Of a stretch of DNA of 64,000 nt, positions 1 through 64,000 are shown piece by piece. The position numbers and the translations under genes were made by a program. This stretch comes from Selaginella moellendorffii (Eukaryota; Plantae; Lycopodiophyta), in the NCBI RefSeq assembly GCF_000143415.4, contig NW_003314428.1, positions 1 to 64,000 of the forward strand, read 5' to 3'. Positions within the stretch are counted from its first letter, which is position 1. Every line of letters starts with the position of its first letter. A model generated the notes under the pieces. It was given only the letters and a program-made list of their open reading frames with translations. It searched no databases and was not told the origin of the DNA.

Positions 1-157
1 TTATTTCTGAATATACTTATAATCTAACGGTTCAAATTCAAAAACTTCAAATAGATGGCATAGATCAAGTGCCAAAGGGGTGGCAACGCTTCAATTTTGA
101 TTTTGATGACGCTCCAAATCAAGTGAAATCTTTTAGGGTGATCGAGCAGATTGTGAG

Positions 158-160
<3 letters not shown>

Positions 161-222
<62 letters not shown>

Positions 223-233
223 GTGTGTGTGTG
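161..233 (+). repeat. (TG)n microsatellite
   Basis: Directly visible. It follows the GCAGATTGTGAGCT motif of the Helitron 5' cassette. Confidence 0.98.
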
Positions 234-343
234 CGCACGCGCCAAAGAAAAGGCATGTTCAAAGAAATTCCTGAAGAAGCTGCATCTTTCACGAAGGTTT
301 GTGTTTCTTTCTCTTTTCCTATCTCTTCTTCTTACTCTTGTAA

Positions 344-509
<166 letters not shown>

Positions 510-1182
510 GTATGCTTGAAATTTTTTTATTGTTTCATTTCCTTTCGCACTTACTCTTGTATGTTCCCTTGCAATATGAACCTATTTTAACCTCCAAAGA
601 GGACGAGTATGAAAAGCTGTTCTACAAGACCACGCAAATTGGTGCCGCCCGTGGTAGCCTGACATCACTTTTTATTTCATCCTTTACGACATGACGACAC
701 ACTGCAAAAGGGCTCAAAGCTTGGAATTAGTTCTTCACCCAAAGGATTGAGAGAGTATACACATGACCAAACGACTTGGTAATTTCACATCAAAGAATTA
801 GGTGCTTTTGAATCGTATATTCTCTCATCGCTGCCTGGTTTCTAAAACTCTTGCAGCGGCAGATGGCACAGCGCTGGCTAGAAAGGCAAGAAGAGGAAAG
901 GTATGTGCCTGAATTGACAGATAATTTATTTGCCAAGCTTCAAAAACCTCACACAAATCCTGAACAAGAATCCATTTCCAGACAGCATTGGAAGATTTTT
1001 GAAGACTGATATAAAATAATTCATAAACGTAGACAAACTCAACCTCTGATGAGGAAAGGTATAATGACTTCACACAAAACGAAATTCATTTCAGGCTATT
1101 CGATTTCCTATTTCTGATGTACGTTTATTCTCCTACATTATCTTTTCTGTCGCATCTGAATGTTTGAACTGGCAGGCAAAAT

Positions 1183-1389
1183 TTGAAAATAAAGACAACC
1201 TATTTTATTCTTTTGCTTTCCTCGTTTCCATGAAAGCGAGAAGCATCACCACTATACACATGGCTCAGGCAAGAAGCTTTCATGTTGAAAATAAAGACAA
1301 CCTATTTCACTCTTTTGCTTTCCTCGTTTCCATGAAAGCAAAAAGCATCACCACTATACACGCGGCTCAGGCAAGAAGCTTTCATGTTG
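1183..1389 (+). repeat. Tandem duplication, 2 x 102 bp
   Basis: The unit TTGAAAATAAAGACAACC...GCTTTCATG starts at 1183 and 1285. The duplicated peptide is visible in ORF 1164..1451. Confidence 0.95.
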
Positions 1390-1899
1390 TATCTGCTGAG
1401 GACATGATCAAACCACTACCCATGATTCTCATAACTATTGCAAAATTGTAAAACAGTTTCAAAAGTAAATCTCAGAAATAGAATAGAGCCCTTCTGTGCA
1501 AGTTCATCACGGCAACTTGGGCAAAGTGATTGAAGAGGCGGTTTTAATTGCCAAACTAATGACGAAATTTCAATGTTAGTGTTTTTGAAGTTTAAACATG
1601 AGCCGTTTTTTAAAGTTGGCAATGACTTATTACAATTTTAAATGCTTGACAGGTGTGGATGTCTACTCCAAAGAAAAAGTCACATCCTGCCGTGCTCACA
1701 AACTTGTGCTCGCAGATTGCTCTCTATATATATCAGCCTTCTCACACTTACTCGGTGTAGATTGGACATTCAAGCAAGCGTGATCTCAAGTGCACCGTGT
1801 GAACAAGTCCTGGTAAGGGAGACAGTGGAAGAACAGAGCTATGCAAACTCTTCCAAGCATTAGCTAATTCCTAGAGTGCCTTGCAGTTGTGGTCTTCTC

Positions 1900-2288
1900 T
1901 TTCCTCACTTCCTGGAGCTATGATCTGGTGTCTGCTCAGAATGAAACAACCAGAGTCTATGACTTCCAGGTCAGTTTGCTTAAATATGCATCAAAAGCTC
2001 ATCGAATTGCCACCACCCAGGTTGTAAGCTTGATGGTGAGGCAGCTGGGAAGAACAAAGAACATTATTACTGTCAATGGCAAGCTCCCAGGACCAACGAT
2101 CTATGCCAATGTCGGCTTTCACAAGTATGGAATCTGGCAATTTAGGAATCCCTTGTTCGATAGCCCGGCTATGTCCTCTCAAGCGAGGCTAATAGTTCCT
2201 CTACAACTTCAACATGGATTCACACATGTGAACTCTCTTCTGGCATGCACACATCATGTGGCTTCGAGCTACTGTCTATGGAGCCATT
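1900..2288 (+). pseudogene. Captured laccase N-terminal fragment
   Basis: Translates TKNIITVNGKLPGPTIYAN and LLWHAHIMWLRATVYGAI (copper-binding motif), with deletions and frameshifts. Confidence 0.88.
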
Positions 2289-3574
2289 GACAGCCCAGCA
2301 TGAACGCAATAAAGGGCGTTGTGGATCCCAGGGACCGCTTCATTTGCAAGGGGATCCTTGGAGGAAACTCTACCAGGTAATATAACTGAGGATTGATTAG
2401 CCTTGACATGTTGTATTTTGCAGTCTTGCTCTGACTCGCACTTTGACTTGGCTGTGGAAAGTTTTGGTGACAGTGTATGTAGTGCAGCAAAAATGGTCTA
2501 CAATTCTGAGTTATATATGCCTGGTGTTTACCGTTGCATAGCTAAATCACGTAGTTTTTTCACTTATGTTATTAATCAGGCGGCACGACAGGGTGTTGGA
2601 AAGACATCTCTACATTATGCACTGATGGGCCAGGGTAATGGCATTAGCATGATACTGACGGCTTTTTTCCAGACATGGAGTGGCATGAAGGCGTTTCATG
2701 CGGTGTAGGAGACATAGATGTGGCAGGGATTAACTTGCAGGTAAAAGTTTCTGTCTTACTCGTCTTTGATTAGTCTACCTATTGGTTCCATGCAGAAACC
2801 CCTAGTGGCAAAAGACTCAGAGCTACAGCAGCTGCAAAATAAGGTAATGGCCCTTGAGTTGAAGGTCTTCCAATTGCGAGGCTAATCAAGAGAAGCTGAG
2901 AAGCATAAGATATAAAAAAAGATCAAATAAACTTCTTTCAGAGTCAAGATTGTATCACATTACAAAACAATGAACACCAGGCAGTGTGAAATGAACTGTG
3001 AATTACTACCAGACCCATTTGTCTTTTGGAATGGTTTTATTGAATCTGAAGCATGTGTTGAGAGTCACAAAATAGGTTATCGAAAATACCACCCTTGAAA
3101 CTCAGATCAAAATAAAATTACATGATACTACATAACGTTATTTGGCTAGGAATTTGCATGCTCGACGACGCCACCAATCTGACTTATAGCACGTTATGTT
3201 ACACAGATTGCAGCATTTTGCATTCTCATTGTCTCTGCACTATTTTCAAATTTATAGCCTTTTGCATTCTCCTGATCTATTTTATAGAAGAGGATGTACT
3301 GCCAGAGGCATCGGTCCCTGTCAGATCCTAAGAAAGGCAGTATAAGAAGCCAAAGATCAAGTGTATGCCCGCTGACTTGATTTTCTGCCGAATCAGAAGG
3401 ATGGTACACAGAATAATGACGTAGTTGTTTGTACACCACGGCCAAGAAGATGTGGCAATCCATGCAGCATTCCAGTTGTATGTCAACAGTCTTCCTGCCA
3501 GAAGAAAAAAGAAACTATGGTTGTAAATCCAAGACTAAAGCACTAGATATACCGTCAGCATCCACAATGTCAAG

Positions 3575-3740
3575 GCACAGTGAGACCAGACCAGATGATA
3601 AGCTTGATCATTCAGTTGCCACGATACCAAGAGTCCCTGTGATTGCTTTGGTACTTAACTCCAAACATAAGCAGCGCCAAACTCCCAAAGCTCATGCGTA
3701 GAACAGATTGTGTGCCAAACCAATCCTTGCCAGGTGATCC
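3575..3740 (-). pseudogene. Captured Serinc (serine incorporator/TDE) fragment
   Basis: Minus-strand translation SPGKDWFGTQSVLRMSFGSLALLMFGVKYQSNHRDSWYRGN*MIKLIIW resembles plant Serinc proteins. Confidence 0.7.
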
Positions 3741-6446
3741 CTGCCATTAAAATTAAATAGCCAAGTTAAAATACAAGTAATTGCATCAAATAACCATTTG
3801 TATATAAATGTTTAACAAAATAATTGTGCTCTACTTGGAAACCATCACCTTCTCTATTTTTTAAAAACTTAATTTACCATTTTGAACTAACTGGATATTT
3901 TAATCATGCTTAGGTAACAGCTCTCAGGTAACTTATTTAAAGCTGCTAGCAGATTAAATAAGGTTATGAGCAAAAAGACTAATAGAAAATATAGAAGAGG
4001 TATCTTTTTGAGATATTATTAACAAATGGATTTGAAATTTGTATATATATGAGCTAACTTATACCTATTAGATACCATGAACCATTCTCTATTGCTGTGA
4101 AGTTCAACTAAAATGTGATAGCAATTAGGATAAATATACTCAGGGGTTCAATAATAATGCAAATCTCAGGTAGTGAATTTGAATATTAAAATATAAGAAT
4201 TTAATATTAAGCTTGTAGAAGGCTATTAGTTAAAAACAGATAATGGATTTGGTATTTGATGCAAGAAAGAAAATATAAAGATATTGCTACTCTTTGAAAC
4301 CCATATTAGTATTAATATTTGAAGAAATATTTCGTGATATATATATATGAGAAACAAGAAATTCATGAGGATAACTCAAAATATTATCATTTTTCCATGT
4401 AAGATTAATTTTTCAAATCATTTTGTGTCTTCAAGATTAGTGTTTACAAGATCCATCTTAAAATAAATATAACTCCCAGCTGAAAAAATGTGTATTATAT
4501 GTCTTTTTTTATAATTTCCTTACTGAAATAGTTTTATATATAGATTATATGTTGATAATTATATTATATTTTATTTATAAAATATATTAAGTATTATGAT
4601 TTTATTTATGAATATTGTAATACGTTATATCTAATTTCTTATTTTTATTTTTGTTTATGTTTTCAAAAATCTATTTATTCATGAAATGAATGATAAAATT
4701 TATTTAATATGATCTATAAAGGTTCTCTTATGTGAGATTTTCTTGAAATAGGTTTTTATATCTCTAGGTGAATGGTAAAACTAAAGGTTTGATATGTTAC
4801 TGTATCTTTCCTCATCTTCTATGATTTGTCATTGCACAATATTATTTCTGCATTGGCACAAGGAGCCTTGAAGATTATTTATCTATTATATAAGAGTAAA
4901 ACCTTTGAATACACAAGGAAAAATGTAAAAAAAAACCACCAACTGCTTACTTTAGATCCTTTATAGATACAAAACTAAAATAAAACTTTTGGAACAAGTA
5001 ATAGCCAGTAAAGGACAGTTTTTCTTTGATGTATATAAAATGGATGAAGAATTTGGTGGTTCTCACTCACCATATAACTATAGTTCAATTTTTTTTTTAA
5101 GTATTGCATAATCCAAAGGTTTTAAGAGAAATTACATTATCTTACTATCTCTTGTGTTGCAAGGAAGTATTATACATTTCTTCAATCTGGATAAATTTAT
5201 GTATGTATGTTTTTAAATGAAAAATGAGAAATGTAATAGAAATTCTATTATTATTTAGTAAACAATGAATGTTTAAAGCATCATTACAGTTCAGATAATA
5301 AAGAAGTTAACTCAGTACACAATTAAATTTATAGCTTCACCAAACCAGTGACAAAAACCTATTATTCTTTGGTAGTCTATAATTCTTTGATTTTGTGAAA
5401 AATCAATTGTTTTTAAATCTTGACAGCAATCTTGTAGATGTGTTTAGGGTTGTGTACTTTTTTATAAAGGCAATAAAAACAAATTCAAATTTGAATTTCA
5501 TGATGATAAAAAAATTGAGCTTATCTTCCCTAACACATACATTATTATCCAATTGCATTCATTGCATTATTGTGCATTATCTGGAGATGAATAGTAGCAA
5601 TGTTTAAATAAATTTAACCTTGTATACAAAAAATTCTTAACATTGTAAAATTAGAAGAGAAGATCTATTTATCTTGAGTATGTTATATCTCCCAGCGGAG
5701 CTGGGATCTTTGCTAGTATGCTTATAATCTAATTGCTGAAATTCAAAATATTCCATTTTTAGAATATTATTTCTGAATATGCTTATAATCTAATGGCTGA
5801 AATTCAAAAACTTCAAATAGATGGCATAGATGAAGTGCTAAAGGGGTGGCAACGCTTCAATTAATGACGCTCCAAATCAAGTGAAATTTTTTAGGGCGAT
5901 CGGGCAAATGCATACGGGACAAGCTGCCTTTGGTGGGCGTGTGCATACCCTTTGCAAAAGCCAGGATCGTGGATTGCTCATCGCTATTCGCGACACACGC
6001 ACCTTGCAAAGGTGGACAGTCTGAAGAACACAAGCTCCAGCTCCATGACGACTTCCCCACCAGCAACCACTCCTGTTCGCCACATTTTCTGTGCCATACA
6101 GTCTTGTTGAAGGAAGGATATTTATACTCACTCAGTGGTCATGTCATTGTTTGAAATGACTTTGGAAGATCAAGAGACTGCGATGGTCTTTCATAGATTA
6201 TTGCAAACCAAAGGTGCAATAAAACCTTTGTCGTTGTTTTGTCTCTAAACATTTTTGCTGTGTGCAGGCCGGATCCTCGCCCCTGTATTTCCCATCCAGC
6301 CAGATTCCAAAGTCTCTGCAATCCACAAACGTTCTCCAGGAGCTGGCTGTGAGGTGGAAGAAGCGACGCATCCACAAACTCCATGGTTTCATGTGACTCC
6401 ATGAACATGTCAAGGATGTGTCCAAGCTTGCTAAGTGCAACATGCT

Positions 6447-7192
6447 GCATGCGCTATTGGTGAACAACCGATCAAGGTAGATTGAAAATTCTTTACTTTT
6501 TTCTGAAGACAATTTGCAGGGACTGCTGAATCCTGCAGCTATGGCTAGGCTGGCGCTTGGAGAAGCTTTGACGAATCTTGTTTGGGCTAAGGTACTCTCA
6601 TCTTAATTGTGTTTACACACCTTATGATCTGTTTAACTTTGCACGTTGAACTTGATTCCGACATATATGTACAATCCTGCTGTTGCTCTTCGTGACACTG
6701 TGATCGAGCTTGAGGTTGCAATAGAAGGTGGAAAGGACAGCTTGTCAATGGCTGGTCAAGCAGGTGGTGAAACTGTCAAGGCACTTGCGAATCTCGTCAT
6801 TAGTCGTATGTGACTTGTCCAGACATTACACTCATCGTCACCCCTGATTTGAAGGTACTGAAATTCATATCCTTTTATTCAAATCTGATTACTTGCTTCT
6901 TCCAGATTGGAGAGGAAGTTGTTCTTTTGTTGGGACTGGCAAAGGTCGTCTAGGAGGTTTTGCACTGGCCCAATCTTTTGATCAGGTCAGACAAACTGTG
7001 GTTTTCTTTCCTTGCTAGCTTCCACTATGCGGATTAGTGATACTTGCCTGGACGTTGAAATATTTAAAACGTGCCTTCAATGCGACACAGGTGATCATGT
7101 CATTCATCGGTTTTCTTTTTTAAACAATCTGGATTTTTCTGCGGACAGGACCTTATTGGCAAGAAACTTATTTCTGCAGGACATGATATCAG
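6447..7192 (+). pseudogene. PUR4: Captured phosphoribosylformylglycinamidine (FGAM) synthase fragment
   Basis: Translates ACAIGEQPIK/GLLNPAAMARLALGEALTNLVWAKV, AIEGGKDSLSMA, GRLGGFALAQSFDQ and ISAGHDI, with short introns. Confidence 0.88.
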
Positions 7193-7539
7193 AGTTATAG
7201 TTTCATTGCTATAGTTTCATAGTTTCATTGTCTTTGCGAGAAATTATGGCATTGAAGTAGACATTCGGACACTCTAAGCATATCCATGGGAGGAGCTATT
7301 GCTACAGAAGTCGGGGATGAGACCACTGAACCATTAGAATCAGAAACAGATCAAGCATCAACTTAAATGCAGTCAAAGACGTGTTCACAACCTTGAGCTT
7401 CAGGTAACCTCTATCCCTGCTTCATTGTAAGAGAGCGCCAGTGCTGAGAATTTCTTCTGTAACTTTTCCACCCTATACACCAGGGATGCATGAAGAACTG
7501 GGCATTCCAAGCTTTTTACACTATACAGAAAGGAATCAT

Positions 7540-7980
7540 ACTATTCAACCAGAAGCCTTGCATGAGTATTGATTTCCTTGTAAAAGCCAAGAAGTGGAGA
7601 AAATTCCTGAAGAGGTTGCCAGGTTCCTCCTGAGTGCCACAGGTCTCAACAGAGGCAGGATCCGAGTTGGCAACGTAAAATCTGGCTGGAAAATTATGGT
7701 TATGGTAACAAAGTTTTGAGTAATTTTGGACAAGGTATCAATGCTTTATCAATTACAGATTTTTATTACTGCTGCAACAGATAGAGATAGCGGCATTATG
7801 CATCTTGCATTTGAACTGGTGGAGAAAGTTGCCAGAAATAACTTTCAACACATTACTGAAACCAAGAACACAATATTCACAGACTGTGAATGGCATTCTT
7901 GCGTTCATAAGAAAACAAGTTTAGTGACGATATCAGCCTCAACACTCTCGCTTTTTGCGCCTTGGTGAAGGAGAGCTCAG
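7540..7980 (+). pseudogene. Captured BIG-type ARF-GEF fragment (Sec7 start fused to HDS region)
   Basis: LFNQKP..IDFLVKAK..PEEVARFLLSATGLN is joined to NVKSGWK..TAATDRDSGIMHLAFELVEKV. Paralogous to 45125-45427. Confidence 0.8.
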
Positions 7981-8144
7981 TACTTTCAGATAGTAACAAA
8001 CATCAAGTTGTTCTGTGCGACTTCATTGGAATCATCAAAAGACAGCAATCAGTGATTTTGAGAAGTAAGTTTTCTATTACTCTCGTTACCACAGGCTGAC
8101 GATTCATTCAGATGAGATTGTCAGTAAATTGTCATAACAACCAA

Positions 8145-8375
8145 CGAGTTTATATGCCCAAGCAGACGTGTTTGCTTATGGCAAGGTCATTAAGGAATCT
8201 CTCGCAGTCTAAATGTTTCTTTCTTCATATCCCCGAGGAACCTTGAGCAGAAGGTGTTCTGGATTATTAGATTCTTCATAGAGTAAGTTCCTGAAGGTTC
8301 ATTCCTTGCAGCTCTACAGTTACCTTGTTCTTGCAGACTTTCACAGGCAACCGTCCATCCCTAAGTGTGCTGTAT
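8145..8375 (+). pseudogene. Captured cytosolic glucose-6-phosphate isomerase fragment
   Basis: Translates AQADVFAYGK and TFTGNRPSLSVL. Homologous to 13555-13935 and 52860-53270. Confidence 0.75.
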
Positions 8376-10459
8376 TATAGATCCAGATTACAAATGATCA
8401 AATCCAGATTTTGATTTGATATCTGATGTTACCAAATTATCATCTATGTGCTGTTATCTTCAGAGATGTAGGCAATAACAGCATCAATGCAGGGAAGAAT
8501 GCTGTATCCGCCATATGTGTATAAGTTTTGGNNNNNNNNNNNNNNNNNNNNNNNNNNNNNNNNNNNNNNNNNNNNNNNNNNNNNNNNNNNNNNNNNNNNN
8601 NNNNNNNNNNNNNNNNNNNNNNNNNNNNNNNNNNNNNNNNNNNNNNNNNNNNNNNNNNNNNNNNNNNNNNNNNNNNNNNNNNNNNNNNNNNNNNNNTTTT
8701 TTTATGATCTAGAGCTACATGCTAACGATGAAATTCACGCCTTTCTGTGTCAGACAAATGACCCAACCTGCGTAGAGTATCAAACTTGTAAGAAATGAGT
8801 ACTACTTACATGAACAACCCCTGAAAATCAGTGTTGGCAAGGATGCATTCATGTCCCAGGCAATCTATGAGAAGATCCTCTGGTGTTTCAATCCCACAAA
8901 CAGCAACAACAACCAAACAACCAACTTGAGTTCCTTCAACTCAATCACGAAGTAGACTGTCTCTCAGTTTCTCCAAGTGACCAAGTCAGCTTGCAGGGAG
9001 ACTTGTGATGCTACAAATATTAAACCTGGTGAATCAATCCTTTTAAGAGTGCCTTGGCTGGGAATTGAGTAAGCATGTGCATGGCCTTGCCACCAGTTTT
9101 CACCATCTATGCTCAGGTTACTACAAGCAAAAGCTTTGTTAGCTTCTTCTCAGAGATGAAAGAAAAACTCGAGCTACCTTCTGCAGTTCCATAAGCTAAG
9201 GAGTCCTTGCTGGTACATCAAAGCACATGAAGTTCCTTGGGTAAAAAATTGATAGCATAGACTGATTTTGTTTTTGAGTTGTATTTGTTATTATCACAGA
9301 TTCAACAGCTGAAAGGGTGTTATATCTTATCAAGTGGTGGGCTGTTCAATGAGCACGATAAAAATTAAAAATAGATAGAGAATTATAATATATTGCTAGA
9401 ATTATAATGCTAGAATTATAATATATCAGAAAATTCATGAATGTTTTATAGATAGGTTTAATATAATTAAATTGCAGTTGTTTTTCATGTATAAATGTGA
9501 TGTAGGATTAAGTGTTAGAAAATTTTATGATAATATATAAATCTTAGACTATATCTTATCCATTTGACAACTCAATGTGTTTAATTTTATTTATGTTTGT
9601 ATTAATATATTATGATAAGATTACTGATAAAAAATTATTTTGCAAAATATTTTTAATTATAATTATAATTTTAAACATAAACATAATTATAAAATATATA
9701 TTTAAATATAATATAATATTTATATTAAAAATCCCTTCTACGATTGATTCTATCACCAACACACATCATAACATAATAAATGAAATTCATAACATTGTAT
9801 CTTTGATCTTCTACAAGTGAAATTACTCATTATGAGATCCCACTGTTAAAGATGGGTTCAATACAAATTGAGTGAAAATCCAGAAACTTGATGTTTTGTG
9901 AGAGGAAGAAGCTAAGGCTTTAAGAGATCATACATGTATATAGATGCTAGTGGCAGTGATTATTATTTTGTATTCTGCTGTGTATGATCACCATATCTGG
10001 TATGATCTATATCATAGACTCATAGTTTAGAAATAAAGATTTATTCTATGTACTAAACTTGAAATTATATTATTAAGCTATATGCATATTATAATATTTA
10101 TATTACAGTATTTATAATTGTAGTGATAATATTATAATACAGTATTAAAATTATGCATTAGTGATAGTATTATAATTTTAATATTTAAATCTATTTATTA
10201 ATTCATATCATCCTTCTATATCTAAAAGAGCAAGGGTGACATATTCAATCGAGATTCTTTTCAAGCTTAATGGTGGAGATGAAAACACATGGGAAAAAAA
10301 CAGTTGAGGGTGAAATGTTTTTTTTTTTAGGGTAAACCAGTTTTTTTCAATGCATTTTTCCAGGAGAGCTTATCACCGCAGTGCACACCATGAGGTTCGC
10401 TGCATGATTGCATTCGTCCTTACATTATATACCTTGCTCTTGAATCTTTCGTTTACTGT

Positions 10460-10630
10460 TCAGTTTGTACTCAAAGATGCCGTCAAAGAGACCTCTGACT
10501 TCCCACGGCACTTGTGGAATCGTGAACAGACCATCTGATCACAATAGTGTGCTGTCCAAAGGCTGCCAGGCGCTCAAGACTTCCACCCAGATCGACTTGA
10601 AAAGCATTCTACCATTCAGCCAGAGCACCT
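10460..10630 (-). pseudogene. Captured DUF2358-like fragment
   Basis: Translates RMLFKSIWVEVLSAWQPLDST / IVIRWSVH / IPQVPWEVRGLFDGIFEYKL, with frameshifts. Confidence 0.6.
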
Positions 10631-12139
10631 GTATAATACACTTGTAAGTCTGTGAAAGCAGTTTACTGGATCTCTGAAAGAGATGTCCTCTCTGCACCAA
10701 ACAAGATAAGCCACTCTACGTTTACTTCATTCTCCTGTATATCTGATAGCTCAGATCTCCATGGAACAGAACAGGCAGCTCCTCCCTGAAAGTCTTGATG
10801 GCATAGCCTACATTGACATGGTAATCCAGACTTCCTTCCTTGCTCTTTGCTACTAACGGATCCTCTACTTTGCTATTCAGCTTGGTCGAGAGTTGCAATA
10901 ATGCACTTGAAGAGGTTTCTTGAATCTATCTCTGCTGCTATATGCCAAGCTCGGCACTACCTCTAACGGAAGCAGCTCACTACACACCATCTTGTCAAGT
11001 TCGCTGCAAACTGAATATTGTCTTCCTCAGTCAAGCTGATTTCTTCCAGTTCTTCATGCCAAACAATGGTATGGCACTCTTAAGTTTGAGGTAAAAAGCT
11101 TTCACATATTGTTTGTAGCCAAACTGAATGCATTTTCATGTGCAATGGCTCAGTGACAACAAGCTGGATCCCATTCTAGAGTCACTGGCCAAGCTACCTT
11201 GGTTGACTTGCACAGGCTTAACCTCAGCAAGTCCATCTATCCACTGGCAAGTTCTCAGTGTTGAGAATAGCGAGCCAAGTGGCAGTGATTGAAGAGGTGA
11301 GTTTTCTATTTTTGATGCTTTTAGCTCCCCGGCAAACATCTGTATTCTCTTTTCTTCTTCTCTAGATTACTGACAACCTTGCTTGGAATGTATTACAGTC
11401 ATACACATTGGAGATTAAGTTTCTTGAAGCTCTCTGATGCTTCAAACAAAAGGCAAGCACTGCCACCGTCAAGCATACATGACAATTGGCTTCAAGAAGA
11501 TGATGGCTAGGTTTATGAGTTTTGCAGTTGTCAGTTTTGCAACTGTTCTTGGCTCTTCTGTATCTGCCAGGTGAGTATTTCCGAGCTATGACTCGATTTC
11601 TGATGTTGAAGCATGTGAAGCTTTTATGCAGTTTTGGCCAGAGTCTAGAACAATGCACTGGATCTTTGCACGGAAACACGGGGAACATTCGAAATAACCC
11701 AGCACTTGAGGTGATATGCTCATTACCGTTTGTGATTTGTTTATCTCAAGGCATCTTTTTTTAGGCACTTCGAGCATTGACTTACACAGGAACTTTCATG
11801 GTGGGGGCAACGATTCTAGCAAAGAAGGCTCTATCTGTTTTCAAACCTCTTGAAAGATGAAAATGAAGGCTCAGCATTAACAAGAAGTGACTATATCACT
11901 TTTAAGGTTACAAAGGTCCATCTTGCAGGAACATCATTGGTTGTATCCTGGAATGAAGGCTACGTTGGAAGCAGCAATGGGGTACATGCTCTAAAATTTA
12001 TCCCGCAGCTTTTGCAAGTCTATTTCAACATTACATTGCAAGATATGAGTGATTGTAAGTTCCAAACCTTTGCATTTAATCCGCTGCTCTTTGTATGTTT
12101 AGCACTACTCTGCACTCTTTTACCTATGGTCTTCTTCAG

Positions 12140-12860
12140 AATCAATGCCATGTTTCCGGATAAGGCATTTTCAATCGAGGTAAGCAAGATTAGTTTACTC
12201 ATAAGCTGACTCATGTCTTAAATCAGGTCCAACAAACGTGTTGTCAGTTTGTGCACACTTTCTTCAAGAAATCTCCTCAGTTCATTGCTCTTTTGAAGGT
12301 AAGCTTTTCTTATCTATTTGAAGTTGTTATCCCAAAAGAAGTAAAAACATTGCAGAAGCTCATCACCAGTCAACCTCAAACAAGTGACAGTAAAGTAAGA
12401 TGGATTTCACATTTGAGTGTTAAACTTCTATTACATTTACTAGACTGAGCTTCCTTTGCAACTATGCTAAGTGGTTGGAGACCAGGGGGCGGTGGTACTT
12501 ATTTCAAGGATGGTGTAAGAGAGCTCTTTGAAACTCTGGAGTTGGTTCTCTACAAAAACCTCTTCTTATGGTAATTGAAGTTTCTCACTATTTATGTTGT
12601 GTCTAATCTTCACAAACATCCAGGCATAAAACTTCTGCCATCCTGGCCCAGTCCCAGCTGCTATTTTTTGTCATAACCGCCATAGCAAAGCTTGCAACAT
12701 GCCATCAAGAGCTTTTGCCTAGAGCTCGAGTCCTAAGGTTTTCTTTTTTTTTATTTGTCTTCCCTAAGGAACTTTCTTGAGTTGAAGTTGCTGTTCTTGA
12801 TGGAGGTGGCACAATCACATCAACTACTCAAAAAGACTGTCTGGAGAAGAATTGAAGATC
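12140..12860 (+). pseudogene. AP5Z1: Captured AP-5 complex subunit zeta fragment
   Basis: Translates KKSPQFIALLK, VRELFETLELVLYKNL and LLFFVITAIAKLATCHQELLPRARV, with introns. Confidence 0.7.
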
Positions 12861-13465
12861 ACCATTGCTGCCTACGACTGAGTCCCTGGAGTGGAGAAGC
12901 TGGTGATGAATGCAAAGATGGACCTTGCCTTGCAGCTTATACAGCATGAGAAGCCCAAGAGCTTGCTACATTACTACAAGGCCATGGAGCTGTCCACAAA
13001 GTTCGATTTGTTTCTCACATGTCCAAGAAGATTTGGCCCCCTGTCGATCACAACATGGTCAGATGCTACCAGCATTTTGGACAAATATTCACAGGTTATA
13101 CTTCCCACGAAAGGATCAACTACAAGGAAATAAGTTCAAGAAAAACAAAGAGAAAACTCACAAGGATCTGGCTCACCCAGCAATGCACAAATCGAAACAA
13201 AACTTTGGAAATTGTAAGAGCTGGACTTTAATTCTCCTTGAGAGTTTTCAAGAAGATCTGTCCACTAGGATAAATGTTGCAGTGATAGATTTACGTTTTA
13301 AACACCACCTACATTTTCCAACGAGAGATAAGATCTTTGAATTGTTCCTCCTTGAGAGGCTTTAATGGATAATTGCTGGGGAGGCTAATGTTGCCCTTAT
13401 AAAGGGATCCTATGAGATCAAGAAGAATTTCTTCAAAAGTTGAGAATTGAGCTAAGAAATTCCAT

Positions 13466-13554
13466 ACATGCAAGTAAACCCAGAAGAAAAAGAATGGTCA
13501 AGATGGCTTGTGAGCCAAGGAAATGGCAATCTCCCTAACCAAGGCTTAACCAAG
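13466..13554 (+). pseudogene. Relic of Helitron PIF1 helicase
   Basis: MQVNPEEKEWSRWLVSQGNGNLP matches MRVNSEEKEWSRCLVKLRNGNLP at 55835-55905. Confidence 0.85.
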
Positions 13555-13935
13555 TTTACATTGCCGAGTTCACACCCCAGTGATCAAAGAAGTATATGTA
13601 TGAATTTGTATATGATATATGTATCTGTAGTTGATTCCCCAGATAAATCCCTGCACCACGACCGAGTGATCATACAAAGATAGAAGCTGGCCAACTGTAT
13701 ATGGCTTTAGAGTTGGTAGCAGCATGCTCAAGGCTGGATGGTTTCTGGCAAATTCTTGCAGACTTTCACTTAGCATGCTAGGTAACAGTAGAGCAGCAAG
13801 GAAAGAACATTCAGGAACTTACTTTTTGAGGAGTCAAATAATATGGAACACCTTCCGCTCGAAGTTCCTTGAGGATCTGAAGAAAGAAACATTTAGACCA
13901 TGAAAGAATACAAGAGATTCCTTACTGACCCTGCC
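13555..13935 (-). pseudogene. Captured GPI fragment (inverted)
   Basis: Translates [38 protein letters not shown] (ORF 13570..13776). Confidence 0.85.
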
Positions 13936-14599
13936 ATCTTGCAAGTTATGCATAAAAGATTTTGATTAGAATCCTTTCTATAATTTTAAATTTCTGTAAT
14001 AACTTCCTATACAGTGATAATAATTGCAACAATATGGGATATGAGAGACCATCTGCTTATATTACTTTTGTTACCAATAAAAGAAAGGGTATATACAAAG
14101 ACAATGTTCCATTGTCATAAAAAGTATTTGTGGATATTGATGATCTCCAAGGTATAACTATCAATCTCTACACTAAAATGACATTATGAATTTCAGACAA
14201 ACAATTTGAAAAATGTACATCATCACTACTGGATGATGACAACAAACAACTAATTCTTTAGGATTCATGTCACCTATGTAACAGATGTACTATCTATTCT
14301 AGCGGAGCTGGATTCCTTGCTAGTATTTATATGTAATAAATATTATATTTATTAAATCTATTCTATAGCAATGTTTGCCAATACTTAGTTAATTTAAACA
14401 ATTTTTAACTAATTACATTATTACAAATTGTTTTAATCATTCATCAACTTCTACACAACATTAGTTTTGAAAGCTCCAACTTGGCTTATACTTAGAAACG
14501 TGATACCACACACAACAAATTATAAAAAAATAGTAGAAAGAAATAAAACATACTTTTTGTTTTCTCACACATTTTTTCTTTTAAGTGTCAAGTCCAACT

Positions 14600-15800
14600 A
14601 AAATTTTTTGGTATCTCTGTAGCTCTCAAGCTTGCAAAGAATCTTCAGATTGTATATCTTTGATCAAATAGAGTCCATTACAGTCGAAAAAATAGTATAA
14701 TCATCATCTTGTCATGCAGCCAGCTTACATGCAGGCATCTCTACAATTTCATTAGCATCATCAAATACAACTGCCCATCAATGTCCAGTGCTGTCCAGAA
14801 TACATAAGTGTAGTGCATATTTGAAGTGAATATCTCCAGAATCAGTGTCACAAGAGTTGCATTGCCACATACTTCCCGAAACCTGAGTAACCTTCTTGCC
14901 ACATTGCCTTCCATTGACAACCTTCATGCATGCTGGGTAATAGAAGTCACCAGTCTGGAAATCTTTCACTGACACAATAACACGAAAAATAGCAGAGAAC
15001 TCGGAAACCTTCAGGTTGATAGACAACATCTCATTGTACCAGAAATCACTGCTTTAGAAGAAGAGTTGGTCACATGGACAAATATGGTTGTGTTGTAGCT
15101 AGCAACCATCCATTCACACAGCCATGAGACATCTTCTAATTCAGGATCAACTAAAAGGTTAGAGCCACCTGTGACTGAAATGGACTTGCCATTGCCGGCT
15201 GCCCTTCACGCATACAATAGGCCTCTCTCCTTGTCCAGGTTTCTCCTCGATTTCTGAACCTTCATCTTCAACCTTTGAATCCCACAGACACATGTCTATA
15301 CTGTGGCCTGATTCATCACTCAAAAAAAGCATCCTCCTTCTCATGAATGCTCCAGAATCCTTAGGAGAAATGTTTGTCCAATCCACATTACACCACCAAT
15401 CACATCTACAAATGTCTCTTGGCTGAGCTTAGAAGCATCTAAAACACTAGTTCTATTAAGAACAACATTTGGAATACGTAGATCGTCCTCTACACACTTG
15501 ATCTCCATAGTTTTGCTTGCTTTTATCTCCCAATTTGATTTATATGGTGTATATGCTGGTTTAGAGCACTGTACACCACTGTTCCCTGAAAATATATAGA
15601 CACTGCCTTGCTCAATCTCGCTTGAAAGATGCTTTGCATTCTTGCCAAACCCAACAATATGTATTTCAGAACTTTATGCATCAGCAACATCAACTGACAT
15701 AACACACCCAGCTGTGCCTGTTTCAAAGAATACAAGTTTTCCTTTGTGTGTCACCTTGGCATGAAAAGACCATCAGTAGCAGTGGCCGCTGTCCTTAATT
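14600..15800 (-). pseudogene. Helitron RPA70-like ssDNA-binding gene (OB folds A/B/C, Zn ribbon), decayed
   Basis: Translates FYYPACMKVVNGRQCGKKV..WQCNSCD..KYALHLCILDSTGH and LSDESGHSIDMCLWD, with stops and frameshifts. Plant Helitrons are known to carry RPA70 homologues. Confidence 0.85.
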
Positions 15801-16959
15801 GGCATCTCAGCTTCTTAGAAATCTCTCCCTTGACATGAAACAGAGAAAAAAAATGTAATAATGTTATATACATACATACGTAATGTAATTAGTTACAAAT
15901 AATTTGTAACTAAATAACTAATTTGTAATGTATTTAGACAAAACTAACATTAGTAGTCATAGTGCTTTACATTTATGTTTTGTTTTTATAAAAGAAATAT
16001 CAGAAGACAAATCTGGGAGCGTCATATATATTTCAGTTGTTGGCTTTTCGTTTATATTGTTTCTTTATATTAACAAAGAAATATTCAAGCATGAGATTTC
16101 ATAGGTGGTTATGTTAAAAGTTTTATGTGAAAGTATGGGAAAGCTTACTCGATTGTAAGATGAAGTTCAGCCTTTTCTATATCATGATTTTTAAATACAT
16201 ATTCCGTAATTACATTAACCTTGAAGGATATGCACTTTGGTGTTCATTGGATCACCAATGAAAGGCACATTGAGATTGTAAACATCTGTCACTTTGGCTT
16301 CAGTTCCGTCGTCTTAGACCATTGACACAACTTTGCAATCTCTAGAGACAGACCAGATATTCTTCTGGCTGCTTGCTGAGCAGAACATTATGTTGTAGTT
16401 ATCTGTGCGAGTAGAGTACGTCATAATCCACAAGTTTTTGTCACGAACGTGCCTCAACAATCCACACACAGTGGGCCTGTATATTTGATTGGAGTGTACA
16501 AAGCAGTGTGATCCACACAATGCAATTATATACATCTCTTTCCAGGTATGTAATACATTAGTGGGAGAATTAGGAATGTTTGTAAACAGCTGATTTACAA
16601 ACCTTCTGATGCTGAAAGGTTGGGAATATATTCAATGGAATCATTGCCCCAATCAATGAAAGTTCCCATGTAAGCCAATGCTTGAAGTGCCTAAAAAAAT
16701 ATGCCTCAAGATAAACAAATCACAAACTTTAATGAGCATATCGCCTCAAGTACCGGGTTCTTTCAAATGTTCCCCATGTTTCCGTGCAAAGATCCAGTGC
16801 ATTGTTCTAGACTCGTCACAATTCTGCATAAAAGCTTCACATGCTTCAACATCAGAAATCAAAGAGTAAGGGCACAGATGTAAAGACAAAGGTTTAATTT
16901 TTTGAAGGAATGTCAAAGTTTCTAGAATGCAAGAACTTGTTGATTACACTTTGAAAGTG

Positions 16960-17760
16960 AGGTAAGCTTTTTCTCTTTCTGGTGCAAATGCTAGCACATC
17001 TTTGGACTCACTGATTAAGAATTTTCCCTTTGGTGGATGTCCAAACATGTAGTGTTTGGCTTTTGTAGGGTCTTCATTCCAAGACACTTTTGTTCCATAC
17101 AGTTAATCAACCAAATGCAAAGGTATAGTTACTTGGAACGTGTCTTGTCCAAGGTGAAGCTGGGCCTTTAGCGTGATGTGTTCCTTTATAGGTCCTGCAT
17201 ATTTACATATTTTACATATTGCTTCATCTTTAGAAGTTTGTTGCAATCTTGATCCACAGCATGATGAACAAACTGTGTGTATAAAAACTGGATGCAGCTT
17301 ATCTACTTCAAAGTATCCAGGTATCTGCAAAACAACATGTATTTAATATGGGCCTGTTTCATTTCCTTTTGCACTTACCTCTGTGCATTCCCTTGCAATA
17401 TTCCGAAAAACAGTGTTAAGGAATTATTTTGGCATCATCTATTATACGTGAAACAATGCTCATGCTTGTGACATTTTCTCTTTTGAAATAGCCGTTTCCT
17501 TGTAAATTAATGAAACATCTTGTTGGTGGAGTTCCAGAAAAAAAATTCATTCATCAACTCTTTGAATAATTCCATCATATTGCCATGAAATTTGAGCTGT
17601 CATCATATAGATTATTGTCAGGAATCCACATGCTATATTGAACTTACTACTATCATATCAGACTCATCGATGTTATCTGCTATTGTGAGTTGACCACTGT
17701 TTTAGCCTATATCATTAATGCTCACTACAACACCTTCAACAGAACCTACAGAGTCTCGGC
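16960..17760 (-). pseudogene. Second divergent OB-fold/Zn-ribbon gene, decayed
   Basis: Translates FIHTVCSSCCGSRL..ICKICK..ITLKAQLHLGQDTFQVTIP, an RPA DBD-C-like CxxC..CxxC layout. One intron near 17330-17385. Confidence 0.45.
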
Positions 17761-18206
17761 CTCTACATGACTCCACAAAGTTTGCAATGCTGACAGTTGG
17801 TACAGACAGACAAGTTGTGGCACTATAAGCTATTACCTAAATGCTTACATTTTCTTCTTAGCATAAGAGATGCTCATCATTGTGGTGGGTCAATAAAAAG
17901 AGATATGCCAGATGCACTGGGCCTGGGTTGGAACTCAAGTCATCATGTTGTTTCGCATTTCTCTAGCATGACTCCACATTCAAATATATATAACCACAGA
18001 TACCACCTACTCAAAAATAAACTGGACATAACCATAAAGGAAGTGCATAGAAAGAAAAATAGGCAGCTAGCCTCTTCCCACTCTTTCATGCACTGTGCTC
18101 CATGCANNNNNNNNNNNNNNNNNNNNNNNNNNNNNNNNNNNNNNNNNNNNNNNNNNNNNNNNNNNNNNNNNNNNNNNNNNNNNNNNNNNNNNNNNNNNNN
18201 NNNNNN

Positions 18207-20889
18207 GATCACCACTTGTCATGCATGTTTAGCTTGGAAAGAATGTTGTCGAGCTTGAGATTCTGGTGAACCACGCCCCTCAAATAAATCTCTTTGAAGG
18301 TCTTTACCAGCTGCTTGATGATTCTGGCTGCTTTCTCCTCACCAATCTTCTCGCAAATATGCTATATTTAAAAGACCAAATAATTATGGAATAACGCCTT
18401 AAGAAGGGAAGGCAAAATTTCCACAACCACTGGAGGAAAAATGCCCGTGCCCTGTCCAAAAGGAGACTTGGACAACACCACAAAGTCAGCAAACTTTCCT
18501 GGCGTCAGCGACCCAACCAAATCCTCCAATGCAGCTGCATACACAGCCGAGGATGTGTACCTGTGAATCCAAAAACAAAAACTGCATTTCAGCTTCTCAT
18601 CTGTTATCTCTTACCCTGCCACTACGTCCCATGCAGAAATCCTTTCCTCGGGATGACTCCAGCCTGAAGTGTTCTCTCCACGGCTGTGCGGATTCCTCCA
18701 AGTGGATTCACTGCTACCACCTTGAGACAAACCATTCATGTAACGCATGTATTTGGCCAATCAGATCCTAGAGCAACCACACTACCGTTTCCGAGGAGGG
18801 AAATCATTGCACTTCACCAGTTTATACCCCTCTTTGTGGCAAGCCTGTAGCTTTTGCGTTATAGAAGTGTAAAGTAGGGACCATGTATTAGCACCCACTC
18901 TGCAAAAGAGAGTCGATTAGGAAGGATTCTAGTAGTGTATCACCTTTTCACGTCAGTGTTCACAGAAGATTATAAAGAAGGTAAACTAACAAAAAAAAGC
19001 ACATTACTAAAAAACAATCTTTTGTATTGTGTAGACAAAGAAGAAACAACTGATAATCCAGAAGAACAAAAAAAAGGTGAGGCTGTGTAATAAAGACTTT
19101 GTGAAACTTTAATAATTATAGGAAGAGCAGGTATGGATATCCATGGTTTCTTTGAACTCCTCTTTGCTCGGTTAGCTTTTACTACGGCCTTTTGGACGTG
19201 CTGTGGTTTCCTCCTGTGATGCTTTCCTTCCTGGCATTAGAGAGTAACTGAGGATGTAAGATTGCACTGCCTGAGNNNNNNNNNNNNNNNNNNNNNNNNN
19301 NNNNNNNNNNNNNNNNNNNNNNNNNNNNNNNNNNNNNNNNNNNNNNNNNNNNNNNNNNNNNNNNNNNNNNNNNNNNNNNNNNNNNNNNNNNNNNNNNNNN
19401 NNNNNNNNNNNNNNNNNNNNNNNNNNNNNNNNNNNNNNNNNNNNNNNNNNNNNNNNNNNNNNNNNNNNNNNNNNNNNNNNNNNNNNNNNNNNNNNNNNNN
19501 NNNNNNNNNNNNNNNNNNNNNNNNNNNNNNNNNNNNNNNNNNNNNNNNNNNNNNNNNNNNNNNNNNNNNNNNNNNNNNNNNNNNNNNNNNNNNNNNNNNN
19601 NNNNNNNNNNNNNNNNNNNNNNNNNNNNNNNNNNNNNNNNNNNNNNNNNNNNNNNNNNNNNNNNNNNNNNNNNNNNNNNNNNNNNNNNNNNNNNNNNNNN
19701 NNNNNNNNNNNNNNNNNNNNNNNNNNACATCCCCCATAGAAGAATAATATGCCTCGCCCTGCGTTCACCAGCTCTTGGCATCAGCTCAGCACCAGTCGTC
19801 TTTACCTCCCGCCATGCCATTGTTTCTGGAAACACAAATGAATTCGCAAGTTTAAAACCAGCACAATGTATGTACCTGTGTCCAGTCGTATAGATAGGCA
19901 TTACCACCGTTCTCGCCACCCATGACAATGCAACAGTTCTTATAGGAAGAGCAGGTATGGATATCCCGAGGAATAGGCGAGACTCCAGTGGTAGAAATCT
20001 TCTTCCAGACAAAAGTATCTACAGGAAAAAAAAGAGTTTAGAAGAAAACCAGGAAAGATAACAGAATATTACTCGTGTTCAAAACATGGAGGTCGTTGTA
20101 GTACTCCTCCTCTGAGGGATCGCTGGATTTCCCACATCCCCCAAACACGAACAGGTTGTCACCGATGAGAGATGCGCTATGTCCTTCTCTTGGAGCAGGA
20201 ACATCACCAAAAACGTCGGGTTTCCCCCAGGTGTTGGTAGCTGCATCGGATGATAAGAACAAGAAAAAAAATTCAATTGAACTCGCTTACCAGTATCCAA
20301 AACAAAGAGATCGTCTAGCGGGCTGGTTCCATCGGTACCACCAAACACATAGAGCTTAGACCCGACGGCCGTGGAGCTGTGGCTGTCCTGAGGAGAAGGG
20401 TGCGTTCCTTTCATCACAGGCTTGCTCCAGATGTACGTCCCTGCACGATCCCACCAAAACATGATCAAAACCATATTTCCGGTTGAATAGCGAAGAGCAA
20501 GAGAGTGAAAAACCTTGATTCTAGTCGTGGTTCCAGCCTCGAGAACCTGGAACAAACAGGGACTTGAGAGACTCGAAAAAAGAATAGCGACGAGCAAGAG
20601 AGTGAAGAACCTTGATTCTAGTCGTCGATGGCAACGTGAATCCCCTTGTTGTCCGAGACGTCGTCCCTGTCGTGCGCTCCATCAGAGCCTCTTCGCCTTT
20701 CACTCCCAATCCTCGTCGCATTTCCGAGCAGAGCACGTCGATCTACCGAATGCACCTGCACAGGCGGATGCCGGCGGATTTGTTCCCCGCGTAAGTCTGG
20801 AAGGCGTCGAGCCTGTTCTCGCTGATCATTGAGCACAACTATGGCGACACAGAGAAAGCCGTGAGCCTCTCAAACCTTTGCAAATGGAG

Positions 20890-20928
<39 letters not shown>

Positions 20929-21115
20929 CTTCCCGCAAGTGATGATCGACGCTCTCTCCTCGTGCTCACGCGCCCTAAAAGAGAATTGAATTTTTTTATG
21001 ATCCCAAAAGTCACGGCTCTCCATTGTTTAATCTCAGCCGTTAGATTTTGGCATATGCCCAGAATAAGTGTCGCCAGTATATGCTATTATTATACCGGCT
21101 CTTTTGTTTAAATAT
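18207..21115 (-). mobile_element. Helitron H4 (Kelch/LAF3/kinase cargo), inverted paralogue of 36553-39427
   Basis: 18207-21023 is a near-identical reverse complement of 36553-39427. 21024-21115 is a 5' cassette of the family seen at 36440-36518. Confidence 0.85.
19110..20445 (-). pseudogene. Kelch-repeat protein fragment (copy 1)
   Basis: Translates PSPQDSHSSTAVGSKLYVFGGTDG and PAPREGHSASLIGDNLFVFGGCG. Shares an internal deletion with copy 2. Confidence 0.88.
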
Positions 21116-22030
21116 TAATAAACAAAGTATTATTTAGCAAGTATAACGTCATAAATGAAGCGGAGGCAATTTTGAATGTCAACCTTCCAAATTCTTTAAG
21201 ATGTCTACTGCTTTCTATGGACGGTCAGCCTGAAAATTGTATCATCAGTGGTTTACAGCATCAAGAATACAGAGGTTTTATTGGTACTTATTGGACCTGC
21301 AGTACATTTGTATGCTCGAAACATATTTCACTCGCTGGGATAGTTAGATGTTAATTCTAAAAAGAGAACAATTTATTAAAACTTGCTTAAGTTCAATATA
21401 TAACAAGCACTTGGTTTATTTAGTTTTTACTTAGTGATTGCAACCAAACACTATTTCTTAAATGGTTTACTGGAATAGAATAATACAAGCTTGGACTCAA
21501 AGCTTAAAAGAATTATTCAACAGATGAAGAGGTGGCTTAATCATATTCCTCAATTTAGTATATTATTTGGTCATTCTAGATCAGGTTCATCACTTCTATA
21601 AGCTCATTGGGGTTGAGCAATAGACTACTAAGCATTTTCCATCTCAAGGCATTTTTAATTTATGCCCATGTGAATAAGGAGTAGTTCCCTTAGGGTGGGG
21701 TTCCATGCTCCACCCACCTGGAAATTTCTCCTCACCCCACAACTTTCCCCTCCTTTTTTTTTAATGGTTACATTACATGTAACCCTCTTTTTTATATGCC
21801 ACATAAAGCTACACATTAGCTTCTTTTTTTCCACATCATAATGAATTAGGGTGCCATTTTTTTTTACCCTAAATTGAGTGCATAGCATGCCATAGCTTGG
21901 CAATTCTTCCTTGGCAATCATTTCCCATGATGTAAAGATTGTGATGAGGTACTTAAATTTGGTAGAGTTGTTCTTTCTGGAGGAGGACATGATCTTAATT
22001 CCAGTTTCAAGAAAGCTTTTGTTCATTCGA

Positions 22031-23040
22031 ATGGTGGAGGAAGCGATTGCTATAGTGCTTTCTATGCTATGTCCTACTGCAACTTCATTTATTGAAAGAG
22101 TGACCACTAAAAAGGAGCTCCTAGGGCTATTGATCAATGTGGATTACATCAAGCCAAGAAGTCTCCACTGGTGGTATCAAACAGACTTTCAGGTTCTTTA
22201 TATAAATCCACAAAGATTCAGAGAAGTTTTTTAGTATCTACATTCACTTTTCTTTGTGACAAGCTTGCTCCAAAATTGGCCAGGAGGCCGATTTGGCAGA
22301 AATACCAAAGTAGCACTTAGCTATTTCAAAGCAAGTAGCTATTGCTTTGAAATGCTTGGCATTCAGGGATACATGGCAAATAATTGGTGATGCATTTAGA
22401 GTGGCTTCATGCTGATTCAGGTATTCATTGCTTGAGCATAAAGGACTAATGATCCATTGGCAGATGAGGAGGGAATAAATGAAGTTATAGCATGATTTCA
22501 GAGATTGCATGGATTCCCAAATTGTTGTGGTGCAATGGATTGCACTCATATGGCAATCAAGCTCCTAGGTTCAGAGGATGCAATAGATTGGTATGCTAGG
22601 GCAAAAAAGTACTACTCAATGGTAGTTCAAGTTGTGGTAGACAGTAAGACTTCATTCCTTTACATAACAATAGGGATAGTAGGTAGTGTTCCAGATAGAC
22701 AAGTTTGGAATTCTAGTGGTTTGAAGAAGGCATAGATAGAGAAGAAGTGTTTATGTGGTCCAGTGTACCATACAAAGTTTGGGGACATTCCATTGTATAT
22801 CATTGCTGACAGAGGATAAGAGTGTGCTTTACTGGTTTTGGTCTTATATCCAAATAAGTTTCATGGCAAAGAGCAATACAACTTTCTTCATTCTTCTATG
22901 AGGATTGTTGTTAAGCAATCTTTTGGAATTTTAAAGAGGCAATGGAAATTGCTTGGTTAGAAGGGATTTAGAGGACATCTAGGCATCCTTGCGAACAACA
23001 TCATGTCTTGCTGTGTGCTGCATACCTTGATGATCACAAG
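22031..23040 (+). mobile_element. PIF/Harbinger (HARBI1-like DDE) transposase relic
   Basis: Translates GFPNCCGAMDCTH..YYSMVVQVVVD..GSVPDRQVWNSS, YIIADRG, SFGILKRQWKLL and SCCVLH, with many stops. No TIRs found. Confidence 0.88.
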
Positions 23041-23299
23041 GAATGACAGGTTCATGGAAAATTTTGACCCTAATAGATCTAACTACAATGCAGACTACCT
23101 TCCACAGATTTTATTGTGAGAATGAAGTGGTCAGTTATATAGATCTCCAAAAAGTTTTAATGCCACATTAAACTCTCAAGGGCATTCATGTATAAGCTAA
23201 ACACAGTGGACATCCTTATTTAATGCAAATAGTCATTCAATGTATTTAACTCCTTGATAGTCTGCAAGAATAATGACATATATTTATTCAATGACAACT

Positions 23300-26200
23300 A
23301 ATGTTGTGTTAATTTGTCATAGCTATTGAAATAATTTATCATGGGAAACTGTGTTGACTAAGTTTTATATATCAAGACAATCCCCTATACCATATTTTTG
23401 AATTGTCCATGAAGTTGTGAGTTTCATTGCTATAGCTATCATGCATCTATTGTTATAGGATAAAATGTGATGAGCACATAGTGCATTAGGAAGTCATTAT
23501 TTGTTACTGAATATTTGTTTCATTCCTCTCTAAGAAGGAACATTTGTCCCATCAACTACACCCTTTTACTCTTTATAGTTGCAAATCTAAAAGAATGCCC
23601 TCTTGTGCCAATGATTCCTTCTTCCAATTAATACATCATTTTAGCAACACACTTGTGAGATATGTTTACCCTCTATCATAGGTTCACTTTAGTAAAAAAG
23701 AATACCTTTCCAAAGTAGTTTATCAACTATTAAGCTTAATTCCAGCAAGTAAAGGCAAATTGAAAAACTGTTACCAAGAATATATATTTTGAAATAGGGG
23801 CTAGATTAAAGTAAAGTAAGGGAACTTCATATGAGAAAAATATCCTTGAGAAAATAAAATAAAAACTGTAAGTATTTGAGTTTTGATTTCTTATTTACCC
23901 ATCACTCAAGTTAGTGATATAACTTCCTAGATGCCCAAAGTTAGATAACTTTTTGAAAACCTTATCATGCAAATATGTTAGCTTAGTAAATCCTATGGGA
24001 CTTTCTTGTGGATTTCTTTTATTTCCAAGGTCAAACAGTAGGAACATCAAGATTACACTTCAAGAATGAGACTTCTTCAAAAGAGAATATAATTTTTACT
24101 ACAACTTACTAATGATCCATCCAAGCTAATAATTTGAAACATATGTTATTCATTTTTATTCATATTTTGGGTTTGTGTTTTATATATGTTCTTTTATAAA
24201 AAGTGACTAATTTATTTTCATGAAACATTAAAACCATAATTACATCTATCCATAAATTAAATTATTTTAAGCATGTAGCTTAATTTATAGTTGTAATCCA
24301 TAATATAAAATTGTAAGTTTAAAGCTGATTAATTTAACTTTTAAATCACTTGTAAAAATTTTATTAGAAATATTAAATAAAGCTAAATAATGTTATGCAG
24401 AAGATAAAAAAATATTATTTTTTATTCTTTGAATTTACTCTCACTGACAATTCACCTAAAATCATAATTATTTTTTATTTTTTAAATATTTATTTTCAGA
24501 TATGACTATTTGATTTTAGTTTGATTTGTTTAATGATTTAGTATAAATAAAAATTGTTTAATGTACTCTTAAATATCTCTTCTTTCTTTTCAAATGTTCT
24601 TATGAATATTTTTAATATAATATAAGTTTTATCAAACAACTCATTAGTATAATGTTATAATTTATAATTTTATATTATTCTTTCAGCTATTAACTATTGT
24701 TTTATTTTATTTTAAATCTTCATGTATCTGGGATATAATCAAGAAATGGATTTTATCTTTCAATATGTATGAGATAGCTTATACCATATTAGATACCATG
24801 TTATTAATGAGACATGAATGCATAATTTTATTATAAAGCATTAGTATAGGTTTATCTTAAAACTTTACATGAGCTTTATGTTTTGTTTCAATTTTGTATT
24901 ATATCAATCATACCTAAGCATAGGGAAAATATCGTATTAGTTCAAATGGTAAATTAAGTATTTTATAAAAAAACGTTAATGGTCCCGAAATAGAGTAAAA
25001 TTATATGTCACATTTGTGAGAAAAATACAACTCAGCCTGTAAAGATAGAAAATCTATTTTATTAAATATTTATATTAGATATTCTTTTAAAAATATTAAT
25101 ACATGTGTAAAACCTTTCTAACCAGAATATAAGTTACTAATAGATCAAGAGTATGTAACACATTTTGTAAGTTATAATATATAAGATAACTACTACAAAA
25201 GTTAAATGATGAAGAGAAAAAATATTTGAGAAAGAAAAACTTAGAATAAGAAGAAAGAACTTTAATAGAAATAAAATTTTAAATATTAAAAAGACTGGTC
25301 TATACGAAATTCTCATGAAAAGTGATTTAGGTTAAAAATTAGTAGAGCAACTCTAAAATTAAATATCTAGATTGTAACCCTTAAAGTTGAAAATTATAAA
25401 CTATATTTCATTAGGATTATATTTAGGTAATATCATGCTAGAAGTTATAATTTCAAAATTTCTAAGGAACTTTGAAAGTTTAAGAAAAATTCTGCAAGAT
25501 TGTCTATTACTGAAGGATTTTAAATCATATATAGCTAAATAGCTAAAAAATTTAAATATAAAAATTACTATTAAATTATTCAAAAATGCTTACAATTCAG
25601 CAATTATCTAAAGGAGAACATTATTATAAACAAACTTAGATTATAAGAAATATTAAAAAATTTATTAGAAACTTACATCTAGCACATTCATATTTATATA
25701 ATCATATTTTTTATTTTTAATAATATATTTAATATAATATAATAATATTCTCAAAATATATTAAAATTGAAGTAAAAGTTTTATTTTATTTTATTTTAAA
25801 ATAATATGTATTGTTGTTTCAACATTATCATTTGTGAATAAAGTTTTTAAATTTTTCATTCTCTAAATTTTATTGTTGATATGTTCATTATAAAGAACAT
25901 AAAAATAAATAAATAAACTTAGATCTAACATATTACAATATACAAGAATAATATAATGACATTTTTTAATTTTTAAAGTATAACATAATATAATTATTAA
26001 CATATAATATATACTTTAAGGTATTTCCTAAATGAATTTCTTATAAAAACTTACAATTCACATATATAGCTTTGATTTACATTAATTTTAAGTTTGATAT
26101 TTGTCGAGGATTTTTATAAGTGAGAATAATTTTCTTAAGTCTTCAAAAGAAGAGTTTTCTACAAAATTAATGATATTTTTGAGATGTTCTTAAGAATTGC

Positions 26201-29200
26201 ATGTTTGGAATATATACAAAGATTTCTCTAAATAGCAAAATACAATACATCTTTATGAATATCTGCTTTTGTCGTTCTGACCTTGTAAGCATTGGTTTGT
26301 AGTCAAGCAAAGCCACAAAGGCTACAACAGGCAGCTTCTATTTAACTACTTATTAGAGCAAGAAAATATCATGCTACAGCTTACAGTTTCTCATTCCCTA
26401 GACATTCCTCAGATGCCATCCAGAGGAGGTTAACACTTTAGAGCCTTACAAGCACCTCATAAATTTCCCTTAAAGAGATGATGTGCAGTTCTATGGTTCT
26501 TTAAGAATACCTGCCAGTTTGCATCTGTCTTGAACATGTCTTCGTTAGGTCCATTGGAGCAAAGGGTAAACATAAATGCAGAGTTTTCATAAATAGCATT
26601 TCCTTCCAAATACAGAAGTGACAGGGATGAATTAGAATAATAGAGGCATGAGAATACATAGGATATCATCTTGTATGAGGTACAATTCACTAGAATACTT
26701 TTATCTTTTTATACTTACAGACGTTTGAAACTTTTACAGAATAGTCTGGATGTGGCCTAAAGAAGAAAGATTGTATGAAGGAAAGTTTGTATGAAATTGT
26801 AAATGTTTATCTTCACTTTCTCGAGCACATCAGGATTTTGCTTTAGGAAACCATCAGCCATCGAGTTGTGACCAGCGTTTATGTACATGTTGAGCATGTC
26901 TATGATTTCAGCGCTTCCAGAGACTCTTCTTTGTCATCCAGCTCATCCATGAGCAACAAAAGAATGCTTGTTTCCTGTGTCTTTCTAGAAGCTCTTCGCT
27001 GGTTGATCAGGTCCTGGATAAGCTTGATGACCTTTCACCTGGCCTGAGAATGGGAAAACATCACAAAACTATGTAAGACAATGCATATGGCTTTTACCTT
27101 CAAGGCTTTGTTGTAGGTAGTGTTGGGGAAGTTGATGGGGAAAGCCTGAATGCCTTGGTTGACAATGTAGTACAAGGAGAAAATCTCATCCACATCGAGA
27201 CTGGAGTCTTTCCTATATAAAATGTAGAGGACAGTTAGATACGTGAACTGTCATATCAGAAAAAACCAGTATCAACGAGAAAATAAGACAGAGAGGAAGT
27301 AAACATCACTTACCCTTCTCATCTCGGTAAGAAGAACAATCTTATGCTCCGTAGGCCACCTTGCAAGGCATGCTGTTGTAGGGGCACATACTGCTTAAGA
27401 GCTTTGGGATTGTTCACAGTGACTCAGTAAGCTTCTGGAGCTTCAAGTGCTCGCTTCAGTTAATCTTGCAAACAGATTTCGTCCAATGAGCACAACAGCG
27501 CTCTTTGGCCATCCTGTCTCAAAGCTGTCTTTGGAGAGCACGAATTTGCATGCCTCTGGTGTGGCAACCAGGACGGTGGGCTGCTAGAACAGAAATGCCT
27601 TGTAAAACCCACTCGATTATACCTGAAACCAAGAAGTGACCCATGAAAGAGTATGGTAACCCAGACTTGAAGGCTCTGAGAAAAGCAGCCATGTTGATAA
27701 AGACGGGCCATCCAAGCGGACCCGGTGGAAGTGGAGGCTGTCCCGGCTTTAGCACCGGCTCATAGTACCACTTGTGTAAAAATCTCGAGAATGTCGGCAA
27801 ACAGTCACTGCCATGTTGCTTTCCAGTGATAGAGGAGGAAGAACCCCATAATGGTACAGCGTTGGCACTCAACTATGGTGTCTGATTAATTGAGCAGCCA
27901 GTCACGTTCATATTAGTGGCTCCAGTGACGATAACTCGAGAGCACCACTGCTGTATTCGCAGTGCACTCCTCGTTGGGAAATTTCAAGCAAATACTGGAT
28001 ATTTTGATCGGCTCCAAAACTGTAAACACAAAATTTCAGGATTGTATCCCCACTGCAAGAATATGGCAACCATAAATTCTCTGCCTTTCATTATTAGAGC
28101 TCAACACTGAATCTCAGTAGTTTCCAATCAAAAGAACCAAAATAAATAAATCCCAGCCTTTCTGCCACTCCTGGGAATAAGAAGGGAGACCTGCAATAGG
28201 AAAACCAGGCTGTAAAACACACAAGCACCTCCAAAAGCTCATTCATTGGAAATAAGAACAACTACTTTTTCTAGAATTCGACATATTCTACTTTACCATA
28301 AATTACCTGGACACAGTGTCATGAGTTTAAGGTTGATTAAACCTGCAATCCTTACTATTATGTGCTGAGATTACTTCATTTTCACATTTTTACATCTTCA
28401 TTTTCCGATCCATCTTTTCTCCTACAGAAACATCAAACATCAGTAAGTGATCCACATCAATGAGAAAGAAAAGTGCCACAAAGATATCAGAGTCAATAAC
28501 AATAAAAAGAATAGTTGTATTGATTGTGAGCCATTAGCTTGAATGCCACAGCAGTTTGTAAAAATAATCACAAGACTGGATGTGTAGTTTACAATGGCAC
28601 AAAAGGGAAGAGACCTCTCTTACCTCACTCATTTGATCGAGAAAAACATGACTTGTCATCTTTCTCTCTGAAACATACACAAAGTGAGCAAATGAAAGGA
28701 GTTGAGAATGTAAAGGCACATATATCTGGTGAGCTTGATGACATAGCAAAAGTGTACATGACAACATCAATCCTAGAGGTCCCACCTCGATCAGGCTGCT
28801 TGCATTATAGAATTGCTGCTGGATCATCGCTGCCATCTTCACTCGGACTGGGACTCAGCTCAAAAGTAACGATGTTTGTCGAAATAAATGCTACTTTCTT
28901 CATGAATGACAAATATCATTGGTGTTATTCAGACTGAGAAGGACCGTCTCCATTATAAAGCCACACTAATAAAAAAGAGCATAAGTGAAAGCAACGGAAA
29001 ACATGAGAGCAATACCAAGAGGAAGCAAGAACGAATGTTGGAGTTCTGTACTTGTGTTTGCAAGTGAATCCAAGCGTTCCCTTGCTGGCCTGGCATACTC
29101 ACAAGAGGAGGACAACAAAAGGCCTCGTCCAGTAGTTTTATCATTGGTGCCGCCAAGGTTTCACTGCCACCAAGGCCAGCAAGCCCAATTTCCGTCCAGC

Positions 29201-30311
29201 TCTCGCCTAAAGAGATTGAAGGATTTTGCAACTTCTACCACATTCTGTTCATCATTTGGTTTTACTGTTACTTTGAAAGATTGAATCAGCAACTCACCAC
29301 AGCTGAGAACAGTTTGAACCAGCTACGTTCTGGCACATAAGAAAATTGGTATGCTATTCAGATGGAATCACGTCAAGGATTGAGCAACTGAAACTAAGCT
29401 TTTCACCAAGGCAAGAACAAATAAAAAATGTAATAAAATTACCAGTCCTTCCCCCTGGGTCAAGCAGATAAATTCTAATTGCTGACCCACTGCATTGGCC
29501 AGTGCCGGGTGCTTCCTGGCCTGAGTGGCATGACACAAGATCAGATCACCCGAAAGAACACAAAACCTGAGGAGTTACCTGCTAATTTCCAGAGCTTTCT
29601 CATGGAACCCAAGGAGAGCCTCTTCCCGCAATAGTCCACTTTCTTTTTTTATTGAAACGACCAAGGAAACAAACAGCCTGTCAAACACACTTGAGGAGAG
29701 TTACTTACCTCCTAAACCTGATCAGCTGCTGATGGTGAACGTATCACCTGGCTCTTTTCAATCTTGGCATATGCAACTTACTGTCCTTGGCAAATAAAAA
29801 GGTTCTGCAGGATGCTCGTCAGTGCTCTGGTATGGAGCGCTGAACTTGTTGACCACATGCAAACCAGCCAGTTCTCGCCTCTCTAGGATGTTCCTTTTGA
29901 CAGAAGAATAGTACGCAATGGCCAGCTCAATCCAGGGCATTGGAATTTGAAGACATCGCAGCCAATTCTTGCATCTACAAGAACAAACAATGGAGGCTGA
30001 AGTGGAATCCAGAAAAGCTTACCTTCCATATACCAACTTATAGCATGGAAGGAGAGTCCCGCAGCCAAGTTGTGACACAGACAGAGAGAGAGAGAGAGAG
30101 ACAGACAGAGCTTGCAGCTCACAATCTGCCCTAAAAATTTGAACGTCATTAAAATCACATTGAAGCGTTGCCACTTGATCTATGCCGTCTATTTGAAGTT
30201 TTTGAATTTGAACCATTAGATTATAAGCATATTCATAAATAATATTCTAAAAATGGAATAAAAGACGCCGGATGCCATATGCCAATAGCACGTTTAAATA
30301 AGGGAGTAAGA
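23300..30311 (-). mobile_element. Helitron H5 (5' end at 30311; 3' boundary uncertain)
   Basis: The minus strand reads TCTTACTCCCTTATTTAAACG followed by the 5' cassette and a CT microsatellite, directly after the CTAG of H6. Cargo and an AT-rich tail follow. Confidence 0.65.
26815..27785 (-). pseudogene. Captured CYP88 (ent-kaurenoic acid oxidase-like) cytochrome P450 fragment
   Basis: Translates WYYEPVLKPGQPPLPPGPLGWPVFINMAAFLRAFKSG, PTVLVATPEACKFVL and FETGWP, with introns and disablements. Confidence 0.8.
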
Positions 30312-33300
30312 CTAGCAAAAGTCCCAGCTACGCTGGGAGCATCGTGTTTATTCTTGATATTTTAGTATTTCAAAAAGTTGAAATCATAATTATAATTTTA
30401 ATATAATCATAATTATAACATACATAGTTAACATAACATAATATAATATTTATATTCAAAATCCCTTCTACAAATATAACATAATAAATAATATAATAAA
30501 TTTAACTTATAACATAATATAACATTTAAAACTCTGAGTGCTGCATGATCTTCTATAAATGGAATTTTTCACTGTGGGATTCCATGGCCAGATAAGTCAA
30601 TTAAAAATTGAGGCTTGGTAACTATTTTTTTATTTGAAATCTCCATATAATTGATCTACAATTTTTCCTCTTAATAAAAAATGTGTTTCTTAAGTACACT
30701 AAAGTATAATGATTTCAAAAATAAAGATTTAAAACTCACTTAAACTATATACATCTTATAAAATTAAAAAAATATAACAATTTTTATGGAATTTTATTTT
30801 TCATCTCTTTAGACTGAAAGTTTTGGAATTTCATGATACTAAGTGATAAAAATTACTTTTATGTGTTATATTTTTTAGAAGAATTTCAAAATTTTACATA
30901 TTTATCTTTGATATTNNNNNNNNNNNNNNNNNNNNNNNNNNNNNNNNNNNNNNNNNNNNNNNNNNNNNNNNNNNNNNNNNNNNNNNNNNNNNNNNNNNNN
31001 NNNNNNNNNNNNNNNATATTTAATATTAGAAGTATTCTACTTTATATCATTAGCATTATTTCTGTATGTGTTTTTTAATAGAGAGAATGCTAAGAGGATT
31101 ATAATTAAAGTTTGAACCTGTATAAAATTAACCATACCATTTGTTAACCATTTGTTAACTTGTATGGTTATGCTAATGTTATGTTAAATATTCTTGAGCA
31201 AGCCTGCCTTAGAGGATACTCATTTTCCACAAGAATTGTATTATATGCTAGATTATGCTATTTCCAGAAATCCTGCCAAGAGAGAAAAAGAAAAATTATC
31301 AAAGAATCTGATAATTGACTAACAAAGAGAAAGGTACTGACTACTTGTAGTGAGTTGTCACAGAAACTTGTGATCTAGCAACCCTAGAATGCATGGTCAA
31401 TAGAGATATCTGAAAAAAACCCTACATGCTAAAATTACTGCTATTGGCAATATATTCAATCACACTCATCCAAGGCACAAATCCCAGCTTTGCTGGGAGT
31501 GTCATGTACATTTTTGTTATTTAGTAATTCTGAAAAGTTCATATTCATCTTTATATTTGAAAAGTTCATACTAATCATAACATACATAACAATTCTAATA
31601 TAAAAACACACATCAGAGATATTTAGCACCTTTAGTGGTTTGGACAAGACTGCCAATTTGGGATATATCATCATTCATCATACAAGTGTAATTAACTTTT
31701 ATAATGTAGTATCAGAAATTAGATGGAGATATAGAAATATAAGTAGCTTTACATATGACAATTCATTTTCTTGACATGACAAGCCAGTTTCCATGTGTTC
31801 TTAACCAAACTCTAGTTAAAAAATCAAATGAGAATATCTATTAGATATCAACTGCTATTGTACAAATTATGTGTAGTACTAAACATCCAAGAGCAGCATT
31901 AACAACACTGATGCTAAGTGGTGGCAGAATTAGGAATGTCATATAACTTTGGTAAATCACCATAAATCATCATGGTAAATCACCATAGGATAAAGGGTGA
32001 AAACCACATATGTTACAATAATTTCTCATACACAGGATAAATGCTAAACTGGTCAACTCATTATATTGAGAACTAACTTTTTATGTGTCATGAATCTATT
32101 ATAGAGAATTAATTATCATTATATAAGATCACAGTTACCATTAATAATATTTTTTGTGATTGAGTTACTCTAGAGTAAATATATATTTACAAACACTTCT
32201 TGATGCATCATAGTTATTTATAGTTAGATACAGAACTTTTAGCTATAAAAATTTCCAAATATATATTTTCTGGGAGTGTCATGTACATTTCTGTTATTTA
32301 GTAATTTCTAAAATTTTATATTCATCTTTATATATAAAATGTTCATATTAATCTTAACATGCATAACAAACTTTTCTGAAACCTTTATCAAAAGGCTAAC
32401 ACTATTAGTCATAGTTTTTAAAAAAATAGTCTACTTTTGTAATAATATGCAAAAAGGAGAAGATTAATGGATGAATCATGAGCTAAAAACCCCACTTTTA
32501 TTAAATAATTAAATTAATAATTAATTAATCATAAATTATATAGTATTTATTAATATATTATCATTCTTGTCTGAAACTATATAATAGTGCAATAATGATT
32601 TGGAAATATTTAATTAATTTAATTATTTTAAATGAAAATATCAAATAATATATTATTATATTCTTTGTTGATAATATTCTACTTAAATATTTTATTTTAA
32701 TATTATAAATATTCTTTTATGAATAAATATACTTTAAATGATTTTATAATTCTTCACTTTACTTTCTTATTAAATTTTCAAGTTTTAATAGAATTGGGCT
32801 TTCAAAGAATTCTTTCTTTATATTTAGTAAATTTTAGTCAAGCTGATATAGAAATATTATATTATCATTTATATTTTGTTACTTTAGTGGTGTTAGTAGT
32901 GTTTCAAATAACATTTTTGGAATTATTTTAAAAAAGCCCAACCGTCTAGGGTCAGAGACAATTATACAATTACATGGTTATTTGATCAAAGAAAAGCTAG
33001 AATGTTTTATATGGAGTTTCTTATATTCCTGTATGATATATAAATAGAAATACTATAATTATAAAATGTTTTTGGTTTTCTTATGTAAAAAAAAAGGGTA
33101 GTTGATGTACCTAGATTATACTTAGATATTTGGGATATTCTACTATCTAATAGTTGTTATTCATTAAGATTAGTCTTTTATTTATAATTTTGAAATGTGT
33201 TTAGAATTTATAGACTTTCCCAAATACATATTGTTTACTCTAGTTTATTCTAACATCTAATAATTGATATACAATAATATTAATCTTGCAAACTAAGTGT

Positions 33301-36300
33301 TTCTCTATGTAACACACTGTTATTTCATGTTATATATCTGTGTTTGCCATAACAGTTTTTAAGTAACACAATTATCACAATGAAGGTTGACACTCATATT
33401 CTTTACTGTTCATATATACTTTTTTGATATTTCATAGGGCTTGATCTTCAGAGATGCCAAGTAGCATTGGATACCATTCCATTGCATGTCCCACAACCAG
33501 AGCAAAATCACCATAAGACAATAACAAGCCTCAGCCTACTTTGGTCATATTATAGCAATAGATCATGGNNNNNNNNNNNNNNNNNNNNNNNNNNNNNNNN
33601 NNNNNNNNNNNNNNNNNNNNNNNNNNNNNNNNNNNNNNNNNNNNNNNNNNNNNNNNNNNNNNNNNNNNNNNNNNNNNNNNNNNNNNNNNNNNNNNNNNNN
33701 NNNNNNNNNNNNNNNNNNNNNNNNNNNNNNNNNNNNNNNNNNNNNNNNNNNNNNNNNNNNNNNNNNNNNNNNNNNNNNNNNNNNNNNNNNNNNNNNNNNN
33801 NNNNNNNNNNNNNNNNNNNNNNNNNNNNNNNNNNNNNNNNNNNNNNNNNNNNNNNNNNNNNNNNNNNNNNNNNNNNNNNNNNNNNNNNNNNNNNNNNNNN
33901 NNNNNNNNNNNNNNNNNNNNNNNNNNNNNNNNNNNNNNNNNNNNNNNNNNNNNNNNNNNNNNNNNNNNNNNNNNNNNNNNNNNNNNNNNNNNNNNNNNNN
34001 NNNNNNNNNNNNNNNNNNNNNNNNNNNNNNNNNNNNNNNNNNNNNNNNNNNNNNNNNNNNNNNNNNNNNNNNNNNNNNNNNNNNNNNNNNNNNNNNNNNN
34101 NNNNNNNNNNNNNNNNNNNNNNNNNNNNNNNNNNNNNNNNNNNNNNNNNNNNNNNNNNNNNNNNNNNNNNNNNNNNNNNNNNNGGAAAGCATGAGAGTGA
34201 GGCACTCACTACTTAGCACGTCGCTTGGATTAGCTCGTTGAGCTGGGTGTGAAGATATTTGGAATTCACCAGTGGACATCTTGAGCAGAGGCTGCCAGAG
34301 CAATTGTAGTCGGGTCTTTGGCAACTGGAGAGCTCAATCAATCTCTTTGGCTGAAGTTACTCTAGATTATTTTTCAGTGGCTCCTCGATATTGATATCGA
34401 TAAGATCGTTTGCTGGAAGGATCTCCTCAAGATCTTTGCGGACCAGTGATCGAACAGAGAGGGGTGCTCGGCTGTGATGTGTTACCACCACCACATTCTG
34501 CATAAACCCTAGCCTTAACCATTCCATCTCGTGGCCACTCTAGTCTCTGGGACAAAGGATCTAGCTCGCGGCCACTCTGGTCTCCAGGACAAAGGATCCA
34601 GCTCCCAATCCGTGGTGGAGTCCATTCCATCCTCTTCTGTGACAACTGCCTAGAGTTAACAACTATTGTATTAAAACCATGCACAACGTGTCTAACAGCC
34701 TCACTCTTGTCGAGACCCATTCTGATGAGTGCATCCAACAGCTAATCTGATCCATTGTGGAGGCAACAGCACAAGGAACTCCCGCTGAATAAAGAGCTGC
34801 CAGCCATTCTCGTGGGCCAGCACTTGCAAAACAAGTTTCATGACAAACTGTAAACCTTGGATAGCTCTGTATATTTCTGATAGCCAATTCATCAATCCAT
34901 ACTCCGCCCAAGCTAGCTGGGAAAACAAAGTTACATTTCACTCTAACCTCTTCAGACTAACCACCCTTTTCAGGTCATGCTTGGAGGTACTACAAACGAT
35001 CAATTGCCACTTCTCCTTATCCAGATCATCTCCAATAATTTTTTCTGCAAAAATGGTGAAAACAAAAAATCGATATAAAAAAGAGACCTTCCTCCAACGA
35101 TGTCCCAGTCTCTGCAGTTCCTGGGACTTTGTCAAGTCGGGAGTGGACTTGTACACGTCCATGGCTGTAACGCTTGAAAGCTGATGCCAGTCGGCACTCA
35201 TGGCAAGATCTAAAACAAAAGGGACCTCAGCAGTAGTGATCTCGTCCAGGAGGGTGCCAAGAGCTGGTCGAGAGTGATCGGCAGCCTGTTGTCGCAGCCT
35301 GGGACTCTTGTGAGCCAGATTGTGCACGATAATTACCAAGTCAAGGCTTTATATGGATCTGCTCTCAACAAACCATTCTTCAGCTGCTCTTCTTCATATG
35401 ATAGGTCCTATATAGAACCAATTGGTAAACCAATCAAAGCAGAGTAAGGAAGAAATTTTTACCTGAAAGTTAACGCCTACTGAATCTATGTATCCTACAC
35501 TGCATGAAACGCTTTCATGACACTTGATGTCTGGAAAAAAAATTGTTGATATCAGTGTTCATGCTATGCCACCACAGTGCATAATATGGAGGTCTTTCCA
35601 GCACCCTGCCATGCCACTTGATTAGTAACATACGTGATTAATTAAAAAAAGTGATTTACCTCCAAACAAGAAGTCGTACCCATTTTTAGTTTCATAGACA
35701 CGCTCTTCGTCACAGAGTTAGTGCTACATAGTATAGTAGCTTGACTTAGACCTTCCACAGAAATATTAAGACTCTTCACACCCTCACTGTCCACAAAACC
35801 TTTTCTACATGAGTTTTCAAGATTGTAGCACACCTGCACATTACCTGACGAGAATGAGCAACAAGACCTTGAGCAGCTCATCGTCTGAGGAACCAGAGGA
35901 GATGACTCAGATGCTGGAGCTGGTTGTCGTTCCAGATTGGTTCTTCACTTCTCTGGAATTTTTTCTGGGCTACGAGAAGAGTGCCTCCATGGTTTATAGT
36001 CAGGTATATTGAGTTGCCTCCCATTAATCGATGAGAAGTTCTACTGCTAACCTCTTCCAGAGTTTTGGTGCGGCTCCTTGAGAATCACTGGAGGATAATA
36101 ACCGGAGGATGCAGCACCGTCTTCTTCTTCTCCTTGCTCTTGGCTGGAGGTGCTAAGAAAAGAAGCATTCATAATTCCAGATTTACCTACCAATCCGTGG
36201 AAGGCAGAGAAAAATATAAATTGAGAAAAACAAAGAGAAAATGCCAATCCGCGAAGAATCGGGCATTGAATTCTGACCTCCAGTGGAAAATATAAGTAGT

Positions 36301-36518
36301 CTGCAAGAACAGAATCCAGGAGAGAGTACATCTGCCCGCTGCCTCTCCCGTCGCTGAATGCATTTTTTTCCAGCCCTAAAAAGCCACATAAAATTTTTCT
36401 CTGATTTGAAACGACATGACCTTCGACAATTAGATCTTGGCCGTTAGATCTCAGCATATGCTGTCGCCAGTATATGCTATTATTATACGGGCTCTTTCGT
36501 TTAAATATATGAGTATGA
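30312..36518 (-). mobile_element. Helitron H6 (both termini visible; spans two gaps)
   Basis: 5' end A|TCATACTCATATATTTAAACG at 36518. 3' end is hairpin TCCCAGC-GTA-GCTGGGA plus CTAG at 30312-30338. The 3' region is homologous to 42000-42781. Confidence 0.75.
34709..34830 (-). pseudogene. Captured HAD-superfamily hydrolase fragment
   Basis: Translates REWLAALYSAGVPCAVASTMD..DALIRMGLDK. Confidence 0.55.
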
Positions 36519-37132
36519 TGATGATAAGGGAGTATGATGATGATGATGATGATGGAGAGCCGTGACTTTTGGGATCATAAAAAATTTCAAATGCCTTTTA
36601 GGGTGGGGCGGAAAGCGATGCACGAGGAGAGAGCGTTGGTAGTGGGAAGGTACTCTCTCTCTCTCTCTGTGTGTGTGTTTGTTTCTCTGTTTGCAAAGGT
36701 TTGAGAGGCTCACGGCTTTCTCTGTGTCGCCATAGTTGTGCTGGATGATCAGCGAGAACAGGCTCGACGCCTTCCAGACTTATGCGGGGAACAAATCCGC
36801 CGGCATCCGCCTGCGCAGGTGCATTCGGTAGATCGACGTGCTCTGCTCGGAAATGCGACGAGGATTGGGAGTGAAAGGCGAAGAGGCTCTGATGGAGCGC
36901 ACGACAGGGACGACGTCTCGGACAACGAGGGGATTCACGTTGTCATCGACGACTAGAATCAAGGTTCTTCACTCTCTTGCTCGTCGCTATTCTTTTTTCA
37001 AGTCTCTCAAGTCCCTGTTTGTTCCAGGTTCTCGAGGCTGGAACCACGACTAGAATCAAGGTTTTTCACTCTCTTGCTCTTCGCTATTCAACCGGAAATA
37101 TGGTTTTGATCATGTTTTGGTGGGATCGTGCA

Positions 37133-38493
37133 GGGACGTACATCTGGAGCAAGGGACGTACATCTGGAGCAAGCCTGTGATGAAAGGAACGCACCCTTCT
37201 CCTCGGGACAGCCACAGCTCCACGGCTGTCGGGTCTAAGCTCTATGTGTTTGGTGGTACCGATGGAACCAGCCCGCTAGACGATCTCTTTGTTTTGGATA
37301 CTGGTAAGCGAGTTCAATCGATTTTTTTTTCTTGTTCTTATCATCCGATGCAGCTACCAACACCTGGGGGAAACCCGACGTTTTTGGTGATGTTCCTGCT
37401 CCAAGAGAAGGACATAGCGCATCTCTCATCGGTGACAACCTGTTCGTGTTTGGGGGATGTGGGAAATCCAGCGATCCCTCAGAGGAGGAGTACTACAACG
37501 ACCTCCATGTTTTGAACACGAGTAATATCCTGTTATCTTTCCTGGTTTTCTTCTAAACTCTTTTTTTTCCTGTAGATACTTTTGTCTGGAAGAAGATTTC
37601 TACCACTGGAGTCTCGCCTATTCCTCGGGATATCCATACCTGCTCTTCCTATAAGAACTGTTGCATTGTCATGGGTGGCGAGAACAGTGGTAATGCCTAT
37701 CTATACGACATTCATATTCTGGACACAGGTACATACATTGTGCTGGTTTTAAACTTGCGAATTCATTTGTGTTTCCAGAAACAATGGCATGGCGGGAGGT
37801 AAAGACGACTGGTGCCAAGCTGATGCCAAGAGCTGGTGAACGCAGAGCAAGGCATATTATTCTTCTATGGGGGATGTAACGAAGAGCTTGAAGCTCTGGA
37901 TGACATGTATTTCCTCGACACAGGTTGGCTTCTTCTTTTATTGACGTTGCTGCTGACAATATGGTTGCCGTTTTTCTGTGAAAAGATGCTGAGGGAGAAA
38001 GATCCATCAGAACCAAAGCTATCCATGCGTAAGGAACTTAAGAGAAGGCGGCAAGAGTATCGTGCCACGCCATTCGTGCTAGACAAGCAACGGGATGCGG
38101 ACAAGAGCTTGGTTTCATCTCACGGAGGTATCTGCAGAAAACCTTGGACCTCTCCAAATTTTCTCTGTCAAACTCATGCTACAGAGTTTCAAGCTCACGT
38201 TCAGCCGCTAGGCGAGAAGATGTTCAAGGCTAGAGTACGCGACGTATTCAACTACGGATACACGCTAGAAGCCTCCATCGATGGGAAGCTCTTCCGTGGG
38301 CTGCTCTTCTCGTACAAGCCTGGCTTTGCTCAGGCAGTGCAATCTTACATCCTCAGTTACTCTCTAATGCCAGGAAGGAAAACATCACAGGAGGAAACCG
38401 CAGGACGTCCAAAAGGCCGTAGTAAAGGCCAACCGAGCAAAGAGGAGTTCAAAGAAACCATGGATATCCATACCTGCTCTTCCTATAATTATT
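37133..38493 (+). pseudogene. Kelch-repeat protein fragment (copy 2)
   Basis: Kelch motifs plus the C-terminal GYTLEASIDGKLFRGLLFSYKP of the plant galactose-oxidase/kelch family. Has an internal deletion and a 20-bp tandem duplication. Confidence 0.88.
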
Positions 38494-38704
38494 AAAGTTT
38501 CACAAAGTCTTTATTACACAGCCTCACCTTTTTTTTGTTCTTCTGGATTATCAGTTGTTTCTTCTTTGTCTACACAATACAAAAGATTGTTTTTTAGTAA
38601 TGTGCTTTTTTTTATTAGTTTACCTTCTTTATAATCTTCTGTGAACACGGACGTGAAAAGGTGATACACTACTAGAATCCTTCCTAATCGACTCTCTTTT
38701 GCAG

Positions 38705-39200
38705 AGTGGGTGCTAATACATGGTCCCTACTTTACACTTCTATAACGCAAAAGCTACAGGCTTGCCACAAAGAGGGGTATAAACTGGTGAAGTGCAATGA
38801 TTTCCCTCCTCGGAAATGGTAGTGTGGTTGCTCTAGGATCTGACTGGCCTGTAAGCCTGTCAAATACTTTTTCTTCGGCGTTACATGAATGGTTTGTCTC
38901 AAGGTGGTAGCAGTGAAGCCACTTGGAGGAATCCGCACAGCCGTGGAGAGAACACTTCAGGCTGGAGTCATCCCGAGGAAAGGATTTCTGCATGGGACGT
39001 AGTGGCAGGGTAAGAGATAACAGATGAGAAACTGAAATGCAGTTTTTTTTTTTGGATTCACAGGTACACATCCTAGGCTGTGTATGCAGCTGCATTGGAG
39101 GATTTGGTTGGGTCGCTGACGCCAGGAAAGTTTGCCAACTTTGTGGTGTTGTCCGAGTCTCCTTTTGGACAGGGCACGGGCATTTTTCCTCCAGTGGTTG
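38705..39200 (+). pseudogene. Captured amidohydrolase (LAF3-like) C-terminal fragment; mirrored at ~18430-18900 on -
   Basis: Translates VVALGSDWP, PLGGIRTAVER, IPEERIS and LVGSLTPGKFANFVVLS. Confidence 0.75.
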
Positions 39201-39329
39201 TGTTCGTTGGTGGAAATTTTGCCTTCCCTTCTTAAGGCGTTATTCCATAATTATTTGGTCTTTTAAATATAGCATATTTGCAAGAAGATTGGTGAGGAGA
39301 AAGCAGCCAGAATCATCAAGCAGCTGGTA

Positions 39330-39600
39330 AAGACCTTCAAAGAGATTTATTTGAGGGGCGTGGTTCACCAGAATCTCAAGCTCGACAACATTCTTTCCAA
39401 GCTAAACATGCATGACAAGTGGTGATCAGCACCTTTAGGAGATATCACAACAGCGAAGTACATGGCAGCTGAGGTGGTGGAGAACAAGGATTGGAGCTCT
39501 ACATGGCAGCCATCAAAATGTGGGGGCTAGGAGCAATTTTATACAAGACGCTGGGAAAGGGAGGATACCAGCCAATGGAAGCATTTGATCTCGTGTGACA
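39330..39600 (+). pseudogene. Captured Ser/Thr protein kinase fragment
   Basis: Translates GVVHQNLKLDNIL, KYMAAEVV and MWGLGAILY (subdomains VIb, VIII, IX). Confidence 0.7.
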
Positions 39601-42600
39601 GGGGGCGACCTCTGTTTCGGATCCACGGCCAACATCTTAGAAAGGAGATCCTCCGCTGCAAACAAGCAAGGACCAATCAGGTTCAGGTTCGATCAGGTTC
39701 TGCAACACCCATGGATTTGTCAAAAATTGCAGCATTAAGACCGACAAGCTGTGAAGGAGTGGTGTGAAAAGGAGTGCTCCCGGCCTTGAGAACAACTTGG
39801 GCATGAAGAAAGTTTGAGTGGCTTAAAAGAAAATGCCAGCAGTAAGTTCCTATTTCCTTTTCACCATTACTAACTTCATTTGCTTGCGTTTTTCTTTTTT
39901 GTATTCTCCGGACATCAACATCTCTTATGTCTATGGCTGGAAAACATTTTCAGTGGCTGCCGAGAACAACTGCAGAATGAAAACAAGTTGGAACGAAAAG
40001 GAAAACGAGGGAGTTGAAATGTAAAGAAAGAATTGTAAAACGTTTATTGATATATAAATAAAGATCAAAATTGAATCGAGATCTTTCACTAATCATCCAA
40101 TATATTTAAATGAAAGAGCGTCATTGATCATTGCAGTAGGTGGCTCTAATTTTATATATATATAAAATATTGGAAGTTTCAAACCAAATAATGAAAAATA
40201 TGCAGCTTATTCACAATGAAATATTTTAGATACTGCTCAAGCAACGGAGATAAAAAAAAAAAAAACAAACACAATTCTAAATGCAATGAGCAACTAATGG
40301 GTGGTCTTGATAAATTATTAAAAGAGATAAATCCCTATACTAATGCATTCACAATATTGTAAGAAATAGAGAATGAAGTGTTAAAATTAACAAATTTTCA
40401 AGGAGGCATAAGTGATATTGTAATACATATAAAAGGCAATTAGACAACTGATCCAACATAATATAATGTACTAGGTTCAAATGATTTTAAACATTTAGTT
40501 GTACAAAGATGGTATTCATTGATGAATTTTTTTATTATGTCACTATGTACGATATATTTAAAACAAAAAATATGTTCAATATGTTTAAACATGTATTATC
40601 AAATCAATCATATACTCTTTCTTCTATAGAATAAAAACTTTATAGAACAAAGAGTATCTGATTAATTCAATGCTACATTATTAAAATTAAACATAATTTT
40701 TTTTACAAAGATGGTATATAGTACACACAATAAAAGATATACTCTAAAGTTAAAAGTAAATAAAGTAGTGACTATAGAAATGATATATTTTATAACTTAA
40801 AATAGAAGAGTTGAATAGCTCCAGCTATTATATCTTGTAAATAAGTTATACTTTTATCATAATCTTATGATTTTTAACTTTATGATATTGCACAAATATG
40901 AGACTATATCTAAGCTAATAGACCACTCAATATGAGTAGATTCATTGATGAATGTGTAATAAGTCTGTTATTTACACTAATAATTTGTGCATTGATACAT
41001 GGAAAACAGATACATAAAATATCATTGAGACAATATTAGACACAATACAAAAGGCTACCATCTTAAAAAATGTGATTCATCATCACTTAAAATTTTATTT
41101 TTAATAAAGCAATCAATGGACCATTTTTTATTTTCTGATATGTTATGGTTTTAGAAAAAAAACAATATTATGAATCATCAATACCATAATATCAGGATAA
41201 AAACATAACTTTCATTGAAATTTTTTAGCCTCAATGTAAATTTATATAAAAATAAATTAAACATAAAGGTAATAATCTTAATTCATTTTAGCATTCTCTC
41301 TATATAAAAACATATACACAAAGAATCTTAATGATATAAAATATAATACCTTAACCTTTAGATAGTACTTCTAAAAAGCATAAATGTAAATATTATGAAG
41401 GGAGAGGATATCGAATACAAATATGGAAAAAATAATTCTAAAAAAAATATAATGTAATTTTAAAGAATATTTTTAAATAAATTTTAAAAAGTACTAAATA
41501 TAATAAAAGAAAAAATAAATTATCTAAATTATAATATAAAAAAAGTAATTTCTATAAAAATATGATATTTTCTAGCGTAAAATAGAGGAGTTAATAGTTC
41601 TAGATATTTGTTGTGTAAAATATTTTCTTATTAGTAAACTTATGGTTGGCTAAGATGTAGTCTAAGATTTATATAATATCATAAATTTTCTACCACTTTA
41701 TCCTACATTGCATTTATACATGAAAAACATAATAAGGTATAAATATGATTGAGACAACATTAGTACATGGACCATATACAGAATTTTAATTATATGATAT
41801 TAAACCTATCTATATACCATTCATGAATTTTCTGATATATTATAGCTCTAGCATAAAGAAAAGATTATATATCATCAAACCCTACTCTACCCCAGTATAG
41901 AGTAAAAAATTACCATTCATTTATCATCATAAAGTTTCAGCATTCATAACAGTGTTATAAAGCCTTAATTTTAAATATAAAAGCATGAATATAAATAAAT
42001 AATAATATTATTTCAGATTTATAAAAATAAATACAGAAATAATGTTTATGATATATAAAAGAATACTTTCTATTTTAAATATTACTCTCAAAATGCATGA
42101 ATATAAATATTAGGTAAAAAGGGAGTATCAATGATAAATATGTAAAATATTAAAAGTTTTTAAAAGAAAATATAACACATAAAGCTAACATCTTTCACTT
42201 ATTATTATGCAATTCCAAAACTTTCAGTCTGAAATGATGAAAAGAGAAACTCCATAATAATGTTTATATTTTTAAAATTTAAAAGATGTATGCACTTTAA
42301 GTGAGTTTTTAAATATATATTAAATATATTTTTAACATCATTATAATTTAGTGTACCTAAGTAACACATACTTTATTAAGAGGAGAAATTATATAGTTTG
42401 ATAAGTCATCAAATAATAAGATTTTTATCAATTATATAGAGATTTCAAATAAAAGAAAAAATTAGTTAATAAAAAATGACTCATCTGGCCATGGGATCCC
42501 ACAGGGAGAAATTCCATTTATAGAATATTCAAGACTTCAGTCAACAATCAGAATTTTAAATATAATTAAATGTACTGAGTTATATTTATTATGTTATGAT

Positions 42601-43293
42601 GTTTGTTGGTGATGGAGTCAATTGTAGAAGATATTTTTAATAAAAATATTATGTTATGCTTAACTATATATCTTATAATTATGATTATGTTAAAAATTAC
42701 AAATACGCTTACAATTCTTTGAAATTATTAAAATATCAGAAATAAACACAATACTCCCAGCGTAGCTGGGACTTTTGCTAGTACTCCCTTATTTAAACGT
42801 ACTATTGGCATATGGCATCCGGCATCTTTTATTCCATTTTTAGAATATTATTTCTGAATATACTTATAATCCAACGGTTCAAATTCAAAAACTTCAAATA
42901 GAGGGCATAGATCAAGTGCCAAAGGGGTGGCAACGCTTCAACTTTGAATTGAATGACCCTCCAAATCAAGTGAATCTTTTAGGGCGTTCAAGCAGATTGT
43001 GAGCTGCAATCTCTCTCTCTCTCTCTCTCTTGGGTGGCACTGGCTTCATTCATTCATAGTAAATTCATATACTATTTCACTCTCTTGCTTCTTCCCTATT
43101 CTCTTTTGAGGCTTAAAGTTCCGGTTTGTTCCAGGTGCTCGAGGCTGGAACCAAGAGAAAAAATAGAAATTTTCGTCCACGGTTCACTTCCTTGTTCTTC
43201 AGTTTTGCGTTTTTAATGCATTGAGAGGGATTCCTATTTTGCAGCGCTATAAACCCTGCAGTATCTCTTCTACACTTGTATTTTAGGGTAAAG

Positions 43294-44713
43294 ATGAAGT
43301 GGGCGCCTCGTCGATCCAGCGATCAGCTCCAGCAGCAGCTGCCGGGGTGCAAATGGGGCCACACCTGCAATGCGGTCAGGAATCTCATCTACATTTTCGG
43401 TGGCTGCGGCCGGGATGAGTGCCAGACCAACGACGTTCACGTCTTCGACATTGGTATAAGTTTCCTCTTCTGGGTTTTCCGGAAAATATGGTTTTGATCA
43501 TGTTTCTGGTGGGATCGCGCAGGGACGTACACCTGGAGCAAGCCTGTGATTAAAGGAACGCACCCTTCTCCTCGGGACAGCCACAGCTCCACGGCCGTCG
43601 GCCTAAGCTCTATGTGTTTGGTGGTACCGATGGAACCAGCCCGCTAGACGATCTCTTTGTTTTGGATACTGGTAAGCTCCGAGTTCTATCGAATTTTTTT
43701 TCGTGTTCTTATCATCCGATGCAGCTACCAACACTTTGGTGATGTTCCTGCTCTGAGAGAAGGACATAGCGCGTCTCTCATCGGTGACAACCTGTTCGTG
43801 TTTGGGGGATGTGGGAAATCCAGCGATCCCTCAGAGGAGTACTACAACGACCTCCATGTTTTGAACACGAGTAATATCCTGTTATCTTTCCTTGTTTTCT
43901 TCTAAGCTTTATTTTCCCCCTGTAGATACTTTTGTCTGGAAGTCTACCACTGGAGTCTTGCCTATTCCTCGGGATAGCCATACCTGCTCTTCCTATAAGA
44001 ACTGTTTCGTTGTCATGGGTGGCAAGGACGGTGGTAATGCCTATCTAAACGACGTTCATATTCTGGACAAAGGTACATGCATTGTGCTGGTTTTAAACTT
44101 GCGAATTCATTTGCGTTTCCAGAAACAATGGCATGGCGGGAGGTAAAGACGACTGGTGCCGAGCTGATGCCAAGAGCCAGGCACACAACAATCAGCCATG
44201 GAAAGTATCTCGTCGTGTTTGGAGGATTCTCCGATGATCGCAAGCTATTCAATGACGTCCATACTCTGGACTTAAGTACGTGCTCTTGCAGGTAGATTTG
44301 TTTCCTGTTGGTCTCTCATGGGGCTTTTACGTATTTTGTAGCGACTGGTGTTTGGGCGACTTCGAATCCCTCTGGTCCCGGGCCTTCTTCACGTTTTTCC
44401 CTTGCAGGAGATTCCGTGAACGCAGAGCAAGGCATATTATTCTTCTATGGGGGATGTAACAAAGAGCTTGAAGCTCTGGATGACATGTATTTCCTCGACA
44501 CAGGTTGGCTTCTTCTTTTACTGACATTGCTGCCATTCTTGACAATATGGTTGCCGTTTTTCTGTGAAGAGATGCTGAGGGAGAAAGATTCATCAGAACC
44601 AAAGCTATCCATGCGTAAGGAACTTAAGAGAAGGCGGCAAGAGTATCGTGCCACGCCATTCATGCTAGACAAGCAACGGGATGCGGACAAGAGCTTGGTT
44701 TCATCTCACGGAG
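43294..44713 (+). pseudogene. Kelch-repeat protein (copy 3, most complete N-terminus)
   Basis: Begins MKWAPR..PGCKWGHTCNAVRNLIYIFGGCG and continues over multiple exons. 1-nt deletion near 43600. C-terminus replaced by BIG sequence. Confidence 0.88.
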
Positions 44714-44757
44714 GTATCTGCGGAAAACCTTGGACCTCTATAATTTTTCACCTGCGA

Positions 44758-45427
44758 TCTCCTACTGATCCACGAGTGTTCAGTCTCACCAAAATTGTGG
44801 AAATCTCGTAAGTGATTTGATTGTGACGTATTCACTCACTTGTTGTATAGGCACTTCGGATCAGGCTGGTCTGGAGCAGGATGTGGAATACATTGTCTGA
44901 CTATTTTGTTACTGTTGGGTGTTCAAGCAATTTCTCAGTTGCTATGTATGCCATGGACTCTCTGTGGCAGTTAGCAATGAAATTGATGGATCGTGAAGAG
45001 CTTGCAAATTACAACTTCCAGAGTCAGTTTATTCGGCCTTTTGTCATCATCATGCAGAGAAGTGCCTCTGTTGAAATACAAGAATTTATCATCCGTTGTG
45101 TCTCTCAAATGGTGTGCAGCGGGAAATCTGGCTGGAAAATTACGTTTATGGTAACAAAGTTTTCAAAGTCAAGGTATCAATCCTTTATCAATTACATTTC
45201 TTTACAACTGCTGCAACAGATAGAGATAGTGGCATTGTCCATCTTGTATTTGAAACAGTAGAGAAGGTTGTCAGAGATACTTTCAACACATTACTGAAAC
45301 TGAGAGCACAATATTCACAGACTGTGAATTGCCTTGCATTCATAAACAACAAGTTTAATGACAATATCAGCCTCAACTCTCTCGCATTTCTGCATTTTTG
45401 TGCCTTAAAGCTTGGTGAAGGAGAGCT
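44758..45427 (+). pseudogene. Captured BIG ARF-GEF HDS-region fragment
   Basis: Translates PTDPRVFSLTKIVEIS and RLVWSRMWNTLSDYFVTVGCSSNFSVAMYAMDSLWQLAMK..ELANYNFQ. Confidence 0.9.
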
Positions 45428-45565
45428 GGATCTTACGGAAGATTTTCAATCATAATCTTAAGAATGATGATCTTATTCATTGACATTTTACATTATCATA
45501 TCATATTTACACATTACCTACGTAATGTGTAATATAATATAATATCAGATAATATGTATATAATA

Positions 45566-45995
45566 GGCCTGGCTATGTCACGCAGTGTCCTCTCAAGTGA
45601 CGCTAATAGTTCCTCTACAACTTCATTGTGGATTCACACATGTGAACTCTCATCTGGCATGCACACACATCATGTGGCTTCGAGCTACTGTCTATGGAGA
45701 CATTGACAGCCCAGCATGAACGCAATGAAGGGCGTTGTGGATCCCAGGGACCGCTTCAGTTGCAAGGGGACCCTTGGAGGAAACTCTACCAGGTAATATA
45801 ACTGAGGATTGATTAGTCATGATATGTTGTGTTTTGCAGTCTTGCTCTGGCCTTGGAGACTCGCACTTTGACTTGGCTGTGGAAAGTTTTGGTGACAGTG
45901 TATGTAGTGCAGCAAAATTGGTCTACAATTCTGAGCTATATATGCCTGGTGTTTACTGTTGCATAGCTAAATCACGTAGTTTTTTCACTTATGAT
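45566..45995 (+). pseudogene. Laccase fragment plus fused unknown exons (paralogue of 2165-2570)
   Basis: Contains the laccase WHAH..MWLRATVYG segment and the same downstream junction as in H1. Confidence 0.8.
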
Positions 45996-47186
45996 TTTAT
46001 TAACTATTTACATTTTACATTGACAGAATATCAAAATAAGAATCTTATGGACTTGATAGAATCCAGGCATCATAAGATTTGAAAAGTAGTTTTTATTTGG
46101 TGACCAAAGATGCATTCTACACTGAAATTCTAATGGAGCCTCTATGCTAATATCTAGATTGAATAATGAAAGTGCATATGTATCCTTAAGTCGGAGCTGC
46201 AGACAGAAATGTGAGGTGGATCAGTAGACTGGCTTACATCCTTCTCACTCTGTGTTCTTCAAATATTTTCTAGAATTATAGAGATTGTTTTGAATCAAGA
46301 GGTAAATTATAGAGATTGTTTTGTGCCACTCACTCATTTCAGAGGTAATAGTAAAGTAAAAGGTTTTTTAGTTCAAATTTTTTCTAAAATATTAGAGATT
46401 GTTTTGAATCAGAGGTGTAACATCTCAGCAACCAAACATGGGCTTTAAAGTTTTTGAGCCAATCTTGGGTTGTGTTGCAACCGATAAGAATAAGAATGCA
46501 TAAAAGCCAATGACTATTATGGGAACACACAAAATATTATGTTTATTAGCAAGATCTTATTCCAAAGGTAATAGTAAAGAAAGGGTTTTGAGTAAAAGGG
46601 CCTTCTAATTATTTAATCAGATATTTAAATATAAATTTAAGTTGAATTATATATATATAAAATTATTGAAAAATATTGAATCAAGTAAAATTTTCAAATA
46701 TTATATTTGTTATAAAATGCCATTTCTTTAAATTATTTAATACTTTAAGGGGTGTTAATAGATTTAGCTATTCTAAGTTTTTATTTCTCAAGTATTTTAT
46801 CATTTAATTTTCATAGTATTTATCTTGTATATTATAATTTATAAAATGTCTGAGATACATTGCTGAAGCATGTTCTGGTTGATAAGGTTTTAAAGGCATA
46901 TTAATTTTTTTTCAAAATATCTAATATAACAATTTTGAAAAGTGTTATTTTGAATTTGTGTTATGAAAATTCATGAATGAAAATCTAAAAACCTAATATT
47001 CTGTGAGAGGAAGAAACTAAGGTTTTAAAAGATCAGACATGTACATAGATGCCCATTGTGGCAGCAATAGTGATTATTATTTTGTATTCTACTCTATATG
47101 ACCTACTATATCTGGTATGATCTATATCATAGACTTGTAATTTTAGGAAACAATTATATTTTATGTACTAAAATTCAAATTATATT

Positions 47187-47227
<41 letters not shown>

Positions 47228-47395
47228 TAAAATACAATATTGATAATTTTAGTGATAATATTATAATACAGTATGAAAATTATACATTAATGATAATATT
47301 ATAATTTTTAATATTTAAAATTATTTATTAATTCACATATTTTTATGTAACAAAAACTATATTTATTAAATCTATTCTGTAGCAATTTTTGCCAA

Positions 47396-48967
47396 GGAAG
47401 CAGTGGTGTATAACAATCTAAACCAGCATATACACCATATAAATCAAATTGGGAGATAAAAGCAAGTAAGACTATGGAGATCAAGTGTGTAGAGGACGAT
47501 CTATGTATTCCAAATATTGTTCTTAATAGAACAAGTGTTTTAGATGCTTCTAAGCTTGGCCAAGAAACATTTATAGATGTGATTGGTGGTGTAATGTAGA
47601 TTGGACAGACAAACATTTCTCCTAAGGATTTTGGAGCATTCATGAGAAGTAGGATACTTTGTTTGAGTGATGAATCAGGCCACAGTATAGACATGTGTCT
47701 GTGGATAGGCTGAAGATGAAGGTTCAGAAATCAAGGAGAAACTTGGTCGAGGGGAGAGGCCTATTGTATGTGTGAAGGGCAGCCAAATTTCAGATTACAA
47801 TGGCAAGTCTATTTCAGTCACATGTGGCTCTACCCTTTTAGTTGATCCTGAGTTAGAAGCACAGCTGCATGAATGGATGGTTGCTAGCTACGACACAACC
47901 AGTTTTGTCCATGTGACCAACTCTTCTTCTAAAGCAATGATTTCTGGTACAAAGACAGTATCTGAGATGTTGTCTATCAACCTGAAGGTTTCCAAGTTCT
48001 CTGCTATTTTTCGTGTTATTGTCAGTGAAAGAAATCTAGACTGGTGACTTCTATTACCCAGCATGCGTGAAGGTTGTCAATGGAAGGCAAAGTGGCAAGA
48101 AGGTTACTCAGGTTTCGGAAAGTATGTGGCAATGCAACTTTTGTGACACTGATTCTAGAGATATTTGGTTCAAATATGCACTACACTTGTGTATTCTGGA
48201 CAGCACTAGACATATATGGGCAGTTGCATTTGATGATGCTGCTAATAAAATTGTAGGGATGCCTGCATATAAGCTGATGATTAAACTGTTTTTTTTTTTT
48301 TTTTGCCATAATGGACTCTATTCGATCAAAGATGTACAATCTGAAGATTCATTGCAAGCTCGAGAGCTACAGAGATACCGAGAAATTGAAGTTTTTATAG
48401 TTGAACTTGACACTTTAAAGAAAAAATGTGCAAGAAAACAAAAAAGTATGTTTTATTTCTTTCTACTATTGTTTTATAATTTGTTGTGTGTGGTATCAAG
48501 TTTCTAACTATAAGCCAAGTTAGAGCTTTCAAAGCTAATGTTGTGTAGAAGTTGATGAATGTTTAAAACAATTTGTAATAATGTAATTAGTTACAAAATG
48601 TTTAAATTAACTAAGTATTATTTTTTTAATGATTTCTTTTAGTTTTATGCATGCAAAACAGTTGATTCATGATAACATTATTACATTTTTTTTCTCTGTT
48701 TCATGTTAAGGGAGAGAGTTCTAAGAAGCTCATGATCAATGAGATGCTAATAAAGGATATCAACAACCACTGCTACCGATGGTCTTTTCGCACCACCAGG
48801 TGACACACAAAGGGAAACTTGTATTCTTTGAAACAGGCACAGCTGGATGTCTTATGTCAGTTGATGTTGCTAATGCAGAAAGTTCCAAAATACATATTGT
48901 TGAGTTTGGCCAGAATGCAAAGCATCTTTCAAGCGAGATTGAGCAAGGCAGTGTCTATATATTTTCA
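47396..48967 (+). pseudogene. RPA70-like gene, second copy, with segments permuted
   Basis: Homologous to the reverse complement of 14380-15870. The C-terminal part (47396-48619) precedes the N-terminal part (48672-48967). Confidence 0.85.
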
Positions 48968-51536
48968 CCTTATGATTAAATTTCTGAATTCACTTTTTAC
49001 CCCTAGATAATAAACACTGGTAAGTCAGATAAAAAAAAGAAAGAAAGAAAGAAAGAATAAACATTTACTGTTAAAGGATCCCTAGCAACATCTTTTGCTG
49101 GTATTTGTTTCCATTCACCACACTCCATGAAAGACATGTCCAAAACAATGAGTGACCTATCAAAATATGTTATAAAATGGAAATGTAAACAGGGACAACA
49201 CACTCTTTTCCATTTAAACCATAATCAGTAAATCTCACAAAACTATTACACAGACATCCCAAGAGTTTATGGCACTTGACACAGAATAAGAACCAAATGG
49301 CTCCAAGCATTCCTTCTCATCTGTTACAAAGAATCTTCCCACTAAATCTCCAGGTTTGGAATTGATCTTTGTAATACGCAGGACAATTTCATCTATAGAA
49401 TTGTTCTTAATATTTTTTATGCCATCCACCGTGCATCTTACACAGCTCCCATCGTCTCTAAGAATTGATTTCAAAACCTAACTTACAAACGTTTTTATAG
49501 GAAAAACATAATAAGGTATAAATGTACTTGGACCATATAAAGAATTTTGATTCCAAAACTTTCAGTCTGAAAAGATGAAAAACTAAAATCCATAACAATG
49601 TTTATATTTTTTAAATTTATAAGATGGATATGGTTTAAGTGAGTTTTAATTATATATTTTTTAACATCATTTTAATTTAGTGTACTTAAGTAACACTTAC
49701 TTTATTAAGAGGAAAATTTGTAGAGTTGAATGAATCATCAAGTAATAATATTCTTTTATCAATTACATAGATTTAAAATAAAAGAAAAAATTAGTACCAA
49801 AACTCAATATCTAAATGACTCATCTAGCCATGTGATTCCATAGTGAGCAATTCCATTTATAGAAGATCTTAAACTTCACTCAACAATCAGATATTTAAAT
49901 ATGATATAATGTTATGAGTTATATTTATTATATTATGATGTGTGTTGGTGATAGAGTCAACTTTAGAAGGGATATTTAATATAAAGATTATATTATGTTT
50001 AACTAAGTATGTTATGCTACTAATTTTTAACCTGAATCTCCTTTCATGAGAAGTTCATTTAGAAAACTCTTTTTAACATTTTAAATTCTTATTTCTATAA
50101 AATTTCTATTATACATTTCTTAGATTTTGTGAATTTATATTTTCTCAATATATCTAAAACCATTCTCCACTGCCAGCTTATGAGGTTTAATATAAATGTG
50201 GTAGCAAGTTTGATAGATTTACTTATGTATGTTTTTAACCAAACACATAATAGAAATTCAACTCATGTTAGTAAACTATGAATGTTAAAGGCATCATTAT
50301 AGTTCAGATAAAAATAATTTAAGTCAGTATGCAACAAAAAGTTATAATTTCTCCAAACTAACCTATTATTTTTAGTAGTCTATGATTCTTTATTTTTGTG
50401 AAAAACTCAATTGCTTTTAAAGCATGGCAGCAATCCTGTAGATGTGTTTAGGGTTGTGCACCTTTTTATAAATGCAATAAAAACATCAAATTCAAATTAA
50501 ATGATGATAGCAAATGATCTTATCTTCCTGAACACTTGCATTATTATCTATTTGCATTATTGTTCACTTCTCTGGAGATGAATAATAGAAAATTTTAGAT
50601 AAATTTAACTTTGTATACAATCAAAACTTCTAACATTGTAAAATTAGAAAAGAAGATTTATTTATCTTGAGTATGCTATATCTCCCTGCATATTATAATT
50701 TGATATGAAATCAATAGTTTTATAATAAAATTATCACACTATGTAATCATATAGATTATGATGATGAGGGTATACATAATAGAAATTCTATTATTATTTA
50801 GTAAATTATGAATGTTAAAGGCATTATTACAATTCAGATAATAAAGAAGTTAACTCAGTACACAATTAAATTATAACTTCACCAGTTCAGTTATAAAACC
50901 TATTATTCTTTGGTATAATTCTTTGATTTTGTGAAAACTCAATTGTTTTAAAAGGTTGGCAGAAATCTTGTGGATGTGAACCTTTTTGTAAAGGCAATAA
51001 AAACAAATTCAAATTTAAATTTCACGATGATAAAAAATGATTTTAACTTCTCCAACACATGCATTATTATCTAATTGCATTATTGTGCATTACTCTGGAG
51101 ATGAATAGTTTTATATAATTTTAACCTTGTATACAATAAAAATTTCTAACATTTTAAAATTAGAAAATAAGATCTATTAATCTTGGGTTTTCTATATCCC
51201 CCAGCGGAGCTGGGGTCTCTGCTAGTCAAACTCTTTATTTAAAGTTGCTATTTTGGCATCGGCATCACATATTCCATTTTTAGAATATCCATTTTTTCTT
51301 ATGGCAGATGCTCTTGATTCAACAATCCAGATCTGTGATGCTCCAAAGCAATGGTGAGGATTGTGACATGGTGGCAAAGAGCTTGGTTTTAGGTTTAAGA
51401 AACGGTTATTATGGCTGTTCACAAGCCACCAGCGACTTGTGAACCTCTAGATGTTACGCTACAAAGCATCTGTGGGTATGCGCCATGGAATTTTTCGGGA
51501 GTCTTGACTCTTTTCTTTCATTTGTTGTGATTTCTA

Positions 51537-51803
51537 GGCCATTTTCATTTCACAAACTTGCTCCTGGACAAAATGATGGAGACCGCTAAGGAAAGTGGCA
51601 TCCAGTGAAGAATTGTCAACCTCTCCTCCATCACACACATCGCCTCTTACAGTGGTGGAATCCAGTTCTCACACCTGAATGACAAAGCCTGGTACCAAAC
51701 AACTTTCTTTTCTCGTGAGCTTACATTCTTCCTTTTTTCTTCCAAAAGGTACTCCAACACTAGAGCATACAGTCAATCCAAGCTCGTGAACATCCTCCAT
51801 GCT
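51537..51803 (+). pseudogene. Captured Tic32-like short-chain dehydrogenase fragment
   Basis: Translates GHFHFTNLLLDKMMETAKESG..RIVNLSS..AYSQSKLVNILHA (YxxxK motif). Confidence 0.85.
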
Positions 51804-52859
51804 TGAAGTACTTGACCGGTATGGAGCCACTACTGAAGATCAAGACATTCTCTGACGTGTAGACCTCGATGCTCCTGTCCTTGCAAGCTTTCTGGAAGTT
51901 AACAGTGATGAGAACCTCGCTGGAGTTGCACATGCTACTCGCAATCTTCGCATCCGGCACTGCCATCACTAGATACATTGGGTTCGAGCTCAGAGCCATG
52001 CGGATCTCCTCCAGTTCCTGTTTGGATGTGCTGTAGATGCAAACCAGGGACTTCTCAATCTTCTGGAACAGCTGCTCGGTCTCACCATCAGGTGCCATTG
52101 GTTCCTGGAGTGTTCCGATGTAAAGTGCTCCTGTTTTGTCCACCATCTTGGTCAACTTTTTAGTCAGCTTGTCCATCGCCTTGATCACCTCGCAGCAGTG
52201 TGGGAGCTGAGAGGTACACCTGACTTAGCTCAGATCTCTGTGGAACAGAACAGGCAGCTCCTCCTTGAAAGTCCTGATGGCATAGCCTATCTCCATCTAT
52301 AAGTCTCAAGCTTCTGCTCTTGAAAAGTGTGCTGCCAAGGACTTGAAGGTAACATCTAAATATAAAACGTATCAGCATTTGAAATTTGGTGGTTGCCAAC
52401 CCTGCCAAAACTAATGCGTTGATCCTCAAGGATTTTGCCCCTTCCATTCCTGACAAGAACATCACTTGAAGGTTGTTGTTTTTAACGTTACATATGACAG
52501 ATGTCGTTCCTATTTATACAGCTCAAGCAAGCTGAGGAAGATTTGTGAAGCACAAAGGCAAAACATGAAGACTTTCAGAAGCAAGTTGTAAGAATCTCAT
52601 GAGAACTGAGTTTTACAGCTTATCATCCCTTTACTAAATCGGCCATAGTCTATTGTTTAGCAAGATTGGCCAAAGTTAATGTTATAAGCCTCATTATAAT
52701 AAGAATCAAGCAGTGTCTATCACTTGTAGTTTAGATCCACTACCTTCTAAACCTCCTCAAAATCTGTGCATACTTGCACACATCTTGGATAGCAGAAATC
52801 CCAACACATTGCAATGCAGTCCTGGCATGCTGCAAATTTGGAGAGCCAAGTGCTGAATT

Positions 52860-53270
52860 TCCTACAAAATAAAGAGTAGGATCTTAAAAGGCTTCTTGAA
52901 TGTTCTTTTGTTGCTGCTCTACGGTTATCTAGCATGTTAGGTGAAAGTCTGCAAGAATTCACCAGCAATCATCCAGTCTTGAGCATGTTGCTACCAACTC
53001 TAAAGCTATGTACAGTTGACCAGCTTCTAGCTTTGTATGAGCACTGGGTCGTGGTGCAGGGATTTATCTGGGGAATCAACTCCTTCGATCAATGGAGTGT
53101 GAACTTAGCAATGTAAACTTGGCTTTCCATCATCTGAAACTAATTGAAAATCCAACCTTTTCAGGTGCTTGCATCCCGAGTTTGCATACAGATGAATGCT
53201 TCACAAAAAAACGAAAGCCCATAGAAGGATCTAATCATAGTCCACAATGCTGCTCAACCGTTATTTAAAG
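52860..53270 (+). pseudogene. Captured GPI C-terminal fragment
   Basis: Translates [26 protein letters not shown]. Confidence 0.88.
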
Positions 53271-53479
53271 GTGAGAGAACTTGGACAGAGCATGACTTCA
53301 TAACTTTTTGATAATGAGTGAGCTCTTGAGCTTTCCAAGTACATCACGGCTAAAAAACACATGCAATCCGTGCTGCAGCACAACCCGGGTTGCTGAATAA
53401 TATCTTATTGCCGAATGTAACAAAGGAAAATGATTTAAGATGAATGGACTTGATGGGAAAAGGACTTGATGAATAAAGT

Positions 53480-56152
53480 GTTACCAACGTGAGCTACGTG
53501 CTGAAGCATATGGTGGCCTCTCAGATTTCGTGAAAAACAGAGCCGAACAGCAAGGGGTACGTGCTGGAAAACTAATAATACTTCCATCCTCATTCACTGG
53601 AGGCCCACGACAGATGAATCAGAAATACCAGGATGCCATGAGCCTTGTAAGGAAGTATGGAAAACCTGATTTGTTCATAACATTCACCTGCAATCCTAAA
53701 TGGAAAGAGATCATTAAAAACCTTCTACCTGGACAAACAACTGCAGACAGACCTGACTTGGTTGCACATGTGTTCCATATCAAGAAACAAGAACTCATAG
53801 ATGACATTTACAAACGAGAAATATTTGGCCAGGTCAATGCTTATGTCTATGTGATTGAATTCAAGAAAAGAGGACTGCCACACTGTCATATTTTGTGATC
53901 CTTGGTAAAGATAATAAAATCAGAACTATCAACGACATAGACAATATAGTTACCGCCGAAATACCAGATGCCAGACTAGACCCAGAATTATATGAATTGG
54001 TTAAAAAGCACATGATACATGGCCCTTGTGGGCCTGAATTTGCAGACAGCCCATGCACGAAGGATGGTGAATGTAAGTCATGTTACCCAAGAGATTACTG
54101 TGAAGAAACACAGAATGTCGGTGGTCAGTTTCCAGAGTATAGAAGGTGCCAAGGACATACAGTCCTAATAAAGAACAAACCCATTGACAACAGATTTGTT
54201 GTGCCATACAACAAGTACCTCTTACGTAAATACAGAGCACACATAAATGTCGAGGTGTGTTCCACTGTAAAAAGTGTCAAATTGAAATACATATACAAGG
54301 GACATGATTGTGTGGAGGTACGCCTTTGAAGGGATGAGAACTCAACACCTGAACAAGTACTAGACTGGGACAAAATAGAGCCTTTCAGAAATTGCTGCTA
54401 TGTCTCCACATCAGAAGGAATATGGAGGATCTATGGATATGACTTACATGGGAGATCACATTCTATTGAGAGACTGGACATCCACCTGGAAAACCTTCAA
54501 AATATTTATTTCAATGATGGTGAGGAAGAGATTGCATTACAAAGAGGCCGTAAAACCAAACTGACAAAATGGTTTGAACTAAACAAGATTGATGAATTTA
54601 CAAGGACACTCTTGTACCATGAGATTCCTGAGTGGTATACATGGAATTCAAGAAACAGAATGTGGACACCACGCCAACGTGCATTCAAGGTGGTCGGTAG
54701 AATGTTAGCACAACACTAACCATAAATTTTTGAAATGAATATGCCAAAAAATTTAAACTTTGAAGATTACTCTAATATTTGTTCCTATCACCGCATGACT
54801 CTGAACGTTTCTACCTACGTATGATCTTGCTCTACAAAAAAGGTGCTACAAGTTTTAGTGATTTAAAGGTATTAAACGGTGTTGCATATGACACATACTG
54901 TTCTACCGCACAAGAAATGGGACTTCTACAGGATGATTGTGAGTGGGAGAAATGTTTAGAAGAGTCGTTGACATTTCAGATGCCTGCAAAAGTAAGGTAT
55001 CTATTCAGTGTCATGTGTTTATTTTGCGAGCTCATTGATCCCAAAAAACTATGGGATAAATTCAAGGAAGGCATGTGTGAAGACTTGGTCCAAAATCACA
55101 ACAACTATGAAGCAGCAATGCAACATGGATTGCATGAAATGTCAATATTACTCCAGGAACATGGCAAGAAACTGTCTGACTATGAGTTACCAGATTCAGA
55201 GTTTATAGGAGATAACGAAACAACAACTGAAATAAGCTGTGTGCCATGCACACCTGACGAAGTTGAATTACTAAAAACCAAATTGAACATGGAATAGCTT
55301 CACATATTTAACAACGTCTTAAATGCAATACAAAACAAAAAAGAAACAAGCAGATTATTCTTTGTTGATGGTATGGGAGGCACAGGGAAATCATACCTTT
55401 TTAACACGTTGATAAACTATGTCACTGCTTATGGCATGAAAGTCTTAGCAGTCATGTGGACAGGAATAGCGAGTACTCTTCTTGTAGGAGGCCGAACGGC
55501 TCATTGAACATTTAAGCTTCCAGTAATCACAGAAACATGCACCTCGGACCTATGAGAGAATTTAGCACCTGCCAAGGTCATAAGAAGAGCTGACCTGCTC
55601 ATATGGGACGAAATAAGCATGGTACCTGTTCACGCTTTTAAAGCTGTTGAGAGGGTCTTGCGTGACATAAAAAACTGTGATACAGAATTCGGTGGCATCA
55701 CATTAGTAACAGGAGGAGATTTCAGACAGACATTATCTGTTCTAAAAAGAGCCTGTTGCACACAAATTATCCAAAACAGTGTGAAATCCTCACTAATATG
55801 GTGGAAACTTGTAAAGTTCTCATTACATACAAACATGAGAGTGAACTCTGAAGAAAAGGAATGGTCTAGATGCCTTGTGAAGCTCAGAAATGGTAACCTA
55901 CCTAGCCTCCAAGGATTCAACCAAGAAGTTATAAAATTACCTCTAACATTGACATCCAGAGAACAAATGATAGATAATGTGTTTGGAAAGCATATACAAC
56001 CAAATGACCCAAACCTTATTTTCACGACTTTAAATGATCTCTCTCTACAAATGAACGACCAAGTTCTTTCGAGAATGACCGGCGGAACAATAACATACAG
56101 AAGCATTGATATTGTAGAAACAGATTTGGAAGAAGAAATGTTGGACTATCCT
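53480..56152 (+). pseudogene. Helitron RepHel (HUH Rep + PIF1 helicase), disabled
   Basis: Rep motifs PDLFITFTCNPKW, YVIEFKKRGLPHCHIL and KYIYKGHD. Helicase motifs FVDGMGGTGKS, LIWDEISM and FGGITLVTGGDFRQTL. Has stops and frameshifts, and the C-terminus is missing. Confidence 0.97.
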
Positions 56153-56609
56153 ATCAGAGATCTTGACTACAGTTCCTGTTCTCAGGATCCCAAATCTTGA
56201 TAAACCCTTCGAAGTGCATTGTGATGCGTCTGGATATGCTATTGGTGCCGTGTTACAGCAAGATTGTGACAAAGTGGTTGGAGATCAAGATGGAGATCTC
56301 GTAGTCATATATACCGGAGATGTCCAATGTTCATAATGTATTTCATGCCAATCTATTGGCTCCTTACACTATGGATGTTGCATGTCAAGGGGAGATTCGT
56401 CCGCCACCAGACGTTGTGGATGGTGAACCAAAATACGAAGTGGAAACTATCTTGGATTTCCGGTTTCGGAGACGAGCCCGTGTGAATGAATAGTTAAGTG
56501 GAAAGGTTACCCAACTTGTGAATCAACTTGGGAACCTCTTAGGAATCTTACACATGCTCATGAGCTTGTCACGGAGTATGAAAATCATCATAAAGATTTG
56601 CTTTTGTAA
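56153..56609 (+). mobile_element. Ty3/gypsy chromovirus pol remnant (RNase H start fused to integrase C-terminus + chromodomain)
   Basis: LTTVPVLRIPNLDKPFEVHCDASGYAIGAVLQQD is followed by VHNVFHANLL, RPPPDVVDGEPKYEVETILD and KWKGYPTCESTWEP. Confidence 0.92.
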
Positions 56610-57196
56610 ATCTTGTAATAAATCTTGCAAATTAATAAAGTAATATATTTCTATAAATCAAACTGTCATCTCTCTCGTTCATTAGAATTTGGGTCAGTTT
56701 TGGCAGGCTGACTTCAACACTTTGGTGCATGGGTCCAATCCATAACCATGGGGATAACTATTATAGACTGATCACAAGTCCTTGCCTCTCTCTCAATGAC
56801 TCAGTTTTGCAAAAGGGGCGTGGTCGTGTAAACAACTTAATCTGCCAGTTTATAATAGTTGTCTAAATCTTCCTAACGGGGTTGATTTCTTGCTCGGGGG
56901 AAGTTGGGCCTTTGGCCTTCTCCCTATGTCCTTATGGGTAGGGATGTATCATTCCTTTGTAAGCCGAGTGGTACTCGGAGCAGCAAGGGTGGTTAACTTC
57001 GTTAGTCATTTCCTTGTCGGTGACGGCCAGAGGGTGTCTAAGTCTTAACGTCTTTGGACGTAGACGAGAGGTTGTTCCATAACTCATTTAAGTTGGTGTG
57101 TTTCCCACATAGTGTGCTTTCCATTAACTTTCAGAGTTGTTTCCTTGACGGTTTGCTAGACTCGGGTATGCATCGACGAGGACATCAATCTTCCCC

Positions 57197-57211
57197 AAGG
57201 GGGGGAGAGTG
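57197..57211 (+). promoter_or_regulatory. Polypurine tract followed by TG start of a 3' LTR (57210)
   Basis: GAGGACATC..AAGGGGGGGAGAG|TGT lies downstream of the chromodomain. Confidence 0.75.
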
Positions 57212-59639
57212 TCGCTAATGTGACTTTGGGTATCAAAAGATACTTGTCGGCCAGTCCTTACAGACACTCTTTCCTTACCGCCATGACGGCAGGAGATCGG
57301 TACAGTTGGATCCCTTTAGTAGCCCCTCTTGTGCTAGTGGAGTTAACTAGGCATTTTGAGTGTACTTAGACTGGATGAGCATAAGGACAGAATTCCTACG
57401 TGTGGGGGGTTCCAAATGTATAGTAGGGATAGTGGTTGGAATGCATGTTTGACCACATGAGACATTAGTTTGGCTCCCGTTGGGCTGTGTCGCACCTTGT
57501 TCTATGTTCGGCTTGGGTCTAAGCCCAAACTCCATGCTGCTCTAGTCAGTGGAGTACCCTCCTCTTCGCGTTAGGCCACTAGTATGCCAAAATTGTGCTA
57601 GACTCTGTTTCACACCATTTTGCATCCAGGTGCTGGATACAAGGAGCTGGTGCTCATGGGATTGTACAAGACCCTCATTTTGTAGCACAACGGGCTTGGA
57701 GTTTGGCTCCAAATTCAGGTGCGCTACAATACCATACCATTAGCAATCAAGGAGTATGTCATTTAAAGCTGTTAATGCTGCTCTATTGGATAAAACTTTT
57801 GGTGCTATGGGGTGTGATTGTGCTGGTCTTGCACCCATCCTTGGTGTGTTGCTGTCTCCAACTTTTGTGGGACGCAATTACAAACCTTCTCATATTTTTA
57901 GTATTTCTTCCTCATCTGCAGTGTTTTATTCTTTTGGCATATCAATGATTTGTGACTTTTATGATTCTCATTCCCAATCCAGTGTTGAGTTGAGTGTTTT
58001 TTGTCCTCTTCATACTAATATGGATGTTGAGTGTGTTCATGAAGTTGAGAATTTTTCTTTTGTTTCATTAGCAGAGTCTTTGATCAACTCTGGTGTTGAG
58101 TATTCCCATATTTCAAGGGTTGAGTCACTTTAGCCAGAGTTTCATGTTGAATGCATATCTGTACTTGTGAGTGTTGCTGAGAACTTTTGCTTTATTGTTT
58201 CTACTAAGAAGTTTATGTATTCCCTTGAGAGTGTGGACATTATTATTGATTTTCCTGTCTCAAGTGTTGAGTTGTGTGTTAAGAAGTTGAACGGTATGAA
58301 TCTTTTGCTTATATTGTGGTGGCTGAAGTATTTTTCCAAGCTTTGAGTATGTGTCTTTCTTTTGATTTCCCCATTTTTGCATTGTTAACTATTGCAAATT
58401 CCTCTTCTAATACTTCTTTATCCAGTTTTTCTTCTTCCACAATTATTTTTCCTGAATTTTTCTTATTTTCTACTTTTTCCCCCGACACTTCAAACTTTTT
58501 TCTTTAGAGCAGGGGGTAGAGAGGACGGATGGAAGTCCAGCCCCAACAATGGAGTGAGGATGAGTGAATATGGTAGTGGAGTGAAGAAGAACAACATAGA
58601 TTGTGGAGTGAGGACGAGTATAGTGAGTCTGAACAGCACATCTAGCCCTGATGTAGTGAGGCCAAACGGATGCAATAGTGAAGTGAGGCTGAACATAGAT
58701 AGCGGAGTGAGGACGAGTGCAAAAAGTCTGAACTAGGCTAGTGCTTCAAAACATTTTTTCCTTCAAGGAAGGGATAAGGAGGATGAACGGAGGGATTTTG
58801 ACTTCCTATATATGGTGCTAGACGAGGATGATAGTTCTACTTATGGTCCTAAGTCCGAGTTAATGGTGATCTTAGAGGATTGTGTAAGCCACAAATTTTT
58901 CCTTTCCAATTTGCCAACTTATCTCGTCTATCCGTCCAACACTGCCTTGGCTTTTGCTAAGTTCCTTTGCCAAGGTTCTCGCCTATGGTACCAGCTCCTA
59001 CTTAGTCCTACTTGGTTTCAGCTACTCACTGCACGAGCAACGGAGTGTTAGCCATCCATCCACGGATTCCCACATCACTCCCAATCCCCCTCCCCAGGTT
59101 AGACTGAACTTAAGGTTCGGCTACACTCCCCGCAAGCACAAGCAGCCAAGCACACCAAGCTTCCAGGTTCCTAACATCCCTTGGTACCACAAGACTTGAT
59201 CATAGGACCCTCTAAATCCCAAGTCTTGAGTGCAACACTTGCTTCGGGATGCCGGGGGGAAACACCGTGACCCCCCCACTTCCATCCCGAAGGAAGGCCC
59301 AAGCCCCTAAGAAGGGCGAGGACCAATGAGCCGCATGGTACTCAAGTGGGGCACCACTCCACATGAGCCGGGAGCACTGCAATTGGTTTCCCTTTCAGGA
59401 GTGGGAGCTGCTCTTGAGCACTTCCTTGGATGGCCCCTCCGGCACCAACCGAGTCCATGCTCACTCCCACCCAAGGCCCTTCGGTCCCAGTCTCAACCTC
59501 AAGTCAGTTTGGAAGCCCCACTAGAGAGTTCCTTCAAAACTGGTTCTTGGACCTCACTATCCCTACTATACTTTTGGAACCCCCTGCAGCCCCCCTGGGA
59601 GACACACGCTTTGGGCTTTCACCCCTTGACCCGTATTAG

Positions 59640-59915
59640 TACTCGGACTCAGTCTCTGGCTCGATCTCGGACTCGATCTCGGATCCGACTTCAGATTCGG
59701 TCTCGGACTTGATCTCGGACTCGATCTCGGACCCGATCTTGGACCCAACCTCGGACTCGACCTCGGTCTCGGTCTCGGACCCGATTTCGGATCTCGGACT
59801 CCATCTTGAACTCGGTCTCGAACTTGGTCTCGAAATCGGTCTCCAAGTCGGCCTCGGACTCGATTCCGGACTCTATCTCGAACTCGGTCTTAGAGTCGGT
59901 CTTGGACTCGATCTA
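59640..59915. repeat. CTCGGA/CTCGAT-type tandem array
   Basis: Degenerate 6/12-bp repeats. The leader sequence is shared with 61170-61245. Confidence 0.9.
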
Positions 59916-60299
59916 AGACTTTGTCTTATCCGATGAACTCTTTATCATTTTGGTCATGCTTTCGGGGATCCTTTAACCTACGACACCTCGGTGAGTTGGT
60001 TCTTTACAGATTGTCAATATACAGACTTAGAGATGGGATATATTGTTTGCTACAATGGTGTTCTATGGACTTATATAACTCTCAAAGTCCCTTATTTCAA
60101 TTCAAAGTTATGGTTGTGTAGTTGGTTTTAACATTTGGGAGTTGTATCTAGAGTTACAACTGAGTCACTAGGATTTTGTAATTGGCTGATGCTTATTGTT
60201 TCAGATTCTTGTGGTGATTTATAATCTCCCAGCAGGAGCTTCAGATGTGTAAGCGACTAAATTTTCCATTCTACTTTAGTCACTTAACCACACCTCTGA

Positions 60300-61333
60300 C
60301 CACTTGGAGGAGTCTCATTCACAACCTCCATGAGTCCAATCCAGGACTTGGGACTTGCTAGCCCCGAGAATGGCATCCATGCCACTCAACATTTGCACTT
60401 GGTCCAAGTGCTCCACGTGTCCGATCCCATGACCGACACTCAAAGGTACCACCGACATAGCAGCCCGTTACGCTAAGGCCATGCCCAATCACCTTTGCCA
60501 CACTGGTAGTCCAATACCACTTGCATCACCGTCTTGGCTCTCCAAGACTAGGCAAACCATCCATGAGTGGTCATCTCAGATCCACTCCTTAGCATCCTTA
60601 GGATGCCCACCGACAAGGGGAATAGCCTTCCCCAATATCCCTTTGTCAGTCCCCACTAAGTCCCTTTCTGCCCCTGGCCGTATTTGCCAACACTGCCACT
60701 GGATCGAGACCCACAAGCCCGACCACTAAGTCCTACGGTCCTTTGGGACTTCCTCACCACACGACTGTGTCCTTGGTCACTACCCCAGAGGACTGCTCCT
60801 CTTCCTTTCCACAGTCTGGGCCTTTGGGACAACATTTCGGAACACCATGGCCTTACGCGAGCCACCGGGGTACTCTCCTCGCCTTCTGCCCTTGGGTGCT
60901 CTAGCCATGGGCTTAGAGCGGGTTCCGTTGAGCCACACCAGGTATCCAAGTAGGTAGTGCCACCCACACTTGGACTGGGAGCATCGGCCAGTCGATCTCC
61001 CGGGGGAACTAGAGTCGGCTCTTGAACACTTCACCAAGCTACCCCGCTTGTCGGTCTGTGTTCACTCTAGTCTTGGACTTCCCAGTGGGCAGCTCATCAC
61101 CCAACACTGGGTCCGGCCTTCCTGGGCCAAACTGGCCTTTCCTGGCCAAACTGGCTCCACTGCAGTCCTCCCCCCTTACTATACTTTTGGAGCTCACCAA
61201 ATCCCCCAGGGTCTGGGAGACGAACGCTTTGGGCTTTCACCCTCTCAGACTCGAACTCGGACTCGGACTCGGACTCGGACTCGGACTCGGACTCGGACTC
61301 GGGCTCGGGCTCGGGCTCGCTCTCGGCCTCGGC

Positions 61334-61371
<38 letters not shown>

Positions 61372-64000
61372 TGGTCTCGGTCCCGGTCTCGGTCCCGGTT
61401 CCATCTCGGACTCCATCTTGGACTCCATCTCGGGTCCATCTCGGACTCCATCTCGGGTCCATCTCGGGTCCATCTCGGACTCCATATCGGACTCCACTTC
61501 GGGTCCATCTCGGACTCCATATCGGACTCCACTTCGGGTCCATCTTGGACTCCATATCGGACTCCACTTCGGGTCCATCTCGGACTCCATATCGGACTCC
61601 ATATCGGACTCCACTTCGGGTCCATCTCGAACTCCATATCGAACTCCATCTCGGACTCCACTTCAGACTCCATATCGGACTCCATATCGGACTCCACTTT
61701 GGGTCCATCTCGGACTCCACTTCAGGTCCATCTCGGACTCCAACTCGGGTCTGCCTCGGACTCCATCTCGGACACTTCTACGTGTCATGTGTTGGTCCTT
61801 TTTGGGTCCCCTTTTTGGAGCCTTGCGTATTGGTTGCCTCGTGCTTGCTCCTCGAGCACTTTGTTGGGAGTTCCACTCCCGCTCTCGACCTTCCAAGTCA
61901 GAGCTTTTAGTTCAAACGTGTTATGCTCGTTTGGCTTTCGCTTCGGCCACTACCACGTGGCACCCTTTCCGACTCCACTTTGGGGCCTAGGGATTTTGTG
62001 TCTCACAACTCCACCACCCATAGACGAAGTTCGATGTCCTCATCGAACAGTAAACCATTTTATAAAGTAACACCCGCATGTGTTACCATTTCCATCTTTG
62101 GCACCTAGCCAATATTTGTCAATGGTTTGACATTGAAGGCTCACCATGCCTTGCCCATCCTCTAAGGAGGGTAATCTCTCCAACTTAGAGACTAATTGGA
62201 CCACATGTAGTGGTTCTCTCCTTTTATTGGTTTAGTTCTTGCTAAACCTTTTAGAGACCCTTCTCTAAGTCAATCCCACTACTCCTTCTCGAGTAGTCTC
62301 AATTTCCATCTATTGAACGTTTGCACCTTGGAACTTTTATTCTTTCGACTTTTGGAAGTCAATTTCCTAGGTGTCTCCAACACCTTGCATTGCACAAATT
62401 GTGCAACTCCACTTCCCCATCCTAGGAAGTTCGTTACTTGAGGGCACCATCATCCTCTCTTCTATTTCGTGCCACCTTGGGCACCTAGTTCCATTTATCA
62501 TACTTTGTGCTAGGGCTGTCCATGGCCCTATCATTTGGCTACCTTACTGCTCCCTCCCTTGGAGCTTCTACTTTCGCCAAATCGGAGCAATTCGGAATCC
62601 ATCCTTGGAAACACACTTTCTTTCCCGCAATTTGTTAGCATCCAACACATTAATGTTCCTCACCTAACTTTGTCACTTGGATTCCTTCCAAGGGATTCGA
62701 CGGCCCTATCTTGGCCACTCATCTTTTGCTCCTATCCGTTGATTGTTGCACCAAGCAACATCAAATCTCTACCTCCCTCCTTGAGGTATTCTTTTGATTC
62801 CATAGCAAAGGCTCTGCTTTGCCAAGACTAGGGTGTTCACCCTTAGTAAGTCTCTTTAGCATCTTCTGCTGTGAGCTCTATCCACGGCCCAACTTCGTGA
62901 CCCTCCCATGGGTCTCTTATAGAGACTACTTTCCTTGGATTCACTATGCCATTGCACGGACATAGTTTATTTCCCTTAGGTGCTCTTCCCACTTGGTCAT
63001 CATGTCCAAGCCACACCACCTTAAACAGTTGAATTTCAACATTTTGAACCAGGAACTTCATTCCTTAGCCAACCAAGGACCTTGTCCTTATTTGGCCATA
63101 CGATCACCTAGTGATCTCACCTTGGCACCTTAACAGAGTTGCCAAGAGGTATTTGGTCTTTTAGACCTTCAAATTGTTGACTATAACCCCGGGGGCATCC
63201 CCCACACTTGGCGGTGCACCCAAGCCAACCCTTACGGCCAAGGGTTCATAGCAATTGAGATTAGGTGTCCCCATCTCACTCACCACGTCCTTGGTGCCAC
63301 TTGCACCAAAGCGTTCAAGTTAGATATGCCGAGCTTTCACACTAAGCAATCTAACCGTGCATCACGACTCTGAGGCATCCCTCACTTGGCGGTGTGCCCA
63401 AACCAGTCTCCCCACTGAGAGTCCATGACCACCGAAATATGAGTGTCCTCATATTCCAAACCATCACCACGCCCTAGTGATTTGGGACTCGAACCCAAGC
63501 ACTAGAAGGTCGGGACTCGAACCCAACCTCCGTATATGCATCTACGGACGGCATCACACAAGATGCCTGGCGTGACTCCCCACGCCGGTGCACCAACTTA
63601 TTTTTAAAGCGCGCTACAAATCACAGCTTAGGAACCTAGTTCCCCCACACTGCCAAGTCCTCTCACTTGACATATCTGTGATCATGCATGGGCTCCTCCA
63701 TGCTTGGCCCCATAGGCCACCCTTTTTGAAGTTAGCACCTTCAACTAGGGTATTTGTTCCCCCCAACTTGCCAATCTCACTTAGCAAGTCATCCGGCCAC
63801 CGTAACATGGTTCATGCATAAGCGTGGAAGTCCTTAACCATCAACTTTCGTTCAAAGCCCTCTCTTTGAACACTCGGGAACTACTTCCCTAACCTTGATA
63901 GCCTTGCCTCATGGCAAGCTTCAAGACCACGCTTCTGCTGCGCCACTCTGATTTCGCGCGTTCTATGAACCATTTACACTTGTCCTTTCTAGGTACTAAG
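60300..64000 (-). mobile_element. Degenerate LTR retroelement on minus strand (integrase-like relic, PPT, LTR starting at 62007)
   Basis: The minus strand reads GAGGACATCG..GGGTGGTGGAGT|TGTGAGAC at 62007, mirroring the 57.2-kb PPT context. LRWCGLDMMTKWEEHLREINY near 63000 is integrase-like. The left boundary is uncertain. Confidence 0.5.
61246..61772. repeat. Tandem array: hexamers, then a 35-bp higher-order repeat
   Basis: (CTCGGA)n and (CTCGGT)n are followed by TCGGGTCCATC-TCGGACTCCATA-TCGGACTCCACT units. Confidence 0.95.

Follow-up and report, generated by a model that had tools for sequence, protein, structure and literature searches.

Helitrons and captured gene fragments in the window

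The stretch of Selaginella moellendorffii DNA analyzed here (64,000 nt, hereafter the window) is dense in non-autonomous Helitrons whose cargo consists of kelch, Sec7-HDS, RPA-C and Tpt1 gene fragments; the homologs of the captured kelch-gene fragment all belong to S. moellendorffii. The window was compared with 11 loci (L001 to L011) of assembly GCA_000143415.2, giving a sample of 271 kb in all in which the elements are 75-99% identical; the loci were picked via one cargo gene, so the sample is cargo-biased. In the middle of the window, a compound run of TCA units directly precedes a full Helitron 5' end. The relevant features are the following (a vertical bar marks a junction or insertion point).

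36538..36552, minus strand: (TCA)5, a run of five 3-nt stubs, every one identical to positions 1-3 of a Helitron 5' end; the complementary junctions are CTAG|TAC
36525..36537, minus strand: 13-nt stub TCATACTCCCTTA, equal to positions 1-13 of the H42-type leader and ending at A|T 13/14
36519..36524, minus strand: (TCA)2, two stubs ahead of the full element, whose leader starts at 36518
30312..36518, minus strand: non-autonomous Helitron of about 6.2 kb with an H6-type leader, from 5' TC to hairpin (30337-30323) plus CTAG, with two assembly gaps inside
21333..30311, minus strand: next Helitron in the train, with an unclipped leader that opens with TCTT and has no A|T at 3/4 and a 3' end that stops 19 nt short of the terminus
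21116..21332, no strand assigned: segment of about 215 bp without a paralogue in the sample, which stands in place of a 3' end together with the very start of the following leader and disrupts the train
9407..21115, minus strand: third element, with an H6-type leader lacking about 10 nt and kelch and RPA cargo, containing the empty A|T paralogue 21023/21024; left limit approximate
36553..42781, plus strand: host Helitron of the H6 type with kelch cargo, interrupted at leader position 102/103 and ending in hairpin plus CTAG
42782..51225, plus strand: Helitron with a leader lacking exactly TCA; clipped junction 42781/42782
53530..56200, plus strand: broken RepHel gene with Helitron_like_N, an HUH-type motif and a PIF1 helicase, located downstream of the leader at 51226
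10208..14323, plus strand: control, a Helitron standing alone at an A|T insertion site, its 5' end bearing a single TCA; empty site 47337/47338

Several of these features are degraded. The 30312-36518 element contains degenerate internal copies of the 3' end on the minus strand (31475-31588 and 32266-32369), as expected from end bypass, and no 3' terminus was seen in the 9407-21115 element. The segment at 21116-21332 joins a 3' end cut inside the hairpin to a leader without about 10 nt, and its upstream side is not an A|T junction. The RepHel gene is split into at least four ORFs and is a candidate relic of an autonomous partner; located downstream of a related leader, it might be the partner that mobilized the surrounding elements. 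A diverged RepHel fragment is found at L005:8844-9262.

The termini are those of canonical Helitrons. The 5' TC is present in the leader at 36518 and in the control element, whose start at 10208 is fixed by the empty site, and CTRR follows a GC-rich hairpin (7-bp stem, z -3.25) at 27 3' ends. An earlier, sequence-only reading of the window had started from the premise that Helitrons enter A|T without target-site duplication, and the empty site 47337/47338 of the 10208-14323 element bears this out, as do the empty site 21023/21024 and four other loci (for the stack, on the 5' side only). In five leader types a TATTTAAA core is kept that lies 11 nt from the 5' end (10 nt in the TCAAAC type); it is a candidate transposase binding site. 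Folding of the leaders revealed no common structure that would explain the target positions.

The TCA stack and its target site

On the minus strand, from 36552 to 36519, the stack reads (TCA)5, the 13-nt stub, (TCA)2 and the full Helitron leader, exactly as the sequence-only reading had it, and the host A at 36553 directly precedes it. The 13-nt stub shows 0/13 mismatches to the H42-type leader and 3/13 to the leader of the neighbouring element, which argues against a tandem duplication; judged by these matches, the stub is the split leader of another subfamily and not a local duplication. The (TCA)5 run together with the stub is identical in 26/26 positions to a stack at L009:5855. Under a first-order Markov model, which ignores slippage, the expected number of perfect (TCA)6 runs in the window is 1.7e-5, and among 271 kb there are only three ATC-class runs of at least four units, two of them located exactly at Helitron 5' ends. 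A metagenome pattern scan yielded 0 matches.

At the proposed empty paralogue, 21023/21024, the left context is the same and is followed directly by TTGTTT, and the site is indeed an A|T. It is, however, not host-gene DNA but the A|T at 102/103 in the H6-type 5' leader of an oppositely oriented Helitron. This leader continues uninterrupted into the same sequence in five copies at four outside loci (the leader of one copy is chimeric) and in one short-read contig, so the stack begins where the minus-strand element entered the leader of the plus-strand Helitron at 36553-42781. The first 102 nt of that host Helitron are absent from the window.

Could one or two stubs have seeded a microsatellite that expanded by slippage, with the compound appearance due to a short tandem duplication? 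TRF calls a 25-nt repeat in two copies at the stack, the host end CCA is in register with the run and an unrelated (TCA)8 is present at L009:2644. Nevertheless, the 13-nt stub derives from the leader of another subfamily rather than from that of the neighbour, and leaders that lack TCA and directly adjoin foreign 3' ends are not a product of slippage. At 2-3 units, a run is shorter than the usual slippage lengths, and such runs nonetheless recur at 5' ends; the runs are not positioned independently of element termini, most of them being located at leaders. We consider expansion by slippage an improbable origin of the stack.

Junctions between adjacent Helitrons

Across the window and the 11 loci (271 kb), 22 of the 27 intact Helitron 3' ends adjoin the leader of another Helitron. 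Nine of these 22 junctions lack exactly TCA, two lack 9 nt, one lacks 80 nt and one is reversed at about position 26; the remaining ones are three with extra TCA units (1, 1 and 4) and six that are unclipped with zero stub. The break positions 3, 9, 13, about 26, 80, 82 and 102 are all A|T in intact leaders. In total, 19-20 of the 22 junctions fall within the first 14 nt of the leader, whereas such positions account for about 0.3% of the oriented AT sites (binomial probability about 1e-43, to be read with the cargo bias of the sample and events that are not fully independent). No 9-nt stub in the sample matches the two junctions clipped at 9/10.

Of the six unclipped, zero-stub junctions, five involve leaders of the TCAA or TCTT type, which lack an A|T at 3/4, in keeping with a target that depends on A|T; alternatively, these five leaders might themselves have been clipped from longer starts. 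The combination CTAG|TCATAC was found neither in the window nor in the 11 loci. Junctions without TCA occur in at least two families, given that a second family, with the leader TCATCC and a true start fixed by an empty site, shows a 3-nt clip at L006:14739 (CTAG|TCC). In addition, short-read contigs from three samples, one of which may be the source of the assembly, contain a 3' end that runs directly into position 4 of the H6 leader. The suspicion that the stack is an assembly artefact of a repeat-dense, gapped scaffold gains something from the probable origin of the outside loci in the same assembly and from the stack not being bridged by a contig in a short-read comparison that passed over the repeat at 36526-36562, but clipped junctions are present in independent sequencing runs and stacks occur at the same motif in four other scaffold positions, so that this explanation is hardly credible.

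Head-to-tail junctions and tandem arrays have been cited as rolling-circle products (in the available text of PMC5876387), and aberrant circle junctions occur with Helraiser; the junctions described here might accordingly be concatemers or imprecise circle junctions of single elements. Yet neighbours differ in leader type and cargo, and the 18 distinct combinations of 3' end and leader are compatible neither with one inherited junction nor with concatemers of a single element. Nine of the junctions are clipped, whereas circle junctions of Helraiser and of wheat Xuan1 are precise CTAG|TC in the accessible parts of the respective reports. Furthermore, three insertions into leaders are in the opposite orientation (window 36552, L003:17961 and L010:6225). 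The concatemer reading appears largely refuted by the heterologous neighbours and is very unlikely.

Two unusual arrangements of 3' ends were also observed: at L001:13798 (minus strand) a 3' end is followed by A and then by inverted hairpin copies, and at L007:338 (plus strand) two 3' ends lie tail to tail, about 40 bp apart.

Stubs and clips as a probable record of insertions

The sequence-only reading had suggested a search for (TCA)n directly before Helitron 5' ends, and such stacks, of (TCA)2-5, recur at five places in the 11 outside loci (L003:2298, L003:17961, L004:9897, L009:5855 and L009:9746). Five shorter stacks also sit at leaders, beside two of the three ATC-class runs of at least four units. 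Outside the window, 9 extra TCA stubs compare with 8 three-base clips, the balance that insertion predicts, although the numbers are small. The (TCA)8 at L009:2644 was considered as an outermost stack and rejected, there being no leader behind it and a TCAT-rich paralogue at this place; it was left out of the stub counts. Lacking a leader, it is probably an ordinary microsatellite, which indicates that TCA microsatellites of the ordinary kind form in this genome as well. It adjoins a gene fragment that is Helitron cargo in L005. The (TCA)3 stack at L009:9745 starts at A|T right behind a 3' hairpin; 3' ends may therefore be targets as well, or a deletion may have joined the two.

The window stack resembles two units that are present separately in L009, namely (TCA)5-6 on an H42-type leader and (TCA)3 on an H6-type leader. 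The occurrence of near-identical stack-plus-leader units at unrelated L009 sites suggests that stubs can travel with a copy; if stacks move with copies, two local events would suffice for the stack in the window. Frequent inheritance of stubs is, however, made less likely by the single TCA at each of the two verified stand-alone insertions (window 10208 and L011:2757) and by stubs not outnumbering clips.

Under a strict local tally, nine successive insertions occurred here, one per stub, and the clips lie further left or have been deleted. Eight further elements would then be expected downstream, seven starting with TAC and one with TTTAAAC, followed by the first 102 nt of the host; CTAG|TTTAAAC and CTAG|TTGTTTAATC would lie left of the window on the minus strand. 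The balance of stubs and clips outside the window agrees with such a tally, as do the single TCA of the stand-alone insertions and the junctions next to the stacks at L004:9897 and L009:9746, both of which are clipped as predicted. At the locus itself, the 36.5 kb downstream on the same strand contain only three leaders (36518, 30311 and 21115) instead of nine, along with one intact and one broken 3' end, and no CTAG|TAC junction. The expectation that the number of stubs equals the number of downstream clipped junctions, with the series ending in the other part of the host, thus fails in this interval: eight stubs face no clean clip. The stack partners CTAG|TTGTTTAAT and CTAG|TTTAAAC are likewise missing from the window and the 11 loci. 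Another point against one local insertion per stub is that the same types of leader carry similar stacks at unrelated sites, in L009 and in the window. The train is disrupted and may run beyond the window, so that the count is unverified rather than disproved; all the same, nine local insertions seem doubtful.

Three further points of the sequence-only reading concern this count. The clipped junction 42781/42782, proposed as the complementary product, does read CTAG|TAC, but this stack cannot have produced it, since it lies on the other strand. The reservation that the junction 30312/30311 is unclipped is factually right but carries less weight, as the leader there is TCTT without A|T at 3/4. 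As to the gaps said to hide part of the interval, a comparison of the five gap flanks with terminus libraries gave no matches and thus no sign of hidden ends.

What is supported of the insertion record as originally proposed is that stubs and clips are complementary products at A|T sites of 5' termini, as seen in the junction census; the one-to-one count lacks support at this locus. Two insertions at the minimum can be read off directly: one element entered the host leader at 102/103, in opposite orientation, and another entered an H42-type leader at 13/14. Any number of events between 2 and 9 fits the stack. The stack is a record of insertion history but not a proven local counter, since stubs can probably be carried along at a nicked outer A|TC and can slip, and since the train has been disrupted. 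Identity to the nearest paralogue was tried as an age order and dropped, the sample being too small.

Probable self-targeting of 5' leaders

Taken together, the junctions and stubs lend good support to the view that canonical Helitrons in this genome engage in real, recurrent and nucleotide-precise self-targeting that leaves TCA stubs, and we consider such targeting of their own 5' leaders highly probable. Since their 5' end reads TCA|T, these Selaginella Helitrons have an A|T target of their own three bases in. RepHel bound to a resident leader might nick a nearby A|T on either strand, and the nick, as the junctions suggest, would accept the incoming strand. Insertion at 3/4 would leave TCA ahead of the newcomer and CTAG|TAC behind it; because the terminus of the newcomer is again TCA|T, each insertion would regenerate the target, the train would grow at its leader end and TCA stubs would accumulate. 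Stubs would probably be carried along when the outer A|TC is nicked. This scheme as a whole, with RepHel nicking resident leaders, trains growing at the leader end and the stack being such a pile, appears likely, but a polarized array in which (TCA)n is a true one-to-one counter is a considerably more tentative proposition.

Biochemical data on Helraiser, a reconstructed bat Helitron, are compatible with this mechanism. According to the available sections of the report (PMC4778049), Helitrons insert at AT without duplicating the target, and purified Helraiser protein in vitro cuts the left end on the bottom strand at flank|TC and at an internal AT, with cleavage determinants in the terminal 40 bp of the left end. 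The use of an internal AT of the left end as a cleavage site would, under the proposed scheme, be shared with the Selaginella elements. Unlike the latter, new Helraiser insertions are not clustered near donors, and these sections report no self-insertion (PMC4778049); this lack of local hopping counts against the proposed scheme, as do the same-strand partners missing in the window, the missing 9-nt stubs, the (TCA)8 at L009:2644 and the choice of loci via one cargo gene.

Plant Helitron1/HLE1 elements, as known from maize, share with the Selaginella elements the 5' TC, the 3' hairpin followed by CTAG, the A|T target without duplication and captured gene fragments. Xiong et al. reportedly described head-to-tail Helitron junctions or tandem arrays in 2016. 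The accessible text of PMC12477314 credits Yang and Bennetzen (2009) with the finding that maize Helitrons preferentially insert in the vicinity of other Helitrons; in Selaginella, by comparison, the preference resolves to single nucleotides of the resident leader, mostly 3/4, and leaves stubs. Head-to-tail arrays in plants and bats likewise show trains in which the 3' CTAG is fused to a 5' end, but the available part of PMC5876387 interprets them as precisely joined concatemers of a single element, whereas in Selaginella the neighbours differ, junctions are clipped and some are reversed. Tandem dimers of R1, the P element and hobo also arise by repeated insertion at a regenerated site (10.1101/158386). 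In these cases the target is regenerated by target-site duplication, whereas in Selaginella the element's own terminus would supply it: the junctions lose 0-9 or more nt and show no host duplication. The accessible literature on an active wheat family and on Paramecium and Xenopus Helitrons describes no insertion into the element's own 5' end. A targeted literature search that covered few subscription papers found no description of clip-and-stub targeting, so that an earlier description is possible.

Helitron target choice is poorly understood beyond the AT dinucleotide. Self-targeting of 5' ends would explain both the clustering of Helitrons and head-to-tail trains without concatemers, and would show how new combinations of 5' and 3' ends and composite cargo originate. 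As this plant genome is very compact, insertion into their own kind might represent a safe-harbour strategy. The model makes countable predictions, namely that stubs equal clips and that break points lie at A|T, and implies that annotation tools anchored on TC will miss many clipped elements. Should the stack prove to be a counter, the order of an array would preserve the chronology of gene captures, and the stack itself would exemplify a new, transposition-driven origin of microsatellites.

Other rearrangements in the window

Several other parts of the window are rearranged. The sequence at 5717-5909 (plus strand) consists of a 3' end, a 32-nt leader piece (81-112) and a leader restarting at position 52, which amounts to a clip at 80/81 plus a short duplication. 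The region 14378-15092 is inverted relative to its paralogue at L009 20708-21432, and the copy at 47.4-48.6 kb is rearranged as well. Finally, 56316-64000 is a repeat common to L001, L003, L005 and L006 that resembles LTR-retrotransposon sequence and contains 6- and 12-bp tandem arrays at 59.6-61.8 kb.
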